Made by a program: the position numbers and the translations under genes | NCBI GenBank assembly: GCA_964349825.1 | Contig: CAYGHM010000002.1 | Location: 620 to 64,619 of the forward strand | DNA length: 64,000 bases | Reading direction: 5' to 3' | DNA from: an uncultured Gammaproteobacteria bacterium | Lineage (GTDB): Bacteria > Patescibacteriota > Patescibacteriia > Magasanikbacterales > UBA922 | Shown here: positions 1 through 64,000 of the stretch, piece by piece | How the letters are laid out: each line of letters starts with the position of its first letter | Position numbering within the stretch: the stretch's first letter is position 1 | Notes under the pieces: model-generated | The model's input: only the letters and a program-made list of their open reading frames with translations | Databases searched by the model: none | Told to the model about the DNA's origin: nothing

Positions 1-666
1 TATATCAAAGAACATTTCACCAAACCACATCAGGAAATCTGGCGAGAACTAAAAGGAGAATATGTCTATCCGGTGCTTATGGAAGAAAAAAATTCCTATG
101 CCTCAATTTCCAAAACTCGCACCTTTACTCCAGCAAGCAGCAACAAAGATTTTGTCTATGCGCAATTATTAAAAAATGTTGAAAACGCCTGTATTAAATC
201 TCGCCAATACAATCTCGTTGCCAAAAAAATTGTTATCTTCCTAAAAACACAAGACTTTCAGATCCGTGCCCTTGAAGCAACTCTCCCACGTGCATCGGCG
301 TACCCAAATGACCTTGCCCCTATTGTCAAAGAACTATTCGATGTCCTCTACAATCCAAAAACACTGTATCGCACGACCGGTATTACATTGAGCGAGCTCG
401 CCGATCATGTTCAAATACAACAATCCCTTTTTGAACCACAGCACATACTTGAAAAAATGGAGGGTGTCTATGCCAGCATTGATACATTGGCCCAAAAATT
501 TGGCAAGCACACGGTGCATCTCGGCAGCAGCCTCCCCGCTCACGCATTTGATGCCAAAGAAGAAAAACAACAGACAGAAACATCATGGAAAAAACTTTTA
601 CAACTGACCGGAGAAACAGCACGCATGAGATTAAATATACCGATGTTGGCATTGCAATTAAAATAG
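1..666 (+). CDS. Y-family DNA polymerase (DinB/UmuC-like), C-terminal part; the gene starts upstream of the window
   Basis: The frame is open from base 1. The translation ...SISKTRTFTPASSNKDFVYAQLLKNVENACIKSRQYNLVAKKIVIFLKTQDF resembles the little-finger region of Pol IV-type polymerases. The listed ORF 73..666 is only the internal Met. Confidence 0.45.
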   Translation, partial: YIKEHFTKPHQEIWRELKGEYVYPVLMEEKNSYASISKTRTFTPASSNKDFVYAQLLKNVENACIKSRQYNLVAKKIVIFLKTQDFQIRALEATLPRASAYPNDLAPIVKELFDVLYNPKTLYRTTGITLSELADHVQIQQSLFEPQHILEKMEGVYASIDTLAQKFGKHTVHLGSSLPAHAFDAKEEKQQTETSWKKLLQLTGETARMRLNIPMLALQLK

Positions 667-741
667 TCACAAGCATATATAAACACATACACAAACATAT
701 CAAAAGAAAATCACAGCTCTTTACAAGATGTGGCTATCTAC

Positions 742-775
742 AAAAAACTTCCCGATAATATCGGGAAGTTTTTTG
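742..775. terminator. bidirectional intrinsic terminator hairpin between convergent genes
   Basis: aaaaAACTTCCCGATAatatCGGGAAGTTtttt forms a perfect 11-bp stem with an A-run and a T-run on the flanks. Confidence 0.55.
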
Positions 776-798
776 TATTGGTGAATTGTATATGAGAC

Positions 799-1554
799 TT
801 ACTTTATTATTTTTGTTTTATGCACAACAAAAGACCAACCAATATTTACCTGCCGTACCGATTCCAGTCCATATACTTTTATTGCCACAACCACAATATC
901 CCACATCATGCCAAAACGGCGAATTAAGCCGAGTAATAATCCGTATTTTTTCTCCTTAATAATTTGACTCACCCCTGGCATCAATTCAAATCCCATTCCC
1001 CCTGGCATACGCTTCGAAAAATAATTCAATGCAATTTCAATCTGAAAATTTTTCTTAAAGCTTGTAGGTACTTTATACCACAGCTCTTTCGACAGAGCGC
1101 GTTCACCACCGAGAATTGGTGTAAAACGAAGAAGCGCATTCATCCAATATATTTTTCTTTCCCGAACACCAACATACATCGCATATTTCTTGGAAAGAAC
1201 CGGAGCCAAAATTCGATCAATCGCCTGAACATGCAGTCCAATAACATCCGCATCGCAAAAAAATATATACGATGATTTTGCGGCAGACACTCCAGCATTC
1301 ATTGCCGCAGATTTTCCGCAATTTCTTCGTAATTCAATAATTTTTATTGGCTTTTCTGATTGAGCCTTAAGTTCAAAAACCTCCTGAACCGTCCGATCCG
1401 TTGAACCATCATCAACGACAATCACCTCTCGAATCGCATCATGACATAATAAAGCGAGAATAACCTCGCGAATTGTTTTTTCTTCATTAAATGCCGGGAC
1501 AACCGCAGAGACACAACGATACGCATTCATATATATAATGGACAAAATAATCAT
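799..1554 (-). CDS. family-2 glycosyltransferase (dolichyl-phosphate sugar transferase-like)
   Basis: VVPAFNEEKTIREVI...VVDDGSTDRT...FFCDADV carries the DxD-type GT2 signature. The true start may be the internal MNAYR. Confidence 0.7.
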   Translation of the reverse strand: MIILSIIYMNAYRCVSAVVPAFNEEKTIREVILALLCHDAIREVIVVDDGSTDRTVQEVFELKAQSEKPIKIIELRRNCGKSAAMNAGVSAAKSSYIFFCDADVIGLHVQAIDRILAPVLSKKYAMYVGVRERKIYWMNALLRFTPILGGERALSKELWYKVPTSFKKNFQIEIALNYFSKRMPGGMGFELMPGVSQIIKEKKYGLLLGLIRRFGMMWDIVVVAIKVYGLESVRQVNIGWSFVVHKTKIIK

Positions 1555-1674
1555 CTTTCTATTTTTGTTTCTGTTTCTCTATACAGCATAACCCCACTTC
1601 ATCTTCTTGACAAGAGAAGTGATGAATAAAATCTAAAAATTTTGGATTATACAATAATGTTGTATTGACTGTCC

Positions 1675-2478
1675 TTATTTTTTTATAGCATTCATTAACC
1701 CAACAACCAATAACGTAGCCACACCGACCATAACGATCGTTGCTCCAGAAGGAAGATCAAAATAGTAAGAAAGAATAAGACCGAGGATAACAAAAAATAT
1801 ACTTGCAATCACGGAGTACCACTCAAACTGCACAAACGATCGAGAGAGCATTTTTCCTACCGTACTTGGCAAAATAAGAAGACCGCTGACTAGTACAATA
1901 CCCACTACCTTGATTGATAACACAACCGTCACGGCAATAAGAATAGTAAGCAACAGTTCCAACGGCGATCTTTTAATTCCGCTCATTGCCGCTCCCTCTG
2001 GATCAAGCGTAAGAAAAATAAATTGCCGTCTCAAAAGAAGAAGCGTCATAAAAATAAGCACACCAACCACACCCATGACGTAAATATCAACCGTACGTAT
2101 TGCCAGCAAATTTCCAAATAAATAACTCACGAGTTCCGGAACATACCCCTCATAAAACTGAAGTAAAATAATACCGAGTGCCATCCCGGTTACAAAAATA
2201 ACACCAATGGCCGTATCCTGAGAAACATTTTTTGTTTTTCCCAAAAGATGAATACCCGTAGCAATAAAGACACTCGCAACCAATGCGACAGGAAGCGGTG
2301 ACCATCCCAATAAAATTGCCAAAGCAACAGCAGCCAGCGACGCATGTGCTACACCATCCCCAACAAAACTCATTTTTCTTGCAATCGCATAAACGCCGAG
2401 CCATCCCAAAAGCACCGCAATAATAATCCCGGCAATAAACGCGCGTTGCATGAATGGGTAGGTCAATATATCAAACAT
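1675..2478 (-). CDS. znuB: zinc/manganese ABC transporter permease (ZnuB/ABC-3 family)
   Basis: A multi-TM protein, MFDILTYPFMQRAF...GWLGVY..., typical of ABC-3 permeases. It lies in an operon with znuC and znuA. The start was moved to the internal Met at 2478, because the listed N-terminal extension covers a palindromic repeat. Confidence 0.7.
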   Translation of the reverse strand: MFDILTYPFMQRAFIAGIIIAVLLGWLGVYAIARKMSFVGDGVAHASLAAVALAILLGWSPLPVALVASVFIATGIHLLGKTKNVSQDTAIGVIFVTGMALGIILLQFYEGYVPELVSYLFGNLLAIRTVDIYVMGVVGVLIFMTLLLLRRQFIFLTLDPEGAAMSGIKRSPLELLLTILIAVTVVLSIKVVGIVLVSGLLILPSTVGKMLSRSFVQFEWYSVIASIFFVILGLILSYYFDLPSGATIVMVGVATLLVVGLMNAIKK

Positions 2479-2489
2479 AGATGAAGGTG

Positions 2490-2592
2490 ATAGGAAATAC
2501 AGAATAGAGAATGAAGAATAGGGAATAAAATACACACGCTCTTCATTCTATATTCTCTATTCTTCATTCTCTATTCTGTATTCTGTATTCTG
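2490..2592. repeat. long imperfect palindrome built from GAATAGA/GAATGAA heptamer runs (family copy 1), lying between znuC and znuB
   Basis: aggaaatacagaatagagaatgaagaatagggaataaaa...ctcttcattctatattctctattcttcattctctattctgtattctg forms two inverted arms. Confidence 0.6.
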
Positions 2593-2593
2593 A

Positions 2594-3313
2594 TCAATGT
2601 TTATGCTCACAATCATGCGCATAATGTCTCACATGTCCGCCGTACATTTTTTCAATCACATCTGCAGTGAGTACTTTTTTGGGTAACCCGGTACAGAGCA
2701 AACGGCGATTAAGACAAATCACATTCGTCGCATATTGATACACAAAATCAAGTTCATGCGAGATAACAATAATAGTGGTGCCATCTTCATGATTCAAACG
2801 GTGTAATAATTCATACAATGCTTCTTCTCCACCAACATCAATACCACTCGTCGGTTCATCAAAAATTAAAATATCTTTTTTATGTAATAATGCCCGAGCA
2901 ACCAAAATACGTTGCAGTTGACCTCCAGACAATATTCCAAGTCGTTTCTTTTCACTACCCGCCAAGCCAACACGAGACAATGCACGAGAAATCAATCGAG
3001 CATCTCCGCCTTTTGCCAATAACAGAAATTCTTCTACACTAATAGGAATCGTACGATCGACATTAAACCGTTGTGGCACATAGCCAATATTACCCATGAA
3101 CGACACCGGATCTTTTCCATTGATCTGAATTTTTCCTTCGGTTGGATTTTCAAGTCCAATTAACAAAGTTGCAAGTGTCGACTTTCCCGATCCATTTGGC
3201 CCGACCAATGCAACAATATCTCCTTTTTCAATAGTAAAGGAAATATCTTCAAGTGCGACAAAATCACCAAATTTTTTGGTGACGTTTGAAACGCTGATAA
3301 AAGGAGTAGGCAT
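2594..3313 (-). CDS. znuC: zinc ABC transporter ATP-binding protein
   Basis: Walker A GPNGSGKST, ABC signature LSGGQLQR and Walker B ILIFDEPTSGID are present. The start MPTPFISVSNV overlaps the znuA stop (TAAtATG). Confidence 0.8.
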   Translation of the reverse strand: MPTPFISVSNVTKKFGDFVALEDISFTIEKGDIVALVGPNGSGKSTLATLLIGLENPTEGKIQINGKDPVSFMGNIGYVPQRFNVDRTIPISVEEFLLLAKGGDARLISRALSRVGLAGSEKKRLGILSGGQLQRILVARALLHKKDILIFDEPTSGIDVGGEEALYELLHRLNHEDGTTIIVISHELDFVYQYATNVICLNRRLLCTGLPKKVLTADVIEKMYGGHVRHYAHDCEHKH

Positions 3314-3314
3314 A

Positions 3315-4232
3315 TTAATGTGATACAGCGAGCGCCTGTTCCACTTCGCGAACATTTGCCGAAATTAAATCAATATAACTTTCTTTACCATCTTTTCCTC
3401 CCATTTCATCGAGCACACCAATCGCCGCACCAACATCGGCAGCAAACGCATCGAGTCCTGCTCGAGATAACTGTGGTTCGATAAACAAAACACGAATATT
3501 ATAGTCTTTCACTACGCCATGTAGATCAGCTAAATATTGTGGACTTGGTTCTTTGCCAACGAAGGGTTCATACGTAGCGACGACATGTAGATTAAAATGA
3601 TTGGCAAAATAATAAAGTGCGTCATGAAAGGTGAGAATATCACGCTTAGTAAATTCTGCCAATTGATTCTTCCAAAGAATATCTTGTGCTTCAAGTTTGG
3701 TAATGAACTGATCTTTGCGTTCAGTATATGCTTCTTGATGAGAAGGGTCCAATCGAATTAATTCATCCGTAATAGTCGCCGCCATAATTTTGGCATTATT
3801 CGGATCAAGCCAGTAATGCGGATCAACAGCACCTTGCTCTTCTTCGTCTTCGTGTTCATTACGAACGGTTTCACGAAGGGTAATACCTTTATCCATACCA
3901 ATTACCCGCACATTTGGTATCGCCTGCTGAATTGATGCGATCCAATCATCCACACCATACCCAATATTAAATATAATATCAGCACCCTGTAGACCTTTCA
4001 CTGTCTCCGCGGAAATATCAAATGAATGTGGACTGGTTCCAGGAGGGACAATTAATTTCACATCTGCATCCGGTCCAGCAATACTGCGTGTGATATCGTA
4101 GATAGGAAATATAGTCGCAGCAACAACGGTACGATTATTTTCAATAATTACATTTTTAGGAGAAAGAAAAACTACAGCAGTACCTGCGATGACTGCCAAT
4201 ATTCCCAAAATGATATATCCTGTTTTTTTCAT
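3315..4232 (-). CDS. znuA: zinc ABC transporter substrate-binding protein (TroA/ZnuA family), with an acidic/His-rich loop
   Basis: Has a signal peptide or TM, the HYWLDP motif and a NEHEDEEEQGAVDPH loop. It lies in an operon with znuC and znuB downstream of a Fur-family gene. Confidence 0.8.
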   Translation of the reverse strand: MKKTGYIILGILAVIAGTAVVFLSPKNVIIENNRTVVAATIFPIYDITRSIAGPDADVKLIVPPGTSPHSFDISAETVKGLQGADIIFNIGYGVDDWIASIQQAIPNVRVIGMDKGITLRETVRNEHEDEEEQGAVDPHYWLDPNNAKIMAATITDELIRLDPSHQEAYTERKDQFITKLEAQDILWKNQLAEFTKRDILTFHDALYYFANHFNLHVVATYEPFVGKEPSPQYLADLHGVVKDYNIRVLFIEPQLSRAGLDAFAADVGAAIGVLDEMGGKDGKESYIDLISANVREVEQALAVSH

Positions 4233-4238
4233 AAAAAA

Positions 4239-4631
4239 TTATATGGTGCAGGAAGTACACAACCCCGTCATGGTTAAAGAATGGTGAACATGGGAAAATC
4301 CTGAAATCTTTTTAGTTGGCATATCGCATGATATACAATCACTTGCAAGACATTTGGTACAAACAATGTGGTGGTGATGCGCTCCTTCTTGGTGCACTTC
4401 ATAATACTGTTGTCCTTCAAGTTGTGCTGCCCCATGAATAATATCCAGATCAGCCAATAATTCGAGTGTTCGGTAAATGGACACTTTATCCATCTTGGGC
4501 ATCGCTTTCAATATCTGGGCTGCACAAAAAATACCATCATGTTGTTCCACAAAAGCAAATATTTTTTCACGCTGGAGTGTTAATTTGTATCCCGCCTCTT
4601 TTACTTTTTGTTCAATCCAAGATTTGGTCAT
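4239..4631 (-). CDS. zur: Fur-family metalloregulator (likely Zur)
   Basis: DNA-binding N-terminus KLTLQREKIFAFV, an HHHH run and a CxxC...CxxC structural zinc site. It is the first gene of the znu operon. Confidence 0.75.
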   Translation of the reverse strand: MTKSWIEQKVKEAGYKLTLQREKIFAFVEQHDGIFCAAQILKAMPKMDKVSIYRTLELLADLDIIHGAAQLEGQQYYEVHQEGAHHHHIVCTKCLASDCISCDMPTKKISGFSHVHHSLTMTGLCTSCTI

Positions 4632-4775
4632 ATTTTTTATTGAAACTCATTTGCATTTAGATTTTACCGTGAATGACCTCTCCTGTCAAGAGTCTGTACG
4701 TAAAGAGCAAAATATATGATAAAATAAAAGCAGTAGACACAGTTGTGACATTCTCTTAATCTATTACTTCTTTCT

Positions 4776-5153
4776 ATGTCCTCCCCTTCCCTCAAAATTC
4801 TCCGCATCGGTCTCGGTATTACCTTCCTCTGGCTCGGATACCAAATTTGGATGGAGCCACTCGCATGGGGCAGTTTTATGCTTCCTTGGGCACAAGGGCT
4901 GATCCCTGGATCACTTGAATCATTTATGAAATCTACCGCGATTGGTGATATGTTCCTCGGTCTCTGGCTTATCATCGGCTGGCGCGTCTGGATTCCCGCA
5001 CTCCTTGCATCCCTACACCTCATCGGCGTCCTCGTAACCACGACCGGCAGCCTTGAACTCGCCGTACCCCGCGATATTGGACTATTGGCGGGCACCCTTG
5101 CAATACTGGTAGACACATTACCAACCTGGATAAAAAACAAGATGATCAAGTAA
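4776..5153 (+). CDS. small integral membrane protein (DoxX-like)
   Basis: Four hydrophobic segments, LRIGLGITFLWLGYQIW...LHLIGVLVTTTG; the similarity to DoxX is weak. Confidence 0.4.
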   Translation: MSSPSLKILRIGLGITFLWLGYQIWMEPLAWGSFMLPWAQGLIPGSLESFMKSTAIGDMFLGLWLIIGWRVWIPALLASLHLIGVLVTTTGSLELAVPRDIGLLAGTLAILVDTLPTWIKNKMIK

Positions 5154-5155
5154 AC

Positions 5156-5281
5156 AACATACGAATTACGAATCCTCGAAGACTCGGTACGAATAGCGAA
5201 TAATTAAAAGACGTTCTCCTAAGTAGAGAACGTCTTTTTTAGTTTAATTCGTTATTCGGTATTATTCGTAATTCGCATGTT
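5156..5281. mobile_element. MITE-like repeat copy A: 18-bp terminal inverted repeats flanking an internal terminator hairpin
   Basis: Left TIR aacatacgaattacgaat; right TIR attcgtaattcgcatgtt. The interior holds aaaagacgttctc-ctaagta-gagaacgtctttttt. Homologous copies sit at 15770, 30788 and 44953. Confidence 0.55.
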
Positions 5282-5317
5282 GTCATCTCTGGCAATTCAG
5301 GGACAAAACAGGTAATA

Positions 5318-5346
5318 TTGACAAAAGCAGGCAGTCATGATATACT
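5318..5346 (+). promoter_or_regulatory. sigma70-type promoter TTGACA-N17-TATACT (extended -10 TGa) driving GC-rich cassette 1
   Basis: tatTTGACAaaagcaggcagtcaTGaTATACT. Confidence 0.5.
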
Positions 5347-5517
5347 CACCCGTTCTCAAGATAGTGTATCTGAGGTTCTTTGACAACTGAATACCCTCGT
5401 AGCAGGGAGAAACATGCCCACGGACCCCGTGGCATGAGGTTCAAACCCCCATGCCCATTCGCGGGCATTATGTCACTCTCTGTTACAGAACCATTTCCCC
5501 AACACCACGAGGACACC

Positions 5518-6351
5518 ATGACGACGAAACGTACCCTCATCAGTGTGGCGACGGTCGCCATGCTCGCCCTCATCTCGGCTTCGGCATTCGCTGCCAAGCC
5601 CCCCAAGAAGGTCGCACCCTCGAGTGTGGCCGACAACAAGGAGGAGAAAGTTGCTGCTGAAGCGGCCCTGGAGCACCACTCCAAAGGAAACTTCGACAAA
5701 GCCGGCGCGCTCTACGCGGCCGCCTTCGAGAAGTGGAAGCGTGCCACGCACATCTTCAATGCAGCTCGGTGCTACCACAAAGGGAAGATGTTCGTCCGTG
5801 CAGTTCAGCTGTACAACCAGTATCTGGAACTCGCCGACGCGAGTGAAGAAGGCAAAGCTGAGGCGCGGCAGCATATCGCCGCGATCGAAGCTGAAACCGC
5901 CGTCACTACCCCGACCAAACCAGCCACCAGCAAGGAGCCGCCCACTCCGCAACCAGCAGATCCCACCACAACAACGGTGACGATCACCAAGCCCACGCCA
6001 CCATCGGCTCCAGACCGAATTCTCACCTGGAGCATGATCGGCGGAGGCAGTCTCCTGGCCCTGGCTGGAGCTGGCGGTCTCATCACGGCAGAGGCCAAGA
6101 TGACCGACCTCAACGGCAACGGCATGGACTGGGCCACACCCAATGCCCAAGCGACCTACAAGGACAGTGTCTCGGAGGTCAAAACCCTCCGCACCATGTC
6201 CATGGTGGGCGCCGGTATCGGACTCGCGGCTGCAGGCTGGGGCGTCTACCGGTTCTTTACGGAGCCAGAAGCACCTCCGTCGGGAATGCCGACGGTCCAC
6301 CCAACCATCACCCAGGACGGCGCTCGCGTCGTACTGGAATGGAAACGGTGA
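5518..6351 (+). CDS. GC-rich (about 60%) secreted or membrane-anchored protein: signal peptide, TPR-like helical domain, Pro/Thr-rich linker and two C-terminal TM helices
   Basis: SD GAGGA lies 5 nt before the ATG. The protein reads MTTKRTLISVATVAMLALISASAFA...HIFNAARCYHKGKMFVRAVQLYNQYLE...PTKPATSKEPPTPQPADPTTTTVTITKPTPP...LLALAGAGGLITA. Codon GC3 is far above the background. A GC-rich hairpin terminator follows at 6376-6420. Confidence 0.55.
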   Translation: MTTKRTLISVATVAMLALISASAFAAKPPKKVAPSSVADNKEEKVAAEAALEHHSKGNFDKAGALYAAAFEKWKRATHIFNAARCYHKGKMFVRAVQLYNQYLELADASEEGKAEARQHIAAIEAETAVTTPTKPATSKEPPTPQPADPTTTTVTITKPTPPSAPDRILTWSMIGGGSLLALAGAGGLITAEAKMTDLNGNGMDWATPNAQATYKDSVSEVKTLRTMSMVGAGIGLAAAGWGVYRFFTEPEAPPSGMPTVHPTITQDGARVVLEWKR

Positions 6352-6559
6352 CCAAGACAAAACCAAGGAGCACTGAGTGGGGCGGCAGGCTGGATCATCC
6401 AGACCTCGCCGCCCCACTCGGAGATATACACAGAGAGTGACATACCCAAACAATAATATATAACGCATAATAGGCGTTTTTTTATTTGGTAAATTCTGGT
6501 AAACTAGATAAGAATAGAGAATAGTGAATGAAGAATAAAGAATTTAATATTAATAATAT

Positions 6560-7015
6560 ATGGCAAAAATTCCGGCGTTTTCGCTTGCTGATCAGGATGG
6601 GAAAATTCATTCATTGAAAGACTATAAAGGCCAATATCTGCTTTTGTATTTTTATCCAAAAGATAATACGCCAGGCTGCACCACCGAAGCACAATGTTTC
6701 CGTGACCGCATGGGTGAATTTAAAAAACACGGTGTACAAATAATCGGTGTCAGTATTGACGATGAAAAATCACATAAAAAATTTGTTGATAAATATTCAT
6801 TGAATTTTCCACTACTTGCTGATACTGACAAAAAACTCGTATCGGCTCTTGGTCTCTGGGTAGAAAAATCCCTATATGGCAGAAAATATATGGGAACACA
6901 ACGAGATTCATTCCTGATTGGACCAGACGGAACCATTCTCAAACACTATGAAAAAGTAAGTCCGGCGAAACATGTCGATGAAGTGATGGAAGATATAAAA
7001 CAATTAAAAAACTGA
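6560..7015 (+). CDS. bcp: thiol peroxidase / peroxiredoxin Bcp
   Basis: YFYPKDNTPGCTTEAQCFRD is the peroxiredoxin CxxxxC motif. Confidence 0.85.
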   Translation: MAKIPAFSLADQDGKIHSLKDYKGQYLLLYFYPKDNTPGCTTEAQCFRDRMGEFKKHGVQIIGVSIDDEKSHKKFVDKYSLNFPLLADTDKKLVSALGLWVEKSLYGRKYMGTQRDSFLIGPDGTILKHYEKVSPAKHVDEVMEDIKQLKN

Positions 7016-7025
7016 GGCTATAACC

Positions 7026-7301
7026 TCAGTTTTTTAATTTATTTTCTAATGTGTTTTTCAATACCTTACCCAATGTCTCTCTTCCCCTACCAGTTTTGTA
7101 ATAAGACTCCTGATCCCGAGCATCTTGCTCACTTAAAAAAGATTCAGCGTGAATTAACTGAAGAGGGCGTCTGCCCTTGGTGGATGTATTGAGTCCAGCG
7201 TTATGTTGCTCAATTCTTTTTGATAAATCAGTAGTGTAACCGGTATATAATTTTTTATCTTTTAAACTAAACAAAACGTATACATAATACCACATACACA
7301 C
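7026..7301 (-). CDS. GIY-YIG nuclease-family protein
   Basis: YVYVLFSLKDKKLYTGYTTDLSKRIEQHNAG...GRRPL matches the GIY-YIG motifs. Confidence 0.7.
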   Translation of the reverse strand: MCMWYYVYVLFSLKDKKLYTGYTTDLSKRIEQHNAGLNTSTKGRRPLQLIHAESFLSEQDARDQESYYKTGRGRETLGKVLKNTLENKLKN

Positions 7302-7339
7302 CCCTTATTATACAAAAATCCGCCATAAAGGCGGATATG

Positions 7340-7423
7340 TGGGCCGGGCATGATTCGAACATGCGAAGGCGCAAGGCCAGCAGATTTACAGTCTGCCCCG
7401 GTTGACCGCTTCGGTACCGACCC
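7340..7423 (-). tRNA. tRNA-Tyr (GTA), type II with long variable arm
   Basis: The reverse complement GGGTCGGTACCGAAGCGGTCAACCGGGGCAGACTGTAAATCTGC...TGTTCGAATCATGCCCGGCCCA has acceptor, anticodon and T stems that pair, and an anticodon loop CUGUAAA. Confidence 0.75.
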
Positions 7424-7502
7424 ATCTAACTCATTTACAATGACAGCTAGTGATTATTAGTTAACAACGGTTAGTTAGCAATCATTAAATGTCCATTAAT
7501 TG

Positions 7503-7594
7503 TGGGCCGGGCATGATTCGAACTGCGAAGCCCGCCAACGTCGGCGGGCAGCAGATTTACAGTCTGCCCCGGTTGACCGCTTCGGTACCGACCC
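7503..7594 (-). tRNA. tRNA-Tyr (GTA), second copy, with an unusually long GC-rich variable arm
   Basis: Same acceptor, D, anticodon and T arms as copy 1. The variable arm is TGCCCGCCGACGTTGGCGGGCTTCGCA and the total length is about 92 nt. Confidence 0.6.
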
Positions 7595-7688
7595 AAGATC
7601 AATATTCAATTTTCAATTTCTAATTTTTAATTGCATTCCACTTAGCACATAAATGGAAATTGAGAATTGAAAATTGGAAATTTCTAAT

Positions 7689-7764
7689 TGGAGCCAACTC
7701 GGGGATTCGAACCCCGGACCGACGGTTTACAAAACCGTTGCTCTACCAGCTGAGCTAAGTTGGC
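7689..7764 (-). tRNA. tRNA-Thr (TGT), CCA encoded
   Basis: Reverse complement GCCAACTTAGCTCAGCTGGTAGAGCAACGGTTTTGTAAACCGTCGGTCCGGGGTTCGAATCCCCGAGTTGGCTCCA; the acceptor stem is perfectly paired and the anticodon loop is UUUGUAA. Confidence 0.85.
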
Positions 7765-7902
7765 ATAAATTTTAATTGCACACTTCCGGTGTAACCATCG
7801 AAAGCTACCTGTCCCGATGTACTCATCGGGAAGTTGGCATGGTATATTCAAAGAAACAAAAAACGGTGGCCTTATCCCACCGCCTATATGCGCTAATGGA
7901 AC

Positions 7903-8808
7903 TTATTTTATCTGCCGAATTTTATCCTTAAAGACATCCAATTTCTTGTTTTCTGGGTTGACTCGGCGCAAGCGCTGATACCCATCTTCTGCAATGTCTT
8001 TTCGCCCACATAATACACTAATTTCAATAAGTCTGTCAAGATATCTTGGATTTTCCGCTTCCAGCTCGACCGCCTGACTAATGGCCTCAAGAGCAGCTGA
8101 GTATTGTTCTAACTCTGAAAATAAATTTGCCAATCGAAAAAATCTTGGAGAAAGACCATCATTTAGCAAAATTGCCTCTTGAAGATATTCAACTGCAGCA
8201 GTCAAATCTTTTCTTTGCTCTGCCACATCGGTAAGACGCACATAGGTCAATTCATCGTTTGGATCAAGCTGCAAAAGAAAATTATACGTTTCTTCTGCTT
8301 CACGATATTGTTCTTGCGCAAAATAAACATCGCCAAGCCCACGATATGCATCTTTATTTTTCATATCAACCCGAATTGCAGCAATAAATTGCTTTTCAGC
8401 ATCCTCATACCGTTCTTGTTCATATGCCGCCATACCTTCCTGGATCATCCAGCGCAACTCATCTGGAGTAGCAACAGATACTTCTTCCGCATTACCCTTC
8501 TCTTCTTTTTTTCTCTGACCTTCTTCCTGCACTCGTTTCTGTACTTTTCCCACGATACTTCGAAATAAATTCTGACCCCTCTCGGCGTGTTGCTTAATAG
8601 GATGAAGACGTTGTGACCAGGTGTCACGTGCTTTAGAAATTCGTTCCTCAGCACGACGTTTTACTAATTCATCTTTTTTCTTTTCTTCTTTAATATCCGG
8701 TGCATTATCAATATCAAGAAGAGTAAGTTGTGGATATTTTCGGACAACAATAACAATAATCGTAGTAAGTGATGCAATAATCAAAATGAATGGAAGCACA
8801 GTCGCCAT
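7903..8808 (-). CDS. TPR-repeat protein with N-terminal TM anchor
   Basis: N-terminal hydrophobic helix; repeated TPR-like units (AYRGLGDVYFAQEQYREAEETYNFLLQLDPND...). Confidence 0.6.
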   Translation of the reverse strand: MATVLPFILIIASLTTIIVIVVRKYPQLTLLDIDNAPDIKEEKKKDELVKRRAEERISKARDTWSQRLHPIKQHAERGQNLFRSIVGKVQKRVQEEGQRKKEEKGNAEEVSVATPDELRWMIQEGMAAYEQERYEDAEKQFIAAIRVDMKNKDAYRGLGDVYFAQEQYREAEETYNFLLQLDPNDELTYVRLTDVAEQRKDLTAAVEYLQEAILLNDGLSPRFFRLANLFSELEQYSAALEAISQAVELEAENPRYLDRLIEISVLCGRKDIAEDGYQRLRRVNPENKKLDVFKDKIRQIK

Positions 8809-8818
8809 AAATAAACGT

Positions 8819-9562
8819 TTATGGAAGCTTTTCTGCTAGATGAATAATACGAGTAAATGAGTCAATATGAGTAGACGCGCTCCCAATAAGTACCCCATCT
8901 ATAGGATCTAGTGATAGATATGATACCACATTCTTTTCATCTACACTACCACCATACAGTACAGGAATCGTCATCTTGGTATATTGACGAAGTTCACGTT
9001 TGATGAACTGGTGGATTTCTGCCGCTTCGACAGAATCGCAGGCCTCACCTGTTCCGATTGCCCATACCGGCTCATAGGCAACTATCACCGTTGCATGTTC
9101 AGGAATAACAAGTCCGTCAAATAATTTCATTAACTGCTTTTTCAAACGGTACTCTCGCTTCCCTGCTTCCCGATCCTCTTTTGTTTCTCCAATACAGACA
9201 ACGGGAATAATGCCAGCATCAAACGATGCTTCTAATTTCTTACGAGCGGCTTCGTCTGTTTCACCAAAGATATGGCGACGCTCGGAGTGTCCAACCAATG
9301 CATACGAACAACCGAGCTCTTTATATATGTGCGCTGACACTGCACCAGTATAAGCACCCTTTGGTACCCATGCCACATTCTGTGCTCCTACACCAATTGC
9401 ACTACCACGACACGTGGCAATGACATCAGATGATGCAATGGAGATAGGAAAAACAACAACCGTATTCGTGCTAGGCAAATGCTCTGTCACCAATTGCTTT
9501 GCCAACATATTGGTTTCTGAAAAATCAAGATACATTTTCCAGTTAGCAAAGATATATTTCAT
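8819..9562 (-). CDS. tpiA: triosephosphate isomerase
   Basis: IFANWKMY, ALVGHSERR and IAYEPVWAIGTG are canonical TIM motifs. Confidence 0.9.
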   Translation of the reverse strand: MKYIFANWKMYLDFSETNMLAKQLVTEHLPSTNTVVVFPISIASSDVIATCRGSAIGVGAQNVAWVPKGAYTGAVSAHIYKELGCSYALVGHSERRHIFGETDEAARKKLEASFDAGIIPVVCIGETKEDREAGKREYRLKKQLMKLFDGLVIPEHATVIVAYEPVWAIGTGEACDSVEAAEIHQFIKRELRQYTKMTIPVLYGGSVDEKNVVSYLSLDPIDGVLIGSASTHIDSFTRIIHLAEKLP

Positions 9563-9587
9563 ATTTCAAGTATTAAGAGGCGGATAG

Positions 9588-10847
9588 TTAAAAGATGATA
9601 TTTTTTTCTTCTACATCTCCAATAATACCAACACGCATTTCTTTTAATACGAATAATTTTTTCGCAACTTTTTGTACATCTTCCTGGGTTACCGCATCAA
9701 TAAACGCAATGCGTTCCTGTGGAGTATATATTTTATCCATAAATAAATGCTGTTTGGCATACCAACCTGCCTGCGCACTCGAATCTTCCATAGACAAGGT
9801 TAACCCGCCATGAATATGCGTCTTCGCATCAGCAAGCTCTCGTTTTGACACGCCCTTCTCCGCCATCCGTTGGACTTCTTCTTGAATTGCCTTTATTGCT
9901 TTATTCAAATTTTTTGCCTCAAGTCCAGCGCGGATAAACACATATCCTTTGTCACGGAACGTATCCGATCCACTGCGAACACTATACGCTAGTCCTAACT
10001 TTTCTCGAATACGGACAAAAAGACGTGAACTCATAGAACCACCCAGAATCGTATTCATGACGGAAACAGCTGGATTGTGTGGATCAGTATGAGAAAAACC
10101 AGGAAATCCGAGCATGAGCTGTACTTGATCCGTCTTTTTATGCTGGATAAACAAACGCTCTTTTTTTCCACTACTTCCAAAACGAGCCGGCTCAAAAGGG
10201 CGGATTTTTGGCGCTTTTCCAACATGACCACCAAAATATTCTTCCACAATCTTTTTGGTTTCTTCGGTAATACGTCCCGCAACCACAATAGTCATATTTG
10301 CAGGATGGTAATACTTATTATGAAAAGCAAGGACCTCGTCACGCTTATACGACAAGACATGTTTTTCTGTTCCAGCAATATCTGACCCAAGCGCTCCTTC
10401 AAACATAACTTGTTCAAAGACGCTATCGATATTCATGAGTGGATTATCATGATACATCCGAATTTCTTCCACAATAACATGTTTCTCTTTCTCCATTTCT
10501 TTTGCATCAAAAACAGAATGGAATAACATGTCTGAAAGAATATCGCAAGAAATATGCGTATATGATGCGTCAGTTTTAATATAATACCCCGTATATTCTT
10601 TTCCCGTAAACGCATTATACTCTGCACCAAGCCGATCAATTTCACGGGTCAAAATAAACGAGTTTTTTCTTTTTTTTGTTCCTTTAAACATGAGATGTTC
10701 AATATAATGAGAAACACCTCGCATCTTTTCTGTCTCATAACGCGATCCAACCGGATACATGATCATGACCGTCGCCGAAGCAGTGTCTTTTTGCGCTACC
10801 AAAATAACATTTGCTTTGTTTTTTAATTGATATTGTTCGTAATGCAT
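9588..10847 (-). CDS. M16-family zinc peptidase (pitrilysin/insulinase-like)
   Basis: The inverted zinc motif HYIEHLMFKGT (HxxEH) is present, at about 419 aa. Confidence 0.8.
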   Translation of the reverse strand: MHYEQYQLKNKANVILVAQKDTASATVMIMYPVGSRYETEKMRGVSHYIEHLMFKGTKKRKNSFILTREIDRLGAEYNAFTGKEYTGYYIKTDASYTHISCDILSDMLFHSVFDAKEMEKEKHVIVEEIRMYHDNPLMNIDSVFEQVMFEGALGSDIAGTEKHVLSYKRDEVLAFHNKYYHPANMTIVVAGRITEETKKIVEEYFGGHVGKAPKIRPFEPARFGSSGKKERLFIQHKKTDQVQLMLGFPGFSHTDPHNPAVSVMNTILGGSMSSRLFVRIREKLGLAYSVRSGSDTFRDKGYVFIRAGLEAKNLNKAIKAIQEEVQRMAEKGVSKRELADAKTHIHGGLTLSMEDSSAQAGWYAKQHLFMDKIYTPQERIAFIDAVTQEDVQKVAKKLFVLKEMRVGIIGDVEEKNIIF

Positions 10848-10938
10848 ACTGAATAAACATTATTATTTTCTATCCTCTTATCATAACATGGATACCCCTC
10901 TTCCAAAAGAGGTGCGCATGCTCCAGTGATATAACGTC

Positions 10939-12318
10939 TTATCGGTTCAACTTCTCAGCAACGTACGCAGAAAGATCAGCAATAGCAATACGCTCCTGCT
11001 GCATCGAATCACGTTCACGAATCGTAATACTCTCATCATTGAGAGAATCAAAGTCAACTGTCACACAGAATGGTGTTCCGATTTCGTCTTGTCGGCGGTA
11101 ACTTTTTCCAATATTTCCACTCGCATCAAATTCACACATGTACTGCTTTTTCAATACATCAAAAATACCACGCGCTTTATCAACCAACTCTGGTTTATTT
11201 TTAAGAAGCGGCATAACAGCAACCTTGATCGGTGCAAGCGATGGCTTCAATTTCAATACAATACGTGTTTCATCCCCCACCGCTTCTTCTGTATAGGCTT
11301 CAGTAAGGAGTGCCAAAAACGTTCGTCCTACACCGACTGATGATTCGATAATATGCGGAAGATACTTTTCACTTGATTGTGAATCAGTATATCGTAAATC
11401 TTTACCGGAAAATGTACTATGCTGCGTCAAATCATAATTACCACGAGCATGGATACCTTCCAATTCTTTGAAACCAAATGGGAAATTATATTCGATATCA
11501 AACGCTTCCTTTGCATAAAATACCAAATTTTCATGCTTATGCCAGCGTAAATTTTCTGGTTTAAACCCAAGATCAAGATAATACTGCCAACGATAGTCCT
11601 TTAATTTTTCATACTCAACCATTTCCTGATCAGGTTGTGTGAAATATTGCATTTCCATTTGTTCAAACTCACGAGTACGGAAAATAAATTGACGCGCAGT
11701 AATTTCATTACGAAATGCTTTTCCAACCTGAGCAATACCGAATGGAATTTTGACACGTGAAGAATCCATAACATTCTTATAATTCACGTAGATTCCCTGA
11801 CATGTTTCACCGCGCAAATACGCCGGCTCTTTGGTCCAGTCTGAGGTAAAATTACCCAAGTTTGATTTTACCAATAAATTGAATTTTTTTGCATCACTAA
11901 AGTTGCTCGTCCCACATTTTGGACAGGTAATTTTTGCTTTATGTTCATTGAACAATGTATTTATTTCTTCTTCGGACATTTTTTCATCTGCCGCCACATG
12001 AATATCCTCAAGCAAATGATCAACACGAAGACGGCTATGACATTGTTTACACTCTGCCAAAGGATCGGAAAAACCACCAACATGTCCGCTCGCTTCCCAA
12101 ATCTTTGGGTGCATAAAAATTGCGGAATCAAGACCGACAATATCATCACGATATTGTACCATCCATTTCCACCATGCCGCTTTAATATTATTCAATAATT
12201 CAACGCCGTATGGGCCGTAATCATACACAGCAGCAAAACCACCATAAATTTCTGATGATGGAAAAACAAAACCGCGGCGTTTGCACAATGAGATGAGTGT
12301 GTCGATTGATACAGACAT
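10939..12318 (-). CDS. glyQS: glycine--tRNA ligase, dimeric glyQS type
   Basis: MSVSIDTLISLCKRRGFVFPSSEIYGG...; class II aaRS motifs; 459 aa. Confidence 0.9.
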   Translation of the reverse strand: MSVSIDTLISLCKRRGFVFPSSEIYGGFAAVYDYGPYGVELLNNIKAAWWKWMVQYRDDIVGLDSAIFMHPKIWEASGHVGGFSDPLAECKQCHSRLRVDHLLEDIHVAADEKMSEEEINTLFNEHKAKITCPKCGTSNFSDAKKFNLLVKSNLGNFTSDWTKEPAYLRGETCQGIYVNYKNVMDSSRVKIPFGIAQVGKAFRNEITARQFIFRTREFEQMEMQYFTQPDQEMVEYEKLKDYRWQYYLDLGFKPENLRWHKHENLVFYAKEAFDIEYNFPFGFKELEGIHARGNYDLTQHSTFSGKDLRYTDSQSSEKYLPHIIESSVGVGRTFLALLTEAYTEEAVGDETRIVLKLKPSLAPIKVAVMPLLKNKPELVDKARGIFDVLKKQYMCEFDASGNIGKSYRRQDEIGTPFCVTVDFDSLNDESITIRERDSMQQERIAIADLSAYVAEKLNR

Positions 12319-12498
12319 AAAAAAATAAAAAAGACCCTTACTAAAGGTCTTGGGGTCCCTGAGGTTATCGGGACGGTTCCACCCAAGCTCCCCCCGATTA
12401 CACGTCGGGAGACACTTTTATGATTGTCAGACTACTCGGAAGGAGCCACCCTTCGTCACTGCAGTCACTTATTACTATAGAGAAAGCAGAACAATTTG
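12319..12498 (-). promoter_or_regulatory. putative glycine T-box leader with intrinsic terminator upstream of glyQS
   Basis: On the minus strand the RNA reads ...GCUUGGGUGGAACCGUCCC... (T-box-like AGGGUGGNACCG; the UGGA bulge is complementary to tRNA-Gly UCCA). A GGC-containing loop lies upstream. The hairpin AGACCTTTAGTAAGGGTCT plus a U-run ends 14 nt before the ATG. Confidence 0.5.
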
Positions 12499-12954
12499 TC
12501 AACTTTTCTTTTCGGTATCAAGAATCAGTGTAAGTGGCCCATCGTTCACTAATGCAATATCCATATATGATCCAAATCTCCCAGTTTCCACCTTTACACA
12601 GGTCTCACGAAATCGACGCACCATGTATTCATATAATCGATTCGCTTGTTCAGGTGGAGCAGCATTAGTAAAACTTGGCTTTGTTCCCTTTTTACAATCA
12701 CCATACAAAGTAAACTGAGAGACAACCAAGAGATCCCCGCCAGCATCAATAATATTTTTCTCCATAAAACTATCTGATTCAGCATCAGAAAAAATGCGCA
12801 ATTTTATTATTTTTTCAACCAGCCAATCAGCGTCTTTTTCCGTATCAGCATGAGCTATCCCTACAAAAAGAAGCAGCCCATGGGAAATTTTCCCTATGAC
12901 AGAATCATTAATAGATACTGAGGCATTTTTTACTTTTTGCAATACGATCTTCAT
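12499..12954 (-). CDS. dtd: D-aminoacyl-tRNA deacylase
   Basis: MKIVLQKVKNASV...SQFTLYGDCKKGTKPSF...NDGPLTLIL; the start was taken at the internal MKIVLQ. Confidence 0.85.
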   Translation of the reverse strand: MKIVLQKVKNASVSINDSVIGKISHGLLLFVGIAHADTEKDADWLVEKIIKLRIFSDAESDSFMEKNIIDAGGDLLVVSQFTLYGDCKKGTKPSFTNAAPPEQANRLYEYMVRRFRETCVKVETGRFGSYMDIALVNDGPLTLILDTEKKS

Positions 12955-13009
12955 AAAAATGGAAAAGGCTAAAGTAAACACTTTAGCCCACAACTCTTTT
13001 ACTATTACT

Positions 13010-13561
13010 TTAAATCGTAGTAATCTCTATCTCCTTTTCCTCTCCGATCGCCCTTACTTTATCATTATATTCTTTTACTATTTTTTCCACAGCATCCTGC
13101 ATTTTAAATTTCTCATCCTCACTAATCTGTTTATCTTTTTCCGCTTTTTCAATTGCTTCGCGTACATCTTCGCGTACTTTGCGAAGCGTGATGCGAGCTT
13201 GTTCCAATTTCGTATTTAATACTTTAATCAATTCCTGACGTCGTTCGTGAGACAACTCTGGCAACGGCAGACGAATCATTTTTCCATCATTTACTGGATT
13301 AATACCAAGATTTGAATCACGAAGTCCTTTATCCAGGGCCTGGATAATACTTTTGTCCCATGGCTCAATAGCAAGTGTTTTGGCATCAAGAACAGAAATT
13401 GATGCAAGTGCTTTTACCGGCTGACGCATACCATAAGCTTCAACAACAATATCTTCAACAATTGCAGGTGTTGCACGGCCGGTACGAAGACTTGTGATAT
13501 CATGTTTCAAATGATCGATTACTTTATCGAACTCGGGTTTATGTTGATTGACAATAACCAT
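13010..13561 (-). CDS. frr: ribosome recycling factor
   Basis: LRTGRATPAIVEDIVVEAYG...IRLPLPELSHERRQELIK is the RRF signature. Confidence 0.9.
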   Translation of the reverse strand: MVIVNQHKPEFDKVIDHLKHDITSLRTGRATPAIVEDIVVEAYGMRQPVKALASISVLDAKTLAIEPWDKSIIQALDKGLRDSNLGINPVNDGKMIRLPLPELSHERRQELIKVLNTKLEQARITLRKVREDVREAIEKAEKDKQISEDEKFKMQDAVEKIVKEYNDKVRAIGEEKEIEITTI

Positions 13562-13703
13562 ATAAAAAAATTTAAGAGATGGGAAGCTGTAGATAGAAAA
13601 TATAGAGAAAAATCACCGTGTTGTCAAGTAGAACGCAGAAATGAAGAATCTGAGGAAGGCTCCCCAGATTCTTTCTTCTTATAGGTATGTTCTTTCTTAT
13701 TTC

Positions 13704-14789
13704 CTATTTTTTTGGCGGAATAGCAAAACCTAGGTAAAGATAATCTTTCACTGGATGTGTTCGCATGGTAATCGGAACTTGTCCGGTTGGAAGACGTTTG
13801 GTGGTCCAATTCTTGCCACCATCTATACTCCGATAGAATGTTGATCGACTAAGATCTTTCAATGTTGCGGTATAGTACATTTCCTGATCATTTTTTGGAT
13901 TGACCGCAAACGAGTAAATATTTACGCTTCCTGGAGGAGTAATGAGATCAATAGGTTGCCACGTATCTCCCGCATTAATTGAATAGAGAATACCGTATGT
14001 AGATACCCAATAAATAACATTTGGTTTTGTCGGATGCATGACAAATCCGCGGTATTCAAGTGCGCCTGAATAATCTTTGAGCGTATCAGCAAGCGGTACC
14101 CAAGTGACGCCACTGTCTGTGCTGCGGTACAAACCATTGTCACGAGTCACAATATATAATTGTCCTGCCTTAAGGCGATCCGCTTCAATATGGGTAATTC
14201 GACTGTCAAATCGCTGAAGCACAGTCCAACTTTTTCCTCCGTCCATACTCTGCAACAAATTTCCATTGTCTTCACCCATGAACAAACGATATGGTTCAGC
14301 ATGTTCGAAACGGAGTGCTTGAATCAACACACCACTTCGTGATTCGCGATATACTTCTTCATACGTACGACTGCAATCATTGCTACGGAATACCTGATTT
14401 CCATTTGTTACATAAATCGTACATTTATCTTTTGGATGTACGGCAACACTGTAAATAAAACCTGATTGTAAAATAGGATCAGTTGGCCGTTGCCATGTAC
14501 GCCCATCATCATAGGTATAATACATTCCCTGCGCACGCGTTGTGAGATACATCGCATTAGGATCTTGCGGATCTTCAAACATGCGGTAAACATTTGCATC
14601 GGCAATACTTTTTATCCCATCTGCTTCTGGAAGCGCAGTGAGATGATTCCAATTTTCTCCTTTATCCGTTGATACAAATACACCGGCCACCCCTTCGGTG
14701 GTTACTTTATTTCCACCAAGAGATACACATCCCTGACCAACAAGTAAGAGCATGCTCATCATAATGACGAGACTTTTCCACGTCGACAT
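13704..14789 (-). CDS. secreted BNR/Asp-box repeat protein (Ycf48/sialidase-like beta-propeller)
   Basis: Signal peptide plus six SxDxGxxW Asp-boxes (STDKGENW, DDGRTW, SMDGGKSW, STDSGVTW, SINAGDTW, SIDGGKNW). Confidence 0.7.
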   Translation of the reverse strand: MSTWKSLVIMMSMLLLVGQGCVSLGGNKVTTEGVAGVFVSTDKGENWNHLTALPEADGIKSIADANVYRMFEDPQDPNAMYLTTRAQGMYYTYDDGRTWQRPTDPILQSGFIYSVAVHPKDKCTIYVTNGNQVFRSNDCSRTYEEVYRESRSGVLIQALRFEHAEPYRLFMGEDNGNLLQSMDGGKSWTVLQRFDSRITHIEADRLKAGQLYIVTRDNGLYRSTDSGVTWVPLADTLKDYSGALEYRGFVMHPTKPNVIYWVSTYGILYSINAGDTWQPIDLITPPGSVNIYSFAVNPKNDQEMYYTATLKDLSRSTFYRSIDGGKNWTTKRLPTGQVPITMRTHPVKDYLYLGFAIPPKK

Positions 14790-14801
14790 AGGCCTAAAAA
14801 A

Positions 14802-15755
14802 TTATGGTATACGCAATAAAATTTGTTCAATAAGGAGACGAGGATGAATATTTTTTGCAATCAGACGTTCCGCACTCACGATACTATTATCAATATCGAG
14901 TACTTGGCTGCGAGATACACGAGGCACACCCTCTATCTCATGAATAGATCGGTCATCCTCTTTTTCTTGGTGCATCAATATGTCTCTCAGAAGTAAACGC
15001 CAGGTACGAAGGACGTCTTTTATTTCCTCGCGAGCCTGAATCGCATCAGTCTTATCCCCAAACAAGGAATCAACTGAAGACAATTTGTCATGAAATGTTT
15101 TTCCAAACAATTGCATGAACCGATGTACCTCTTCTTTGTAGCGCGCAAATTCATCACTAGTATGATACCACGAAATTGCCAATCCGGGGAGGCCTCTCGA
15201 TAAACGAGCAATATCTTCCGCTTTGTTTTCCTCTGCGCCCTCTATTTTTATCTGCTGTGCAATCAACATTGGGTCAACCGGAGCAAATCGAATCATGTGG
15301 CAACGAGAACGAATGGTAGGAAGCAAAAGCGCTTCGTCCGTGGTTAAAAGAAAAAGATGACTATTTGGGGACGGCTCTTCTAGCGTTTTTAATAATGCAT
15401 TCGATGCACTTGTACTCATTCTATTCGCCTCGGGAATAATAACAATTTTATGTCCATGTGCTTTCAATGCACTCCGCGCCATAAAAAGCGCAACGTCTTT
15501 CATTTGATCAATAGAAATATCTTTTTTTGTTTTTCCTGTTTTTTCATCTTGCAATCGTTCGACTATGAGCGCATCCGGAGATGCCCCCACGCGATCACTC
15601 GACGTGCCAAGAAGTACCCCTGCTAAATGACGGGCAACCCGTTCTTTTCCCACATGCTCTGGCCCAATAAAACAATACGCATGACCAAACATCCCCGCTT
15701 TCTGCGCTTGTTCCAATAATCTAATAATTGTATCGTGGCCGATGATAGTATTCAT
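14802..15755 (-). CDS. holB: DNA polymerase III delta-prime subunit
   Basis: HAYCFIGPEHVGKERVARHLA (Walker A-like) and LLKTLEEP; about 317 aa. Confidence 0.75.
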   Translation of the reverse strand: MNTIIGHDTIIRLLEQAQKAGMFGHAYCFIGPEHVGKERVARHLAGVLLGTSSDRVGASPDALIVERLQDEKTGKTKKDISIDQMKDVALFMARSALKAHGHKIVIIPEANRMSTSASNALLKTLEEPSPNSHLFLLTTDEALLLPTIRSRCHMIRFAPVDPMLIAQQIKIEGAEENKAEDIARLSRGLPGLAISWYHTSDEFARYKEEVHRFMQLFGKTFHDKLSSVDSLFGDKTDAIQAREEIKDVLRTWRLLLRDILMHQEKEDDRSIHEIEGVPRVSRSQVLDIDNSIVSAERLIAKNIHPRLLIEQILLRIP

Positions 15756-15769
15756 AATAGAGACATCAT

Positions 15770-15854
15770 AACATGCGAATTACGAATAATACCGAATTAC
15801 GAATATATATACTTTGGTAATTCGTTATTCGTCCCCATTCGTAATTCGCATGTT
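15770..15854. mobile_element. MITE-like repeat copy B (short, 85 bp) between the GT4 stop and the holB start
   Basis: aacatgcgaattacgaat...attcgtaattcgcatgtt: perfect 18-bp TIRs with an internal ccgaattacgaat/attcgttattcg subrepeat. Confidence 0.55.
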
Positions 15855-15856
15855 TT

Positions 15857-17065
15857 TTACATACCAAGCAGTACTTTTTTTGTCGCATCTGCACTAGCGC
15901 GCCAAGAAAAACGCGTAACTTCTTTATATCCTTTTATTATTGCAGCCTGCTGCAGTTCACGATCTTGCATAAACATATGCATTTTTTTCATTAATTCATG
16001 CACATGAAATGCATCGACATACGCAATAGCATTTCCTCCCACTTCTTCCAAACTATTCTCACGTGAGGCAATCACCGGAACCCCCACTGCCATGGCTTCC
16101 AGAATTGGCAACCCAAACCCTTCATACAAACTGGGAAAAACAAATACTTCGGCTCCAGCTAACAAATAAGGGATATGAGATTCTTCCACCCATCCAGTTT
16201 TAATAATATCAACGCTATGAACGCTTCCATTTATTTCATCCACCACTTTTTTATATCCAACACCCGGTTTCCCTGCCAAGACAAGCTGCACGTCATTATT
16301 AGGATATACACTTCTCATCTGGTCAAACGCTTTCACCAACCGCCACGTATTCTTTTTTTCTTCCAAACGGCCAACAGTCAGTATATAGGGTTTGGTAATG
16401 CCATATATTTCTTTTACCCGACGTATTTCTTCGACATCATCCTTCACCTCTTTTCTAAATACGCCCACATCATACGCATGTGGTACAACATAAATATGTC
16501 CAAATAATTTTTTTATTTCTTCGGAGACAACATCATATCCTCTATGAAGCGAAGCGTCTTTGCTTTCATGTTTTATTGCTTTAATGGTTTGATGACGACA
16601 AAGTCTCACCAGCTCATCGCGAGTAAAATAACTTGGTACAATAATACGCCACAAATTTCTCACCGCCACTTTTGCCGACCAAATACTGTACCATCGTTCA
16701 AACCATGTATACACAATTGGAAAACGAAAAGCCGCGACATCATGAACGGTCATGACTGTTTTTTCAGGATGAATAATGGGTGCCACATGCGCAGGAATAA
16801 ATAATACATCTGGGGCATGAAATACCATTTCCATACTCAACCGTATTTGTGTCCAAAATCTTTTTGGCGGCCATACGAGTACTTTCGATTGCCAATTTTC
16901 TGGTAATACAGCAAGTTCACCCACAAGTGGTTCTCTCGAATATAAAATAACCCGTACAGTGGACGGGATACTTTTTTTCAATTCCTGAATTATATGAAAT
17001 GCATAGACTTCCACACCAGTCTTTTCCGTATGGTTTGCCCGAGATGCATCAATACCTATTATCAT
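15857..17065 (-). CDS. family-4 (GT-B) glycosyltransferase
   Basis: The C-terminal motif VFVFPSLYEGFGLPILEAMAVGVPVIAS is typical of GT4. Confidence 0.8.
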   Translation of the reverse strand: MIIGIDASRANHTEKTGVEVYAFHIIQELKKSIPSTVRVILYSREPLVGELAVLPENWQSKVLVWPPKRFWTQIRLSMEMVFHAPDVLFIPAHVAPIIHPEKTVMTVHDVAAFRFPIVYTWFERWYSIWSAKVAVRNLWRIIVPSYFTRDELVRLCRHQTIKAIKHESKDASLHRGYDVVSEEIKKLFGHIYVVPHAYDVGVFRKEVKDDVEEIRRVKEIYGITKPYILTVGRLEEKKNTWRLVKAFDQMRSVYPNNDVQLVLAGKPGVGYKKVVDEINGSVHSVDIIKTGWVEESHIPYLLAGAEVFVFPSLYEGFGLPILEAMAVGVPVIASRENSLEEVGGNAIAYVDAFHVHELMKKMHMFMQDRELQQAAIIKGYKEVTRFSWRASADATKKVLLGM

Positions 17066-17074
17066 AGAGTGGGG

Positions 17075-17145
17075 AAGAATTTAGAATAAAGAATGAAGAA
17101 TCAAATGTATTTTATTCTCTATTCTAAATTCTTATCTCGTTGCCA
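17075..17145. repeat. GAATAGA/GAATGAA-type palindrome (family copy 3)
   Basis: gaagaatttagaataaagaatgaagaatc...tattttattctctattctaaattcttatc. Confidence 0.55.
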
Positions 17146-18139
17146 TAATACTACGCTTATAATTCTCAAGATTTTCAAGCGCAATACCCGTCCCCTTTGC
17201 GACACACAATAATGGTTCGTCTGCTACGTAGCACGGAACGCCTGTTGCCTGAGAAATCAATTCATCCAAATTGCGAAGTTGAGACGATCCACCACTCATG
17301 ATAATTCCCTTATCAATAACATCGGCAGATAATTCCGGCGGTGTTTTGTGAAGCACGTCTTTCACCGCTTCGATCAATCCTTCCAAATCATGTTGAAGCG
17401 CTTGCGTCACATCATTTGAGGTAACAGAAATCATTTTTGGCAAACCGCTTGCCATATCACGTCCTTTTATTTCCATTTTTAATGGGTTATCCATATACAT
17501 GGCTGACCCAACCTTAATTTTTAAATCCTCAGCCGTTCTTTCTCCGATGGCAAGCCCGTGCATACGTCGAATAAATTCACCAATTGATGCATCAAATCGA
17601 TTACCACCAATACGCACTGATCCACAAGACACAATACCACCAAGAGAAATAACCGCAATTTCGGCAGTTCCTCCACCAATATCAATAATCATATGTCCGC
17701 TTGCACTTCCAATAGGAATATCAGCACCAATCGCTGCAACAATAGGTTCTTTAATAATGTATGCGGCGCGTGCGCCTGCCATCATGGCTGCATCAATAAC
17801 AGCACGACGTTCTGTGGAAGTAATTCCCGCAGGAACCGCAACCATTACTTCTGGACGAAATAAACGAATACCACCAAGCGCTTTGTTAATAAAATAACGA
17901 AGCATGGCTTCTGTTGTGTGATAATTCGCAATCACCCCATCTTTTAATGGCCGTTCTGCGATAATGGTATCTGGCGTTCTTCCAATCATCTCTTTTGCTT
18001 CTGCACCCACCGCCAATACTTGTCTGTCATCTCGAGAAATTGCAACGACCGACGGTTCATTAATCACAATACCGCGCTTTGGAATATGTACCAAAACATT
18101 TGTCGTCCCAAGATCAATTGCTACTTTTTTAATCCACAT
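17132..18139 (-). CDS. mreB: rod-shape determining actin homolog MreB
   Basis: IDLGTTNVLV, PSVVAI and MIIDIGGGTAEIAVISLGG are actin-fold motifs. Confidence 0.9.
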   Translation of the reverse strand: MWIKKVAIDLGTTNVLVHIPKRGIVINEPSVVAISRDDRQVLAVGAEAKEMIGRTPDTIIAERPLKDGVIANYHTTEAMLRYFINKALGGIRLFRPEVMVAVPAGITSTERRAVIDAAMMAGARAAYIIKEPIVAAIGADIPIGSASGHMIIDIGGGTAEIAVISLGGIVSCGSVRIGGNRFDASIGEFIRRMHGLAIGERTAEDLKIKVGSAMYMDNPLKMEIKGRDMASGLPKMISVTSNDVTQALQHDLEGLIEAVKDVLHKTPPELSADVIDKGIIMSGGSSQLRNLDELISQATGVPCYVADEPLLCVAKGTGIALENLENYKRSIMATR

Positions 18140-18175
18140 AAATATTTCTAAAATTGTAGTGATCTACGGTCTATT

Positions 18176-19633
18176 CTACTCTATTTCAACCCCAAAACGT
18201 CTATCCATCCGTAAGTCAGTATCTACCCTATATTCAGCATCACCCCAGTATTTTTCTGCCTCTGGCGGATTTGCCCCCCTAATACTTGTACCAAAATTGA
18301 GGCGGAGCGTCAAACCATGAGCAATAGTTCCTGCCTGTTTTTGAATAAATAATTGATAGTCTTTTTGAGCAATTTTTGTAGTCAATGCGTCAGGAAGCAC
18401 ATAGGTAAAGCGGAGTGTCTTGGTCTGCCCCGGTTCAATGGAGATAAAAGTACCAAACCACGTTTTATTCAATTCAACTCCCTGATCGACACGTCCTGCT
18501 TCGGAAGATTTATCTTTGAGCATGGACCCTTCAACAGATACCAGCTGTGCGCCCTGTGGTACATACACTCGTGCATATGTGCGATATCGCGATGTACGCC
18601 AATCAAATGACCCTGTATTCACATAGGTCATCGTTGCCACAGCCACATATTTTCCTTTTCCGTCTGGACGTAATTCATAGGCAAGCGATCGTTTCATTGC
18701 ATGATCAGTTTTGAGTGCAGCCAAATTGGCATCTACCCACTGAAGATAGTCCCCATCAAATTCTTTTACTTTTCCAGACCACCCAAATTCATCTATCTTT
18801 TTTTGCACGTCTTTTGTGTCTACTGATAAAACAATTTGTTTTTCATCAGCCATTTTTTTCATTTCTGCAATAAAATCATTCAAATCAAAAAATGCATGCA
18901 ATCGAACCTTGTGGAGTAATTCTGTCATGAACGGTTTTAGAATTTGTTTCCGAGTTTCAAATGGAATATCTCGATCACGGTATCCATATTCTACTTCATA
19001 TTCCAATTTTTCAGTTACGTTTTCTGCGGTAAATGTAATATCTTGTATGGTAATTGGTCCGGTAATGCGAAGCAAAGCCTCAACCACGGTTGGAGTAACA
19101 GCAATAACGCCATCAATATCTGCCGCGGCAACACCTGTTTCTGCAGCATATAATTCACGCACTTTTTTTGCGCTTTCACTAAAATCAGGCGACCAATTTG
19201 CATCACGAAAATACCACTTTGACACACCAAGGTGTTCTGTAAGTGGAAGTGGTGGAACAGGCTTCCACTCCGGCGGCGTCCGTCGATCCAATTCTTCGCT
19301 TCCTTCTACTGCAAGCATGTCCATTTTTCCCTTATCAAGATGCACGGCTGCATAGGCGCCGATAAAGCCACCACTTGGACGCATTTCGGTATTATTTTGA
19401 AATAAAAACAAATACGTTTGTGGTTCAGTAAAACCCAAAAGACGTGGCATAAGTGCTACCACCTCATTGTTTTCTTCTCCTGCGTATTTTTTTATCGTAT
19501 CAGACGCAACAATTTTTTCTACCGTGAGTGTGCGCAGTCCGGTATACACCATCCATACACCTACCCCGACCAATACCAATAATACAAGTAGTGCCCATGG
19601 CCAAATGCGTCGTTGTTTTTGGTCAATAAACAT
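18176..19633 (-). CDS. hypothetical membrane-anchored extracytoplasmic protein (possibly DUF4012-like)
   Basis: N-terminal TM WALLVLLVLVGVGVW followed by a large hydrophilic domain containing MRPSGGFIGAYA. The start was taken at MFIDQKQRR. No catalytic motif was recognised. Confidence 0.35.
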   Translation of the reverse strand: MFIDQKQRRIWPWALLVLLVLVGVGVWMVYTGLRTLTVEKIVASDTIKKYAGEENNEVVALMPRLLGFTEPQTYLFLFQNNTEMRPSGGFIGAYAAVHLDKGKMDMLAVEGSEELDRRTPPEWKPVPPLPLTEHLGVSKWYFRDANWSPDFSESAKKVRELYAAETGVAAADIDGVIAVTPTVVEALLRITGPITIQDITFTAENVTEKLEYEVEYGYRDRDIPFETRKQILKPFMTELLHKVRLHAFFDLNDFIAEMKKMADEKQIVLSVDTKDVQKKIDEFGWSGKVKEFDGDYLQWVDANLAALKTDHAMKRSLAYELRPDGKGKYVAVATMTYVNTGSFDWRTSRYRTYARVYVPQGAQLVSVEGSMLKDKSSEAGRVDQGVELNKTWFGTFISIEPGQTKTLRFTYVLPDALTTKIAQKDYQLFIQKQAGTIAHGLTLRLNFGTSIRGANPPEAEKYWGDAEYRVDTDLRMDRRFGVEIE

Positions 19634-19770
19634 AGTTAATGCTTTAATATTTCCGAATCTACAAATTTGCCCCAATCAACGAATTCTACTAATCTACCAA
19701 TTATAAAATGCTGAATATCTGTAGTTTTGTAGAATTTGTAGGTTAGGAAAAATTTGTAGATTCGGACGTA

Positions 19771-21258
19771 TTACTTTCTTTTTTTCTTAGAAACATTGAA
19801 TCCTAAATATTTACCAAACATCATATGTGTTACCGCATCAATAGCGGGAATTGCACTTACAAAAATCATAGAAATAGGAACTAGTACCCACTGTAATGCC
19901 ATAGTAATCATTTTATAGCGCGGTTCAGAATCGGGCATTTTTGGCAAAAGTGGAAAACTCAATACAGCGGTCATAAACAGTCCAACCATAGAAATAGTCA
20001 TGAGCGTTTCGAGCATGTGTGGCGCATTAAAATATAATGCCGTTTGGCGAACTTCCTCACCGGCCACCCACATAGGCAGACGACCAAGAATAGTAATGAT
20101 AATTGCCACCAAACACCATGACCATTTTCCTTCCCATTCCAAAAAAATATATTTTGCTTTTTTCCACAGAGGAATTTTATTTCCTTTTAAACGGAATTCC
20201 CACAATAAATACGGCACGTGTTCCACGCCCCACGCCCAACGGCGTTGTTGTTTGTACAAATTTTTAATACTCTGCCACCACGAATCATCACGCGGCGTAT
20301 CCATAGACACAGGAAGATACATCGGTGTAACAGAATAATCTCCATTATACGTCAAAAGACATTGATAAAAAATACGAGAATCCTCACTCACAATACGCTT
20401 ATCATGAAACCCGGCATCAACCAGTGCGCGAAAACTCAATGAATGCGATGAAAATGTCACTAGTCCGTCCTGACGCGCAAGCGAGGTAAGCATCCAGAAG
20501 GTGGTACCAAATGCCATAATACGCAATACCGCAGGCGACTCCCACATATTATTATTATACAAAGCAATCGGCTGATAAGAACTTCTCGTTGGATTTGAAT
20601 GCGTACAGTATAAATACGTGAGATACCCAAAATACTGTGGATGGCACACGGTATCAATATCAAAAATAGTCGCAATAATATCATCGTATTCCCAGCCTTT
20701 TTTATCAATATATTTTTTTGCTTCCCGTTCTGCATAATGAAGATTGGATCCTTTGCCCGGAATTTCTTCTTGCAAATGCATAGGATGACAGGTGCCAATA
20801 ATCGTTCCAAAGCTATCGCCGTAAGTCTGTTTTACCAATTGCAAAATATGTTCATGATGTGTTTTAGCCCGTTCTTCACCAGCAATGACAATTAAAAACT
20901 GTTCTTTGTCATACGCGGCGTCACAAACACTTTGTATCGCAGTATGCACAACATCCCACGTCTCATCATACAATGTCAAAAATACAACATGTCTTTTTTT
21001 CTTCCAATCCGGAATCTCATGAAATAATTTATCTTTCCAATCAAGGCGTCTAGCCACACGGAAACGAGTCCAGGCAACCGTAAGATAAAAGGCAAAATTA
21101 AGTACTTTTAATACCCAATAAATATCAAATACAATAATAAAATAGATCATCCATAGAGGACGAACGTACGCAAGAAATAAAGACAAAATAAGAGTCAACC
21201 AAATAGAAAGACCCGGGAGCACTTCGTACAACCGATACCGATGATAATCCGACAACAT
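19771..21258 (-). CDS. processive family-2 glycosyltransferase (cellulose/chitin-synthase-like) with multiple TM helices
   Basis: The QQRRWAWG (QxxRW) motif, D-rich loops (LYDETWD, IFDIDTV) and N- and C-terminal TM helices are present. Confidence 0.65.
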   Translation of the reverse strand: MLSDYHRYRLYEVLPGLSIWLTLILSLFLAYVRPLWMIYFIIVFDIYWVLKVLNFAFYLTVAWTRFRVARRLDWKDKLFHEIPDWKKKRHVVFLTLYDETWDVVHTAIQSVCDAAYDKEQFLIVIAGEERAKTHHEHILQLVKQTYGDSFGTIIGTCHPMHLQEEIPGKGSNLHYAEREAKKYIDKKGWEYDDIIATIFDIDTVCHPQYFGYLTYLYCTHSNPTRSSYQPIALYNNNMWESPAVLRIMAFGTTFWMLTSLARQDGLVTFSSHSLSFRALVDAGFHDKRIVSEDSRIFYQCLLTYNGDYSVTPMYLPVSMDTPRDDSWWQSIKNLYKQQRRWAWGVEHVPYLLWEFRLKGNKIPLWKKAKYIFLEWEGKWSWCLVAIIITILGRLPMWVAGEEVRQTALYFNAPHMLETLMTISMVGLFMTAVLSFPLLPKMPDSEPRYKMITMALQWVLVPISMIFVSAIPAIDAVTHMMFGKYLGFNVSKKKRK

Positions 21259-21383
21259 AAAAAATTATGGGTAGCGACGCGATTTATCGCGCCGTACCCA
21301 AAAATAACAACCACTCTTAGAAATAACGTAGATATCATACGTTAAAATCGCCAAAAAGTCTATCACATGAACACCGCCAATTC

Positions 21384-21412
21384 TTGACAAAAAACAATGT
21401 TCCTGATATGCT
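21384..21412 (+). promoter_or_regulatory. sigma70-type promoter TTGACA-N17-TATGCT for GC-rich cassette 2
   Basis: ttcTTGACAaaaaacaatgttccTGaTATGCT. Confidence 0.45.
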
Positions 21413-21518
21413 CTTCGATTCAGATGGCAGATCCAGGCCTATTGCCTCATGTCTCTGAAAGACAATTAAAAAATGATTCGTGGCATAGTACAAAAAAGGA
21501 GGTACTCTCCCGCGAATC

Positions 21519-22139
21519 ATGTCGAAACGCGGTCATCCTGACTCATTGACCCAGTCCAAGCAAGGATACACCATGTACACCAACCCCAGTGAATCTCTCG
21601 CCCTCATCCTCCGTACCATGGGAGGTATCGCCCTCGTGCGCCCTGCGCTACCTGTCGACAATATCGACGTTGCAAAGTACTTGCGCCAGCGTTGGGCAAT
21701 GACGACGCCATCGGTAGAAATCGTCGTGGCGAACGCCTCGGAAAGCGGTATCGAAATCACGATGGCGGGGATTGTCGGCAGGAGCCCACTCACCGCCTCG
21801 GTGGACATTATGCCGCTCCCGCAGTGGCAACCGATCCAGTCAGCAAGCACCATCCTCGCACGATGGCATTCGCGGATCGACGAACTCATCCTTCGGCTAC
21901 ATCCATCTCCCGTACCGACTGATCGGCTCGTCGCCGTCATCGACGACAAGCAAGCGCTTGTCGAGCTGGCTCGACGGGTGATGTTCGAGCTGAATCTGGA
22001 GATGGACTTCTTGCACAAGGCCAGCGATTTCCTCGACCGGCCTGGTGATGGTCTCATCATCGACCGCCATGGCAATATCACGGACATGCCCGTGATTCCC
22101 CGCTGCCTCAAGCACGAGTCGGTCCTTGCCTTGGGCTAG
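21519..22139 (+). CDS. GC-rich hypothetical protein (no recognisable domain)
   Basis: About 60% GC; a GGAGGT SD lies upstream; MYTNPSES is an alternative start. A terminator hairpin CCCCCGGTATGCTTCATCGCTGCCGGGGG plus T-run follows at about 22255-22290. Confidence 0.45.
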   Translation: MSKRGHPDSLTQSKQGYTMYTNPSESLALILRTMGGIALVRPALPVDNIDVAKYLRQRWAMTTPSVEIVVANASESGIEITMAGIVGRSPLTASVDIMPLPQWQPIQSASTILARWHSRIDELILRLHPSPVPTDRLVAVIDDKQALVELARRVMFELNLEMDFLHKASDFLDRPGDGLIIDRHGNITDMPVIPRCLKHESVLALG

Positions 22140-22328
22140 TAGTACTCTGTACTAGCCCGACCACCGCTCCTTCTTGAGAGTAGTTTCCCAACCCAGTGTC
22201 TTTTTTCCTGCCCTACCCTCCCGACGTAATGTCGGGGACCAAGGCGGACGTTCTACCCCCGGTATGCTTCATCGCTGCCGGGGGTTCGTCATTTTTATGC
22301 TTATTTTAGCGTAAATATGGCAAAAGTA

Positions 22329-22357
22329 TTGACAAAACTGCCGAATTATGATACACT
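22329..22357 (+). promoter_or_regulatory. sigma70-type promoter TTGACA-N17-TACACT (extended TG) for GC-rich cassette 3
   Basis: taTTGACAaaactgccgaattaTGaTACACT. Confidence 0.45.
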
Positions 22358-22571
22358 TTGCCGTTCGGTAAACAATGAAATTACCCCTTTGGGAGACCTT
22401 TCTTGTACCCGATGATCTTTGACAAGAGAATAATGTGTGAAAAATGATTTGTGGGATTTTCAGTTTCTTAGGGAGATTGAAAAACCCACAAATCGACGCA
22501 AGGCGCGTCCGAATGTGGTAACCCCTGCTGATCCGTTAAGTCGGATTGGCCATTGCTCAACGGAGCTCATC

Positions 22572-23186
22572 ATGAACGACTTGCAATTCGTCCTCAGTCG
22601 CGGCAACAAAATCTTCTTCGTCCGCCACAGCCTTGCCGCCCCGGCCGCTGAAGGCCAAGAAGATTTCAACCGTCCACTGACCCAGAAAGGCCGAGAGCTC
22701 GCCAAAAAGACCCGCAAGGAAATCGACCTGAGCAAGGTCGTCTACGTCGCCTACAACCCGGCCATTCGGTGCAAGGAAACGGCCGACGTGCTGATGGACG
22801 GCCTCAAGACGTCGCGTCTCTCCATGCCGCTCGCCTATGGCCTCCACCCGGATTCACCGGGACGGGAGGTGATTTTCCCGGTCTTCCTCCAAATCCGGGA
22901 TTCGTCCCTCGCCGACTACGCCAAACATGGCTGTGCGGAAGCCTTCACGCTGCATGCAACCACGATCCTCGGTTACATCAACAGCGTGTTGAACGACCTG
23001 CCCGAGCTGTACGGCGATCTCATGATCGTCACCCACGGCACCATGGCCGCGGCCCTCGCCCTGCACCTGGGCCAGGCGCTGAAATTCAACACCGATGAGG
23101 TGATGAACTTCAAGCCGACGGAGTGCATGGTGATCACGGTCAGCAAGGACGGCATCACCTGCCACGACTCGCAACTCGTAGACTAA
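22572..23186 (+). CDS. GC-rich histidine-phosphatase-superfamily protein (SixA/PGAM-like)
   Basis: IFFVRHSLAAP (RH-type catalytic motif) and THGTMAAAL. The start was taken at MNDLQF with a GGAG SD; the AT-rich 5-prime extension of ORF 22437.. is probably leader. Confidence 0.5.
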   Translation: MNDLQFVLSRGNKIFFVRHSLAAPAAEGQEDFNRPLTQKGRELAKKTRKEIDLSKVVYVAYNPAIRCKETADVLMDGLKTSRLSMPLAYGLHPDSPGREVIFPVFLQIRDSSLADYAKHGCAEAFTLHATTILGYINSVLNDLPELYGDLMIVTHGTMAAALALHLGQALKFNTDEVMNFKPTECMVITVSKDGITCHDSQLVD

Positions 23187-23314
23187 CGACATCATTAGTC
23201 TGGGTAGATACTCGCCTGACTACAATGATGATTGTTCACACAATCCCCCTCTTGTCGAACACCCCTGGTTGCACATGCACCCAGGGGTTTCGCTTTTTTA
23301 GAGACAAAAAAATA

Positions 23315-23347
23315 TCACCCTAATGTTTAGGATGATATTTTTTTATT
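23315..23347. terminator. bidirectional terminator hairpin between convergent genes
   Basis: aaaaaaATATCACCCTAAtgtTTAGGATGATATttttttt. Confidence 0.5.
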
Positions 23348-23361
23348 TAAAAACAAATTTT

Positions 23362-24786
23362 TTATAGAATAGTAACACATCCATTATTCGCATCGACTTC
23401 AACATACATACCGCTCTCCAATAATTTTGTTGCCACTTTGGTGCCGATCACACATGGCTTTTTCATCTCTCTCGCAATAATTGCTGCATGGCAAGTAATA
23501 CCACCTTCATCAGTGACAAACCCAGCAGCACGTTCCATGGCAGGCACCATATCGGGTGTCGTCATAGCAGCAACAATAATATCGCCAGCTTCAACCAACA
23601 AAAGATCTTTTTTATGTTTAATTTTTTTCACCTTTCCTCTCACGAGACCACGATACGCGACAGCCCCCTTAATTTCCTCTATTTCTTCTGCTTTATGGAG
23701 ATATGTTTCACGCCAAATTACTTCATCCTCTTTTCTGTCTGAGAATTGTACATTCCCCGGTTCAAGAGCGAGTAACGCAAACCAGTCATCACGACGAGAT
23801 TTTACATCTAAACCAATTGTTTTCCACTGAGCAAGTTCATCCGCACGCAAGGCAGAAATTTCCTCAAGTGTCACCCCCATTCGTTTTGCAATTTCTTCCA
23901 AAAGAGGTACGATCCGAGCATACGCGCATGCGAGATAATCGGTACGGCATGTACGAAAATAAACTATCTCTTTGGCAATCGTTACCACATGTCGAATGTC
24001 ATCATCAGCATGCAATGTGTTGAGCAACTCTTTCGACCGCTGTAAATGTATATTTACGTCCTCCTTCATTTCATGAAGTACTTTTTCGCAATCATTTTCC
24101 AATACCTGATTTAATCGCACGCGAACATCAGAAACATCCCACGCTGTACCACTTCCACCACGAATATTTGTCCACCCAAATTCCTGAGCATGGTCTTGTA
24201 AAAGCTGATCTAACTTATCAGATGGATTTTCCAACTCGCCTCGCTGAATCTGAGCGCCAATCTCAAGTAATGCATATTTTTCAACCGTCTGCACATTTAC
24301 CTTTTCAGGAAAACTAATAATTGCCAATTCCTCCTCAAGATCAGCTCTGTTTTTCAAAAAATCACGCAAACGATCTTCTATCGGAAATTGCAGGCCGTAT
24401 CCTGGCAATGTAACCGCAAACGTCTGAAACATTGTGAGAAAATTATCCCACATAGCCATGAGTTCACTGTCTTTTTTCGAAGTAAAATCATTTTTTTCTA
24501 TCTCTTTCGCATACGCAACCATCTTTTCACCATAGGTATATATTGTATCAAATACACCAGCAAGAAATCCCCGCTCCTCGGTTTCTTTTTTGAGTAATTT
24601 TTCAATAAGCTCAAAACTTTCCGGTCCGTACCACCATTCACCATTAAAATATCCGCAAGTAATATACGTATTATCAAGATGATACAGTGTCTTATAATGT
24701 TCAGGCGTTGAAAGTCCCCGAACATAAATGTCCGCAATCAAAACAGTGTATGGACGAGTAACAATAAGATTTAATTTGTTGTGCAT
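23362..24786 (-). CDS. PEP-utilising-enzyme swivel-domain protein, paralog 4 (unique N-terminal domain + C-terminal phosphohistidine domain)
   Basis: The C-terminus GDIIVAAMTTPDMVPAMERAAGFVTDEGGITCHAAIIAREMKKPCVIGT is the PEP-utilisers mobile domain with its catalytic His. Confidence 0.75.
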   Translation of the reverse strand: MHNKLNLIVTRPYTVLIADIYVRGLSTPEHYKTLYHLDNTYITCGYFNGEWWYGPESFELIEKLLKKETEERGFLAGVFDTIYTYGEKMVAYAKEIEKNDFTSKKDSELMAMWDNFLTMFQTFAVTLPGYGLQFPIEDRLRDFLKNRADLEEELAIISFPEKVNVQTVEKYALLEIGAQIQRGELENPSDKLDQLLQDHAQEFGWTNIRGGSGTAWDVSDVRVRLNQVLENDCEKVLHEMKEDVNIHLQRSKELLNTLHADDDIRHVVTIAKEIVYFRTCRTDYLACAYARIVPLLEEIAKRMGVTLEEISALRADELAQWKTIGLDVKSRRDDWFALLALEPGNVQFSDRKEDEVIWRETYLHKAEEIEEIKGAVAYRGLVRGKVKKIKHKKDLLLVEAGDIIVAAMTTPDMVPAMERAAGFVTDEGGITCHAAIIAREMKKPCVIGTKVATKLLESGMYVEVDANNGCVTIL

Positions 24787-24788
24787 AA

Positions 24789-26117
24789 TTAATTTTTAGT
24801 AAGAATGGTAATTTTTCCTATATGCGCATCTACCTCGACCAGGTCTCCGTCCTTCAAAACTTTTGTTCCAATCTTTGTCCCAATGATACACGGCTTATTC
24901 ATCTCTCGAGCGACAATTGCTGCATGCGATGTAATACCACCAATATCAGTGACAAATGCCGCAGCGCGACGCATACCCGTCAAAAAATCAGGTGTTGACA
25001 TGGCAGCGACGAGAATATCACCTTGTTCAATCTTCGCGCATTCTTTTGCATGAAGCACTACTTTTACTTTTCCAACTACTTTCCCCGGCTGCGCGCACAT
25101 CCCGGTGATTTCTGTTGGCCGCTCTTCTGTGCTCTTCACTTGTTCCTCTTTTCCTTCAAATAATTCAACAGCGCTATCAGTAATTTCCAAAATAAAATTA
25201 TTGCGTGTATCAAATTTCGGCTTGATGTACATGCGGCCGTGCAATACATTTTTTACCTCCTCAATGCGCATGTGTAATAATTCATCATACTGCACAATAT
25301 CGGCAAAACATATCATGACCATTTCTCGAAATAAATATGTGCCATAACAATTGGCTTCCCATTTTTCCGTACGCAATCGAAGAAGTTGCTCAGCATACCG
25401 GACAAATGGTGAATCAACTGCTTCCATTTCTTTTTGTTCTTCGGGTGCATGATGAAGACTATCACGAAGCATCACATACGCTTCAATAACGGTCCATGGA
25501 TGGCCTTTAAAATATTTCATCCCGAGGTATCCATATTTTTTACAAAACGTTTGCAGATCTTCTGTAAGAGAACTCGATAATTCATGTAATTCTTTTCCTT
25601 CCGTATCAAGCAATTCATCACGATATCTGTTTGCCAACTCCGTCAACAGCACTGATGCGCGTGTCGTATCTGTCACAGCAGAACGCATCGCATGCGGTGG
25701 AATACCTTGTCTCGTCAATTCAGCGCTCAACCCGGACTCCAAAACAAATCGCGCAATAGATCCGGTAGCTCGCATTGCTTCATCGAAATATTCATCAATA
25801 AGTTCGGGATGCTGACGCGCAGTATGGAGTTCTGTTTCAAATCTTTTTAAAAATGTTTTGAAGCGATCAAAAATAGTTTCAATCTCATGAATAAGATTAG
25901 TATATTGTTCATCCGTAAGAAGTTTCGTTCCCATTTCCGTATACTGCGCCAATGACCAATTGATATCCCCATTAATATGATTGTACTGAATATACGGATA
26001 CTGAAATGAAAAACCTAATTTCGTAAAATCGGTATATGTATAAATACCACTCAATACCAAATCCTGGGTCAATAAATCAGACCGATGGTTGACAATAATT
26101 TCCCAATCTCTTTGCAT
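24789..26117 (-). CDS. PEP-utilising-enzyme swivel-domain protein, paralog 3
   Basis: C-terminal GDILVAAMSTPDFLTGMRRAAAFVTDIGGITSHAAIVAREMNKPCIIGT; the N-terminal ~330 aa are unrelated in sequence to the other paralogs. Confidence 0.75.
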   Translation of the reverse strand: MQRDWEIIVNHRSDLLTQDLVLSGIYTYTDFTKLGFSFQYPYIQYNHINGDINWSLAQYTEMGTKLLTDEQYTNLIHEIETIFDRFKTFLKRFETELHTARQHPELIDEYFDEAMRATGSIARFVLESGLSAELTRQGIPPHAMRSAVTDTTRASVLLTELANRYRDELLDTEGKELHELSSSLTEDLQTFCKKYGYLGMKYFKGHPWTVIEAYVMLRDSLHHAPEEQKEMEAVDSPFVRYAEQLLRLRTEKWEANCYGTYLFREMVMICFADIVQYDELLHMRIEEVKNVLHGRMYIKPKFDTRNNFILEITDSAVELFEGKEEQVKSTEERPTEITGMCAQPGKVVGKVKVVLHAKECAKIEQGDILVAAMSTPDFLTGMRRAAAFVTDIGGITSHAAIVAREMNKPCIIGTKIGTKVLKDGDLVEVDAHIGKITILTKN

Positions 26118-26121
26118 ATAT

Positions 26122-27540
26122 CTACGCTTTAGTCAGCACTTTAATAGTCCCTTTACTCGCATCGACTTCTACTATATCCCCATCTTTCAATATAGTCGTC
26201 GCCACTTTGGTGCCTACAATACAAGGCACACCAAGCTCGCGAGAAACAATCGCCGCATGAGAAGTAAGTCCGCCAGTATCCGTGACAACGGCGCTTGCCT
26301 TTTTCATGATAAAAACATATTCAGGTGTTGTCATGGAAGTAACCAATACATCTCCATCATCAAACCCTACCACATTATGCGGATCAAGCACAATTTTTAC
26401 TTTCCCTGTCACCAGACCCTTTCCTTTACAGGCAATAATACCACTAAAATTTTCAGTACTAGCGTCTACTTGCACATCCACATAAAGTTTCCAGCCGTCG
26501 AGTGTTTCTGATGAGCCCAAAAACTGAACGGTGTTTTCACTTCCGTACACACCAAAAGCTTTCTTTCTCTCATTCGGATCAACAGCGACCGTACGACCAT
26601 TTAGTAGTTCAATAATTTCTGCCCCGGAACAATTCAATAACGTGTTCACATCGAACTGTGGCAAACGCTGTGCTGCCTCAACAAGCAAAATATGCTTATA
26701 ATGCAAATAAATCCAGATATCTTTTTTTCGTGTATCCTGCCATACGATTGCGTCGGTAATCGCTTCTGCAATTGCCATAACTGAATCAGGCAATTTATAT
26801 TCTTCCTGTGTTTCAATTTTTTGCTGACGCACGAGAGCCAATCTTTCCTCTACCTCTTTTCGTATATCCAGAGAAAGTGTTTTTTTTCTTTCTGCAAAAA
26901 ATTCTACTGGCAATACTTCTACATTGGCATAACTATTTCGCAACCAAAAATATTTTTGTTGATGTACAGCAATATCATCCGTCTCGACCAAATCGATTTC
27001 TTCTTCCTGATAAAATGATTTTCCTTCAGGGGCAGTCAATATTTCCATGACATGCATCATCTGTTCTTCTGGAACAAACGGAACAAGCGAACGACGCAAT
27101 ACATCACTTGATCCATAGTTTGATAATTCTGGCAGAATGGCATATACCCAAAATGTCTTCAATAATTTTCCAAAACGTAATAACACATCTTGAAAGGCTT
27201 CGAATGATAAAAGGGACAAGTCAGTAGCGCCAATCTCTTGATTAAGCATGGTAAAATCATGATGTGCCACCATCCACTGTGCGCGAACAGACTCTCGTTT
27301 CTCACGTGGAAGCATCATTTCCAGAAACAGTTTTTCTCCATTTCGCTGCAATGCATCAGCTTCATGCATCCACACCATTCGATTCTCTTTAAATAAAGCT
27401 AAAAAATCTGGCCATCCATATCCAGGAAATTCCTCTGGATAGTCAATAAAAAAAACATCAAAACAATCTGCATAATAAATGTAGAATGGCGTAGGCCCCC
27501 ATTTGAAAATTTCTTTATGTGGATCAAGGTATTGTTTCAT
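26122..27540 (-). CDS. PEP-utilising-enzyme swivel-domain protein, paralog 2
   Basis: C-terminal GDVLVTSMTTPEYVFIMKKASAVVTDTGGLTSHAAIVSRELGVPCIVGT. Confidence 0.75.
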   Translation of the reverse strand: MKQYLDPHKEIFKWGPTPFYIYYADCFDVFFIDYPEEFPGYGWPDFLALFKENRMVWMHEADALQRNGEKLFLEMMLPREKRESVRAQWMVAHHDFTMLNQEIGATDLSLLSFEAFQDVLLRFGKLLKTFWVYAILPELSNYGSSDVLRRSLVPFVPEEQMMHVMEILTAPEGKSFYQEEEIDLVETDDIAVHQQKYFWLRNSYANVEVLPVEFFAERKKTLSLDIRKEVEERLALVRQQKIETQEEYKLPDSVMAIAEAITDAIVWQDTRKKDIWIYLHYKHILLVEAAQRLPQFDVNTLLNCSGAEIIELLNGRTVAVDPNERKKAFGVYGSENTVQFLGSSETLDGWKLYVDVQVDASTENFSGIIACKGKGLVTGKVKIVLDPHNVVGFDDGDVLVTSMTTPEYVFIMKKASAVVTDTGGLTSHAAIVSRELGVPCIVGTKVATTILKDGDIVEVDASKGTIKVLTKA

Positions 27541-27543
27541 AAA

Positions 27544-28548
27544 CTAAGTTATTTTTCTAATAATTCCTCTGTTCGCATCAACCTCAATAATATCTCCATC
27601 TTTCAACAATTGCGTTGCAATCTTCGTTCCAATAACGCAAGGAATCTTCATCTCTCTAGAAACGATAGCGGCGTGACAGAGTAATCCACCCTCATCAGTA
27701 ACAAAGGCTCCGGCCAATTTCATTGCTGGTAAAAAATCCGGAGTTGTCATTGGCGAAACCAAAATATCACCCTGAAGTACTTTTGATAAATCTTCCTTGG
27801 TATACACAATTTTTACCTTTCCTATTACAGTGCCTTTATACCCTATCTGTCCGCTAATTTCTTTTGCATCAACAACGTCATCAGATGTCAATTCAAAGGC
27901 TTTTTCTGTTGCAAGTTTTTCTATACTGAGAGGATAAATATTTGCAGCACAATCCTCCACAAATAGATTGCTTACATCTGAAATTCTAGAAAATTCTATA
28001 TATTCTATTAATTGTTTTACCTGTATAACTTTTACCTGTTCTAAGGGTAACCCGCTTGATACAAGAGATCTTCTTATAAAATCATCAGCGAGGCTCCAAA
28101 GATCATCTCCTTCTCTCTGTTCTTTACTCCAGCTACGTATATCATCCGGCCATTCTTCTGTCATTGAAGAAATAAACATGACGTGATTTGAAAAACGAAG
28201 GTCGTTAAATAGTCGACACATTTCCAAAACGTCTTTTGGATATACATCTTTTTTTTCTGAAAGTTTTCTTATGCTTTCGGCGATTCGTGTATAATCTTTT
28301 TTTGTTTGTTCAAATAATACACTATCAGTAAGTAGGCTATCTTTTATCTTATTATTCCAGTAATCAAACGATTCCTTGTTTAACCAAAATTCAACAACTC
28401 CATTTTTTACATACTTCAGGACCGGACTACTCAACACCGGATCAAAAGAATCAACCAAGGCTTCTGGAAAATGATAAAAACCAGAAGATGCTAGTAAAAA
28501 TGTAATATCTCTGGAATATGTTTTTTCAAAAACAATTTTTTTATTCAC
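27544..28548 (-). CDS. PEP-utilising-enzyme swivel-domain protein, paralog 1 (shortest, 334 aa)
   Basis: C-terminal GDILVSPMTTPDFLPAMKLAGAFVTDEGGLLCHAAIVSREMKIPCVIGT. Confidence 0.75.
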   Translation of the reverse strand: MNKKIVFEKTYSRDITFLLASSGFYHFPEALVDSFDPVLSSPVLKYVKNGVVEFWLNKESFDYWNNKIKDSLLTDSVLFEQTKKDYTRIAESIRKLSEKKDVYPKDVLEMCRLFNDLRFSNHVMFISSMTEEWPDDIRSWSKEQREGDDLWSLADDFIRRSLVSSGLPLEQVKVIQVKQLIEYIEFSRISDVSNLFVEDCAANIYPLSIEKLATEKAFELTSDDVVDAKEISGQIGYKGTVIGKVKIVYTKEDLSKVLQGDILVSPMTTPDFLPAMKLAGAFVTDEGGLLCHAAIVSREMKIPCVIGTKIATQLLKDGDIIEVDANRGIIRKIT

Positions 28549-28638
28549 ACTGTTTGAATCTTATTCAATCAAAATTAAATTACACTTCTCCTTCATCGTA
28601 TTTTACAAATAACTTTCAAATATATTTGGATATAAATT

Positions 28639-29583
28639 TTACCCCAAAGTCGTAATTGGTCGACTCTGCACAACATAAATAGTACTGTTCTGCATTGCCC
28701 ATTCAATATCACAAGGGAAACCATAGTGCTTTTCAATGCGCATAATCACATCCGACAATTCAACAATCTGTCGACCGGATAATTTTTGCACTGCCTTTTT
28801 ATTATCTTCAACATCTACCCATTCATTACCGCCCTCTGACTTTCGTACCATCATGCGTTCCTGATCAGCAATATTAATATCGAGAATATTACGTGGTTCT
28901 TTTTCCAATACATAACTATCTGGCGTAATCTGTCCGGACACCACTGCTTCTCCCAATCCCCAACCCGCTTCGATAATCATTTGATTATAATCTTGTGTTA
29001 CCGGGTGAACAGAAAATGCGATACCAGAAATTTCTGACTGAACCATCACTTGCACCACAACCGCCACTGAGACGTGGGTTTCACTAAATCCTTTTTCAAA
29101 TCGGTAAAAAATCGCACGCGGCGTAAACAATGATGCCCAACAACGACGAACATTCGTAAGTAAATTTTCTTCGTTTGTATTTAAATAACTTTCCAACTGT
29201 CCTGCCCACGCAGCCTCTGCTCCATCTTCTGCTGTCGCACTCGATCGAACCGCGACATATTCAGCATTCAATCCGTGAAATGATTCAATAATTGATTTTC
29301 CCAAATCTTCAGGAAAAGCCACATTCAAAATAAGCGCATGGATCTGCTCAGAAGCGTTTTCAATCGTATGAATTTCTTGAACATTTACCTTGCCTAAAAT
29401 CGCATTGATCTCTACATTCAAATCAGTTTCTTCAATAAAACGATCAAAAGCAGGAGCGGTAACAACAAATCCTGGAGGTACTGGAATGCCTGCTCGAGTC
29501 ATTTCTCCGAGAGAAGCACCCTTTCCTCCGGCAATATCAACATGATCTTTGGAAAGCTCAGTAAAAGGAACTACGTATTGCAT
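28639..29583 (-). CDS. stand-alone ATP-grasp nucleotide-binding domain protein of PEP synthase / pyruvate phosphate dikinase N-terminal type
   Basis: MQYVVPFTELSKDHVDIAGGKGASLGEMTRAGIPVPPGFVVT...AVRSSATAEDGAEAAWAGQ...FSVHPVT...IEWAM is the PPDK_N/PpsA N-terminal signature. It is the first gene of the five-gene operon. Confidence 0.8.
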   Translation of the reverse strand: MQYVVPFTELSKDHVDIAGGKGASLGEMTRAGIPVPPGFVVTAPAFDRFIEETDLNVEINAILGKVNVQEIHTIENASEQIHALILNVAFPEDLGKSIIESFHGLNAEYVAVRSSATAEDGAEAAWAGQLESYLNTNEENLLTNVRRCWASLFTPRAIFYRFEKGFSETHVSVAVVVQVMVQSEISGIAFSVHPVTQDYNQMIIEAGWGLGEAVVSGQITPDSYVLEKEPRNILDINIADQERMMVRKSEGGNEWVDVEDNKKAVQKLSGRQIVELSDVIMRIEKHYGFPCDIEWAMQNSTIYVVQSRPITTLG

Positions 29584-29686
29584 ATGAATAAATAGGTATA
29601 ATTATAGATAAATAATAGTAAATTTAGCGAAATTTGTCCAGCTCACGGCTCAAAAATAAAATGACGAGGTTTACCCCGTCATCCTT

Positions 29687-30070
29687 CTATTTCTTCTTCG
29701 TAATATTCGGCTCGGCACTATACTCCGGCAATATATACATTCCCGGCTTCTGTCGGAGTAATGTTTTAATCATATCCTGAGGCATTTTTGCCTGTTCTCC
29801 GGTTATGGCAAGAAGTGGCATATGAAACACATAGCCAAATGTATTTGCCACCGTCACCGCAATACGGGTACTGCTAAATCCTCCCGCCCCCACGACTACC
29901 AGTATACCTCGAATCTCTTCGACCTTCCGACCTAGTTCCGTTAAAAATAAGTCAATACAGGTAAGCACTTCACGGTTCATCACCTGATACATTTTTCTCT
30001 CAATTTTTTGCTCATCAAAAAAAGCCAGGACAATCTGGTCACGCACTGAGGTGTCAATAACTAGATACAT
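29687..30070 (-). CDS. tsaB: short TsaB/YeaZ-like protein (t6A biosynthesis partner of TsaD), N-terminal domain only
   Basis: MYLVIDTSVRDQIVLAFF...VVVGAGGFSSTRIAVTVANTFGYVFHMPLLAI parallels YeaZ MRILAIDTA...GPGSFTGVRIG... Confidence 0.55.
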   Translation of the reverse strand: MYLVIDTSVRDQIVLAFFDEQKIERKMYQVMNREVLTCIDLFLTELGRKVEEIRGILVVVGAGGFSSTRIAVTVANTFGYVFHMPLLAITGEQAKMPQDMIKTLLRQKPGMYILPEYSAEPNITKKK

Positions 30071-30078
30071 GGGATTTT

Positions 30079-30185
30079 AAGAGAATGAAGAATGAAGAAT
30101 AGAGAATAGAGAATAGAGTAAAATGCATTTAATTTATTCTTCATTCTTTATTCTCTGTTCTTAATTCTCTGTTCTTAATTCTCTA
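30079..30185. repeat. GAATAGA/GAATGAA-type long palindrome (family copy 4)
   Basis: aagagaatgaagaatgaagaatagagaatagagaatagag...ttattcttcattctttattctctgttcttaattctctgttcttaattctct. Confidence 0.6.
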
Positions 30186-30187
30186 CA

Positions 30188-30790
30188 CTAAACATCAAGT
30201 TTATTCACCACTTTAAAATTCTTCCCCTCAAACATGCTGAATAAAAACTTATCCATCATCTCACGACGGTCACGAAATTCACGTTCTGTCATGAGGGTAT
30301 AACGGATTTCATTGCCGCTTTCTTTTTCATACTCTTCGATCATGCGGGCAATAGTATTTTCTTTGAGGTCGCCAACGATAAGCATGTCACTGGTGGCATC
30401 GTATTCACCTACGAACCTTCCGGCGAGAATGAGAAGCAATACAGAACCGCTCTTATCTTGAAGGGTTCGCAAAAATTGCTGTTCTTCCATAACCTGCGCC
30501 TTCATAATAAGCTGGTGCAATTCCGGATGCATAAGAGACCCAGTATTGAGCTGATAGTATTTTCTCAATGTCGATCCTGCTTTATATTTGTCTGACCGTT
30601 TCTGATCTTCCGCTTCAATAATAATATCAGCATCAAGAAGAAGCTGCAGTTCACGACGAATCGCATTGATCTGGGTATCAATCTGACGCGCCAATTCACG
30701 AACAAAAAAAGTCTTCTCAGGATTGTGGAAGAAGAGCTTCAATAACTTAACCCGGGTTTTTGAACCAAAAAGGTGTTCAAGCATACTAAA
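30188..30790 (-). CDS. winged-helix DNA-binding protein (putative transcriptional regulator)
   Basis: MFSMLEHLFGSKTRVKLLKLFFHNPEKTFFVRELARQIDTQINAIRRELQLL has HTH character. The start was moved to the internal Met because the listed 5-prime extension runs through the MITE copy. Confidence 0.45.
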   Translation of the reverse strand, partial: FSMLEHLFGSKTRVKLLKLFFHNPEKTFFVRELARQIDTQINAIRRELQLLLDADIIIEAEDQKRSDKYKAGSTLRKYYQLNTGSLMHPELHQLIMKAQVMEEQQFLRTLQDKSGSVLLLILAGRFVGEYDATSDMLIVGDLKENTIARMIEEYEKESGNEIRYTLMTEREFRDRREMMDKFLFSMFEGKNFKVVNKLDV

Positions 30791-30909
30791 CATGCGAACT
30801 ACGAAAAATACGAAAGTACGAACAATACAAAGCGAAAATGATTCTGAACTGACAAATTTACAAGTTACCCCCATTTCGTAATTTCGTCCCATTTCGTAAT
30901 TCGCATGTT
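30788..30909. mobile_element. MITE-like repeat copy C (diverged, with internal ACGAA/TTTCGTAA direct subrepeats) in the divergent promoter region
   Basis: aacatgcgaactacgaaa...tttcgtaattcgcatgtt; its right end abuts TTGTCT-N17-TATAAT just upstream of the 30968 gene. Confidence 0.5.
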
Positions 30910-30967
30910 TGTCTATCACGATTACATAGAGTATAATACCGCTAGGCCCAAAAGTCAAAGTATCATT

Positions 30968-33232
30968 ATGAGCCATCTTGAACTACAGGAGTTTTTCGTT
31001 GAAGGGCACGAACAGCGGACATCCCACGTCCTCCTCCATATTACTGAACCGAGCACAGCCGATGAATTGGCCAAAGGCTATTTTTTTGCGTTGATAGAAA
31101 TTAATAGCGCAACTATCGGAAATATAGAGAAATTTCAAAAGATGATTGATGATATTGAAAAGGGATATTATGAAACCGATCACGGTGATGAAAAAGACCC
31201 TTTTGAAGCAACTCTGGAATTTATTAATCGACGTTCAGAGCAATTGCTCGAAGAAAAAATTGAAGTAAACGCCCTTATCGGCGTTATTCGAAACAATACT
31301 CTCGCCTTCGCAGTACATGGAAATCCACATGCCTATCTCTTTTACCGTCAAAAACAAGAGTTTGGCAGTGTAAATATTTTGGAAGGTAATGATGCACAGC
31401 ATACTCGTGAATTATTTCCTTCTGTTCTTCAGGGCAATCTCAATGCAGGTGATTTCCTCTTTGTAGGAACTCCACATGTTATAGAATTCATTGCGCCAGA
31501 CCGATTACAAAAACTCATCACTTCCCGTTCCACCAAACAAAGTTCGGAACATATTCAAAAAGTATTATCAGATACTAATAGCGAATATTCTTTTGGTGGT
31601 ATTATATTCCGTATTCTTCCTCATTCAGAGAAAATACCGCCAACATTCCAACAAAAAGCAAACACCCCACAAGGGTCAGAGGCATCACTGAATAAACTCA
31701 TGCACGCAAAACAACAAACAGCAGAAACACTGTCCCCGCCCGTATTCCGTCAATTACTTCGTCGCATCAAAGAAAAAATGGGGCAAGAAAAACAGACCAA
31801 TACCACCTCCACTCATACCACCAGACACTCGTCTGCCCCTTCCATTGCTAAACAGCATCAATATGACGAATCAACAAAGCATGTGCCAAAACATACTGGA
31901 CCAGAAGAAACAATTTCCAACGCTCTTCTCATTGGTTTCGGTCGTGCAATTGTTATTGGCTTGGTTGGATTTGGCAAAACAATCAAATACATCGTCCTCA
32001 CGCTAGTAAAACTTCTTATCGGACTCTTCATCCTTATTACTAATAAAAACAATAGTCGCAAAGAGGTCGTCCGATCTATGCAAACAAAAGGAAGAAACCT
32101 TCTTGATATCTTTGAAAACCTTCCTGTAATCAGTAAATTCCTATTTGTTCTTACCATATTTGCTGTTATTATTTTTAGTATTAGCCTCAGCACGCTGCAT
32201 ATTCGCAGACAATACGTGGTGAAACAAGAAACATACAAAAATATTATCAGCGCTGTGCAAAATAAAAAAGATGCAGCTGAAGCAAGTATTATTTACGACG
32301 ATAATACAACTGCCCTTACCCTTCTTACCGAGGCTCGCGATCTTCTCAACCAATTACCAGAAAAAGACAAAAAAGCTGATGAACAAAAATCACAATTTGA
32401 ACAAAGCATTCAAGAAAGTTTAAGAAAAGTACAAAAAATGAAAGAGGTATCACCAGAACTCATTACGTCTCTCGGAAGTCCGGGAAAACAAGTGGGTACA
32501 GAAAAATTGGTTCGTATAGATGATACACTCATTGCGTATGGACCAAATGATCCTCTCTTATACCGTGTTAATGTAAATACAAAAGCAATGGAAGAAACAA
32601 ATCACGAAACAATGACCGGACTTCGCATTGCCTCGACACCAAAAGAACAGGATACCATTGTATTTATTCATGCAGACAATCGTATTGCTACCTATCAAAA
32701 AGACTCTGGATTACTTTCACCAAAAACAATTGGCTATCCAGGAACCACTACCAATATTGTGGATGCGTTTATCTACAATGTAAAACTTTATACACTTGAT
32801 CAGAGTACCAATCAAATATACAAGCATAGCAAAACGCAAACTGGTTATGACAAAGGAACAGCATGGTTAAAAACAACAACTGACTTATCACAAGCACAAT
32901 CATTTGCCATTGACGGTGATATGTTTATATTGAACAAGGATGGCAACATCCTTAAATTTACCAGTGGCGAACAGCAGACATTTACCATTTCTGGACTTGA
33001 ACCAGCGCTCGATGAGCCATCACAACTCTGGACGTACAATGAGGTAAAAAATATCTACATTCTGGAACCAAAAAATAAACGTGTTGTTGTGCTTGATAAA
33101 ACAGGAAAGCTCGTTCAGCAATACACCTCTTCTTCTTGGCTTAAACCTACTGACATGGTGATTGATGAAACAGGTAAAACAGCATACATATTAGACGATA
33201 ATAAAATATATTCCTTTGCTTTAGAAAAATAA
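30968..33232 (+). CDS. large hypothetical membrane protein: N-terminal cytoplasmic domain, central TM pair, C-terminal beta-rich extracytoplasmic domain
   Basis: Start MSHLELQEFF; TM helices LLIGFGRAIVIGLVGFG and LFVLTIFAVIIFSISL; no catalytic motif recognised; 755 aa. Confidence 0.45.
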   Translation: MSHLELQEFFVEGHEQRTSHVLLHITEPSTADELAKGYFFALIEINSATIGNIEKFQKMIDDIEKGYYETDHGDEKDPFEATLEFINRRSEQLLEEKIEVNALIGVIRNNTLAFAVHGNPHAYLFYRQKQEFGSVNILEGNDAQHTRELFPSVLQGNLNAGDFLFVGTPHVIEFIAPDRLQKLITSRSTKQSSEHIQKVLSDTNSEYSFGGIIFRILPHSEKIPPTFQQKANTPQGSEASLNKLMHAKQQTAETLSPPVFRQLLRRIKEKMGQEKQTNTTSTHTTRHSSAPSIAKQHQYDESTKHVPKHTGPEETISNALLIGFGRAIVIGLVGFGKTIKYIVLTLVKLLIGLFILITNKNNSRKEVVRSMQTKGRNLLDIFENLPVISKFLFVLTIFAVIIFSISLSTLHIRRQYVVKQETYKNIISAVQNKKDAAEASIIYDDNTTALTLLTEARDLLNQLPEKDKKADEQKSQFEQSIQESLRKVQKMKEVSPELITSLGSPGKQVGTEKLVRIDDTLIAYGPNDPLLYRVNVNTKAMEETNHETMTGLRIASTPKEQDTIVFIHADNRIATYQKDSGLLSPKTIGYPGTTTNIVDAFIYNVKLYTLDQSTNQIYKHSKTQTGYDKGTAWLKTTTDLSQAQSFAIDGDMFILNKDGNILKFTSGEQQTFTISGLEPALDEPSQLWTYNEVKNIYILEPKNKRVVVLDKTGKLVQQYTSSSWLKPTDMVIDETGKTAYILDDNKIYSFALEK

Positions 33233-33534
33233 ACACATGTTTATCTATCGGTGTAAATCTTCTATCCTTGACAAAAGGACCTCTTCATCTAAGAAGAATT
33301 CAAGAGAACGGAACTCCGTTCTCCGAAGAAGTCAAACAATAGATACAGGAAATGATCGTCGTTGGAGAAACCCAAATCCCCTTTGATGAAATCAGATCTC
33401 TCACAGCTGCGATAAAAAACGCCCGGCAAAGCGGTCGAGGAGTTTGAAAGAGTGTTGCCTCGCTCTCTCCCCTACCAGTGTATATAACATGTCATGAATA
33501 CCAATGTCGCAAATACAGGCACATTAATAAATTA

Positions 33535-33571
33535 AAAAACCTCTCCGATATTCTCGGAGAGGTTTTTTTAT
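33535..33571. terminator. intrinsic terminator downstream of rplL (bidirectional)
   Basis: aaaaaaCCTCTCCGAtattcTCGGAGAGGttttttt. Confidence 0.7.
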
Positions 33572-33582
33572 CGATTGAACGA

Positions 33583-33990
33583 TTATTTCAAATTTACTTT
33601 TCCACCAGCGTCTTCGATTTCTTTCTTCAAAGCTTCTGCTTCTGCTTTTGGAAGTCCTTCTTTGATCACTTTTGGAGCAGCATCAACGAGACCTTTTGCC
33701 TCAGCAAGTCCGAGACCGGTTACGTTCTTTACCACTTTGATCACAGCGATCTTGTTTGCACCACATTCAGTAAGTTCAACATCGAATGAAGATTTTTCTT
33801 CTGCTGCTGGAGCTGCCGCACCTGCTGCTGGAGCCGCCATCATCATTGCTGGAGCTGCTGCGCTAACACCGAATTTGTCTTCAAGAACTTTTACAAGTTC
33901 TGAAAGATCAAGAACAGACATTTTTTCAACTTGCTCAACGAGCGCCTTGAATTTCTCTGGTACTTCTACCATTGTTTTTTCTTCTGACAT
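33583..33990 (-). CDS. rplL: 50S ribosomal protein L7/L12
   Basis: Ala-rich hinge followed by C-terminal [34 protein letters not shown]. Confidence 0.95.
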
Positions 33991-34031
33991 AAAAAAATAA
34001 TTATATTCTGTTAGTATATTTAGCCGTATTA

Positions 34032-34556
34032 TTAGGCTGGTTTCTGATCTTTGATCGCATTCAAGACGTTTGCAAGTCCACGGAGGTTACCAGCAAGCAC
34101 ATTCACGAAGCCGGATACCGGCGCGTTCAATGTACCAACCAATTGACCAAGGAGCTGCTGTTTGCTTGGAAGTGCAGAAAGTTGTGACACTTTAACACCA
34201 TCAATAAACTGTCCTTCAAGAATACCACCAAAAACCTTCACGACATCATGACTTTTCGCGAATTTCGCGACGATCTGTGCTGGCGCTACTTCATCTTTCA
34301 TTCCAAGAAATACTGCGACACCACCTTCAAATTCTTTGGTATCAATATCGTATCCAGCATTCTGGAGTGCGATTTTTACCAAGGTTTTCTTGCTGGCAGC
34401 GTAGTATACGTCTTGATCTTTACAGATGCCTCGGAGCTCGTCAATATCTTCCATCTTCAATCCTTGAAAATTCGCAAATACTGCGGATTTTGCAGATTGG
34501 AGATTCTGGGAGATAATGTCTACCGCTTCCTGTTTTTGTTGTCGGGTCTTTGCCAT
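34032..34556 (-). CDS. rplJ: 50S ribosomal protein L10
   Basis: [33 protein letters not shown]; adjacent to and upstream of rplL. Confidence 0.9.
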
Positions 34557-34729
34557 ATTGTAACCCAAAAAAATAAAAAATCTCTGGCACTACCAAAGAC
34601 TAAGTACAATCGACCTAAGAGAAAAATCTCTTAATTTTGCACCTCGGTAGCACTTATCCCCGAAGGGTGGCTACTGTCTTCAGTAATGAGTTGTGAAGAC
34701 ATAATACTATATATGCTGGCCGCTGTCAA
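34557..34729 (-). promoter_or_regulatory. rplJ promoter (TTGACA-N17-TATTAT at 34701-34729, minus strand) plus structured L10-leader-like 5-prime UTR
   Basis: Minus strand: cTTGACAgcggccagcatatatagTATTATg followed by a GC-rich stem region, GAAGACAGTAGCCACCCTTCGGGGATAAGTGCTACCGAGGTGC. Confidence 0.5.
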
Positions 34730-34794
34730 GAGTAAGAACTTTTCACCTCTTTTCTCTAAAATAAGCAAAAATCCCCATTTCTGAGGATTTTATA

Positions 34795-35148
34795 TTACGC
34801 AAGTGAAACCCGTTCTTTCAATTGAATTATATCCCGGCCCATAGCATTCAAATCCTCAAACGTGTTCTTTTTTAAAATTTTCACATCCGTCTCAATTCGC
34901 TGAGTTCTCTCATCAATAACACGCACTTCACCACGAAGAGAGCCGACTTCGTCACGAAGAGCATTAAATTCATCCTTTGTAGCAAAATTCTTTAACTCTT
35001 CCTTGAGATCATCCTTCAAAACAATATTCTCACGCAAAAAATCATTAAACTGAACCTGATCATTTATAAACACACGAACCTCAGCTGCGAAACCCCGCAT
35101 CTCGCTCATGAATTGAGGGAGCTTAGATAATACATCCTCCTTTGGCAT
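34795..35148 (-). CDS. hypothetical coiled-coil protein
   Basis: Charged heptad-like sequence, no motifs; 117 aa. Confidence 0.4.
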   Translation of the reverse strand: MPKEDVLSKLPQFMSEMRGFAAEVRVFINDQVQFNDFLRENIVLKDDLKEELKNFATKDEFNALRDEVGSLRGEVRVIDERTQRIETDVKILKKNTFEDLNAMGRDIIQLKERVSLA

Positions 35149-35280
35149 ATATGTATCGTTAAGATAATAATAAAATGATTATACTCCATCGAATATATTC
35201 TCTGTCAAGAAAATGCAACAAAATAGGGATATTTTAAACAAAACAGTTAAAAAACACCCCGACTGAGTCGGGGTGTTTTT

Positions 35281-35355
35281 TGGTAGCGCCAAGGGGAATC
35301 GAACCCCTGTTCCCAGGATGAAAACCTGGTGTCCTGACCACTAGACGATGGCGCC
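35281..35355 (-). tRNA. tRNA-Glu (TTC), CCA encoded
   Basis: Reverse complement GGCGCCATCGTCTAGTGGTCAGGACACCAGGTTTTCATCCTGGGAACAGGGGTTCGATTCCCCTTGGCGCTACCA; anticodon loop UUUUCAU. Confidence 0.8.
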
Positions 35356-35426
35356 ATAACAATTTTGTAACAACGAGATTATATAAGAAGTAGACATAGT
35401 TGTCAAGTGTCATTTTTCTAATATCG

Positions 35427-35455
35427 TTGACTCCATACCACATTTCTGGTATAAA
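35427..35455 (+). promoter_or_regulatory. sigma70-type promoter TTGACT-N17-TATAAA for GC-rich cassette 4
   Basis: cgTTGACTccataccacatttctggTATAAAt. Confidence 0.45.
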
Positions 35456-35531
35456 TCTCTCAATTCTCTTAACCATGGTGGTGTAGGGAAATACAGTGCA
35501 GATGCGGTCAAAAACCGCATGCGAGGACAAG

Positions 35532-36314
35532 ATGAAAACTACCGCCCAAGGCCATTCGATCGTCAATGTTCATGACATGATGCGGCTGATCCGCGAGCAT
35601 GCAGCCACGCACAGGGCGCACGGCTACGCGCCTGTGTTCTGTCTGGACGTGGACGGTCTCCTGATGGACAATCGACACCGGACCCTGGCCATCCTGCGCG
35701 AACTCGTCCTGGAGGCAGACATCCCCTGGTTCACTCAGGCCATGAGCCAGATGACCCTGGAGGATATCGGCTACGGCGCAAAAGAGACGGTTCGGGGCCT
35801 GCATCAGAAATATGGCTTCGATCCCGTCTACACGTCGAAGGTGATGGTCGAGGAACTTGCCAACACGGTCTACAAGTTCTGGTTCGATCGGTTCTTCACC
35901 AACGAGTATCAGGTCCATGATGTCCCCATCATCGGCGCCCTCCGCCTCGTACAGGAGCTTCGAGACGCCGACATCGGCATCGTGTATGTCACAGGCCGGG
36001 ACGAACCGGGCATGGGAGTCGGGTTCCGAAACTCGCTCCAGCAGCATGGCTTCCCTCTCCCCGGCACGGAGGGGGTGCGCGCGATCCTGAAACCCAAATT
36101 CGAGATGAAAGATCCGGAGTTCAAGAAGAACACGCTCGAACTGCTCCAAACGATTGGTATGCGCGTCATTGGCCTCCTCGACGACAACACGCACAACGTG
36201 AACATCGTCGTGGACCTCTGCAACCTGCCCATTCTCTACGTCAGCTCCTCGGTTTCAACACTCACCAACCTCCACCCCGGAGCATTGGTGCTCGAGAGTT
36301 TCACCACCAGCTAG
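35532..36314 (+). CDS. GC-rich HAD-superfamily hydrolase-like protein
   Basis: GAGGA SD before ATG (MKTTAQG); HAD motif I FCLDVDGLLMDN; a later GRDEPG...LDDN. A GC-rich terminator CGCCCGCC...GGCGGG plus T-run follows. Confidence 0.5.
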   Translation: MKTTAQGHSIVNVHDMMRLIREHAATHRAHGYAPVFCLDVDGLLMDNRHRTLAILRELVLEADIPWFTQAMSQMTLEDIGYGAKETVRGLHQKYGFDPVYTSKVMVEELANTVYKFWFDRFFTNEYQVHDVPIIGALRLVQELRDADIGIVYVTGRDEPGMGVGFRNSLQQHGFPLPGTEGVRAILKPKFEMKDPEFKKNTLELLQTIGMRVIGLLDDNTHNVNIVVDLCNLPILYVSSSVSTLTNLHPGALVLESFTTS

Positions 36315-36451
36315 TAAGTGTTCCCGACTGGATGTCGAGACACTTCGCACAAGAGAACGCCCGCCCAGCCTTTTAGGTTGAGGCGGGTTGTTCATTTTTA
36401 TAGACAAAATAAAATATTCTTTTTTAAAGATACGCCAAACAAATCTACTTT

Positions 36452-37606
36452 GTGATAAAATATAGACTAAATATTATGTGGAAACTCTATTTAATGACGA
36501 TCCGATCTTGGTATGCTCGCCACTGGTGGTTAACACCACTGACTGTTTTTGTTATCTGGAGAATTATTTTAGAAATTATCGGACAGTCTGCCTTCATCCT
36601 ACATCCAGACATAATAATACCTTGGAAAGATAATCCCAATCCTCCAATTTGGGCTCGATGGGATAGCGGTTGGTACTACTCGATTGTAAATGACAACTAT
36701 CACCTAAAAGAAACAGGAGCAATGTCCAATGTCACCTTTTTTCCACTCTTCCCTCTTTTGTGGAAATTTATTGAAATTATTACTCCCTTAAAAGGTTTTG
36801 CCGCAGCCCTCTTTACGACCAATATTCTCACCTGTTTAGGATTTATTATCTTTTACCGCTGGATGAAAGATAAGTGGGATAAACTAATTGCGTTAAAAGC
36901 GTTAATAGCTCTAGCAATTTTTCCGACCTCTTTCTTTTTTATCAGTGCCTATAGCGAATCAACACTTTTTCTCCTTATAGTAACAACACTTTTACTCAGC
37001 TCAAGACAGCAATGGAAGCTCGCAGCAATAACAGTTGCACTAGCGAGCGCGTCGCGTCCCACAGGTATTTTTTTATGGCCGCTCTTGCTATGGTTCTGGT
37101 GGTTACACTATGCAAACAAGTCAAAACCACGGCATGAATTTTTCACAATATTATTTATTCCACCAGTTGGACTTATTATTTTTTCCGCATATCTCTATAT
37201 CAAAACAGGTAATCCTCTTGCATGGTTCACCAGCCAATCAGCTGCTGGACGAGATTTAGTATTACCTACTAATCTCTTGTGGGCATATACCAAAAATATA
37301 TTTGTCAGAGGAGATTATTGGTTAAAACATGTGGCAGAAATGGGAGCATTACTTTTTACAGTAGCCCTATTACCCACATTGAGAAAAATACATCCAGCCT
37401 ATGTATTCTATACTATATTAAATCTTCTTCCATCACTTTTTAGTAATACGCTCACAAGCATACAACGTTTCGTCCTAGTGATAGCACCTTTATTTTTGGC
37501 AGTTGTGATGCAAAAAAAATGGATATATGCGATATATTGTACAATTTCTGGTATTTTACTCTTATACAGCATTCTTTGTTTTATTACTTTTCAATGGGCA
37601 GGTTAA
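36452..37606 (+). CDS. polytopic membrane protein, putative GT-C-type glycosyl/mannosyltransferase (DUF2029/PIG-V-like)
   Basis: About 10 TM helices; the loop motif WARWDSGWYYSIVNDNY is typical of the GT-C mannosyltransferase-like family. Confidence 0.45.
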   Translation: MIKYRLNIMWKLYLMTIRSWYARHWWLTPLTVFVIWRIILEIIGQSAFILHPDIIIPWKDNPNPPIWARWDSGWYYSIVNDNYHLKETGAMSNVTFFPLFPLLWKFIEIITPLKGFAAALFTTNILTCLGFIIFYRWMKDKWDKLIALKALIALAIFPTSFFFISAYSESTLFLLIVTTLLLSSRQQWKLAAITVALASASRPTGIFLWPLLLWFWWLHYANKSKPRHEFFTILFIPPVGLIIFSAYLYIKTGNPLAWFTSQSAAGRDLVLPTNLLWAYTKNIFVRGDYWLKHVAEMGALLFTVALLPTLRKIHPAYVFYTILNLLPSLFSNTLTSIQRFVLVIAPLFLAVVMQKKWIYAIYCTISGILLLYSILCFITFQWAG

Positions 37607-37635
37607 TGGTTTAAAAGGGCTATTTTTATTTAGTA

Positions 37636-37664
37636 TTGACAAAAAACTCAATTTATGATAAACT
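37636..37664 (+). promoter_or_regulatory. sigma70-type promoter TTGACA-N17-TAAACT (extended TG) for GC-rich cassette 5
   Basis: agtaTTGACAaaaaactcaatttaTGaTAAACT. Confidence 0.45.
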
Positions 37665-37778
37665 TCTTTGTTATTTATGTTGGTATAAATAACGGATATT
37701 TTGCTTATCTTCTCTTATGGAAGGTTATAAAAATACCCGTTAGTTTCCAAACACACTCAATACGGGTTGGAGGTGCAC

Positions 37779-38159
37779 ATGCGAAAGTGGACTCTCGTCG
37801 TTATCCTCTGGGATCACGGCAGCAGCTACGAAGCGACCACAATGAAGCTGGTGCGGAGGAAGGACGTGGAAGGATACCTGAAATCCGTGACAAAACACGG
37901 GCAAACACAGGCCATCCCGGGGTTCTTCCAACAGCAGAAGGTGGCGTTCCGGACGTTTTCCGAAGCGTTCCCTGGCCACGTCATCCCCCTGAAGGAGGAA
38001 AAGCGTCCCAGCTGGAAAACGCCGCTGGCAATGCTGACACTTTCCGTGGACAGGGAATCAGTGCTGCGACTCGCGGCCATCCTCAAAGACAGGCCAATCG
38101 CTGTCTTCGAGGGTCATCGCCGTCAAGGTGCCCCACCAGTACAACTACTGTGCGTGTAA
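37779..38159 (+). CDS. GC-rich small hypothetical protein (127 aa)
   Basis: GGAGGTG SD 5 nt before the ATG (MRKWTLVVILWDHGSSYEA...); about 58% GC; followed by a chain of hairpins. Confidence 0.45.
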   Translation: MRKWTLVVILWDHGSSYEATTMKLVRRKDVEGYLKSVTKHGQTQAIPGFFQQQKVAFRTFSEAFPGHVIPLKEEKRPSWKTPLAMLTLSVDRESVLRLAAILKDRPIAVFEGHRRQGAPPVQLLCV

Positions 38160-38285
38160 TACGCAAAATACCCCATCTTCCACCATACGGTGGGGTAGAG
38201 CGATATCTGACTTTATCGCTCCATCTGTTTGCAACAGATGTTCTCGGCTTCACAGCCTGTGAGGAAGGAAAGGTCAGACAACTTG

Positions 38286-38342
38286 GACCGCCCGCAATCA
38301 CTTAAAATTATAAAACATTATAATTTTAAGTGACGGGCGGTC
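38286..38342. terminator. very long perfect hairpin closing cassette 5 (about 24-bp stem)
   Basis: GACCGCCCGcaaTCACTTAAAATTATAAaacaTTATAATTTTAAGTGACGGGCGGTC. Confidence 0.55.
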
Positions 38343-38441
38343 TTTGTGTTTTTACCTATTTCACAAAACTATTTTTATTTATCTTGATTTTCCCCCGGTT
38401 TCATGTTTTAATGCTTTAATGTTTTATTGTTTTCATATCAC

Positions 38442-39569
38442 ATGATCATCCTCGCCATCGAATCCTCCTGCGACGATACTTCAGTCGCCTTACTCGACGC
38501 CTCCGACGAGGGTATTATTGTGCTCGAACAAAAAACTGCGAGCCAGATTGATATTCACAAAAAATATGGCGGTGTTGTTCCTGAAGTGGCAGCGCGCAGA
38601 CATGCGGAAGTTATTCTTCCTGTGGTCGAAACTGTCATGACATCTCTTTCTGTGGGATCATACCCTGGTATGATCCACTCTCCCAACAAACCGGATGCCA
38701 TTGCCGTAACCTCTGGTCCCGGTCTCATCACCGGCCTTATGGTTGGTATTGAAGTGGCAAAAACATTGTCATACACATGGAATGTGCCGCTTATCGGCGT
38801 GAATCATATTGAAGGACATATACACTCATCAATTCTAAATGACAAATTTCAAATTTCAAATTTCAAAAAAAATGCCTTTCCTGCGGTGTGTTTGATAGTA
38901 AGTGGCGGACATACGGAATTAATTTTGATGAAAGACTTTGGTGTATACGAAAAAATTGGTGGAACTAGGGATGATGCGGCAGGAGAAGCATTTGATAAAG
39001 TAGCAAAATTACTAGGATTGGAATACCCAGGCGGACCAAAAATTTCCGAATATGGAAAAACAGGAAATCCCCATGCGATTCGCTTTCCCCGCCCCATGGC
39101 GGATAGCGATGATTTTGATTTTAGTTTTTCTGGATTAAAAACAGCCGCACTCTACTGGTTGAGAGATAATTCTCTCCAGGAAATAAACACAAATCCATTT
39201 GGTGCGATTGCTTCGTGGTTTGGAACAAAAAAAGATGGCATTACCAAAAATGATTTTTGTGCATCTATCGAACAAGCCATTGTAGACGTATTGGTAAAGA
39301 AAACCATGAATGCCATTAAAAAATATAAACCAAAATCTCTCATTCTCGGAGGCGGTGTGAGTAATAATACAAAACTCCGAGAAACCTTGGTGTACGCAGC
39401 AGCACCAGAATTAGGAAAAGAACATATTCATATTCCGGAACGCGAATACACGATGGATAATGCAGCAATGATCGGCGCTGCGGCATATTTTAGACTGAAA
39501 AAAGGTGAGCACATTTCTCGGAAAGACATTCAGCCTGATCCAAATTGGAAAGTATACGATAAAAAATAA
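38442..39569 (+). CDS. tsaD: tRNA N6-adenosine threonylcarbamoyltransferase TsaD (Kae1/YgjD family)
   Basis: MIILAIESSCDDTSVALL..., GVNHIEGHI, VSGGHTEL and DDAAGEAFDKVAKLLGL are canonical motifs. Confidence 0.9.
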   Translation: MIILAIESSCDDTSVALLDASDEGIIVLEQKTASQIDIHKKYGGVVPEVAARRHAEVILPVVETVMTSLSVGSYPGMIHSPNKPDAIAVTSGPGLITGLMVGIEVAKTLSYTWNVPLIGVNHIEGHIHSSILNDKFQISNFKKNAFPAVCLIVSGGHTELILMKDFGVYEKIGGTRDDAAGEAFDKVAKLLGLEYPGGPKISEYGKTGNPHAIRFPRPMADSDDFDFSFSGLKTAALYWLRDNSLQEINTNPFGAIASWFGTKKDGITKNDFCASIEQAIVDVLVKKTMNAIKKYKPKSLILGGGVSNNTKLRETLVYAAAPELGKEHIHIPEREYTMDNAAMIGAAAYFRLKKGEHISRKDIQPDPNWKVYDKK

Positions 39570-39598
39570 AAGAGAACCTACGTAGGCTCTCTTTTTTG

Positions 39599-42500
39599 TT
39601 ATTCAACCACAGATACTGATTCTTCCCCCACCATTTCTTTCAGAAAACTCTCCACATCTTTATTCCATCCTATCGTTGCCTGGGCACGAATCACATCGTT
39701 ACCAACACGGATATACACCGTATGCTGTCCTGGGTAGCGAGAGAAGACTGTTTTCAATCCTTCGCTGCATGCTTTTAATTGATCCCGTGTCATAGTTAGC
39801 GTAATCGTTTTTTCCGGAGCGGCATTTTTTTGTTCTGTTACTTTGCCGAGCGACAACTGTCGCGCAAGCATCTGAACATTATCTTTATTCAAAACATGAA
39901 CATTTTCTACAAATATTTTATTATCCCCTTCTTCTTTTGGTGTTTTTCCGACAATACACACGACTGTATTTTCTTTCCACAGTGCCTGAGTCGTTTCATA
40001 AATTTTTGGGAATACCAGTACTTCCATAGTTCCACTCGGATCTTGAATTGTGACAAAAAGCATCACGTTCCCCTTCTTGGTAATTTTCTTTTTTGCGCTA
40101 TCAATAACACCACATACAACAACCCACGCATCACGATCACACGCCTCTATATCTGAAAGCGGAGTAACGGTTCCTTTCATTTGGGACAAATACACTGCGC
40201 ATGGATGTGATGATACATACAATCCGAGTAAATTCTTTTCCCACGTTAATTTCTGGTCCATGGTTGCGACGGGCGCATCTTTCAGAATCAATTTATTTTC
40301 CATTTCAATCGCTGTGCCAGCAAATAAAGAAAACTGGGTTGTTTCTCGTTTGTCTCTCGTGTGCTTGGCAAATGATAGAATATTTTCACTATTGGTAAGC
40401 AAAACACCACGATCATGACCAAAACAATCGAGCGCTCCCGCTTGAGCCATGCTTTCGATCGATTTTTTATTTAAATCTTTATCCTGCACACGTTCCAAAA
40501 GATCTTGTAAACTTATATATGTTCCATGTTCTTTGCGTTCACGATACACGACTTCACACACATGAGTTCCTACATTTTTAATTGCATTCAAACCAAAACG
40601 AATACGCCCTCGCTCCCCTGGTTTTGATACCATAGCAAAGTTTCGGAAACTTTCATTCACATCCGGAGGAAGTACCTCAATATTCATGCGATGACATTCA
40701 TGAACAATGGCCGCAACTTTCTCTGAATCGCCAAATTCCGCAGCCAAGACAGCTGTCATATACTGTACAGGATAATGTGCTTTCATGAACGCAGTCTGAT
40801 ACGCCACGATACCATAACTTGCCGCATGGGCTTTATTAAATCCATAGGCAGCAAACGGTTCGATTGCCCGCCACATTTCATCAACGATATCTTTTTTCAG
40901 TTTTCCATGATTCAAACAGCCATCGTAAAATTTAATTTTCTGCTGCGCCATTTCTTCTGGAATTTTTTTACCCATGGCTTTACGGAATTTATCCGCTTCC
41001 ATCCAGTCGTACCCCGCCAATTCAATAGCGGTCAACATCACATCGTCCTGATATACAAGAAGTCCGTATGATGCCTGTAAAATTTTCTCAAGGCGAGGAT
41101 CAAAATATTTTACAAATTCAGGATTGTATTTACGCTTAATATATTCAGGGATAGATTCCATCGGACCAGGGCGGTATAAAGCAACCATGGCCATGATATC
41201 ATCGATATTACTCGGACGAAGTTCCTTGAGCCAACGAGTCATACCGGAACCGGACAACTGAAACACACCCATAGTTTCTCCACGCGCGAGCATCTCAAAC
41301 ACCTTAGTATCATCAAGCGGCAAATTATAAATATCCACTTCTTCCCCTGTTGTTTTTTTTACAATTTCGACGGCATTTCCAAGAATCGCCAAATTACGAA
41401 TTCCCAAAAAGTCATTTTTTAATACCCCTGCAGTTTCAACGGCTTTCATTTCATACTGTGTCGTAATCCTATCCCCACCTGTTTCACGTTGGACGGGGGT
41501 ATAATCCGTCAATGGTGTCGGGGAAATAACCACACCTGCCGCATGAATAGATGTGTGGCGTGCACAGCCTTCTACTTTTTTTGCCAGATCAAGCAATCGT
41601 TGTGCATCTTCGTTTGAATCATACAATTTTTTCAAATCCGGTTCTTCTTTGAGCGCACGTTCAATAGTCATAGGAAAACCTTGCGCGCCTTGGGGAATCA
41701 TCTTTGATACCTGATCACAAAAATTATACGACAAACCAAGCGCACGACCCACATCTCGAACACTCGCGCGTGCAGCCATTGTCCCAAAGGTAATAATTTG
41801 AGCAACACGATCTGCACCGTATTTATTGGTAACATATTCAATCATTTCATCCCGACGATCATCGGCAAAATCGGTATCAATATCCGGCGCACTCGGACGA
41901 AATGGATTTAGGAAACGCTCAAACGGCAGTTTAAATCGCAATGGATCTACCGTGGTAATACCCATAACATACGATACCAGTGATCCGGCAGCCGAACCAC
42001 GAGTAGACTCCACGATACCTTTGCTTTTTGCAAAACGCACATAATCCGCTACACACAAAAAGTATGGAGAATATCCTTTTGTTCTAATAATACCCAATTC
42101 GTATTCCAAACGTTCGCGAATTTCATCCGTTAATTCTGGATAATACATGGAAACGCGAGCATACGTTTCTTCCTGAAGCACATCATCTTCTGTTTTTCCT
42201 GGCGGCAAATCAACGGGCGCAAAATGCCATATATTCAGTGGAATTTCCAGATTAATCCGATTGGCAATGACAACCGTATTTTGTACTGCTTCCGGAATAT
42301 GTTTAAAGCGTTCAGAAATTTCTTCGGCAGAACAAAATGACCGATCAATATCGCGATAATCAGCACGATCAGTATAACTTACTTTCCATCCCTCACGAAT
42401 ACAGCATAAAATATCCTGTGCTTCCGCATCTTCGGTATTAAGATAATGTACATCGCGACTTGCCACAAGCGGAATCCCCGTTTCTTGTGAAATCCGAATA

Positions 42501-43072
42501 AGTTCATTATTCACAATAGACTGACCTTCGAGCGCAGGATGATCTTGAATTTCCAAATAAAAATTTCCTTGTCCAAAAATATCATTGTATTCTTCTGCAA
42601 CGCGTTTTGCCTCTTCTAATCTTTGTTGTAATAATAATGAAGGAATTTCTCCATTCAAATCTCCCGAAAGCGCAATAAGTCCTTTTCCGTATTCACGAAG
42701 CAATTCTTTATCAACACGCGGTTTGCCATTAAAAAAACCATCCAAATGACTAATCGACGTCATTTTCATCATGTTTTGATATCCCTGAAAATTTTCTGCA
42801 AGAAGAATAATTGAAAAACGATCTTTATCAAGTTCCAAGTCTTTATCATAGAGCCGACGTGGCCCCAAATACATCTCTGTTCCAATAATCGGTTTGATGC
42901 CTTCCGCAAGGCAAGCCTGGTAAAACTCAATTGCACCATACATCGCGCCGGAATCAGTAATTGCCACAGCCGAAAAACCCCGTGCTTTAGCGGTTTTAGC
43001 AAGATATTTTGGCTTCATCAACCCATCGAGCAGCGAATAATGGGAGTGAACGTGAAGATGAACAAATTCCAT
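39599..43072 (-). CDS. dnaE: DNA polymerase III alpha subunit
   Basis: N-terminal PHP domain MEFVHLHVHSHYSLLDG; 1157 aa; polymerase core motifs. Confidence 0.95.
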   Translation of the reverse strand: MEFVHLHVHSHYSLLDGLMKPKYLAKTAKARGFSAVAITDSGAMYGAIEFYQACLAEGIKPIIGTEMYLGPRRLYDKDLELDKDRFSIILLAENFQGYQNMMKMTSISHLDGFFNGKPRVDKELLREYGKGLIALSGDLNGEIPSLLLQQRLEEAKRVAEEYNDIFGQGNFYLEIQDHPALEGQSIVNNELIRISQETGIPLVASRDVHYLNTEDAEAQDILCCIREGWKVSYTDRADYRDIDRSFCSAEEISERFKHIPEAVQNTVVIANRINLEIPLNIWHFAPVDLPPGKTEDDVLQEETYARVSMYYPELTDEIRERLEYELGIIRTKGYSPYFLCVADYVRFAKSKGIVESTRGSAAGSLVSYVMGITTVDPLRFKLPFERFLNPFRPSAPDIDTDFADDRRDEMIEYVTNKYGADRVAQIITFGTMAARASVRDVGRALGLSYNFCDQVSKMIPQGAQGFPMTIERALKEEPDLKKLYDSNEDAQRLLDLAKKVEGCARHTSIHAAGVVISPTPLTDYTPVQRETGGDRITTQYEMKAVETAGVLKNDFLGIRNLAILGNAVEIVKKTTGEEVDIYNLPLDDTKVFEMLARGETMGVFQLSGSGMTRWLKELRPSNIDDIMAMVALYRPGPMESIPEYIKRKYNPEFVKYFDPRLEKILQASYGLLVYQDDVMLTAIELAGYDWMEADKFRKAMGKKIPEEMAQQKIKFYDGCLNHGKLKKDIVDEMWRAIEPFAAYGFNKAHAASYGIVAYQTAFMKAHYPVQYMTAVLAAEFGDSEKVAAIVHECHRMNIEVLPPDVNESFRNFAMVSKPGERGRIRFGLNAIKNVGTHVCEVVYRERKEHGTYISLQDLLERVQDKDLNKKSIESMAQAGALDCFGHDRGVLLTNSENILSFAKHTRDKRETTQFSLFAGTAIEMENKLILKDAPVATMDQKLTWEKNLLGLYVSSHPCAVYLSQMKGTVTPLSDIEACDRDAWVVVCGVIDSAKKKITKKGNVMLFVTIQDPSGTMEVLVFPKIYETTQALWKENTVVCIVGKTPKEEGDNKIFVENVHVLNKDNVQMLARQLSLGKVTEQKNAAPEKTITLTMTRDQLKACSEGLKTVFSRYPGQHTVYIRVGNDVIRAQATIGWNKDVESFLKEMVGEESVSVVE

Positions 43073-43238
43073 AATAAAGAGAATTGGAGGGGTAGTGCGG
43101 CTATCCTACCACTTCCGCGCGCCAAGTTCAAGATTTCACAAAATAGACCACTTCAACTATAATAAGATGCAGGCAATAAGTATTTGACTGTTGCTTATAA
43201 CTTATTTACTTACAGCTTTTTATTAATAATACTGTTTT

Positions 43239-43808
43239 ATGAAGTCATTGACAGCATATCTTCTCGTTCTTTCTACCTTGGTATTTATCGGCGCAGGGTG
43301 CAAATCTACTGAAGTAAAGAAAACCGAGGTGTCTGCTCCTCAACCAGAACCGATTGTTCAGGAGGAAAAACAAGATGCTAAAAATCCAGCAACTACAGAT
43401 GAAAAAAATGATGATGAGGTAAATACACAAGGTGAAGTGAAGACTGACATAAAAACCGTATCCCCTATCACAAAACCACAACCTACCCCTGAAAAAAAGG
43501 AAGAAACGCAACCAAAACCAGTCGTGTCAGCAGTAAAAGAATTCACCATGGTTGCCAAAAACTGGAACTTTGAGCCATCAACCATCACGGTCAAAAAAGG
43601 TGATACAGTTAAACTTCATATTAAAAGTGTCGACGTTGATCACGGATTTACCTTAAGCGATTTCGGTGTAAGTAAAACATTGAAACCAGGCGAAACGGTA
43701 ACTGTCGAATTCATTGCTGATAAAGCGGGCAATCACTCCTTCTTCTGCTCAGTATTTTGTGGCGCTGGACACAAAGAAATGCGAGGGACACTCGTGGTAA
43801 CCGAATAA
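43239..43808 (+). CDS. CuA-type cupredoxin-domain lipoprotein (COX2-like copper centre, no oxidase partner nearby)
   Basis: Lipobox LVFIGAGC; C-terminal VDHGFTL...FFCSVFCGAGHKEM matches the H...CxxxCGxxHxxM CuA ligand spacing. Confidence 0.6.
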   Translation: MKSLTAYLLVLSTLVFIGAGCKSTEVKKTEVSAPQPEPIVQEEKQDAKNPATTDEKNDDEVNTQGEVKTDIKTVSPITKPQPTPEKKEETQPKPVVSAVKEFTMVAKNWNFEPSTITVKKGDTVKLHIKSVDVDHGFTLSDFGVSKTLKPGETVTVEFIADKAGNHSFFCSVFCGAGHKEMRGTLVVTE

Positions 43809-43876
43809 CCAAAAAAGACCTGTCCAGCAAGACAGGTCTTTTCTTTTTAAAGGGGTTGGGCTAAGATACCATTACT

Positions 43877-44866
43877 ATGGTAGTTATTATCATTATCTTA
43901 TTAATCCTTATTATCATCCCACTTATGTCCCACGAAACTGGCGCATCACCAAAACATGTATTCATGTACCTGCTCCTCATCGCCATGCTTTACGTAAGTG
44001 TGGTCAGTTTTATTGCAATTATTTTTCAATATATTAATGTTCTTCTTCCTGATCCACTTCAATACTATTTACCGGGAATTTACGATACCATTCGATTTGC
44101 CTCATCCTCACTTGTTGTGGCCTTCCCAGTATATTTACTCATGTCTTGGCTTCTTGAAAAAGAATATATCCGTGTCCCCGAAGCAAAACAATTAAAAAGC
44201 CGAAAATGGCTTGTCTACCTCACTCTCTTTATTGCGGCAATCACTATCATTGTTGACTTGGTTCAATTGGTAAATAACTTTTATCGTGGTGAACTAACAT
44301 GGTCATTCACATTGAAAATAATGACTGTTCTTATTGTGGCGGCCACAGTATTTGGTTATCACTTATGGGATTTACAAAAAGACCTAGAAAGTAAAGTCAA
44401 AAAAATGATTGGAGGAATCATCTCAGTCGTTGTCCTCGCAACACTTATTGCCGGATTCTTCATTGCTGGCTCTCCACAACACCAACGAAATGTACGATTT
44501 GACCAGCAGCGCACGACAGATTTGAATACTATTCAATATCAAATTCTTGATTATTGGCAGAGAAAAAAAACATTACCTGCCCAATTGTCTGATTTGGAAG
44601 ACTCCATTACTGGATTCCAAGTACCAAAAGATCCGGCAACTGGTACAGCGTATACATATGAAATAAAAGGAAACCTTTCTTTTACTCTCTGTGCTGATTT
44701 TGCAGCGGAACAAGAAGGAGGAAAGGGAGACTCCCGCAATATTGCCCCCATGTATCCTATGAATGAATTTGGCGCGAACGACAACTGGTCTCACAAGGCA
44801 GGCCGCACCTGTTTCGACCGAACTATCGACCCGGAGAGACATGCTTTGCCACAACAGAAAATATAG
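43877..44866 (+). CDS. hypothetical polytopic membrane protein with hydrophilic C-terminal domain
   Basis: Five to six TM helices in the N-terminal 200 aa; the C-terminal DLNTIQYQILDYWQRKKTLPAQLSDL...DPATGTAYTYE is weakly pseudopilin-like. Confidence 0.4.
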   Translation: MVVIIIILLILIIIPLMSHETGASPKHVFMYLLLIAMLYVSVVSFIAIIFQYINVLLPDPLQYYLPGIYDTIRFASSSLVVAFPVYLLMSWLLEKEYIRVPEAKQLKSRKWLVYLTLFIAAITIIVDLVQLVNNFYRGELTWSFTLKIMTVLIVAATVFGYHLWDLQKDLESKVKKMIGGIISVVVLATLIAGFFIAGSPQHQRNVRFDQQRTTDLNTIQYQILDYWQRKKTLPAQLSDLEDSITGFQVPKDPATGTAYTYEIKGNLSFTLCADFAAEQEGGKGDSRNIAPMYPMNEFGANDNWSHKAGRTCFDRTIDPERHALPQQKI

Positions 44867-44952
44867 TGAACATGCGAATCCCTCCTTCGCTAAGAAGCTA
44901 CGGTCCGACGTAAAGTATGGACTCCGTATCGCAAGCATCGGAGCGGGCACGT

Positions 44953-45065
44953 ACGAATAATACCGAATTACGAATTATAATAAAAAAGACACCCTCTACT
45001 AAGCAGGGTGTCTTTTATTATTCGCTATTCGTACCGAGTCTTCGAGGATTCGTAATTCGCATGTT
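44953..45065. mobile_element. MITE-like repeat copy D (inverted relative to copy A; left TIR truncated) carrying a terminator hairpin with compensatory stem changes
   Basis: acgaataataccgaattacgaat...aaaaaagacaccct-ctactaagc-agggtgtctttt...ttattcgctattcgtaccgagtcttcgaggattcgtaattcgcatgtt; the 45-bp block is identical to the reverse complement of copy A. Confidence 0.55.
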
Positions 45066-45067
45066 TG

Positions 45068-45415
45068 CTATCGTCGTGCTTTTTTCTTTTTCCGCTTTAC
45101 CTCTTTTTCAAGGTCGATATCATCGAAATCCATAGAAGAACTTTTGTCGATCTTTCCAACAATATATTTTTCGATGACGCTTGCGAGCATAGAACTCATT
45201 ACACCCATTTTTCCAGATACACCATCCATTTTATCGCGGATAAATTCAACAGCATCGGAAATCATTTCCAATTGATTGGTGAGCTTTTCAATAATACGGT
45301 TTGCATTACGCAAAACTCGCGCGGCTTGATAGAGGAGCCAGCAAAGAAATACAGTGAACCATACGATCGATAACGAAAGAACAATATAAAATAAATCTTG
45401 ACTAGTGGTAAACAT
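45068..45415 (-). CDS. small membrane-anchored coiled-coil protein (hypothetical)
   Basis: N-terminal TM IVLSLSIVWFTVFLCWLL and a C-terminal charged tail; 115 aa. Confidence 0.35.
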   Translation of the reverse strand: MFTTSQDLFYIVLSLSIVWFTVFLCWLLYQAARVLRNANRIIEKLTNQLEMISDAVEFIRDKMDGVSGKMGVMSSMLASVIEKYIVGKIDKSSSMDFDDIDLEKEVKRKKKKARR

Positions 45416-45480
45416 ACAGGCAATGTTTAATTTTGATAGAGGTAGTATATCACATTTTTATTTGCAATAATATATTATAA

Positions 45481-45512
45481 AAAAAACGGCGCGATAAATC
45501 GCGCCGCCACTG
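45481..45512 (-). terminator. intrinsic terminator downstream of pheT
   Basis: Minus strand: CGGCGCGATttatCGCGCCG followed by TTTTTTT; the palindrome core CGCGATAAATCGCG recurs at 21268. Confidence 0.55.
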
Positions 45513-45554
45513 GGGAAAATACTTTCTTATAGACCTCTACATTTCTTAATAATG

Positions 45555-48011
45555 CTACACACGAATTTTTGCACCAAACATTTTTGTAAGCATCCTCACT
45601 GCTTCTGCATGGACCTTCTCCACCTCTTCTGTTCCTAATGTTCTTTCAAGTGATCGGTAGACAATATGATACGCCATACTTTTCTTTCCTTCTTCAACAT
45701 GTTTTCCTTCGTAGACATCAAATAATTCTACTGATGCGATAAGTGGATCATGCGATAATAGGGTTTGTATAATATGGGTGTGAGCAATAGATCGATCAAC
45801 GATAAATGCCACATCGCGAGAAATTGATGGGTAAACAGGGACAGCTTGATATTGAACCCTGTCCGGCACCTCAGCAGATAAAAGATCAAGATCAATTTCT
45901 GCATAAGCGATCCGTTCAGAAACACCGATTTGCTCTTGTGTTGCCGGATGAATCTCATATATCTGCCCCACTTCTCTTTCCCCACAAAAAATACTTGCAG
46001 CTCGTCCGCTATGCGCAAACACAGGGGGATTCTCCAGTTCTTTTATCACCAATACCGCATTCATATGTCGAGCAATAACATCAATTGCATGGCGAAGAAC
46101 AAAAAACGGTGTCTTATTTCCTTTTTCAGAAAAAATAATTCCCAACATTTGCGCTTGGCGAGGAAGGAGTTCATCACTATTTGGTGTTGCGCGCTCCCCT
46201 GCTTCCTCGATCTTGTACGTGCGGCCGATTTCAAACAAAGCAACACGGTCAAAACGGTGCGTATTATCTTCAACATTTTCTAAAAGTCCGGACAATAATG
46301 TACGTCGAAGTAATGGACGATCTTTTGCAATAGGATTATCGAGCTCAATATGCAAGGCTTCATTCAGACCAATCTTTTTTATCCAATCACGAGAGACGAA
46401 CGAATAATTATATACTTCGGCACTATGTAATTCTTGAGATAAAACAGTACGAACAAGACGCTCAGCACGATGAACTGGTTGCTGAAGCGGCGGCGCAATA
46501 GAAAAATCAGGGAGTGTAGCTGGAATTTGATCATAGCCATACATGCGAGCAATTTCTTCAATCAAATCTTCTTTTGCAACGACATCTTTTGTTGCTCGCC
46601 ACGTCGGCACCGTAACAGAAAGTACATTCTTTTTTTCTTTAATAGAAAAACCGAGACGTACCAATATATCTACAATAGTTTTTTTATCAATAGCAATACC
46701 GATTTTCTTTTCCACCACGTCAAGAGACAATTCAATCGGCCCTTGTGAAACAGAGAAATTTTTTTCATCCGCAATATTGCTCACCACCGCTGCTCCAGGA
46801 CAGGACAGTGTAATCATTTCTACTGCGCGCCGAAGTGCGAGATCGCAGAGATGAGGATCCAATGTTTTTTCAAAACGGCTTGATGATTCAGTGCGCAAAT
46901 TTAATGCCTGCGCCGTTTTTCGAACCGATACTGCGTTAAAATTTGCAGATTCAAGAATAATCGTTTTTGTTGTATCGGTAACACTTCCCACTTCTCCACC
47001 CATAACACCTGCAATCGCCAGAGCCTTTTCAGAACTTGCGATCACAAGCATGGCGTCAGATAATATGTAATCTTTTCCATCCAGCGCCTGAATGGTTTCT
47101 CCCGCTTCAGCATGCCGAACTGTAATATGAGCATTGATACCCTCTTTTCCTACGGCCACATGACTCGCGTCAAACGCATGGAGCGGTTGACCAATATCAA
47201 GCATGACATAGTTGGTAATATCAACAATATTATTGATAGGACGAATACCAACAGCAATCAAACGTTCTTGTATATGTGCAGGCGAAGGTTTTACTGTTAT
47301 TCCATCAATCATTACCCCCATATAGCGAGAACAAAGTGTTTTTTCCTTTACCTCAACACGTACAAGACGACCCTTTGCCGCTTTTACTGCGGCAGGTTTT
47401 GGTTCAGATAATTCTTTCCGATAGATTGCAGCAATTTCACGAGCCAAACCAAGATGACCCCACAAATCAGGACGGTGGGTCATGGATTTATTATCAATTT
47501 CAAAAATAACATCATCGAGACCAAGTGCTTGTTTGAGAGGTGTTCCTGGTTTATTCTTCAAATGACTAAGATCCAAAATTTCTTTCTCATTTTTTTTGGG
47601 AAACATGGTGCCAAGGCCAATTTCATCTGCGCCACAAATCATGCCGAATGATTCAATGCCGCGAATTTTTGTTTCTGCGAGCACTACAGGTTCTCCTTCC
47701 CCATGCCACAATACTTTTGCACCGATTTTTCCAAGTGCAACTTTCATTCCTTCCACAACGTTCGATCCACCGCAAACAATTTGAATCTCTTCATTGCCAA
47801 TATTTACTTGGCATACTTGCAATCGGTCTGCACTAGGATGCTTTTCTGTTTTTTTCACCAATCCCACGACCACATGTTCTAAATATTCACCCTGGGCAGT
47901 TATTCCTTCGACTTCAACGGTGGTAAGTTTTAATTTTAATGCCAATTCAGCCGGATCAAGTGAATCAGGAAGGAATATGTAATCTCGTAACCAGTTTTTG
48001 CTTATTAACAT
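45555..48011 (-). CDS. pheT: phenylalanine--tRNA ligase beta subunit
   Basis: MLISKNWLRDYI... N-terminus; tRNA-binding, B3/4, B5 and FDX-ACB domain order; 818 aa. Confidence 0.9.
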   Translation of the reverse strand: MLISKNWLRDYIFLPDSLDPAELALKLKLTTVEVEGITAQGEYLEHVVVGLVKKTEKHPSADRLQVCQVNIGNEEIQIVCGGSNVVEGMKVALGKIGAKVLWHGEGEPVVLAETKIRGIESFGMICGADEIGLGTMFPKKNEKEILDLSHLKNKPGTPLKQALGLDDVIFEIDNKSMTHRPDLWGHLGLAREIAAIYRKELSEPKPAAVKAAKGRLVRVEVKEKTLCSRYMGVMIDGITVKPSPAHIQERLIAVGIRPINNIVDITNYVMLDIGQPLHAFDASHVAVGKEGINAHITVRHAEAGETIQALDGKDYILSDAMLVIASSEKALAIAGVMGGEVGSVTDTTKTIILESANFNAVSVRKTAQALNLRTESSSRFEKTLDPHLCDLALRRAVEMITLSCPGAAVVSNIADEKNFSVSQGPIELSLDVVEKKIGIAIDKKTIVDILVRLGFSIKEKKNVLSVTVPTWRATKDVVAKEDLIEEIARMYGYDQIPATLPDFSIAPPLQQPVHRAERLVRTVLSQELHSAEVYNYSFVSRDWIKKIGLNEALHIELDNPIAKDRPLLRRTLLSGLLENVEDNTHRFDRVALFEIGRTYKIEEAGERATPNSDELLPRQAQMLGIIFSEKGNKTPFFVLRHAIDVIARHMNAVLVIKELENPPVFAHSGRAASIFCGEREVGQIYEIHPATQEQIGVSERIAYAEIDLDLLSAEVPDRVQYQAVPVYPSISRDVAFIVDRSIAHTHIIQTLLSHDPLIASVELFDVYEGKHVEEGKKSMAYHIVYRSLERTLGTEEVEKVHAEAVRMLTKMFGAKIRV

Positions 48012-48061
48012 ATAGTAAGTATCTGTGAAAGTCGTGTATTTAAATTCTAAGAAGTTGGGCT

Positions 48062-49099
48062 CTATGAATTGAACTGATTCAAAAATCTCAAATCCCCGCT
48101 CTGTAAATGGCGAACATCCTCAATCTTATATTTCAACATAACCAATCTGGTCAATCCAAGTCCAAACGCAAATCCCTGATATTCCTCTGGATTCGCTCCG
48201 CCCGCATTCAATACATTTGGATGAATCATGCCCGCACCAAAAATTTCCAACCAACCGGTAAATTTACATAGTTTACAACCGTTCCCTGCACAAACGTGGC
48301 AGGTAACTTCTCCATTCATACCTGGTTCGACAAATGGATAAAACTTGGGACGAAGACGGACTTTTGTTTCTGGTCCGTATAATTTTTTTGCGATCGTTTC
48401 AAGCACACCTTTCATATGACTAATGGAAACATCTTTTCCAACGACCACGCCTTCAAGCTGATAAAACGTATGTTCATGACGAACATCAGTTGCTTCATTA
48501 CGAAAACAACGACCAGGCGCAATCATACGCAATGGTACGCCATATTTTTGCATAGCGCGCACCTGAACAGAAGACGTGTGTGTACGCATGACCCAATCGG
48601 AATGATCTTTAATATAAAAGGTATCCTGCATATCACGTGCAGGATGATCAGCAGGGACATTAACACTTTCAAAATTATAATAATCACTTTCGAGCTCCGG
48701 CCCGTCTGCGATAAGAAATCCCATGGAGGTAAATAAATCCTCAAGCTCTTGTTGCACAATAGTATTTGGATGCAATGATCCATGAGGTGTACCCGGCAAT
48801 CGAGGCTGTGTAACATCAATATGTTCATCCATCAACTGTTGTTCCCACTCGGAACGTTTTACTTCCTGTTTTTTGTCTTCAAATGCAGTGTCAATCGCCA
48901 TTTTTATTTCATGCACTTCTTTTCCAATCGTTTTACGCTCGTCTTCACTCAATTCTTTCATTTGTTTGAGGAGTGTGGTGATGGCACCAGATTTACGAGA
49001 AAAATATTCTTGTTCAAGAATATCGAGGTCGGCAACAGTTTTTACTTTCTTAAGTGCTGCTAAGAATTTTTTTTGTAATGCAAGAGCGTCATTTACCAT
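48062..49099 (-). CDS. pheS: phenylalanine--tRNA ligase alpha subunit
   Basis: Class II motifs (FRNE, GWLEIFGAGMIHPNVL); adjacent to pheT. Confidence 0.9.
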   Translation of the reverse strand: MVNDALALQKKFLAALKKVKTVADLDILEQEYFSRKSGAITTLLKQMKELSEDERKTIGKEVHEIKMAIDTAFEDKKQEVKRSEWEQQLMDEHIDVTQPRLPGTPHGSLHPNTIVQQELEDLFTSMGFLIADGPELESDYYNFESVNVPADHPARDMQDTFYIKDHSDWVMRTHTSSVQVRAMQKYGVPLRMIAPGRCFRNEATDVRHEHTFYQLEGVVVGKDVSISHMKGVLETIAKKLYGPETKVRLRPKFYPFVEPGMNGEVTCHVCAGNGCKLCKFTGWLEIFGAGMIHPNVLNAGGANPEEYQGFAFGLGLTRLVMLKYKIEDVRHLQSGDLRFLNQFNS

Positions 49100-49108
49100 A
49101 CAGAATAA

Positions 49109-50278
49109 TTAAAACAAACGTGCAATATCGCGATAGGTCACGACAACAATTAAAAGCATAAGAAGTAAAAAACCAATCGAATGCGCGGCCTGTTCATATT
49201 TTTGTGAAACAGGACGACCAATAACTTTTTCAATAATGACAAATAATAATCTTCCACCATCAAGCGCTGGAATTGGTAAAATATTAATCGCCGCAAGACT
49301 CAAAGAAATCATCGCTGCGACATTAATAAGATACTGGATTCCCATACGCGCACTCTGTCCTACTATGGTCGCAATACCTACCGGTCCAGAGACATCAAAA
49401 GCAAGACCTTTGCCAAGAACGAGCCCCTTAATAAGAAGAAAGAACGCAATAAAAATATTAATAAGACCAACACCTGATGCGATAATTCCTTTATATATTG
49501 CCAAATACCATGGATAACGAATAACTCCTGCATCTGCAAGCATGACACCAAGACGCGGCACATTATCTTCTCCAATATCAGTAGGCGTTAGTTCAACGGT
49601 TTTTATGACCCCTTCACGTCTGATCTCAACGGAAATTGGAACAAAGCCATATTCTTTAATACGTTCTCGCATCTGCTCGGATGAATCCACGGGCACCCCA
49701 TTTAACGAAAGAACTGTATCACCAAACTGAAACCCTGCTTTTTCGGCGGGAGAATCTTTTTCCACTTGCTGAATACTTATTTCAGGAGGATGAACGACAA
49801 TAGCTTTTTTATCCACCCCACCACTAAAATCAGTAGGGAGACCAATCATAAACCCAATACTGAGAAGAACCGCAGCGAGAATAACATTCATTGTTACTCC
49901 GGCAATGAGTACAAGAACACGTTTCCAAATTTTTTGTGCAGCAAAACTATCAGAGGCATTTGCATCTTCACCATTTTCTCCTTTAATTTTTACAAATCCA
50001 CCGAGTGGTAACCAATTCACCGAATATAAAGTACCCGAATATTCTTCCTGGTGAGCTTCACCACCAACGGTATCTTGAAGACCACCTTTTCCTTTGCCCC
50101 ATACCCACACCCATTTTTTTGTTTTTGGGTCTTTATAGGCGCCAAATGCCCGAGGTGGAAAACCCCAGCCGAATTCATATACCTTCATGCCGCTTTTCTT
50201 GGCAACAATAAAATGACCCCATTCGTGGGCCAAAACCAATACACTGAGAACAATAAGAAATACAATAAGAGTCATCAT
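49109..50278 (-). CDS. rseP: RIP zinc metalloprotease (site-2 protease, M50 family)
   Basis: HEWGHFIVAKKSG is the HExxH motif; a PDZ-like middle region; LDGG. The start was taken at MMTLIV, since the listed extension has no support. Confidence 0.8.
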   Translation of the reverse strand: MMTLIVFLIVLSVLVLAHEWGHFIVAKKSGMKVYEFGWGFPPRAFGAYKDPKTKKWVWVWGKGKGGLQDTVGGEAHQEEYSGTLYSVNWLPLGGFVKIKGENGEDANASDSFAAQKIWKRVLVLIAGVTMNVILAAVLLSIGFMIGLPTDFSGGVDKKAIVVHPPEISIQQVEKDSPAEKAGFQFGDTVLSLNGVPVDSSEQMRERIKEYGFVPISVEIRREGVIKTVELTPTDIGEDNVPRLGVMLADAGVIRYPWYLAIYKGIIASGVGLINIFIAFFLLIKGLVLGKGLAFDVSGPVGIATIVGQSARMGIQYLINVAAMISLSLAAINILPIPALDGGRLLFVIIEKVIGRPVSQKYEQAAHSIGFLLLMLLIVVVTYRDIARLF

Positions 50279-50432
50279 AATTGACGAAACAGACAGTAAA
50301 AAGTACAATAGACGTATATCGAGTATGCCACAGGTAAGGGTGTTTTTCAAGTAGGCCCGAGGCGCTGCCTCGGGGCCCTTATAAGAACAGCGCCCCACAT
50401 CACTTATTATTTTATTCATTGTCCCCTCAACT

Positions 50433-50996
50433 ATGACAGCAGTGTATATCCTTATTGGTATAATTGTCCTCCTCGGCCTGTGGATCATTGGCCTATACAA
50501 TGGCCTTATTACCCTACGAAACCGTGTAAAAGAAGCATGGAGTGATATTGATGTTCAATTGAAACGTCGGCACGATCTTATTCCAAACTTACTAGAAAGC
50601 GTAAAGGGGTATATGACCCATGAACGCACTTTGCTTGAAAACATCACAAAAGCTCGTTCCCAAGCTATGACTGCACAAGCAAGTGGGAACACAGCCGAAC
50701 TCGCAAAAGCAGAATCCGCCTTATCCAGTATGATGGGAAGTTTGCGTATTGCCGTTGAAGCTTATCCAGATCTCAAAGCAAATCAAAACATGGCACAGCT
50801 CATGGACGAATTATCCGATACAGAAAACAAAATTCAAGCATCACGTCGCTTCTACAATGGACAGGTGCGTGATTTCAATACAAAAGTTGAACACTTCCCA
50901 ACAAATATGATCGCAGGATCATTGAAATTCGAAAAATTTGGATACTTCGAGATTGAAGATCCAAAAGAACGCGAAAATGTACAGGTGAAATTCTAA
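50433..50996 (+). CDS. lemA: LemA-family membrane protein
   Basis: N-terminal TM followed by YNGLITLRNRVKEAWSDIDVQLKRRHDLIPNL, the LemA signature. Confidence 0.8.
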   Translation: MTAVYILIGIIVLLGLWIIGLYNGLITLRNRVKEAWSDIDVQLKRRHDLIPNLLESVKGYMTHERTLLENITKARSQAMTAQASGNTAELAKAESALSSMMGSLRIAVEAYPDLKANQNMAQLMDELSDTENKIQASRRFYNGQVRDFNTKVEHFPTNMIAGSLKFEKFGYFEIEDPKERENVQVKF

Positions 50997-51070
50997 GAAT
51001 AGAGAATAATGAATAAGGAATATCGAGATGAAAAAAATTCTTCATTTTCAATTCTTCATTTTCAATTCTC
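50996..51070. repeat. GAATAGA-type palindrome (family copy 5, shorter)
   Basis: aagaatagagaataatgaataaggaatat...ttcttcattttcaattcttcattttcaattctc. Confidence 0.5.
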
Positions 51071-51079
51071 AAAAAAAAT

Positions 51080-51964
51080 ATGTACAATCAAATAACAGAA
51101 AACAAAAGAAAGACCCTCTTCCTTATTTTTATCTTCCTTGTCTTCATTATCGGCATCGCATGGTTTGCCGATGTCTATTTGGGATATGGATACAGCCTGG
51201 TAAGTACTGCGATTGTTATTTCCGGAGGAATGACACTTATTAGTTATTTTGCAGGAGATAAAATAGCACTCGCATCAACCGGTGCAAAAGAAATTCAGGC
51301 AAAAGACAATCCTTATATCTGGCGCATGATAGAAAATCTTGCAATCACATCTGGATTACCCATGCCACGCGTCTATATTATTAATAGCCCGGCACTCAAT
51401 GCCTTTGCTACTGGTCGAGACCCTAAACACGCATCTATTGCTGTTACTACCGGACTCATTCAAGCACTTGAGAATGAAGAAATGGAAGGTGTACTTGCTC
51501 ACGAACTATCACATATCCAAAATTATGATATTCGTGTCATGACCATCGTTGTTGTCTTGGTAGGCGCCATTGCTATTCTTTCTGACATGTTCTTTCGTGC
51601 CCGTTTAATGGGCCATTCCGATAATGACAATAGATCATCAGGGCAACTTGGCAGCATTCTTGCCATCTTCGGTATTGTACTGATTGTACTGTCACCAATT
51701 ATTGCTGAACTTATTAAACTATCCATCTCTCGCAGAAGAGAATATTTAGCCGATGCTTCCGGAGCCTTACTCACTCGCTATCCAGAAGGATTAGCAAGAG
51801 CGTTGGAAAAAATTTCGACATCTGCAACACCCTTACAAACAGCAAGTACGGCAACAGCACATCTATTTATTTCAAATCCATTGAAGGGAAAAACGATATC
51901 ACATCTCTTCTCTACTCATCCGCCAATTGAAGACCGCATCAAAAAACTGCGGGAGATGGCATAA
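51080..51964 (+). CDS. htpX: M48 zinc metalloprotease HtpX
   Basis: HELSHIQNYD is the HExxH motif; N-terminal TM helices; the LemA-HtpX pairing is common. Confidence 0.85.
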   Translation: MYNQITENKRKTLFLIFIFLVFIIGIAWFADVYLGYGYSLVSTAIVISGGMTLISYFAGDKIALASTGAKEIQAKDNPYIWRMIENLAITSGLPMPRVYIINSPALNAFATGRDPKHASIAVTTGLIQALENEEMEGVLAHELSHIQNYDIRVMTIVVVLVGAIAILSDMFFRARLMGHSDNDNRSSGQLGSILAIFGIVLIVLSPIIAELIKLSISRRREYLADASGALLTRYPEGLARALEKISTSATPLQTASTATAHLFISNPLKGKTISHLFSTHPPIEDRIKKLREMA

Positions 51965-51973
51965 TCCTATTCT

Positions 51974-52303
51974 ATGACTGAACTACTTTTCGTCTATGGC
52001 TCCCTGCTCGAACGCTCGGTGCAAGAACAAGTAATCAGTCGATTTGAAGAAGGGGTAGATGATATTCTTGACCAGCATAAAAAAATTCCCGCTTTTGTCG
52101 AAGGACAACAATACTCAACCGTTATCCCGGACAAAAAAAGTGAGACAAAAGGAAAAGTATTATCACTGACAGAACAAGAATTGGAAAAAATTGATATGTA
52201 TGAAGAACCAGAATATTCACGAGAAAAAATAAAACTCAAAAGTGGTATTCTCGTATGGATATACACCTATAAAAATACGAGATCAGAAGGTTCTTGGGTA
52301 TAA
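51974..52303 (+). CDS. gamma-glutamyl cyclotransferase-like (AIG2/GGCT fold) protein
   Basis: LFVYGSLL...E...Y is the GGCT signature. Confidence 0.65.
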   Translation: MTELLFVYGSLLERSVQEQVISRFEEGVDDILDQHKKIPAFVEGQQYSTVIPDKKSETKGKVLSLTEQELEKIDMYEEPEYSREKIKLKSGILVWIYTYKNTRSEGSWV

Positions 52304-52386
52304 CAAAAACAGACAAACAAAAACACCCCTCTTACGGGGTGTTTATTTTTCTAATATGGCCAGCCCTGAAAACACTTGTGGTCATA

Positions 52387-52815
52387 TCAGGGCACTTGGC
52401 CGGGCACCTCCTTGGGGTAGTTGATCGGGCGCAGATAACCGCGCCGGGTGACGTAGTTCGTCAGGTAGCTGCTCGTGTAGCTGAAAAAGACGGGCGACAC
52501 ACACGACATCAGGAGCTCAGGCGAATCATTCCACCAATGGCCTGTGAAACTCATCGCAAACGTGAGCGATCCAGCAGCAAGACTCCCCAAGAAATACGAA
52601 CGAAACGCATTGCGAATGGGAGAAAAATGCTGGACAAGCCGTGCGGATACACCAGTTGACAGGAAGCTCGCACATGCCTGGGCGAAGGCAGCAGAAGTGG
52701 CCAAGCCTACCCCATGCTCCCAATTCACACAACAGGCAATTATTGCCTGAAACACAGCGGCCGCACAAGCGAACTTCAGGTTGAACAGGTTGTGATACAT
52801 CAAACGCCAATTCAC
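52387..52815 (-). CDS. GC-rich small membrane protein (hypothetical), GTG start
   Basis: Minus-strand promoter TTGACG-N18-TATACT (52841-52870), SD GGAGGTGA and a GTG start. Hydrophobic segments AAAVFQAIIACCV and FLGSLAAGSLTFAMSF. About 58% GC. The + strand ORF 52294..52659 was rejected. Confidence 0.4.
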   Translation of the reverse strand: MNWRLMYHNLFNLKFACAAAVFQAIIACCVNWEHGVGLATSAAFAQACASFLSTGVSARLVQHFSPIRNAFRSYFLGSLAAGSLTFAMSFTGHWWNDSPELLMSCVSPVFFSYTSSYLTNYVTRRGYLRPINYPKEVPGQVP

Positions 52816-52872
52816 TCGTCACCTCCACTTTGTCGCTATCAGTATAGGCATGGAAAGGTGTTTACGTCAATA

Positions 52873-54243
52873 CTATTCTCCGATTAATCCTTTTATTTTT
52901 TCTACTTCTCTCTCCATTACTTCTTTCGTCTTCGCTTCCAAATTCAATCTGAGTACTGGCTCTGTATTACTTTTTCGGAGATTAATCCATCCCCAATCAC
53001 ATTTCATCCAAATTCCGTCAATCGTAGACACTTCTTTTATCTCGTCTTTATATGCTTCTTGAATACGTGCAATTGCTCCATCTTTGTCATGGACTTCAAA
53101 ATTAATTTCACCTGAGTGGAAATATTTTTTAAGTGGCGACGTCAGCTCACTTAATTTTTTGCCTGATTCTGATAAAAGTCGAACAATATAGAGAAAGCTC
53201 AAATCACTTGACTCAATATCATACAGATCATGATAATACAGATGCAAAGACAATTCGCTCGCAAAAATAGCTTTCTTTTCTTTCATGGTCTTTTTAATTA
53301 AGGCATGGCCGACAGAACACATTTCCGTCGTCGCTCCATGCGATTCCCATGTTTCTTTTATAATTTCACTGGAACGTAAATCATAGAGCATGTGTCCACC
53401 TGGATGAAGTTTTAATACCTCAAGACCTAGCAATGTTCCCACAAATGACGGATCAACAATTTCCCCATTCTCATCGACAAGACCAATGCGATCCGCGTCC
53501 CCATCAGTCGCAAACCCAAAATCTGCACCCAATTCTTTCACTTTTGCTTGTAAATCTTTTAATGTTTCAGATTTTAATGGATTTGCTTCATGGTTCGGAA
53601 ATGTTCCATCTGGTTCTTGAAATAAAAAAGTGGTTTGAAGAGGTAAACCAGCAATAACAGCAGGCATAATCGCGCCACCCATACCATTTCCAAAATCAAT
53701 GACTGCTTTAAGCGGTTTAATTGTATCTTTATTTACCAGCTCATATAACCTCCCCATATAGTCCGGCATAGTATCTCGCGTAGAGACTGACCCTTTTCTT
53801 TCTGATGGTTTCCATACTCCTGCCTCTACTTTTGCCCGGATATCATCCATGCCATTATTTTTTCCAATAGGAAGACCGTTTTCAAGCGTCATCTTGAATC
53901 CATTATACTCGGCAGGATTATGACTTGCTGTTACCATAATACCCCCAGCGTATTCTGGAAAATGTGCACAGGAAAAATTAAATACAGGGGTAGATGCAAG
54001 TCCAATATCAACCACATTGATACCCGCATCGGTAATCCCCTCAATAACTGAGGCTTGATATGTAAGACTGGTATCACGCATATCATAACCCACCACCAAA
54101 GATCGGCCGTCAACTGAAATTCCTTTTTCACGAATGGTTTCGGCAAACGCCCGACCAATACCATAAGCAAGCGAGGCGCTCAATTCCCCCACTACGAGCC
54201 CCCGAATATCATACGCCTTAAAAATATGTGTAGGAAAGGTCAT
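52873..54243 (-). CDS. phosphomannomutase/phosphoglucomutase (alpha-D-phosphohexomutase)
   Basis: AYDIRG N-terminal motif; active-site TASHNPAEYNGFK; GDGDADR metal loop. Confidence 0.85.
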   Translation of the reverse strand: MTFPTHIFKAYDIRGLVVGELSASLAYGIGRAFAETIREKGISVDGRSLVVGYDMRDTSLTYQASVIEGITDAGINVVDIGLASTPVFNFSCAHFPEYAGGIMVTASHNPAEYNGFKMTLENGLPIGKNNGMDDIRAKVEAGVWKPSERKGSVSTRDTMPDYMGRLYELVNKDTIKPLKAVIDFGNGMGGAIMPAVIAGLPLQTTFLFQEPDGTFPNHEANPLKSETLKDLQAKVKELGADFGFATDGDADRIGLVDENGEIVDPSFVGTLLGLEVLKLHPGGHMLYDLRSSEIIKETWESHGATTEMCSVGHALIKKTMKEKKAIFASELSLHLYYHDLYDIESSDLSFLYIVRLLSESGKKLSELTSPLKKYFHSGEINFEVHDKDGAIARIQEAYKDEIKEVSTIDGIWMKCDWGWINLRKSNTEPVLRLNLEAKTKEVMEREVEKIKGLIGE

Positions 54244-54371
54244 ATTTCAACAAAATGATTAATAAACCCGTACATAAGGTAAGATAATTGAAAATAAAGC
54301 AGATTACCTATATACTAATGGTAGATTAGAATAAAGTTCACAAGATAGCAAGTCTATAAATAAACTCTGAT

Positions 54372-56930
54372 ATGGAACCGAAACAAATCCTAGAAAACTT
54401 CTCAACCCACTTAAAAAATGTGATTGCTCGCGCAATTTCTCTCGCCGCGCAATTTAAGCATGAAAAAGTACTTCCGGCGCACCTCCTTCTTGCCATAACA
54501 GAAGAAACAGGGTGCGTAGGAGCTGAGCTCCTCAAAAAGAATAACTTTACCAATAAATCAATTGTATCATATTTAGCTACTCTCAAAACAATTGATTTGG
54601 AAATAAGTTCTGAACAAGGAAAATCAGCTATCGCAACCTTGCCAGAATTACATGAACATGCAAAACAAGTGTTGGAAAAAGCCATGCTTATTGCCTATGA
54701 GTATGCGCACAACCATGTAGGAACAGAGCATCTTTTGCACGGAATTATCACAACAGAAAGTCCAGATTTGTATGACATTTTTATTGCAAGTAAAATAAAA
54801 ACAAAAGAAATTGAAGAACAGCTCCAAACTATTTTTCAAAGTACTAGTAAATTCCCTGATATAGAAGAAATTTCTGAGGTAATGAATCATCTTGATGATA
54901 TGGGAGAAGATATGGAAGACGGACATGAGATGCCGGGACCGCATCCACGACATCCGCCTGAAAAAACAAAAATGAGAAAACCGGGCCCAAGTGCGCTCGA
55001 CATGTTTGCAACCCGACTTACTGACGAAAAAATTCAGGAAACCATCGACCCTGTTATTGGTCGGGAAAAAGAAATCGAACGCGTCATCCACGTATTATCT
55101 CGTCGCAATAAAAATAATCCGATTCTTATTGGTGAGCCGGGTGTTGGAAAAACAGCGATTGTTGAAGGGCTGGCAAAACGGATTACTGCCGGTACTGTTC
55201 CGGCAGTACTCAAAAATAAGCATATTTTTTCTCTCGACATGACCCTGCTTATCTCCGGGACAATTTACCGAGGGGAATTTGAAGCACGCATCAAACAACT
55301 GATCGATGAAGTATCTGCCCATCCTGACTACATTCTTTTTATTGATGAAATACATAATATTATCGGCGCAGGATCAAACCAAGGTACTATGGATGCAGCC
55401 AATATTTTAAAGCCAGCACTTGCTCGTGGTAAATTACGCTGTATCGGCGCAACTACATTTGATGAATACAAAAAATATATTACCAATGACCCGGCGCTTG
55501 AACGACGATTCCAGTCTATCCGCGTGGATGAACCAAGCAAAGGTGATGCTACCAATATTCTTCGCGGGATTAAAAAATACTACGATGCATTTCACCATAC
55601 CGATATTACCGACGATGCAATTCAAGCATCGGTAGAATTAAGCGCGCGCTATATCCATGATAATTTCTTACCCGACAAAGCGATAGATCTTATTGATGAA
55701 GCGGCTGCAGCAGTCCGAACAAAACAAAAAATAACACCACAAGAAGAACAACTCTTTTCATTACAACAACGTGTGAATGATTTATTAAAACAAAAAGAAG
55801 TTGCGATTGATGAAGAAAAATTGGAACAAGCAATTAAACTCAAAGAACAATTAAAAAAGATAGAAAAAGAATTGGCAACAATTCAAAAAAAGGCCAAAAA
55901 ACCAACCAAAAAACGAGCGCTTGTCGGTCGTGATGATATTATTCGTGTTCTTAGTACACGTCTTAATATTTCTCCAGAAATACTCGCGCAAAAAGAATGG
56001 GATCGACTGAGAACGCTTGATACTCGCTTAAAAAAGCATATTATTGGACAGGATTCTGCACTCACTACTATCTCGACCGCATTAAAACGTTCTCATTTGG
56101 GAACAAATCCAAATAGCCGCCGGCCGATTGCTTCTTTTCTCTTTGCTGGCCCAAGCGGCGTAGGAAAGACAGCATTAGCCAAAGCGCTCGCAGAGGAACT
56201 CTACCAAGATCCAAAAGCCTTAATTCGTCTCGACATGAGTGAATTTTCCGAAGGCCATGGTATTTCAAAACTACTCGGCTCCCCTGCTGGATATGTGGGA
56301 TACAAAGACCGCAATCGTTTTGTTGATGAATTAAAACAACGCCCCTATTCAGTTGTTCTTCTCGACGAAATTGATAAAGCACATCCGGATGTGCTCAAAC
56401 TCTTATTACAAATTCTTGACGAAGGGACATTGACTGATAGCGGCGGAAAACACTTATCGTTCCAACATACTGTCATTATCTTGACCACCAATATAGGTGC
56501 TGAATTATATAAAAGTGCAGGTATTGGATTTGGGAGTGTTGGGAGCGATGGAAATGCGCAAGTAGAGCGACGGACGTCAGCCATTGAAGCGCGGTTACAA
56601 GACGCTTTCGGTACCGCCATACTCGGACGCCTTGATGCCCTCTGTGTCTTTAATCCGCTCACACACGATACGGTCACGGCTATCGCCAAAAAACATCTTG
56701 AGGCACTCTCAGCAGCGATGAAAGAAAAAAATAATATTGCCATTCATATTACGGAACCAGCAATTGAACAACTCATCAAAGACGCAAAATACGCGGATAT
56801 GGGGGCTCGCCAGATTGAACGCGTTGCAGACCGAGTAGTACAAGATCTTCTTGTCGACATACTTATGAAAACAAAACATAAAAAACAATATAAGCTTGTT
56901 CATACTGATAATACCTATAAATTGGTATAA
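54372..56930 (+). CDS. clpC: Clp ATPase chaperone (ClpC/ClpB family): two AAA+ modules and Clp_N repeats
   Basis: [15 protein letters not shown] and [15 protein letters not shown] Walker A motifs, with sensor and arginine-finger regions; 852 aa. Confidence 0.85.
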
Positions 56931-56938
56931 CTTTCTCT

Positions 56939-57289
56939 ATGCCAACAGCCGACCAGGAGCGTTTGTGGGCGCATCAATTGCAAAAGAATAAAAACCAAGA
57001 GCATCAAACAAATGCGACCGATTGGGGCCTAAAAGCAGCCTCAATTGTTCAAGATATGACACAAACAAAAAAATATCTAAAACAAGCACTAGAAGAAAAA
57101 AATACAAAAAAAATTCAGGAATACGCAAATACGCTTATTAATCTTCGTGCAGAACAATTTACTTGCGCACTACATCAATACAGAAGAGATGTACAAAAAA
57201 CTGATCCTGATTTTATATCCCGAATGGTTGCTCAGTATAAAAAAGATTGCTCCAATCTTCTTGCAGCAATTACCACATTGCACACATAA
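56939..57289 (+). CDS. hypothetical protein
   Basis: ORF directly after clpC; no motifs. Confidence 0.3.
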   Translation: MPTADQERLWAHQLQKNKNQEHQTNATDWGLKAASIVQDMTQTKKYLKQALEEKNTKKIQEYANTLINLRAEQFTCALHQYRRDVQKTDPDFISRMVAQYKKDCSNLLAAITTLHT

Positions 57290-57298
57290 TCAGCTCCC

Positions 57299-58435
57299 AT
57301 GTCTGAAGAACCACTCGATCTCAATTCACTAAAAACGGGAATGGATAGCGCGCTCCGGAAAGCACTTCCTGATTTTTTGTCTTCCGATGAAAATGCCGAT
57401 ATTATTTCGAGACAAATTGAAGAGATATTGAAAAATAGTCTACCAAACATGGTCGCGGAATCCGCGCAATCTGGCATGGCGCCGCAACAAGCAGAAGACA
57501 TGCTCAACCAATTTGGTGCAAGCCCTCAAGAATCATCACAACCACAAGAAGACGATGCCCAAAGTGGGGCATACGAGGCAGCAGAACCAGATGAGTACGG
57601 CAAAGAAAAAAATGACGAAGAAAATGCGGAAGACAAAGACTCCACTGGTGAAGAACAAGGTAATGAAAAAGACGAAGCGGGAGAACCAGGACAAGAAGAA
57701 GCTGCCGCTGAACCAGAAAATAATCCACAAGAACAAGAACCCCAAACAGAAGCTCCGGCAGCACCAGATAAAAACCCCCAAGAAAATCCCTCTTCTCCAG
57801 AAGGTGAAACAGAAGAACAACCACAAACAAAAGAGGGAGATTCGCTTGGATTTGATAAGCCCACGACAGAACACCCCATGTACGACGAGGCAAATGCAGC
57901 GACCAATCCTGAAGAAAAAAAAGATACAAAGCCAGATGAACAAGAACGTGAAAAAAAACAAGCCGAAGCGCTCCAGCAGGAAAGAAATCAAGCACGTGCA
58001 CAACAAACACAAAATGCCCAACAAGGGCAACAGGCAGCCAATATTTCTTCCCAAAAAAAACAACTTCTTACGAATGCTTCCCGTCTTACGATCAAAGGGT
58101 TGTTTGCATTAAAGGCGGGATATATCGTGACCGACTCTATTGATGTTCTTGAATCTATAGACGGAGCCACAGTTTCTGCCCTCTTCAATATCTTTACTGT
58201 TGCAACTACTGCCAGCATATTTATGGCACAAAATGGAGAAACAAAAAAATTTATTCTCAAAAAATATGCACTTAAAGCATGTGGAGCAGCAATTGCAGAA
58301 TCCATTCCTATTGTGAATATCGTTCCATGGGATACAATAAACGGTTTTATGCTCGCACGTGCTGTCAAAAAGCAAAAAAAAGAGTATACTGAAGAAGCAA
58401 AACGCCTTGAATCAGGAAATCAAACGTCATCATAA
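57299..58435 (+). CDS. acidic low-complexity (E/Q/P-rich) protein with hydrophobic C-terminal region
   Basis: Long EEQPQ/EKDE low-complexity stretch, then LFALKAGYIVTDSIDVLE...ASIFMAQ. Overlapping ORFs in other frames are low-complexity artefacts. Confidence 0.4.
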   Translation: MSEEPLDLNSLKTGMDSALRKALPDFLSSDENADIISRQIEEILKNSLPNMVAESAQSGMAPQQAEDMLNQFGASPQESSQPQEDDAQSGAYEAAEPDEYGKEKNDEENAEDKDSTGEEQGNEKDEAGEPGQEEAAAEPENNPQEQEPQTEAPAAPDKNPQENPSSPEGETEEQPQTKEGDSLGFDKPTTEHPMYDEANAATNPEEKKDTKPDEQEREKKQAEALQQERNQARAQQTQNAQQGQQAANISSQKKQLLTNASRLTIKGLFALKAGYIVTDSIDVLESIDGATVSALFNIFTVATTASIFMAQNGETKKFILKKYALKACGAAIAESIPIVNIVPWDTINGFMLARAVKKQKKEYTEEAKRLESGNQTSS

Positions 58436-58473
58436 AAATAAAAAATTAACTTCCTTAAACCGCAATTACCCAT

Positions 58474-59718
58474 TTGTCATTTCTCCCTATGGACAAAAGA
58501 CGTATCATTATTATCACTATCTTCACGCTCGTGTGTATCGGCATTGGCTATCTTCTTTATCGTGTATTCTTCTATACGGCACCCAAACCACTTATAACAA
58601 CAACAGAAGAATCAACAGAAGGATCTCAATTTCCTCAAGCGAATCAAGGTGGCCCTAAACCAGGAGAAATTACCGAAACAGGAGCACTCCCAGCAAGTGA
58701 AACGCAGCAATCTGGCTCAGAAGAAGGCGGACCTGGAACAGATTTCACCCCAGGACAAGTAGACCAAGTAGTAAGCAATGCCATCACTGGTGTATCCAAA
58801 GATTCCACCTCTGGCAATCCACGTTTTTATAATAGCCAAGATGGAAAATTCTATCGGATCGGCGCAAATGGACAACCTGAAGCATTAAGTGACCAAGTAT
58901 TCTATAACGTTGACGATGTTACCTGGTCTCCAATATCCGATGAGTCAATTATTGAATATCCAGATGGGGCAAATATTTATTATAATTTTGATACAAAAAA
59001 ACAGGCAACGCTTCCAAAACATTGGGAATCATTTTCTTTTGCTCCGAGTGGAGATAAAATTGCCGCAAAAAGTCTTGCCTTCTCACCTGAAAATCGCTGG
59101 CTCGTTGCATCTGATCCAGACGGCAACAATATTGAACTTGTTGAACCGTTAGGAAATAATGCAGACAAAGTTATTGTGGATTGGTCACCAAATAAACAAA
59201 TAGTTGCCTTGTCTACTACAGGAGAAGATTTGGGAAGCGATCGTCAAGAAGTACTTTTTATTGGAAAAAATGGAGAAAATTTTAAATCAACCGTAGTCGA
59301 AGGACGTGGTCTGATAACAAACTGGTCTCAAACAGGAGAAAAATTACTATATAGCGTACATAGCGCGCGAAACGAATTCAAACCTGAGTTATGGATTGTC
59401 CACTCTGCAGGTGATGCAATTGGTGAAAATCGCAAACCTATCCAGCTCAATACATGGGCAGACAAATGTACATTTACTGATGATCGTTTTGCGTATTGTG
59501 GTGTGCCAAGAGAATTACCAAAAGGCGCAGGCTTTGCCCCATCACTTGCAGACAATATTCCTGACGATCTCTACAAAATTGATGTTGAAACTGGTATAAA
59601 AATAAAATTGCCAATAGCAACTGACCACGTCATTGAATCCATGTTTGTCGGCAAAGATGGAAAAACGATTTATTTTACGGATAAAAACCAACCAGGTTTA
59701 TTTACCGTATCCCCATAA
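58474..59718 (+). CDS. membrane-anchored PD40/TolB-like beta-propeller repeat protein
   Basis: N-terminal TM; repeated WSP-type segments (VDWSPNKQIVAL, FAPSGDKIAAKS, TNWSQTGEKLLY). Confidence 0.45.
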   Translation: MSFLPMDKRRIIIITIFTLVCIGIGYLLYRVFFYTAPKPLITTTEESTEGSQFPQANQGGPKPGEITETGALPASETQQSGSEEGGPGTDFTPGQVDQVVSNAITGVSKDSTSGNPRFYNSQDGKFYRIGANGQPEALSDQVFYNVDDVTWSPISDESIIEYPDGANIYYNFDTKKQATLPKHWESFSFAPSGDKIAAKSLAFSPENRWLVASDPDGNNIELVEPLGNNADKVIVDWSPNKQIVALSTTGEDLGSDRQEVLFIGKNGENFKSTVVEGRGLITNWSQTGEKLLYSVHSARNEFKPELWIVHSAGDAIGENRKPIQLNTWADKCTFTDDRFAYCGVPRELPKGAGFAPSLADNIPDDLYKIDVETGIKIKLPIATDHVIESMFVGKDGKTIYFTDKNQPGLFTVSP

Positions 59719-59723
59719 TTGCT

Positions 59724-60365
59724 ATGGATACCAAAAAATTACTCCTCATTTTTATTCCTGCCCTTCTCTTTGTATTACTCGGGTTTGCTTTTCGTGTGTA
59801 CCAATACGAACCACTGATCCCAAACAAAAAAAATACGCAGGAAGAAAAAAAACTTGATCTTGTTCCCCTTCTCGCTGAAGATCCTATAATCGGAGAAAAA
59901 AAAGCTCCTATTACCATAGTAGCTTTTGAAGATCTCGCTTGTGGCGGCTGTCGCGCACAATCAGAAATATTCGACGCGCTCATTGCACAATACCCAGGAA
60001 AAATAAAAATTATTTGGAAATTATTAAACGTCACCACATTTCCTCACAATACTGAGTTGGCACATGATTATGCCTTTTGCGCTCACGAACAAGGAAAATT
60101 TGTTGAGTTTAAAAAAGCTGCATTTGCCAATAGTACAAATTTATCTGAAAACATACTCAAAACCATTGTTTCATCTAGTGGTTTAAACGAGAAAAAATTC
60201 CTTGCGTGTCTTGCAACTGATCGACCAAAACAATACCGAGAAAAAAACCACGCTATTGCCTCCTTACTTCATATTCAGGCAGTACCGGCATTGTTCATGG
60301 ACAATAAACAAATCCAAACACCAGCTACTATAGAACATTGGAAGACACTTCTTAATCTTGAATAA
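59724..60365 (+). CDS. DsbA-family thiol:disulfide oxidoreductase (membrane-anchored)
   Basis: N-terminal TM; thioredoxin CxxC motif in EDLACGGCRAQSEIF. Confidence 0.65.
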   Translation: MDTKKLLLIFIPALLFVLLGFAFRVYQYEPLIPNKKNTQEEKKLDLVPLLAEDPIIGEKKAPITIVAFEDLACGGCRAQSEIFDALIAQYPGKIKIIWKLLNVTTFPHNTELAHDYAFCAHEQGKFVEFKKAAFANSTNLSENILKTIVSSSGLNEKKFLACLATDRPKQYREKNHAIASLLHIQAVPALFMDNKQIQTPATIEHWKTLLNLE

Positions 60366-60379
60366 ATAATTCTGGCTTT

Positions 60380-62173
60380 ATGCGGATTGGCAATACATCT
60401 CTCTCCACTTTGAGCGCAAGAGTAATCGCGGTTTTTTCTGTCCTCATTTTTTTCTGTTTACCAGTATCAGCATTCGCAAAAAATAAAGTCGCAGTTATCG
60501 GCTCATCGAGCTATGCAGGAGGCTGTAGTTATTCGTACGGTTTTGTTAATAAATTAAAAAAAGCCTATCCAGACACTGAATTTGTCTGTTTTACGAAGAG
60601 TGGTTCATCGGCAAATTTTTTCCTAGAACAATACAATGCCAATGTGAAAGGAAAAGGCTATAACGATATTATTGTATTTGGCGGATTAAATGGACTTGGT
60701 AATGCAAGTGGATTAAAGAGCACTCAACAGCATTTAAAAAGTATTTTTATTGCAGCCGAAGCAGAAAAAACTCGTGTGATCGTGACAGGCAGCCAACCCT
60801 TTAAAGGATACAGCTCTTGGACCCAAGAATGGTCTGATAATTTGAAAAAAAATAATGCGTGGCTTGCGACAAAACCAAACGGACTTGATATTTACATAGA
60901 AATATATCCACTCGTTGATAAAAACAATGATGATGCGCTCGACAGTGAATTTGATTCTGGGGACCATTTGCACATGGGTTCAAAAGGACACGCCCTTCTA
61001 TTTGGACTCATTGCCAATAGCGCATATGGTGCCAGTGTCCCTGCGCCAGCAGCAGGAGCAGCAACAGCAGCAGAAGCAGACACGCCTCCTTCTGGACCAC
61101 CCCCTGTTGCATTAGAAGAAATCAAAAAAATTATTGAGGTACCACAAATAAAAATAAAAATCCCAGGTGTTAATTTTACACCCGTCGATGACATACCCAA
61201 TCTGGTTAAAAAAGAAGCGGGACTTAATGGAAAAGAAGGTGTCTATATTACCCTTCCTTTTATTGGAGAATACCTTGCAAGCATCTACCGTTTTGCTGTC
61301 GTTGCAGCATCTATTCTCGCTGTCATTTTTATTATCATTGGTGGATTTATTTGGACCACATCTGCTGGAAGCGCTGACAAAATCACCTCTGCCAAAACCA
61401 TGATCCAGCGTGCCCTTACTGGCCTTGTCCTTGCTACAGGTTCCTATGTTCTTCTCTTTACTATCAATCCAGAACTCGTACAATTCAAAAGTCTTAAAAT
61501 TTTATATATTCCTACGTCTGATATAGACGGATTAGTTTTTGATGGAAATGATGATAATACACCTGAAGATAATTCAGGAAAACCGTATGGTTCAACAGCT
61601 TATGATGAAACATTTAAAAAATTTGCAACCTGCTCGGGTATGAATTGGGAATTATATAAAGCAGTAGCACATCATGAATCTGGTCTCAATCCATCCATCG
61701 TTAACCCAAGAGGGACAGCAACTGGCCTGTTCCAGTGCATAGATGGTAATGCGCATAGAACATGTCGTCGTGTATTAAAAGGTATCGGATGGGATGACAA
61801 ATGCGATAATCCAGGCCTCAAAGATCCTGAAGTTAATACTGCATATGCGACACTCCTCTTCAGATCTAATGCCAAAACAATTAATGGCAGATGCAGCAGC
61901 GCTTCATTTGATGATAAAGTATTTATGTTATATTTTGGACATAGCAGCGGTCCTGGTGCCCTCACGGCAGCAGTGCGTTTGTGGGGATGTGATATTGATG
62001 ATTGGGCAAAGGAAGGAGAGTGGCCAAAAGAAGCTTTATACGGTCTAGGAGGAAAGAAAATTTACAATGGCGCCTCTCGTACCTATATCGAAAAAATCGT
62101 AAAAAAAATTAATAAATTTGATATTAAAAATTTCGAAGGACCAAAAGATAGTTCCTGCCCTATTGGAAAGTAA
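60380..62173 (+). CDS. secreted multi-domain cell-wall enzyme: SGNH/GDSL esterase domain, Ala/Pro linker, two-helix membrane hairpin module, SLT lytic transglycosylase domain
   Basis: Signal peptide; SGNH blocks (VIGSSS, FGGLNG, DSGDHLH); linker PAPAAGAATAAEADTPPSGPPP; hairpin FAVVAASILAVIFIIIGGFIWTTSAGSADK...ALTGLVLATGSYVLLFTINPELV; SLT motifs VAHHESGLNP and ATGLFQ; Cys-rich. Confidence 0.55.
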   Translation: MRIGNTSLSTLSARVIAVFSVLIFFCLPVSAFAKNKVAVIGSSSYAGGCSYSYGFVNKLKKAYPDTEFVCFTKSGSSANFFLEQYNANVKGKGYNDIIVFGGLNGLGNASGLKSTQQHLKSIFIAAEAEKTRVIVTGSQPFKGYSSWTQEWSDNLKKNNAWLATKPNGLDIYIEIYPLVDKNNDDALDSEFDSGDHLHMGSKGHALLFGLIANSAYGASVPAPAAGAATAAEADTPPSGPPPVALEEIKKIIEVPQIKIKIPGVNFTPVDDIPNLVKKEAGLNGKEGVYITLPFIGEYLASIYRFAVVAASILAVIFIIIGGFIWTTSAGSADKITSAKTMIQRALTGLVLATGSYVLLFTINPELVQFKSLKILYIPTSDIDGLVFDGNDDNTPEDNSGKPYGSTAYDETFKKFATCSGMNWELYKAVAHHESGLNPSIVNPRGTATGLFQCIDGNAHRTCRRVLKGIGWDDKCDNPGLKDPEVNTAYATLLFRSNAKTINGRCSSASFDDKVFMLYFGHSSGPGALTAAVRLWGCDIDDWAKEGEWPKEALYGLGGKKIYNGASRTYIEKIVKKINKFDIKNFEGPKDSSCPIGK

Positions 62174-62243
62174 TACTATTACACAAGCAATTAATTGTCA
62201 CCGGTAATCGATACACATAGATACATCACCATTACCGCTTTAA

Positions 62244-63536
62244 TTGCTTTTTTCATCTATGAAAACAAAACATACTCTCCTTAAAAAAATACTCTTCCTT
62301 GGTGGAATTATTCTTTGTACGACACTTCTCTTTTCTACGTTACCCGCACAAGCAGAAACAAATTTGCAAGATATTATTTCTGCGCCACAACCTCGTATTA
62401 AAATTCCTGGACTTAATTTTAGTAGTAATGAAACCGTAATTAACAGTCTCAAAGAAGAGGATGGTCCAGCAGGTAACGGACAATATATTAGCATCCCCTA
62501 TATCGGAGAATATCTTGGTACAATCTATCGATTTGCAGTTGTTTCAACATCTATCATTGCTGTTATCATCATCATTATTCAAGGTTTTGTTATTACTACG
62601 TCTGCTGGAAATTCGTCTCGTATGTCTCATGCCAAAGAGCGAATTGGACAGGCACTTACCGGTCTTATTATTGCTGCAGCATCGTATATAATTTTATTTA
62701 CCATTAATCCGGAATTGGTGAAATTTAAAAATCTCAAAGTATTATATATAAAAAGACAGGATATCCAATTATCCCAATTTGATTCTTCTGATACATTCGA
62801 TGGAACTCCCATCTCTGTTCCGGATGCAAAAAGCAAGTTCAATTATACTATTACTCAATACAAACAATTTGATGGACGGTGGGCAGAAAAACCAATGGAA
62901 TGTAAACCTCCTTTTGCTGGAAACTTAGATATAAAAAGTAATGGGTGTGGATTGGTCTCCAGCCTTATTATTCTTAATGCATTATACCCAGATAAAAAGA
63001 TGGACCCGATCCAATTTATGGATTTTTATCATTCGCATAGTGCCGGCGCTGGCGGAAGCTGCAATTCTAGTGATTATATAAGTCCTTCCTACTACAAAAC
63101 AGAGTGGATGCAAGAACGGTATCCCGGATTAAACGTTCGTCTCAGTCGTACCCAAGGAAATGCCACTGCAATGACAGAAGAATTAAATAAAGGTAATCTG
63201 ATTATTGTGCTTGTGGGTGCCAGCGCCCTTACGAAGGGTGGACATTACATTGTCGTATATGACGTAAGTGAAAAGGACGGACGCTATTGGGCACATGTAT
63301 CTGATGCTGGTGCTGGCCAACCAAAATGTGTCGTCGATTTAGATGGAAAAAATTTAGAAAAAGATCACGAGATAAAGTTAAAAATAAAATCAAATCAATG
63401 TGGAAGCGGCAGCCAATTAGAGCGATGTAAGACTTGTGGTGGTACCACGCTTATGGGACCAGATGTCTATCCACTTTCTTATGTATTACAAGCAGAAAAA
63501 GGATCGCGCATTGTATTCGAACCGCCAAAAAAATAA
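62244..63536 (+). CDS. secreted protein: same two-helix membrane hairpin module fused to papain-like (C39/NlpC-P60-like) cysteine peptidase domain
   Basis: Signal peptide. The module IKIPGLNF...YIGEYLGTIYRFAVVSTSIIAVIIIIIQGFVITTSAGNSS...ALTGLIIAAASYIILFTINPELV is paralogous to the one in the previous gene. Putative catalytic Cys in SNGCGLVSSLIILNA; His in GGHYIVVYDV; Asp in HVSDAG. Confidence 0.5.
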   Translation: MLFSSMKTKHTLLKKILFLGGIILCTTLLFSTLPAQAETNLQDIISAPQPRIKIPGLNFSSNETVINSLKEEDGPAGNGQYISIPYIGEYLGTIYRFAVVSTSIIAVIIIIIQGFVITTSAGNSSRMSHAKERIGQALTGLIIAAASYIILFTINPELVKFKNLKVLYIKRQDIQLSQFDSSDTFDGTPISVPDAKSKFNYTITQYKQFDGRWAEKPMECKPPFAGNLDIKSNGCGLVSSLIILNALYPDKKMDPIQFMDFYHSHSAGAGGSCNSSDYISPSYYKTEWMQERYPGLNVRLSRTQGNATAMTEELNKGNLIIVLVGASALTKGGHYIVVYDVSEKDGRYWAHVSDAGAGQPKCVVDLDGKNLEKDHEIKLKIKSNQCGSGSQLERCKTCGGTTLMGPDVYPLSYVLQAEKGSRIVFEPPKK

Positions 63537-63542
63537 ACACCT

Positions 63543-64000
63543 ATGTCAAAAGAAACTATTTTATTTGCCTGTAACGGCTGTGACGCTCAATACCAGAAAT
63601 GGATTGGGCGTTGTTTAGAATGTGGAAAGTGGGGCACAATTACAGAAATAGAAAACGCAAAGTCAAATAAGCAAATAAGCAAAAATAAAACGCCAGGAAC
63701 AAAAACACAGACATTACAAGACATTTCTGGAAAAGATATTGCGAGAAAAATGACCCACATGCCAGAATTTGACCGAGTACTTGGCGGTGGTATTGTACCA
63801 GGAAGTTTGATACTCCTTGGTGGTGAGCCAGGTATTGGAAAATCAACGTTAACGATCCAGCTTGCATCCGCCCTAGCAAATACCTTGTATATTTCTGGAG
63901 AAGAATCAGTGGAACAGGTAAAATTGCGCGCTGACCGGCTAGGTATTACATCCACGACATTGAAACTCGCGAATGAAACTAATGCTGAAATCATTTGTGC
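63543..64000 (+). CDS. radA: DNA repair protein RadA/Sms (N-terminal part; continues beyond the window)
   Basis: C4 zinc finger CNGCDAQYQKWIGRCLECGKWG; Walker A GGEPGIGKST; no stop before the window end. Confidence 0.85.
   Translation, partial: MSKETILFACNGCDAQYQKWIGRCLECGKWGTITEIENAKSNKQISKNKTPGTKTQTLQDISGKDIARKMTHMPEFDRVLGGGIVPGSLILLGGEPGIGKSTLTIQLASALANTLYISGEESVEQVKLRADRLGITSTTLKLANETNAEIIC

Follow-up and report, generated by a model that had tools for sequence, protein, structure and literature searches.

Four intergenic sites of the window (the whole stretch of 64,000 nucleotides that was analysed) carry palindromes whose arms are runs of GAAT heptamers. On balance, we regard these GAAT palindromes as young, lineage-specific, small, non-coding and non-autonomous dispersed repeats that behave like REP elements or MITEs and are built like foldback elements. 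Formerly compact stop-start junctions of operons, and one 5' leader, have received whole elements or single arms; the arms vary by gain and loss of entire heptamers, and copies decay. The family probably has no conserved function, and the copy present in the znu operon is most likely incidental.

The genomes of CPR bacteria are tiny and tightly packed, and are usually held to contain very little repetitive or mobile DNA. The nearest named relatives of the MreB protein encoded in the window belong to Candidatus Magasanikbacteria (CPR/Patescibacteria; 86-88% identical), and both the DUF4012-type gene content and the metagenomic sources are consistent with a Magasanikbacteria-like host. In these 64 kb, small palindromes of at least four families, namely the GAAT family and at least three others of the same build (CGAATTA, AATCTAC and CAATTTN units), account for about one fifth of the DNA between genes, as estimated from the summed element lengths against roughly 5 kb of spacers.

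Anatomy, folding and placement of the GAAT palindromes

The earlier note had described runs of GAAT heptamers followed by their reverse complements at four loci, and this description holds: in all four full copies the plus strand reads, in this order, a phased (A)GAATNNN run, a short loop and a complementary NNNATTC run (Table 1), the commonest units being GAATAGA, GAATGAA and GAATAAA. The half-site also proposed there turned out to be a single arm of five units, which is 82-89% identical to the arms of the full copies. A scan for phased GAAT units recovered these four full copies and the solo arm, and no others in the window; an additional solo arm lies in the same genome, just beyond the window edge. 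GAAT arrays are thus present at five loci in 64 kb and at one just outside, any genome-wide copy number being an extrapolation from these. The elements are 59-106 bp long, contain no ORF and have inverted arms. They were rightly said not to be CRISPR arrays: their units are 7 nt long, contiguous, and inverted between arms.

Table 1. Palindromic repeats of the window and the solo GAAT arm, with their sites, best arm pairs (inverted-repeat finder) and predicted RNA folding (energy and z-score relative to shuffles)
Feature	Position	Strand	Site	Arms	RNA fold	Basis
GAAT palindrome, copy 1	2496-2589	.	whole 115-nt spacer, znuC (2594-3355, -) to znuB (1675-2478, -)	32 nt, 97% complementary	-44.1 kcal/mol, z = -9.0	inverted repeat, fold, absence from relatives
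GAAT palindrome, copy 2	17075-17133	.	66-nt spacer, mreB (17132-18139, -) / GT4 glycosyltransferase gene (15857-17065, -)	23 nt, 91% complementary	-21.1 kcal/mol, z = -5.6	inverted repeat, fold, strain conservation, empty site
GAAT palindrome, copy 3	30080-30185	.	117-nt spacer, conserved 198-aa gene (about 30188-30787, -) / tsaB-like gene (29687-30070, -)	22 nt, 95% complementary, plus additional interrupted pairing	-30.4 kcal/mol, z = -3.2	inverted repeat, fold, empty site
GAAT palindrome, copy 4, degenerate or chimeric	50997-51068	.	lemA (50433-50996, +) / M48 peptidase gene (51080-51964, +)		-16.8 kcal/mol, z = -2.2	arm comparison, fold
Solo GAAT arm, five GAATNNN units, partner arm absent	6511-6546	+	divergent spacer, 14 nt 5' of bcp/AhpC-type gene (6560-7015, +)			phased-GAAT scan
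CAATTTN-unit palindrome, T-rich arm first	7601-7682	.	tRNA-Thr (7689-7764, -) / tRNA-Tyr (7502-7595, -)		z = -3.0	fold
CGAATTA-unit palindrome, AACATGCGAAT termini	15770-15854	.			z = -6.8	fold
CGAATTA family, further copies	5154-5283, 30788-30910, 44868-45066
AATCTAC-unit palindrome	19645-19773	.	between GT2 gene and DUF4012 gene		z = -8.6	fold

The repeat is far more frequent than chance would predict: GAATAGAGAAT, with at most one mismatch, occurs 21 times in the window compared to 1.7 times expected, a count reached in none of 100 shuffles, and among short periods only 7 is strongly enriched. All the phased GAAT arrays are intergenic, and intergenic spacers represent about 8% of the window. 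Copy 1 illustrates the build. Its left arm (about 2496-2529) reads AATACA, GAATAGA, GAATGAA, GAATAGG and GAATAAA on the plus strand, immediately followed by the loop (about 2530-2544); its right arm (about 2545-2593) reads ATTCTAT, ATTCTCT, ATTCTTC, ATTCTCT, ATTCTGT, ATTCTGT and ATTCTGA. The right arm of copy 3 includes a 14-nt tandem duplication. Copy 4 combines a GAATAGA-type left arm with a GAATTGAAAAT-type right arm; the two are only 62% alike, with the GAAT phasing retained.

Copies 1-3 have loop and inner-arm sequence in common (GAATAAAATACA ... TTCTTCATTCT), both orientations being present, and arms at separate loci have the same unit order near the loop. In these three copies, an arm resembles its own partner (likeness 0.91-0.95) more than it resembles the arms of other copies (at most 0.89), which might reflect birth as a palindrome or, alternatively, hairpin-templated correction.

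That every copy would form a hairpin of 30-50 bp, in either transcript orientation, was an expectation that stood in part. Hairpins do fold, and in either orientation, but their length had been overstated: two stems measure about 27 and 20 bp, and the other two are interrupted. Folded copy by copy, copies 1 and 2 are near-perfect long hairpins, whereas copies 3 and 4 are degenerate and fold little better than shuffled sequences.

The four full copies all lie between co-directional genes, inside probable operons (fur-znuA-znuC-znuB for copy 1). Each begins 0-3 nt past the upstream stop codon, and the 9-17 nt that separate its end from the next ATG contain nothing resembling a Shine-Dalgarno sequence. 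The flanking genes are functionally unrelated from one copy to another. When the count is extended to the window and 80 related loci (1 Mb of relatives), 42 of the 49 classifiable palindromes of this build are between co-directional genes, compared to 77% of all junctions, and most fill the spacer.

Filled and empty sites in relatives and strains

We compared the GAAT-bearing junctions with those of syntenic relatives: L207, L210 and L211, whose MreB is 93-95% identical to that of the window, and L217-L219, whose ZnuB is 76-85% identical. The 115 nt that separate znuC from znuB in the window correspond to 3 nt ('TAG TGT ATG') or to a gene overlap in relatives whose ZnuB is 85% and 76% identical, and the 66 nt between mreB and the GT4 gene correspond to 4 nt ('gataaTTATatg') in L207 and L210 (95% MreB identity). 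Likewise, the 117 nt between the 198-aa gene and the tsaB-like gene correspond to a single nucleotide ('taaTatg') in L210 and L211; at this junction L207 has an unrelated 92-nt palindrome made of GCAAAT units, and 14 more distant relatives mostly have a short spacer there. Judged from these syntenic sequences, copies 1-3 show themselves to be insertions, the znuC-znuB copy being a recent one into a junction that formerly measured 3 nt; it could decouple the permease, as the earlier note suggested.

The same alternation of empty and filled sites is seen elsewhere. The DUF4012-mreB junction is empty in the window and in L207, and is occupied by a GCAGATT-unit palindrome in L210 and by a CAATTTT-unit palindrome in L211, so that sister genomes hold unrelated palindrome families at one and the same junction. 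In 80 distant loci (MreB 72-89% identical), the mreB-GT4 spacer comprises either a few nucleotides or a palindrome of lineage-specific 7-9 bp units, and the tsaB-like junction follows the same short-or-palindrome pattern in distant relatives. AGAAT-phased arrays were absent from about 1.0 Mb of sequence from 85 related loci. The palindromes turn over between genomes whose MreB is still 93-95% identical, and operon junctions are insertion hot spots in these CPR organisms. No target-site duplication is visible at the three filled/empty comparisons (znuC-znuB, mreB-GT4, and 198-aa gene-tsaB-like), and the GAAT family displays no visible fixed termini, the ends varying among copies.

The GAAT elements are not assembly artefacts, since they are found in at least five independent assemblies with DNA identities of 98.3-99.9%. 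Copy 2 is constant in six near-identical strains, loop substitutions aside, and copy 1 shows point changes in further strains. In strain L216, whose ZnuB is identical and whose DNA is 98.3% identical to that of the window, copy 1 lacks three heptamers in the 5' arm, has two more in the 3' arm and has one unit substituted; the strong fold is nevertheless kept (z = -7.0). Such gain and loss of whole heptamers fits replication slippage. Several contigs terminate within these palindromes, as expected of multi-copy repeats: the palindromes break metagenome assemblies, and could conversely serve as very fine strain markers.

These comparisons bear directly on a functional reading, in which the palindromes are selected cis-acting RNA hairpins: intercistronic stabilisers, RNase III or RNase E sites, or attenuators setting the cistron ratio. 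Some REP, ERIC and Correia copies have been shown to stabilise, process or attenuate mRNA, and the present elements share with a functional hairpin their location (four of four full copies in probable operons, with co-directional neighbours), the very strong folding of copies 1 and 2, and the survival of the strong L216 stem through unit indels. In addition, the arms are more alike within than among copies and, over the 40 palindromes located between co-directional genes, G-U pairs are slightly more numerous in the sense than in the antisense orientation (88 vs 61). The within-copy likeness and this weak sense excess could reflect some selection for the hairpin. However, the sense and antisense folds of the same 40 palindromes do not differ significantly in energy (22 vs 18, Wilcoxon p = 0.28), copies 3 and 4 barely exceed shuffles, the flanking genes have no functional relation, and the 1-4 nt junctions of relatives work without elements even though the flanking proteins are 85-95% identical. 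A conserved role for the attenuators or stabilisers put forward in the earlier note is not borne out: three copies are absent in close relatives, one varies by whole heptamers and two fold poorly. Taken together, the recent gain, the lack of copies at the relatives' junctions, the length changes between strains, the decay and the unrelated flanking genes disfavour a conserved regulatory role, which we consider unlikely.

If the GAAT palindromes are instead dispersed repeats, as we prefer to think, the question raised is how downstream translation without a Shine-Dalgarno sequence survives an insertion of 60-115 nt. The elements would be co-transcribed with the host operon, and the RNA hairpin may close the distance between the stop codon on its upstream side and the start codon that lies 9-17 nt past the stem. 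Coupled translation of genes devoid of a Shine-Dalgarno sequence could thereby go on and the element be tolerated. Copy 1 might alter mRNA stability or the znuC:znuB ratio, as a by-product rather than a conserved function.

Other palindrome families and the origin of the copies

The other families document both persistence and dispersal. The palindrome located between the two tRNA genes, which had been related to the GAAT repeats, is real, but its polarity is opposite and it belongs to a separate, older family (CAATTTN) that is frequent in relatives. Its orthologue lies between the same tRNA genes in L211 (81% identical): this palindrome persisted at an orthologous site, which indicates that some such elements are not short-lived. 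By contrast, relatives lack the palindromes with CGAATTA and AATCTAC units that the window contains. Two CGAATTA copies (5154-5283 and 44868-45066) align from one end to the other, with a single mismatch along a 49-nt arm, although their adjacent genes are unrelated; their central terminator-like hairpins differ through paired substitutions. The presence of terminators inside these two palindromes had suggested that arms were 'wrapped' around pre-existing hairpins, an idea that we rejected because the two copies align end to end, terminator hairpin included, between unrelated neighbours. At the junction that harbours the AATCTAC element, relatives have spacers of 11-29 nt, to which the 3' end of the element is similar, and its CCGAATCTAC motif is found again at other loci in L155, L175 and L185. 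Finally, a GGCAGAT-type family is common to L207, L210 and L211, at partly different junctions.

Could the palindromes have arisen in place, with no transposition at all? Slippage would duplicate the basal 7 bp of a small hairpin already present, and intrastrand template switching would copy the array across. Such a process would account for the independent whole-heptamer changes in both arms between strains, the 14-nt tandem duplication in copy 3, the frequent single-arm arrays and the unrelated units held by sister genomes at the same junction, as well as for the existence of heptamer palindromes with many unrelated units in very distant phyla; the AATCTAC element, whose end resembles the ancestral spacer, leaves room for growth in place. 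It does not readily explain why copies at unrelated loci have their units, their near-loop order and their loop sequence in common, or why the CGAATTA copies are homologous from end to end, and the ancestral spacers of 1-4 nt could not have held a seed hairpin. As a full account of the family, growth in place thus appears decidedly unlikely. From the sequences, we think it more likely that whole elements or arms were copied from locus to locus than that growth was purely local, on the basis of the shared loop and unit order, the end-to-end CGAATTA homology and the occurrence of the GGCAGAT family at differing junctions; local growth is kept as a partial contributor because of the observed unit gains and losses and of the AATCTAC 3' end.

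Pfam scans of the about 60 proteins of the window revealed no transposase, RAYT (Y1_Tnp, PF01797) or other mobilising gene. Note that the one nuclease-like Pfam match in the window, a GIY-YIG protein of 91 aa, shows no evident connection with the elements.

The AGAAT arrays at 7-nt spacing might also be bound by a protein, on DNA or on RNA, that could be nucleoid-associated, of the cold-shock or S1 type, or a regulator; the inversion would then be secondary. The AGAAT core and the 7-nt phase are indeed kept where arm complementarity is not, in copy 4 and in the solo arm at 6511-6546, but slippage alone suffices to keep both. Moreover, we know of no candidate AGAAT-binding protein, and close relatives have other units in place of the AGAAT family, whose absence there makes a conserved binding protein unlikely. 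This reading is very improbable in our view, even though heptamer arrays that precede start codons have been proposed to bind protein in both Beggiatoaceae and Nostoc (PMC4679880; 10.1101/2022.06.06.494920).

Lastly, the likelihood that the elements are bidirectional intrinsic terminators or attenuators, termination and attenuation having also been suggested in the earlier note, is close to negligible: the hairpins do stand directly past stop codons and the 3' arm of the RNA is U-rich, but the stems are A+U-rich with neither a G+C clamp nor a U-run immediately 3' of the stem, a terminator scan that finds 31 other sites, including the classic terminators of the genome, calls none of the GAAT copies, and termination at these junctions, where the downstream gene lacks its own promoter and the spacers of relatives measure 1-4 nt, would silence essential downstream genes. 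Ordinary terminators with a G+C-rich stem and a T-run are found at convergent gene ends of this genome.

Two further candidates were discarded. The GAAT copies gave no match to Rfam 15 at the gathering threshold, and although eukaryotic miRNA hairpins matched below threshold (29-36 bits versus cut-offs of 60-100, E up to 1), these matches are spurious. A Zur/Fur operator was considered for the znu copy and rejected, as unrelated genes lie beside the other copies and the element is missing in relatives.

Relation to known repeats and wider distribution

The comparison with REP elements, first drawn in the earlier note, holds for a dispersed, intergenic, palindromic family and fails for REP in the strict sense. 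Like REPs and REPINs, the GAAT elements are short, non-coding, extragenic, multi-copy (five loci in 64 kb and one outside, with four inverted pairs) and genome-specific; their inverted pairs yield hairpins, they often lie within operons, single arms occur and there is no target-site duplication. REPs and REPINs of proteobacteria, however, are based on an imperfect-palindrome unit of 20-40 nt with a GTAG-type motif, mobilised by a RAYT (TnpA-REP) Y1 transposase, whereas the GAAT arms are tandem 7-bp arrays with neither an internal hairpin nor GTAG, in a CPR host and in a window in which no RAYT gene was found.

MITE-type palindromes within bacterial mRNAs include Correia/NEMIS in Neisseria, ERIC/IRU in enterics, RUP and BOX in pneumococcus and Nezha in cyanobacteria. 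All of these are bounded by defined terminal inverted repeats, and target-site duplications usually flank them (TA for Correia). The GAAT family resembles the Correia and ERIC type in size (60-200 bp), inverted ends, presence/absence polymorphism, location between co-transcribed genes and long RNA hairpins; its elements are small and non-coding with inverted arms, and three filled sites face empty sites of 1-4 nt. It differs by having no fixed termini and no visible duplication, and by its microsatellite-like arms; nor was a related autonomous IS with shared termini seen. In the strict sense, it is not a MITE.

As regards build, cyanobacterial STRR heptamers and the prokaryotic heptanucleotide LSSRs, reportedly described by Mazel in 1990 and Mrazek in 2007, come close: the GAAT family likewise consists of tandem 7-bp units that are intergenic, dispersed and polymorphic in length, with several families per genome. 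Vioque (1997) is reported to have described STRRs inside the cyanobacterial RNase P RNA gene. They would lie in a helix there. The host phylum and the units are different, however (a Magasanikbacteria-like organism with GAATAGA and GAATGAA, instead of a heterocystous cyanobacterium with STRR1-3 units), and STRRs are mostly direct arrays, whereas inverted pairs are the rule here. To our knowledge, evidence from filled and empty sites has not been described for STRRs. The Foldback (FB) transposons of eukaryotes are kilobases long and have a known transposase; the likeness is one of build only, with inverted arms of short tandem repeats, variable and unequal arms, and little or no internal sequence.

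In marine Beggiatoaceae, TAACTGA heptamers form 169 direct sets and one inverted set, and have been proposed to be sites for a translational regulator (PMC4679880). Like the elements of the window, they are intergenic, lie a few nucleotides from the starts of genes without a Shine-Dalgarno sequence and are sporadic across phyla, but they involve a single unit, almost always in direct orientation, whereas the elements described here have inverted arms and many unit families. By analogy, the closest functional counterparts would be REPs/REPINs and transcribed MITEs (Correia, ERIC), and the closest structural ones STRR heptamers, heptanucleotide repeats, TAACTGA repeats (PMC4679880) and foldback elements. 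The GAAT family is best filed as dispersed palindromic repeats of a new sort: heptamer-armed, foldback-like, lineage-specific and located in operon junctions.

To see how far this build extends, we scanned one genome per species with a seed of four phased GAATNNA units. At least 120 contigs from many phyla were matched, and about a dozen contigs among the matches listed have the purine-arm-first palindromic build. The 8-kb flanks of the matches listed contain 43 heptamer palindromes, with units such as AGGACTG, GGGTCTA, GTGTTAG and TACGAAA. As it was seeded with GAAT, the scan shows that the build is widespread, and gives neither its frequency nor any preference for GAAT units. Searches of open-access text turned up no account of elements of this kind from CPR bacteria, and nothing on the exact repeat strings.

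Since inverted heptamer arrays are found in many phyla, they may share a mutational or mobility mechanism that has been overlooked. We suggest, tentatively, that inverted arms of tandem 7-9 bp units constitute a distinct, largely undescribed kind of prokaryotic selfish DNA, a 'prokaryotic foldback element'. Such elements would have repeatedly and independently colonised stop-start junctions in streamlined CPR genomes, and would also occur in Acidobacteriota, Bacteroidota, Planctomycetota, Chloroflexota and Cyanobacteria, once in frame inside a gene. They might spread without an element-specific transposase, for example by hairpin-targeted or recombination-based copying combined with slippage, and might persist because the hairpin permits ribosome re-initiation across the element.

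Rickettsia palindromic elements (RPEs) are another instance of selfish palindromes in a reduced genome; they are 100-150 bp long, lie within genes and have no tandem substructure, whereas the copies of the window are all intergenic and have tandem-unit arms. The in-gene case from the wider scan is comparable to RPEs: in a Prevotella MAG, a heptamer palindrome lies in frame within a metH ORF of 1213 aa.

Other palindromes of the window

A second palindrome family of the window is built of CGAATTA heptamers and has AACATGCGAAT at its ends. Two of its copies (5154-5283 and 44868-45066) align with each other end to end, with unrelated genes next door, and both have at their centre a hairpin made of an A-run, a G+C stem and a T-run, which is a putative bidirectional terminator; the differences between the two hairpins are paired substitutions. 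An additional 72 nt are inserted into one arm of one copy. The family looks like a mobile element carrying its own putative terminator.

The 30788-30910 copy lies in the 5' leader of a conserved 198-aa gene, the neighbour of a tsaB-like gene, and we compared this region with its counterparts in three syntenic contigs from relatives (L207, L210 and L211). A TTGACT...TATACT promoter is conserved upstream of the leader. In L207 the leader is devoid of a palindrome; in both L210 and L211 it is occupied by one made of GCAGAT units, and in the window by the CGAATTA-family palindrome. Note that the loop of the latter contains the conserved leader motif GGGGGTAA, which may be ancestral sequence or a coincidence.

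Such palindromes fragment metagenome assemblies, since three contigs from independent assemblies (L003, L004 and L005) terminate inside the 15770-15854 copy, at window 15775-15838.

Coordinates of the features discussed
Feature	Contig	Position	Strand
CGAATTA-family palindromes	window	5154-5283; 15770-15854; 30788-30910; 44868-45066	
Compared leader regions	window	30788-30910	
	L207	4890-5000	
	L210	4800-4975	
	L211	4860-5060	
G+C-rich repeat	L155	13562-13684	
	L177	5539-5656	
	L183	357-440	
	L185	11041-11195	
	L188	1096-1188	
	L196	10925-11007	
	L201	1733-1817	
Four tandem paralogues, 334-474 aa	window	23362-29583	-
GIY-YIG nuclease-domain gene, 91 aa	window	7026-7301	
tRNA-Thr/tRNA-Tyr/tRNA-Tyr cluster	window	7339-7764	
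Non-coding stretches	window	5290-5472; 21259-21518; 22140-22436; 33233-33574	

Repeats in other genomes

Among the matches listed from the GAAT-seeded scan (L007-L126), tandem-heptamer palindromes are present in distant phyla, high-G+C genomes included, and are built of many unrelated units (AGGACTG, GGGTCTA, GGGTTCG, AGGCCCT and GTGTTAG, as well as period-9 GTTC units); examples are found in Blastocatellia (L011 and L081), Thermoanaerobaculia (L085), Chloroflexota (L021) and contig L118. Within the same matches, the Bacteroidales copies have a GCTGCGC-like loop motif in common. In a Prevotella sp. MAG (L028, JAZRXS010000182.1), a GAATGCA-heptamer palindrome (2386-2454) lies inside a 1213-aa metH-like ORF, in frame and without stop codons, in the methionine synthase linker after the GGCCGTTPEHI motif. 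It resembles in this respect the Rickettsia palindromic elements, which also sit inside genes.

A further, unrelated G+C-rich palindromic repeat with TGTCATTCCGAGCG...CGGAATGACA ends recurs in many related CPR contigs, and one of its copies is nested within a heptamer palindrome.

Non-coding stretches, possible replication landmark and gene clusters

Four long, relatively G+C-rich non-coding stretches of the window, none of which matched Rfam, are candidate leaders or small RNAs. A TTGACA-like hexamer is present in their sequence, and a promoter scan, confined to 5290-5472, predicted a promoter with a TG extension at 5318-5346 (score 11/12).

Across most of the window (1-64000) GC skew is strongly negative, with values of -0.1 to -0.23, and it climbs to roughly zero around 60-64 kb. 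Genes lie mostly on the - strand up to about 50 kb and mostly on the + strand beyond it; there may be a replication landmark close to the 3' end of the window.

The four tandem paralogues each have a C-terminal PEP-utilising-enzyme mobile domain, and the N-terminal ATP-binding domain of PPDK is encoded by a separate gene adjoining them, an unusual arrangement: a PEP-synthase/PPDK-like cluster that is both split and amplified. The stand-alone GIY-YIG gene adjoins the tRNA cluster. One tRNA-Tyr of this cluster measures 94 nt and has a low score of 38 bits. Just past window position 1, in the same genome, a 23S_rRNA_IVP/bAvd family gene (L212 5663-5804) lies beside a dinB-like (IMS) gene, which hints at a diversity-generating retroelement nearby; the spacer separating these two genes contains a solo GAAT arm (L212 5631-5658).

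What the first reader, a model, noticed from the sequence alone, without database searches (positions are those of the whole stretch)
5318..5346. Shared promoter architecture across the GC-rich cassettes
The promoters of cassettes 1, 2, 3 and 5 read tatTTGACAaaagcaggcagtcaTGaTATACT, tcTTGACAaaaaacaatgttccTGaTATGCT, taTTGACAaaactgccgaattaTGaTACACT and taTTGACAaaaaactcaatttaTGaTAAACT. All have TTGACAAAA, a 17-nt spacer, TGA and an extended -10. Cassettes 4 and 6 have TTGACT/TTGACG variants. Native genes in the window (the rplJ promoter, for example) match the consensus less uniformly. A common promoter module points to a common origin or mechanism for the cassettes, such as an integron-like or phage-like delivery or a deliberate construct, or to an unusually strong housekeeping promoter class in this organism.
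Basis: seen in the sequence. Interest (0 to 1): 0.55.

Follow-up and report, generated by a model that had tools for sequence, protein, structure and literature searches.

The report
Shared promoters on GC-rich gene cassettes
Six small GC-rich genes scattered through an AT-rich, uncultured (CPR) bacterial chromosome each carry their own strong promoter of one special subtype plus a structured leader and a terminator. These are old, fast-evolving residents that stay GC-rich, not recent insertions or an artificial construct.

Summary
TTGACAAAA-N11-TGATAnnCT occurs exactly four times in 64 kb (0.11 expected even with two mismatches), each time upstream of a GC-rich ORF. Cassettes 4 and 6 carry variants. 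Native promoters (rplJ, tRNA, frr, glyS and others) also read TTGACA-17-TATAnT, but 0 of 9 have the TGn extended -10, against 5 of 6 cassettes (p=0.002).

The promoter belongs to a larger module: a structured leader, a GC-rich ORF (GC3 0.64-0.81, host 0.26-0.40) and a terminator. In the C1 and C3 families the leader holds an rrn-boxA-like motif. C2 and the C3 family share a covarying hairpin.

The contig is natural (a Magasanikbacteria relative, several independent assemblies). No integrase, attC site or phage gene is present. C2 sits at the same locus in relatives separated by dS≈1.2, and in a still more distant one, and it remains GC-rich. Promoter elements are conserved there while the spacer randomises. 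Other cassettes are swapped, gained or lost between strains.

The same layout recurs in unrelated AT-rich metagenome contigs.

Best reading: moron-like autonomous expression units whose promoter modules are similar through function and, in part, through common descent. Why they stay GC-rich is unexplained.

The parts
5318..5346 (+). C1 promoter: TTGACA, 17-nt spacer starting AAA, TGA, TATACT
5375..5386 (+). C1 leader, boxA-like motif GTTCTTTGACAA
   Evidence: It matches GYTCTTTAANA (PMC5725501) at 9 of 10 specified positions.
5413..5436 (+). C1 leader hairpin; the leader folds with z = -3.8
5469..5483 (+). C1 leader half of a perfect 15-bp complement with the trailer
   Evidence: 0 of 300 shuffles reach 15; the largest is 11
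5518..6351 (+). C1 ORF, 277 aa, with a predicted N-terminal signal peptide, a weak TPR match and hydrophobic C-terminal segments; GC3 0.72
6430..6444 (+). C1 trailer half of the 15-bp complement
6462..6483 (+). C1 intrinsic terminator
21384..21412 (+). C2 promoter: TTGACA-17-TATGCT with TGA
   Evidence: The -35, TG, -10 and start region are conserved in L005 while the spacer diverges.
21474..21519 (+). C2 leader hairpin, covarying and shared with the C3 family
21573..22139 (+). C2 ORF, 188 aa, no Pfam family; GC3 0.72
22256..22296 (+). C2 terminator CCCCCGG...CCGGGGG plus a T run; the same terminator ends C7 in L007
22329..22357 (+). C3 promoter: TTGACA-17-TACACT with TGA
22413..22425 (+). C3 leader, boxA-like motif TGATCTTTGACAA (11/13 to the E. 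coli rrn boxA plus spacer start)
22446..22494 (+). C3 leader hairpin, 16 bp, 8 pairs with compensatory changes across paralogues
22572..23186 (+). C3 ORF, 204 aa, histidine phosphatase superfamily; GC3 0.81
23190..23259 (+). C3 3'UTR module: a hairpin with conserved loop CTGGGTAG, then a segment complementary to the boxA region of the leader
23260..23299 (+). C3 terminator
35427..35455 (+). C4 promoter: TTGACT-17-TATAAA with TGG. TTGACT and TGGTATAA are conserved in strain L155 while the spacer randomises.
35532..36314 (+). C4 ORF, 260 aa, weak HAD-phosphatase-like matches; GC3 0.78
36358..36399 (+). C4 terminator
37636..37664 (+). C5 promoter: TTGACA-17-TAAACT with TGA
37779..38159 (+). C5 ORF, 126 aa, no family; GC3 0.69; absent in strain L155
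38285..38353 (+). C5 long terminator hairpin plus a T run
52841..52870 (-). C6 promoter: TTGACG-18-TATACT, no in-register TG
52387..52815 (-). C6 ORF, 142 aa, hydrophobic; GC3 0.64
52319..52350 (.). Bidirectional terminator between C6 and the convergent GGACT-family gene

Best explanation
The 29-bp motif is a working sigma-70-type promoter of the extended -10 (TGn) kind. It heads each of six autonomous single-gene transcription units made of a promoter, a structured 5' leader, a Shine-Dalgarno sequence, a GC-rich ORF and an intrinsic terminator. These units lie between housekeeping genes of an AT-rich Magasanikbacteria-like (CPR) chromosome. The promoters resemble one another for two reasons. 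First, function: they are near-consensus promoters whose slightly weaker TAnnCT -10 is backed up by TGn. Second, partial common descent: neighbouring cassettes arose by local duplication, and cargo ORFs are exchanged by recombination inside the conserved 5' and 3' flanks, so the regulatory flanks outlive the cargo. In the C1 and C3/C7 families the leader holds a motif close to the rRNA boxA antiterminator, followed by a stem-loop. This layout resembles a lambda nut site. I infer, without proof, that it recruits NusB/NusE so that transcription of a C-rich, codon-discordant ORF escapes Rho. The cassettes are long-term residents, not fresh insertions. Shown here: the motif, its restriction to cassettes in this window, its evolutionary footprint, the homology of the modules, the hairpin covariation, the cargo turnover and the persistence of GC-richness. 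Inferred: promoter strength, boxA function, and why GC-richness persists.
For: Four exact sites against 0.11 expected. TGn in 5/6 cassettes against 0/9 native promoters, p=0.002. Footprints: in C2 (window against L005, where the flanking gene has dS 1.2) the -35, A-tract, TG, -10 and start region are identical while the middle of the spacer diverges. C4 against L155 shows the same pattern. Every unit has a Shine-Dalgarno sequence and a hairpin plus T-run terminator. The 5' modules of C2, C3, C7 and C3' are homologous (nhmmer E from 1e-31 to 4e-55) and C1 is marginal (E=0.004). The leader hairpin has 16 pairs, 8 of them with compensatory changes; 93.8% of cells pair against 80% in shuffles and 32-45% when the partners are slid. 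Leaders fold with z from -2.0 to -5.3. BoxA-like motifs: C7 matches 12/13, the only match that good in 2.09 Mb of held sequence; C3 matches 11/13; 2 of the 3 exact TCTTTGACAA copies in the window lie in cassette leaders. Cassette ORFs are C-rich (0.27-0.34 against 0.18 in host genes). Cargo turnover: flanking genes are 95-96% identical between strains while C3 against C3' is 56% (dS 1.03 against 0.10-0.17 in the flanks). Identity is 87-95% over the promoter and boxA region, 30-55% in the distal leader, 45-80% in the ORF and 82-100% from the ORF's 3' end onward. C7 is present only in L007, and C5 is absent in L155. Persistence: C2 orthologues have dS 1.07 with GC3 0.72 and 0.80. A 38%-identical homologue sits at the same locus in a more distant relative with GC3 0.76. 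Generality: a 2-kb stretch of L110 carries three tandem GC-rich ORFs, the first two with conserved 5' and 3' modules (GC3 0.90-0.91). GC jumps of at least 0.15 follow 14.5% of pattern hits against 1.7% of random positions. Five of 7 independently found GC islands have a TTGAC...TGnTAnnnT site upstream.
Against: No transcription data exist, so start sites and strength are unverified. Only 64 kb of this genome could be examined, so a genome-wide restriction of the TGn subtype to cassettes is untested. The native promoter set is small (9). C4, C5 and C6 show no detectable homology to the other modules beyond generic promoter elements. C6 has no in-register TG and only a 26-nt leader. The boxA call rests on a 10-13-nt motif and could not be compared with this organism's own rRNA leader. 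The shorter TCTCTTA motif seen in the C4 and C5 leaders also occurs in native leaders, so it is not diagnostic. The same promoter pattern precedes many ordinary genes in other organisms. The covariation rests on five sequences from two related families.
Confidence: 0.65

Rival explanations
1. Integron-like or other site-specific cassette capture: TTGACAAAA(C) is the core of a recombination site that happens to double as a -35 element, and cassettes are inserted and excised there.
For: In strain L007 the extra cassette C7 is bounded exactly by direct repeats of TTGACAAAAC. The sequence upstream of the first copy equals the window's C3 upstream flank, and the sequence after the second copy equals the window's C3 promoter. 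Cassette content varies between strains.
Against: No integrase, transposase or reverse transcriptase is in the window or in the 1.2 kb upstream. No attC-like shared palindrome was seen, and the 3' ends are ordinary terminators. Each cassette has its own promoter. The cassettes lie at five dispersed loci. There is one junction only, and it is equally explained by unequal crossing-over or deletion between two tandem paralogous promoters. C7 and C3 are paralogues with homologous leaders and 3'UTRs throughout. The conservation pattern (-35, TG and -10 kept, spacer free) is that of a promoter.
Confidence: 0.07
2. Recent horizontal acquisition, as phage morons or islets from GC-rich donors: the promoters travelled with the genes or were supplied by a phage.
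For: The layout (own promoter, one gene, terminator, deviant GC, variable presence) is that of a phage moron (PMC3594210). C3, C7 and C4 give weak PHROG hits. C4 has 32%-identical homologues in a Myxococcus and in an ordinary 50%-GC contig. A phage family in IMG/VR carries a very similar promoter.
Against: The flanks are housekeeping genes and there are no phage genes. C2 shows the same synonymous divergence as its flanking host gene and keeps its locus in a distant relative, yet it is still GC-rich. That is the opposite of a recent arrival being ameliorated. The C2 family has only 4 cluster representatives among 1.84 billion, and C3 finds only itself among 5.8 billion proteins, so no sequenced donor is evident. 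The phage promoters are not followed by GC-rich genes.
Confidence: 0.1
3. Nothing special: this is simply the organism's generic strong promoter, and the resemblance among cassettes is what any set of good promoters would show.
For: Native promoters are also TTGACA-17-TATAnT. An A/T tract next to the -35 and TGn are generic promoter elements (PMC12641261).
Against: Within the window, TGn (p=0.002) and the CT-ending -10 (p=0.011) separate cassette promoters from native ones. Homology extends well beyond the promoter for C2, C3 and C7, and marginally for C1. The pattern is enriched about 8-fold before upward GC jumps in other contigs.
Confidence: 0.13
4. A shared regulator: the conserved TGATA and A-tract are an operator, so the cassettes form one regulon.
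For: TGATA is identical in four promoters, and the start region (G/A)TTC is shared by C1, C2, C3 and C7.
Against: There is no dyad or repeat symmetry. TGA becomes TGC in C7 and in the L005 C2 orthologue with no other change, as expected for TGn and not for a specific operator. No candidate regulator gene is nearby.
Confidence: 0.04
5. Assembly chimera or engineered construct.
For: Sharp GC boundaries and textbook promoter and terminator design.
Against: The same junctions are recovered in independent assemblies from different runs (ENA ERZ27247837, ERZ27247828 and ERZ27247817; Logan ERR3094302, SRR22388088 and others), and diverged orthologues occupy the same loci.
Confidence: 0.01

Closest known systems
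Phage morons (autonomous promoter-gene-terminator units, Hendrix/Juhala; review PMC3594210)
   Same: A single gene with its own sigma-70 promoter and intrinsic terminator, inserted between unrelated genes. Base composition differs from the neighbours, and presence varies between related genomes.
   Different: These units sit among housekeeping genes of a CPR chromosome, not in a prophage. At least one has been vertically inherited over dS>1 while staying GC-rich. The 5' and 3' untranslated modules are conserved between different cargos.
Extended -10 (TGn) sigma-70 promoters
   Same: TTGACA, a 17-nt spacer, TG at -15/-14, and a TAnnnT -10.
   Different: Nothing unusual in the promoter chemistry. 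What is unusual is that the subtype is confined to the GC-rich units in this window.
BoxA/Nus-factor antitermination outside rRNA (suhB leader, PMC5725501; CRISPR arrays, PMC7665894) and lambda nut sites (PMC2724277)
   Same: A boxA-like motif (TGATCTTTAACAA in C7 against TGCTCTTTAACAA in E. coli rrn) sits in a 5' leader and is followed by a spacer and a stem-loop. It lies upstream of RNA that should be prone to Rho termination.
   Different: Here it precedes short protein-coding genes in a CPR bacterium. It is clear only in the C1 and C3/C7 families. Function is untested, and this organism's own rRNA boxA is unknown.
Integron gene cassettes
   Same: Small, mostly single-gene modules of unknown function, sometimes in tandem, with variable content between strains.
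   Different: No integrase and no attC. Every unit has a promoter and a terminator, and the units are dispersed, not in one array at attI.
Variable lipoprotein gene families of Mycoplasma (vsp/vlp) with conserved 5' regions (from memory, not checked here)
   Same: Fast-evolving, often secreted or membrane proteins, with a conserved promoter and 5' region shared by paralogues, in a small-genome AT-rich bacterium.
   Different: No sign of phase-variable tracts or invertible elements. The cargos are unrelated to each other and include enzymes. The strong GC-richness has no counterpart.

Membership tests
Sigma-70 promoter with extended -10 | -35 hexamer close to TTGACA and -10 TAnnnT, separated by 16-18 nt | tested here: met
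   6/6 cassettes; 17 nt in five and 18 nt in C6
Sigma-70 promoter with extended -10 | TG one base upstream of the -10 hexamer | tested here: met
   C1, C2, C3 and C5 have TGA and C4 has TGG. C6 does not. C7 and the L005 C2 orthologue have TGC.
Sigma-70 promoter with extended -10 | Elements conserved in evolution while the spacer sequence drifts | tested here: met
   C2 window against L005, and C4 window against L155
Sigma-70 promoter with extended -10 | Transcription starts 6-8 nt downstream of the -10 | not testable with these tools
   No transcriptome or 5'-end data
Integron cassette array | IntI tyrosine recombinase next to the array | tested here: not met
   No recombinase domain in any window gene
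Integron cassette array | attC recombination site at the 3' end of each cassette | tested here: not met
   The 3' ends are terminator hairpins. Shared 3' sequence is limited to the C3/C7 family and one terminator.
Integron cassette array | Mostly promoterless cassettes read from a common Pc | tested here: not met
   Every cassette has its own promoter
Phage moron | Own promoter and own terminator around one gene, with deviant base composition | tested here: met
Phage moron | Located within a phage or prophage genome | tested here: not met
   The flanks are fur/znuABC, bcp, a glycosyltransferase, PEP-utilizer genes, a tRNA, rplJL, tsaD and glmM-like genes
BoxA (NusB/NusE) antitermination site | Sequence match to the boxA consensus (GYTCTTTAANA; rrn UGCUCUUUA plus ACAA) | tested here: inconclusive
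   C7 12/13, C3 11/13, C1 10/13. Only one 12/13 match exists in 2.09 Mb of held sequence. C2, C4, C5 and C6 have no convincing match.
BoxA (NusB/NusE) antitermination site | Lies in the transcribed leader, downstream of the promoter | tested here: met
   29 nt (C1) and 56 nt (C3) after the -10
BoxA (NusB/NusE) antitermination site | Same motif in the organism's own rRNA leader; nusB, nusE and rho present | not testable with these tools
   No rRNA operon in the window or in any fetched locus.
Recently acquired genomic islet (HGT) | Absent from close relatives, or closer homologues in another lineage | tested here: not met
   C2 is syntenic in L005 (dS 1.07, flank 1.20) and in L162. The C2 family has 4 representatives among 1.84 billion. 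The best outside hit for C4 is 32%. C5 and C7 do vary between strains.

The most novel reading that the evidence does not exclude
AT-rich CPR bacteria maintain a dedicated class of gene. These are single-gene expression cassettes with portable, near-universal bacterial expression signals (a consensus promoter, in some an rrn-type antiterminator, and a terminator) and conserved untranslated flanks that act as recombination handles. Their fast-evolving cargos are actively kept at GC3 0.7-0.9 for a long time. The cause could be GC-biased gene conversion at recombination hotspots, selection on mRNA stability or translation rate, or, most speculatively, that the units are tuned for expression in a GC-rich partner cell. 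The shared promoter would then be the visible signature of an undescribed genome-organisation principle.
Probability: 0.15. Interest if true: 0.85.

Novelty: new variant of a known kind. Interest (0 to 1): 0.6.

Why it matters
If the picture holds, compositional outliers in CPR genomes are not simply recent horizontal transfers. GC-richness can be a stable property of a gene class that has its own regulatory packaging. This affects how HGT is inferred from composition. It also affects gene calling in these genomes: several cassettes were called on the wrong strand or frame in public annotations. It offers candidate promoter, leader and terminator parts for organisms that have no genetics. The boxA-like leaders would extend Nus-factor antitermination to ordinary protein-coding genes in a deep-branching, uncultured lineage. 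The persistence of GC3 near 0.8 in a 40% GC genome gives a natural test case for the debate between selection and biased gene conversion.

Tried and rejected
1. My first two pattern searches used the wrong spacer length and found nothing. This was corrected.
2. Rfam at gathering threshold on the window and on 20 metagenome loci, and at E≤1 on the cassette regions, found no family for the leaders or 3'UTRs and no rRNA behind these promoters. A search for 16S 5' ends in all loci found none.
3. PADLOC gave no defence-system hits. PHROGs gave only weak domain-level hits.
4. The one GTDB relative found (L004, Magasanikbacteria, 70% aa identity) has different synteny and no GC islands, so it did not help.
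5. RNAduplex energies for leader-trailer pairing did not discriminate. A longest-helix test was significant only for C1. The C3/C7 leader-trailer pairing rests on two compensatory changes that I read by eye, and it is only suggestive.
6. TCTCTTA as a lambda-type boxA in C4 and C5 was rejected as diagnostic, because it also occurs in native leaders.
7. BoxA-like motifs are not a general feature of GC-rich cassettes in other contigs (5 of 114 leaders).
8. AlphaFold2 on C2 with a 3-sequence alignment gave pLDDT 56, too low for a fold search.
9. Three attempts to extend the genome beyond the window's right end by exact-protein look-up failed.
10. Literature searches for a prior description of GC-rich cassettes in CPR found nothing relevant. 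A literal-sequence search for boxA variants was uninformative.
Full report
**1. The observation**

The sequence at 5318-5346 reads TTGACAAAAGCAGGCAGTCATGATATACT. A regular-expression scan of both strands finds exactly four sites of the form TTGAC-N15-17-TGnTAnn[AC]T. They lie at 5318, 21384, 22329 and 37636, all on the + strand. The tighter pattern TTGACAAAA-N11-TGATANNCT gives the same four exact hits. Even with two mismatches allowed it adds only one intragenic hit, against 0.11 expected from dinucleotide shuffles.

Each site lies 105-215 nt upstream of an ORF that has a Shine-Dalgarno sequence and GC3 of 0.69-0.81. Host genes have GC3 of 0.26-0.40.

- Cassette 4 has TTGACT-17-TATAAA preceded by TGG, at 35427-35455.
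- Cassette 6 has TTGACG-18-TATACT at 52841-52870 on the - strand.

**2. Native promoters compared with cassette promoters**

Intergenic, correctly oriented native sites include:

- the tRNA promoter, TTGACA-17-TATAAT (12/12);
- rplJ, TTGACA-17-TATTAT;
- frr, TTGACA-17-TATATT;
- glyS, TTGACA-17-TATAGT;
- the fur operon, TTGACA-17-TAAAAT.

What separates the two classes is:

- the TGn extended -10 (5/6 cassettes against 0/9 native, Fisher p=0.002);
- a -10 ending in CT (5/6 against 1/9, p=0.011);
- more weakly, AAA after the -35 (4/6 against 1/9, p=0.09).

An A/T tract next to the -35 and the extended -10 are both generic promoter elements (PMC12641261). The chemistry is therefore ordinary. The distribution is what is unusual.

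**3. Provenance**

The cassettes are natural.

- C1 lies in the same context on ENA contig ERZ27247837 k141_1311014 (59 kb) and on a Logan contig. C3 lies on an ENA contig from another sample. C4 and its neighbours lie on further ENA and Logan contigs.
- The nearest species-level genome is a Candidatus Magasanikbacteria MAG, at 70% amino-acid identity for one membrane protein.
- The window's other genes are housekeeping: znuABC-fur, bcp, tpiA, glyS, frr, holB, PEP-utilizer paralogues, rplJL, tsaD, dnaE, pheST, rseP, clpB and others.
- None has an integrase, transposase or reverse-transcriptase domain.

**4. Anatomy of a cassette**

Each unit consists of a promoter, a leader of 26-215 nt, a Shine-Dalgarno sequence, a GC-rich ORF, and a GC-rich hairpin followed by a T run. 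The leaders fold significantly better than shuffles, with z of -3.8, -3.1, -5.3, -2.6, -2.0 and -4.0 for C1-C5 and C7. No Rfam family matches them.

The cargos are unrelated to one another:

- C1: a probable secreted or membrane protein with a weak TPR match;
- C3: a histidine phosphatase;
- C4: a protein with weak HAD-phosphatase-like matches;
- C6: a hydrophobic protein;
- C2 and C5: two proteins with no family.

None matches a defence-system model, and the PHROG matches are weak.

**5. The promoter is part of a homologous 5' module, in part**

An alignment from promoter to start codon of C2, C3, the L005 orthologue of C2 and two cassettes from strain L007 is clearly homologous. A profile built from it finds C2, C3, C7 and C3' with E from 1e-31 to 4e-55. 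It finds C1 from the promoter through position 94 with E=0.004, and C5 only over the promoter (E=1.1).

Within this module a 16-bp hairpin shows 8 pairs with compensatory changes. In it 93.8% of cells are paired, against 80% in shuffles and 32-45% when the partners are slid. The G-U pairs fall on the sense strand, which favours an RNA structure.

The 3' ends of C3, C3' and C7 are also homologous, with a hairpin carrying the conserved loop CTGGGTAG. C2 and C7 end in the same terminator.

**6. A boxA-like element**

The leaders of C1 (5375-5386, GTTCTTTGACAA), C3 (22413-22425, TGATCTTTGACAA) and C7 (TGATCTTTAACAA) resemble the rRNA antiterminator boxA. The reference sequences are the E. coli rrn UGCUCUUUA followed by ACAA (PMC2724277) and the consensus GYTCTTTAANA (PMC5725501).

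- Matches of 11/13 occur about once per 50 kb.
- Two of the three exact TCTTTGACAA copies in the window are in cassette leaders.
- The motif is followed by a stem-loop, after about 20 nt in C3 and C7 and about 26 nt in C1. The order boxA, spacer, stem-loop is that of a lambda nut site (PMC2724277).
- BoxA elements outside rRNA are known upstream of suhB and of CRISPR arrays, where they protect transcripts from Rho (PMC5725501, PMC7665894).
- The cassette ORFs are C-rich (0.27-0.34 C against 0.18 in host genes) and use codons that are rare for this host.

A plausible function is therefore Rho-resistant transcription of poorly coupled messages. This is inference. The organism's own rRNA leader was not available. 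C2, C4, C5 and C6 have no convincing boxA. The shorter TCTCTTA motif also occurs in native leaders.

**7. Leader-trailer complementarity**

C1 has a perfect 15-bp complement between its leader (5469-5483) and its trailer (6430-6444). None of 300 shuffles reaches 15, and the largest is 11.

In C3 and C7 the 3' half of the boxA region can pair with the trailer just before the terminator. Two positions change on both sides between the paralogues (GACAAGAG with CTCTTGTC against AACAAGTG with CACTTGTT). I read this, and it is only suggestive. The other cassettes show nothing significant.

Whether these are RNA panhandles or DNA inverted repeats cannot be decided here.

**8. Evolution: residents, not arrivals**

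*Window against L005.* The flanking glycosyltransferase is 95% identical, with dS 1.20 and dN 0.035. The C2 orthologue at the same position has dS 1.07 and dN 0.32, with GC3 of 0.72 and 0.80. A 38%-identical homologue lies between the same two genes in a still more distant relative (L162). There the visible end of the flanking PEP-utilizer protein is roughly 60% identical, by my count from the sequences printed. That homologue has GC3 0.76 next to a 37% GC flank. So C2 has been inherited with the chromosome through more than one synonymous substitution per site without drifting towards host composition.

Across the same divergence the -35, the A-tract, TG, the -10 and the start region of its promoter are unchanged, while most positions in the middle of the spacer differ. 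C4 shows the same footprint against strain L155. This is the best evidence available here that the motif is a selected, working promoter.

**9. Evolution: turnover**

*Window against L007.* The flanking genes have dS of 0.10-0.17 and C2 has 0.07, but C3 against C3' has dS 1.03 and 56% amino-acid identity. Identity is 87-95% over 22338-22457 (promoter and boxA), 30-55% in the distal leader, 45-80% in the ORF, and 82-100% from 23121 onward. The cargo has therefore been replaced by recombination inside conserved flanks, or different paralogues were retained.

L007 also carries an extra histidine-phosphatase cassette, C7, which is 27-29% identical to C3. C7 is bounded by direct repeats of TTGACAAAAC. 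Strain L155 lacks the membrane-protein gene and C5.

The single TTGACAAAAC junction fits unequal exchange between tandem paralogous promoters at least as well as site-specific insertion.

**10. How rare the cargos are**

The C2 family has two homologues among 5.8 billion clustered proteins and four representatives among 1.84 billion. C3 finds only itself. The best outside relatives of C4 are 32% identical, in a Myxococcus and in an ordinary 50%-GC contig.

Public gene calls often place these cassettes on the wrong strand or frame (L007, L150, L151). They are therefore under-represented in protein databases.

**11. Generality**

Most hits are ordinary promoters. However:

- 34% are followed by a GC rise of at least 0.10 and 14.5% by at least 0.15, against 4.5% and 1.7% at random positions in the same contigs.
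- None of these promoters drives an rRNA gene.
- L110, whose background is about 36% GC, carries three tandem GC-rich ORFs. The first two (GC3 0.90-0.91) have nearly identical promoters and about 130-nt leaders, and one 3' module closes the preceding unit and both of these. The third ORF has a related promoter but ends in different sequence.
- L062, L050, L098, L012 and others show single units of the same kind.
- Among GC islands in AT-rich contigs that were not selected by the pattern, 5 of 7 have a TTGAC...TGnTAnnnT site within 350 nt upstream.
- Viral contigs gave 22 hits, mostly one phage family with a very similar promoter, but none is followed by a GC jump.
- BoxA-like motifs are not general in these other leaders.

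**12. Verdict**

The shared architecture is real. It marks functional extended -10 promoters that belong to autonomous, moron-like expression units. The similarity comes from function, plus demonstrable common descent for C2, C3 and C7, possible common descent for C1, and unproven descent for C4-C6.

Integron-like capture, phage delivery, a synthetic construct and 'just the housekeeping promoter' are each contradicted by at least one direct test.

The most surprising result lies outside the original finding. The cassettes are old, hypervariable, and remain GC-rich. The same design recurs in unrelated AT-rich metagenome contigs. Three full-text literature searches found no description of it.

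Noticed in passing
window 5150-5300; also 15761-15854, 2549-2584, 6500-6550, 30133-30163: Short repeated intergenic motifs of the type cgaattacgaat or agaatagagaata. Around 5160-5290 they form a long imperfect palindrome enclosing the terminator hairpin at 5206-5240. Copies elsewhere match at 86-91%. They may be REP- or MITE-like elements.
   Followed up: no
window 57501-58000, inside ORF 57299-58435: Extreme AT skew (+0.615) in a 378-aa ORF with no Pfam family, probably a low-complexity A-rich coding region.
   Followed up: no
window 7026-7301 (-); L062 about 1190-1480: A small GIY-YIG (UPF0213-like) gene lies close to cassette C1, and an apparently similar one (judged from its translated sequence, not tested) lies next to a GC-rich cassette in the unrelated contig L062. 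This may be coincidence or a link to cassette mobility.
   Followed up: no
L007 1194-1943 and 2533-2949; L150 5686-6336; L151 1416-2102: Public gene calls put GC-rich cassettes on the wrong strand or frame, so these proteins are missing or garbled in protein databases.
   Followed up: partly
L001 149-526 and 569-1876 (about 0.7-1.1 kb upstream of the window start, running into its first 666 bases): A 23S_rRNA_IVP/bAvd-like gene sits next to a Y-family polymerase gene. bAvd is a diversity-generating retroelement accessory protein. No reverse transcriptase was seen nearby.
   Followed up: no
window 23362-29583 (-): Four consecutive paralogous PEP-utilizer-domain genes (474, 442, 472 and 334 aa) plus a PPDK_N gene, an unusual tandem array.
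   Followed up: no
window 4776-5153 (+): A DoxX-like gene of intermediate composition (GC 0.52, GC3 0.57). It has TGaTAAAAT, an extended -10 with a poor -35, and TTCTCTTAATC in its short leader. It could be an older or partly ameliorated member of the cassette class.
   Followed up: partly
L128, L130, L131, L133, L134, L137-L140, L142-L146, L149 (IMG/VR) and L018: One phage family carries a near-identical promoter, ctaTTGACAAAAACTACTATTCATGATACACTTAAAGGTTCC, which resembles the C3 promoter beyond the searched positions. No GC jump follows it.
   Followed up: no
window 34565-34701 (-): A ribosomal protein L10 leader (RF00557, 50.3 bits) lies upstream of rplJ. tRNAs lie at 7340-7764 and 35284-35355.
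   Followed up: no
L094 248-293; L096 about 777: In two unrelated contigs the same promoter type is followed at once by a boxA-like TGTTCTTTGACAA or TATTCTTTAACAA. What they drive was not examined.
   Followed up: no

Follow-up and report, generated by a model that had tools for sequence, protein, structure and literature searches.

Two neighboring GC islands (58-61%) in a Candidatus Magasanikbacteria (CPR) genome of 41% GC are best explained as tandem autonomous units that encode divergent proteins of the histidine-phosphatase fold, are resident in their lineage and have structured leaders, of boxA type in one of them; we give this explanation, taken as a whole, about an even chance of being correct. 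Each unit (cassettes 2 and 3) consists of a near-consensus extended -10 promoter, a leader of 160-215 nt, a single CDS and an intrinsic terminator. The initial annotation had described GC-rich cassettes parted by an AT-rich spacer, and the GC profile in 200-nt steps agrees with it, since it is not smooth: 0.36 at 21300-21499, 0.56-0.605 at 21500-22299, 0.37 at 22300-22499, 0.565-0.615 at 22500-23199 and 0.33 at 23300-23499, against a mean of 0.41 in the window, i.e. the whole stretch of 64,000 nucleotides analyzed. The claim that both are autonomous single-gene transcription units with a composition unlike their surroundings is also supported. GC3 is 0.72 in cassette 2 and 0.81 in cassette 3, over a background of about 0.33, and the C content of the mRNA is 0.31-0.34 versus 0.15-0.21 in native genes. 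The GC enrichment reaches the non-coding distal leader and the 3' UTR. The flanking GT2 gene has 64-76% identity to 80 Magasanikbacteria/Patescibacteria MAG loci (related loci are given below by L numbers). An assembly chimera was ruled out by identical junctions in five independent assemblies, and a non-coding RNA by dN/dS values of 0.18-0.48, with fold and motif conserved. Rfam 15 returned only tRNAs and the L10 leader for the whole window at the gathering score, and only noise for 21300-23350 at E values up to 10. PADLOC found no defense-system match for the cassettes, and the sole match in PHROGs was a weak phrog of unknown function, for cassette 3. Nothing direct on GC-rich genes in Patescibacteria or Magasanikbacteria was found in the literature.

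The promoter of cassette 2 (21384..21412; all cassette features are on the + strand) is made of TTGACAAAA, 11 nt and TGATATGCT, a -35 box plus an extended -10 (TTGACA-17-TATGCT). That of cassette 3 (22329..22357) is made of TTGACAAAA, 11 nt and TGATACACT (TTGACA-17-TACACT). Both reach 10/12 and have a TG extended -10, confirming that each cassette has a TTGACA promoter of its own; transcription would be expected to begin close to 21419 and 22364. Nine promoter-like sites were found in the region, against 3.6 +/- 2.1 in shuffles, and the same architecture occurs at 5318, 22329 and 37636 and in L002, L003, L086 and L087. The proposal that each cassette ends in a GC hairpin plus T-run held as well. 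The intrinsic terminator of cassette 2 (22247..22296), GACG-ACCCCCGG...CCGGGGGU-CGUC plus AUUUUU, has a hairpin at 22247-22290 followed by a T-run (dG -26.2, z -4.0), and is also found 3' of an extra cassette in L002. That of cassette 3 (23254..23299) folds at 23254-23293 and is followed by a T-run (dG -23.4, z -5.6). Both were missed by a simple terminator scanner because their loops exceed 8 nt. An AT-rich inverted repeat, I1 (23294..23356, no strand assigned), lies between the convergent cassette 3 and PEP-utilizer gene and is a possible bidirectional terminator.

The high GC3 and the C-rich mRNA could also be those of genes recently acquired from a GC-rich donor, such as the host of an episymbiont, and not yet ameliorated. 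Most of the 80 Magasanikbacteria loci indeed lack the cassettes at the corresponding site, cassette 3 alleles are far more divergent than their strain backgrounds, tRNA genes often adjoin the other GC-rich single-gene islands of relatives, and known Patescibacteria hosts are GC-rich (preprint 10.64898/2026.06.21.733656). We nevertheless consider recent acquisition improbable. Cassette 2, initially read as a recent foreign cassette, does not behave as a recently transferred islet: in L003/L004, L086 and L087 its orthologues stand at the same site and point away from the GT2 gene, so that it is syntenic in four or more relatives, and their GC3 is undiminished (0.70-0.80 versus 0.29-0.44 in the neighbors). 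Between the window and L003 the GT2 gene has dS 1.20 and dN 0.035, and cassette 2 has dS 1.07 and dN 0.316; the synonymous divergence is thus that of the flank, while dN is approximately 9-fold above that of the flanking gene. For cassette 2, synteny and dS have already largely refuted a recent transfer. Furthermore, the promoters and leaders are of a resident type and homologous between the cassettes, and no homologue was detected in any GC-rich organism among 5.8 billion plus 1.84 billion sequences. Neither attC sites nor an integrase nor direct-repeat junctions were found when the neighbors were examined, the inverted repeats present being leader hairpins and terminators, which also speaks against recent arrival. 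The comparisons indicate that both genes are resident and lineage-restricted and not fresh imports, and that cassette 2 has probably been inherited vertically at this site, with protein change about nine times that of its neighbor. The excess of GC3 is stable, upheld either by selection or through biased gene conversion, and is not a decaying trace of transfer.

Cassette 3 has a different history. Between the window and L002 the PEP gene has dS 0.10 and cassette 2 has dS 0.067, whereas cassette 3 has dS 1.03; its protein is only 56% identical between strains whose flanks are 96-100% identical. Nucleotide identity to L002 starts at 0.80-0.97 over promoter and early leader, falls to 0.35-0.80 over most of the CDS, and rises to 0.88 in its last ~60 nt and to 0.90-1.00 in the 3' UTR and flank. 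L002 also holds an extra RHG paralogue cassette. The cassette 3 slot is hypervariable. Strains probably swap alleles and copy number by recombination, with the conserved promoter plus proximal leader as one arm and the conserved CDS end, 3' UTR and terminator as the other. Such allele replacement and copy-number change between near-identical strains, with conserved flanks that could be homology arms, would also suit a recombination hotspot where GC-biased gene conversion, through biased heteroduplex repair, raises GC across the exchanged segment, UTRs included, and where the boxA-like string and the hairpins are ordinary leader features without a part in antitermination. The enrichment of the non-coding distal leader and 3' UTR agrees with this, and a GC-rich 3' UTR fits a regional bias at least as well as codon-level selection. 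However, cassette 2 looks vertically inherited, with a dS like its neighbor's, and is as GC-rich as cassette 3. In addition, the effects of biased gene conversion reported in bacteria are far smaller than a GC3 of 0.8 versus 0.33. We regard this alternative as unlikely, although somewhat less so than recent acquisition.

The CDS of cassette 3 (22572..23186, 204 aa) had been read as a SixA-like histidine phosphatase with an RH motif, and the HMM search supports its place in the SixA/PGM superfamily: His_Phos_1 (PF00300) matches above its cutoff (E 3.8e-7, 30.4 bits, cutoff 21.7), but only over N-terminal residues 14-79. The label "SixA-like" is valid at the level of fold and superfamily, where a profile search leads to SixA 4hbz (3.5e-8), but not at that of the equivalog, since TIGR00249 scores 22.9 against a cutoff of 74.5; every other NCBIfam equivalog is below its cutoff as well. 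R18, H19, R66 and H155 are invariant in 5 cassette 3 paralogues or alleles, the catalytic assignment of R66 and H155 being alignment-based, and suggest that the protein is probably an active phosphatase. Its substrate may be phosphohistidine or a small phospho-metabolite, and the neighboring PEP-utilizer swivel-domain proteins encoded at 23362-27540, which are phosphohistidine carriers, are candidate partners.

The CDS of cassette 2 most likely starts at ATG 21573 (21573..22139, 188 aa) and not at 21519, as initially annotated: the upstream ATG is missing or out of frame in the orthologues, and AAGGA precedes 21573. It had been called a hypothetical protein, and a predicted histidine-phosphatase fold had been missed; Pfam and NCBIfam gave no match. 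The structure model, made from a 6-sequence alignment (pLDDT 73, pTM 0.76), has the alpha/beta fold of that superfamily. Both catalytic histidines are absent, with LVRP for LVRH (R23-P24 in place of RH), and no histidine is invariant across the six family members. The protein is a probable pseudo-phosphatase and may be a non-catalytic binder or regulator. Its 3' UTR (22140..22246) folds into small conserved hairpins and is 83% identical between the window and L003, versus 66% for the CDS.

Each family is close to being ORFan, its known members numbering 4-6: cassette 2 has only 4 representatives among 1.84 billion clusters, and cassette 3 has 1-4 matches among 5.8 billion proteins. Comparison of the two families by hhalign, local and global, gave probabilities below 1%, and the sole local alignment set GIALVR on KIFFVR. 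Their kinship would rest on the predicted fold, adjacency and homologous leaders. Relative to branch 1 of the histidine phosphatases (PF00300; SixA, CobC, PhoE, dPGM, TIGAR), cassette 3 matches only the N-terminal 65 residues, and cassette 2 has no detectable sequence similarity and neither catalytic histidine. In one assembly two of these genes had been called on the wrong strand, and protein databases consequently hold too few members of such families.

The leaders of the two cassettes had been noted to share short similarities. An alignment showed that they are homologous over about 150 nt, so their relatedness stands, but the strings cited as common to both (ccgttc ... ctttgacaa) occur in the leader of cassette 3 and in that of the cassette at 5318 but are absent from that of cassette 2; a covarying hairpin in the leaders and, in cassette 3, an rRNA-type boxA had been missed. 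In cassette 2, hairpin P0 (21419..21459) is seen in the fold and followed by a degenerate boxA-like stretch, AAGACAAUUA; its stem is kept with altered sequence in L003, L086 and L087, as read by eye. Hairpin P1 (21473..21520, GAUUCGUGG...CCGCGAAUC, inverted repeat I3) has GGAGG in its loop. In cassette 3 the fold places P0 (22365..22412) in a boxB-like position, where it is no better than shuffles (z -1.0), while its equivalents in L031 and L033 have z values of -3.7 and -3.0. Then come a boxA-like element (22414..22425, GATCTTTGACAA) 56 nt after the -10, an alternating GU run, UGUGUG (22434..22439), in the boxC-like position 3' of boxA, and hairpin P1 (22446..22494, GAUUUGUGGG...CCCACAAAUC, inverted repeat I2). 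P1 covaries, with 18 pairs, 94% of cells paired and 8 compensatory pairs, a result equaled by none of 500 shuffles. A leader peptide, MI[RCH]GI[VFL], in the 5' arm of P1 was ruled out because non-synonymous changes are paired with compensation in the 3' arm.

In cassette 3 a strong promoter is followed by a hairpin, single-stranded GAUCUUUGACAA and a GU run, in the boxB-boxA-boxC arrangement seen in rRNA leaders, for which the order and the boxC definition have been published (PMC6614797). The short boxA forms in this leader are GAUCUUUGACAA and CUUUGACAA. Against the published boxA consensus GYTCTTTAANA, GATCTTTGACA agrees at 9/11 positions, the consensus being gamma-proteobacterial and perhaps not that of this organism (PMC5725501). 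Agreement is 10/11 in the extra cassette of L002 and 10/11 in the cassette at 5377. In cassette 2 the motif is degenerate in the window (CUGAAAGACAA / CUCUGAAAGACAA) and its L086 orthologue, CUUCUUUGAACGG, is a partial match; an antitermination model is therefore clean only for cassette 3. The 12-mer GATCTTTGACAA is found identically in a genuine 16S leader of another organism (L116). The window has 3 motif matches where 0.54 would be expected, and two of the three share one leader position; this position, together with the identity with an rRNA leader boxA, is unlikely by chance, which counts against the string being an ordinary leader feature in a gene-conversion hotspot. In 1.46 Mb of Magasanikbacteria loci there are 6 cases of a promoter followed by CTTT[GA]ACAA at no more than 130 nt, and all of them precede a GC3-rich gene. 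The metagenome matches to promoter plus motif include genuine rRNA leaders at at least 20 loci of other organisms, with the 16S 5' end 78-189 nt downstream; among the matches listed most are rRNA leaders of unrelated bacteria, and no further cassettes of this clade are present. A covariance model of the leader, run on 1.47 Mb of Magasanikbacteria loci, found only its own source sequences and L004 (a duplicate of L003), plus one weak match in L061 (E 0.036). On these searches, the cassette version of the leader is confined to a narrow clade.

The same leader sequences could work in another way, with CTTTGACAA as a DNA-level element (a second -35-like box, a sigma-dependent pause or a repressor operator) and P1 as an attenuator, an RNase III site or a protein-binding hairpin for translation or stability. 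A 10/12 promoter, TTGACA-18-AATGAT, can in fact be read at 22419-22448, but its -10 is not conserved in the other motif-bearing leaders. The 18-22 bp helix of P1 has a length typical for RNase III substrates, and in cassette 2 a CGCGG further downstream offers the 3' arm, CCGCG, another pairing partner. No U-run follows P1, and 50-80 nt separate it from the start codon; it therefore neither terminates nor masks the ribosome-binding site. Its G-U wobble points to a role at the RNA level and not to a DNA-level palindrome. We hold this other leader mechanism to be about as doubtful as recent acquisition.

In the antitermination model that we prefer, the near-consensus extended -10 sigma-70 promoter would fire strongly, and the nascent cassette 3 leader would present its hairpin, boxA GAUCUUUGACAA and GU run as in rRNA leaders. 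By analogy, the leader would load NusB/NusE-type factors on RNA polymerase and make it resistant to Rho, protecting an mRNA in which C is twice as frequent as in native ones and rare G/C-ending codons abound. P1, conserved and covarying, may be a further RNA-level control or a processing or stability site, and the strong intrinsic terminator would insulate each unit. Genes for Rho, NusB or other Nus factors were not found in the window or in the related loci, which cover one chromosomal neighborhood; tblastn with approximate E. coli Rho and NusB queries gave no match in the same loci, and a literature search on Rho in Patescibacteria found nothing direct. There are precedents for boxA before protein-coding genes (suhB, the S10 operon) and CRISPR arrays, where it counters Rho (PMC5725501, PMC7665894). 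Compared with the rRNA antitermination leader (NusB/NusE/NusA/NusG/SuhB), the cassette 3 element has the same order of parts and shares its 12-mer with the 16S leader of L116, but precedes monocistronic, translated, compositionally deviant and fast-evolving CPR genes, and is followed by the extra, long conserved hairpin P1.

Like integron cassettes and horizontally acquired islets, cassettes 2 and 3 are compact single-gene modules at a fixed site, variable between strains in number and content and of a composition unlike their host genome. In contrast to these, they have their own promoter, leader and terminator and no attC, integrase or junction repeats, one of them is vertically inherited, and exchange appears to use the homologous leader and terminator. 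The lgr genes of Protochlamydia amoebophila are likewise a paralogous GC-rich family in an AT-rich, host-dependent genome; as far as the available part of that paper goes, they are about 5.6 kb long, encode leucine-rich-repeat proteins and are described without a common leader or an antitermination signal (PMC2216083).

A much bolder reading, which we think very unlikely, is that Magasanikbacteria have a selected class of "host-like" genes with GC-ending codons and rRNA-type antitermination leaders. Codon usage in Patescibacteria is reported to complement that of their GC-rich hosts, and host RNA is taken up by at least one member in culture (preprint 10.64898/2026.06.21.733656); therefore, the cassettes could be translated well only with host-derived tRNAs or RNA. 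They might then form a codon-based sensor of the host, or their products or mRNAs might act in the host, with the hypervariable pair of SixA-like phosphatase and pseudo-phosphatase as arms-race effectors on phosphohistidine signaling.

A sharply bounded GC island may have a promoter and terminator of its own and still not be a recent arrival. In these cassettes the anomaly has outlasted synonymous divergence to saturation at a fixed locus, and some force, either selection on mRNA or codons or biased conversion, actively keeps genes of two compositional classes together in a small genome. Should the boxA reading be true, Nus-factor antitermination reaches translated, compositionally deviant genes of CPR bacteria, and protection from Rho would be a concrete reason for the leader. 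A strongly promoted, near-ORFan and rapidly diversifying phosphatase and pseudo-phosphatase beside PEP-utilizer proteins that carry phosphohistidine would make a plausible host-interaction or regulatory module.

The glycosyltransferase gene GT2 that flanks the cassettes (19771-21258, minus strand) shares 64-76% identity with 80 MAG loci of Candidatus Magasanikbacteria and other Patescibacteria, and the source organism is an AT-rich CPR bacterium. The mean GC of the window is 41%. In steps of 200 nt, GC passes from 0.36 (21300-21499) to 0.56-0.605 (21500-22299), 0.37 (22300-22499), 0.565-0.615 (22500-23199) and 0.33 (23300-23499). The initial annotation had proposed two GC-rich cassettes with an AT-rich spacer, and they appear as two sharp islands with a dip of 0.37 between them. 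GC3 is 0.72 in the cassette 2 gene and 0.81 in the cassette 3 gene, against 0.30-0.40 in resident genes; with GC1 near 0.6 and GC2 near 0.4 in both, the anomaly is mainly synonymous. The mRNA contains 32-34% C in the cassettes and 15-21% in resident genes. GC richness extends to the non-coding 3' UTR and the distal leader, a pattern better explained by selection acting on the mRNA as a whole, or by a regional process such as biased gene conversion, than by codon selection alone.

Each cassette is an autonomous unit with a strong promoter, a structured conserved leader and an intrinsic terminator. The proposed promoters are present on the plus strand at 21384-21412 (cassette 2, TTGACA-17-TATGCT) and 22329-22357 (cassette 3, TTGACA-17-TACACT), each matching at 10/12 positions with a TG extended -10. 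Both have the form TTGACAAAA and TGATAnnCT separated by 11 nt, which also occurs at the GC-rich units at 5318 and 37636 of the window. Folding supported the GC hairpin and T-run suggested for each end: the plus-strand hairpins at 22247-22290 (dG -26.2, z -4.0) and 23254-23293 (dG -23.4, z -5.6) are both followed by a U-run. The cassette 2 CDS was first placed at 21519, but the upstream ATG is absent or out of frame in orthologues. The start is most likely the ATG at 21573 (21573-22139, 188 aa), since it is preceded by AAGGA and aligned with the orthologues' start.

The cassette 3 product (22572-23186, 204 aa) matches His_Phos_1 (E 3.8e-7, above the curated cutoff), in agreement with the RH-motif phosphatase proposed earlier, and its profile match assigns it to the histidine phosphatase superfamily. 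The label SixA-like holds as a resemblance, as a profile of five cassette 3 alleles and paralogues matches SixA structures best (4hbz, 3.5e-8), but not as membership: the protein is below the cutoff of every NCBIfam equivalog (SixA, 22.9 bits vs 74.5). R18, H19, R66 and H155 are invariant among the five. The protein is probably an active phosphatase and may act on phosphohistidine, for example in the adjacent PEP-utilizer swivel-domain paralogues at 23362-27540. Phosphatase cassettes of the active type adjoin PEP-utilizer genes in the window and in two relatives' loci (L002 and L031), as does a cassette 2 homologue in L085. The region 23362-28548 (minus strand) encodes tandem paralogues of 474, 442 and 472 aa. 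In the first two, the only domain in a Pfam scan is the C-terminal PEP-utilizer mobile (phosphohistidine swivel) domain; the third (26122-27540) has the same C-terminal region, as known by tblastn against a single locus, L090. A 334-aa ORF lies beyond them, and this L090 region is matched by tblastn from that stretch as well. The cluster is missing from the corresponding locus in L086 and L087.

The cassette 2 product has no match in Pfam, NCBIfam, PHROG or PADLOC. It is near-unique, with 2 matches among 5.8 billion proteins and 4 representatives among 1.84 billion clusters in a full HMMER profile search. A structure model from a shallow alignment of the six known members (pLDDT 73, pTM 0.76) gave the fold of histidine phosphatases. 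The strand-1 motif is LVRP where the enzymes have LVRH, and the family has no conserved histidine. The protein is therefore most likely a catalytically dead member of this fold, and it may serve as a non-catalytic binder or regulator. Sequence comparison between the cassette 2 and cassette 3 families was not significant; the modelled fold, the adjacency and the homologous leaders point to their kinship. The apparent rarity of the cassette families is partly an annotation artefact, because gene callers assigned two cassette genes of L002 to the opposite strand. The public calls at 1194-1943 and 2533-2949 of L002, over two GC-rich phosphatase genes, are on the minus strand, and the ORFs that really carry the RHG motif occupy the plus strand (1263-1916 and 2296-2904). 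Miscalls of this kind conceal these families from protein databases.

Over about 150 nt, the two cassette leaders align with each other and with those of their relatives. The similarity noted earlier between the two leaders therefore stands, but the shared words then cited, ccgttc and ctttgacaa, belong to cassette 3 and the 5318 unit, not to cassette 2. P1, a long hairpin, has the strongest support of the leader elements; it lies on the plus strand at 21473-21520 (cassette 2) and 22446-22494 (cassette 3). Of its 18 pairs, 8 show compensatory double changes, with G-U wobbles in addition, and 94% of cells are paired. None of 500 column shuffles reached the observed values, and slid registers drop to 26-46% paired. 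P1 has no match in Rfam, and matches of its covariance model are confined to a narrow clade. No U-run comes after the hairpin, and the ribosome-binding site lies outside it; P1 may provide control through processing, stability or protein binding.

Upstream of P1, the cassette 3 leader carries on the plus strand a hairpin, P0 (22365-22412), not significant on its own, then the single-stranded boxA-like element GATCTTTGACAA (22414-22425) and UGUGUG (22434-22439). A consensus promoter with CTTT[GA]ACAA within 130 nt occurs 6 times in 1.46 Mb of Magasanikbacteria loci, in all cases ahead of GC3-rich genes, of which five encode RH phosphatases and one is the 5318 unit. In the window, TCTTTRACAA is found 3 times against 0.54 expected. 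The third exact TCTTTGACAA (323-332, minus strand) is antisense to ORF 73-666, has no recognisable upstream promoter and is probably due to chance. A metagenome scan for promoter and motif returned, among the matches listed, mostly loci without a downstream ORF. In at least 20 metagenome loci the 5' end of 16S rRNA lies 78-189 nt downstream of the motif, and in one of them, L116, the identical 12-mer has a hairpin in front. Since it precedes 16S rRNA in these loci and is identical in L116, the cassette 3 motif is read, by sequence likeness to leaders of other organisms, as the boxA of rRNA leaders. The published consensus, GYTCTTTAANA (PMC5725501), and the order of boxB hairpin, boxA and alternating-GU boxC in rRNA leaders (PMC6614797) agree with the hairpin, motif and UGUGUG of cassette 3. 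Cassette 2 of the window has only a degenerate motif (CUGAAAGACAA), and its L086 orthologue a nearer one (CUUCUUUGAAC). A role of the motif at the DNA level is disfavoured, because no conserved -10 lies behind it.

BoxA is known before suhB, a toxin gene and CRISPR arrays, and counters Rho (PMC5725501; PMC7665894). The cassette 3 leader would recruit NusB/NusE-type factors, which would let RNA polymerase resist Rho on the C-rich mRNA. This mRNA is probably translated slowly because of its rare codons, and a C-rich, slowly translated mRNA would be a natural Rho substrate in this genome. The cassette 3 leader at 22434-22448 (UGUGUGAAAAAUGAU) is 87% complementary to its own 3' UTR (23228-23242, 779 nt apart), resembling the helices formed by rRNA leaders and trailers; L002 shares the core GUGAACA/UGUUCAC, and chance is possible. 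The cassette 2 3' UTR (22140-22246) with its terminator shows 83% identity between the window and the relative L003, against 66% for the CDS, with synonymous sites saturated. This UTR has small hairpins that vary in loops or stems, and it is missing in L086 and L087; it may act as an element of the 3' UTR or give rise to a 3'-derived small RNA.

The initial annotation implied recently inserted foreign cassettes, a reading to be refuted by orthologues at the same locus in relatives. For cassette 2 it does not hold, as orthologues occupy the locus in L003 and its duplicate L004 (55% identity), L086 (36%) and L087 (29%). In L086 and L087 the orthologue lies immediately upstream of the same GT2 in divergent orientation, and the surrounding genes are conserved. 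GC3 of the orthologues is 0.70-0.80 in each genome, against 0.29-0.44 in all neighbours. Between the window and L003, dS is 1.20 for GT2 and 1.07 for cassette 2, while dN is 0.035 and 0.316. The synteny and a dS equal to that of GT2 indicate that cassette 2 was inherited together with its neighbours. Its protein changes about 9 times faster than the neighbour's, and GC3 was retained through saturating synonymous change, a pattern not expected of a recent import. Recent transfer, contradicted here, may still be how individual cassette 3 alleles ultimately arose, although no donor homologue was found in the databases searched, including the 5.8 billion proteins and 1.84 billion clusters. A 169-aa gene (…GKTIFVVTDGGHNRYPDPD…) divergent from GT2 takes the position of cassette 2 in L033 (~9360-9870) and L045 (9358-9867), both on the minus strand, with GC3 of 0.68-0.69 vs 0.51 for GT2.

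The cassette 3 slot is hypervariable. Between L002 and the window the flanks have dS of 0.07-0.10, while the cassette 3 alleles have dS of 1.03 and 56% protein identity. Along the alignment, identity starts at 0.80-0.97 (promoter and early leader), falls to 0.35-0.80 at P1 and stays there for most of the CDS, then recovers to 0.88 in the last ~60 nt of the CDS and to 0.90-1.00 beyond. The conserved regulatory ends are obvious candidates for homology arms in cassette exchange. A hotspot of recombination with biased conversion is also possible, and it is compatible with the main reading of resident, autonomously transcribed cassettes. L002 holds an extra RHG-phosphatase cassette between cassettes 2 and 3, with its own copy of promoter, leader and terminator, and L003 has a further, different RHG gene beyond cassette 2. 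A more distant locus, L031, has a GC3-rich RH phosphatase with the same leader layout, flanked by a PEP-utilizer gene and GT2, and L033 has another elsewhere on the contig; most other Magasanikbacteria compared have nothing comparable at the site. The L031 gene (1100-1887, minus strand) is broken by a stop codon, after which the conserved C-terminal ...GYEITRDGITIH... segment is still encoded in another frame, either as a pseudogene or through an assembly error.

The window holds four further GC3-rich units of a single gene (5318-6480, 35400-36400, 37636-38340 and, on the minus strand, 52330-52870), all of which have a consensus promoter and a terminator of their own. The first encodes a signal-peptide/TPR-like membrane protein, and its leader has a hairpin and boxA-like TTCTTTGACAA. 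The others encode a HAD/polynucleotide-kinase-phosphatase-like protein (35532-36314) adjoining tRNA-Glu, a 126-aa protein without assigned identity (37779-38159) and a small membrane protein (~52400-52810). In other Magasanikbacteria, single-gene units with high GC3 (0.77-0.89) and unrelated content are often found directly beside tRNA genes (L052 2404-3171, L061 4348-5121, L070 4577-5503, L079 3997-5037, L022 4745-5227 and L010 2991-3380). In L052 and L061 the neighbour is tRNA-Glu, as for the unit at 35532, and the same tRNA-adjacent site holds different proteins in different genomes. Neighbouring tRNA-Tyr(GTA) genes lie on the minus strand at 7339-7423 (85 nt) and 7502-7595 (94 nt); the longer has an Rfam score of no more than 38 bits and seems to contain either an expanded variable region or inserted sequence.

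Neither the protein superfamily nor antitermination through boxA is new. In the literature searched we found no description of phosphatase-fold genes combined with boxA-type leaders, of a persistent compositional anomaly at a fixed locus, of the pseudo-phosphatase family or of P1. The high dN, the turnover of alleles and the strong promoters suggest that the cassettes have a role in an arms race or in host interaction.
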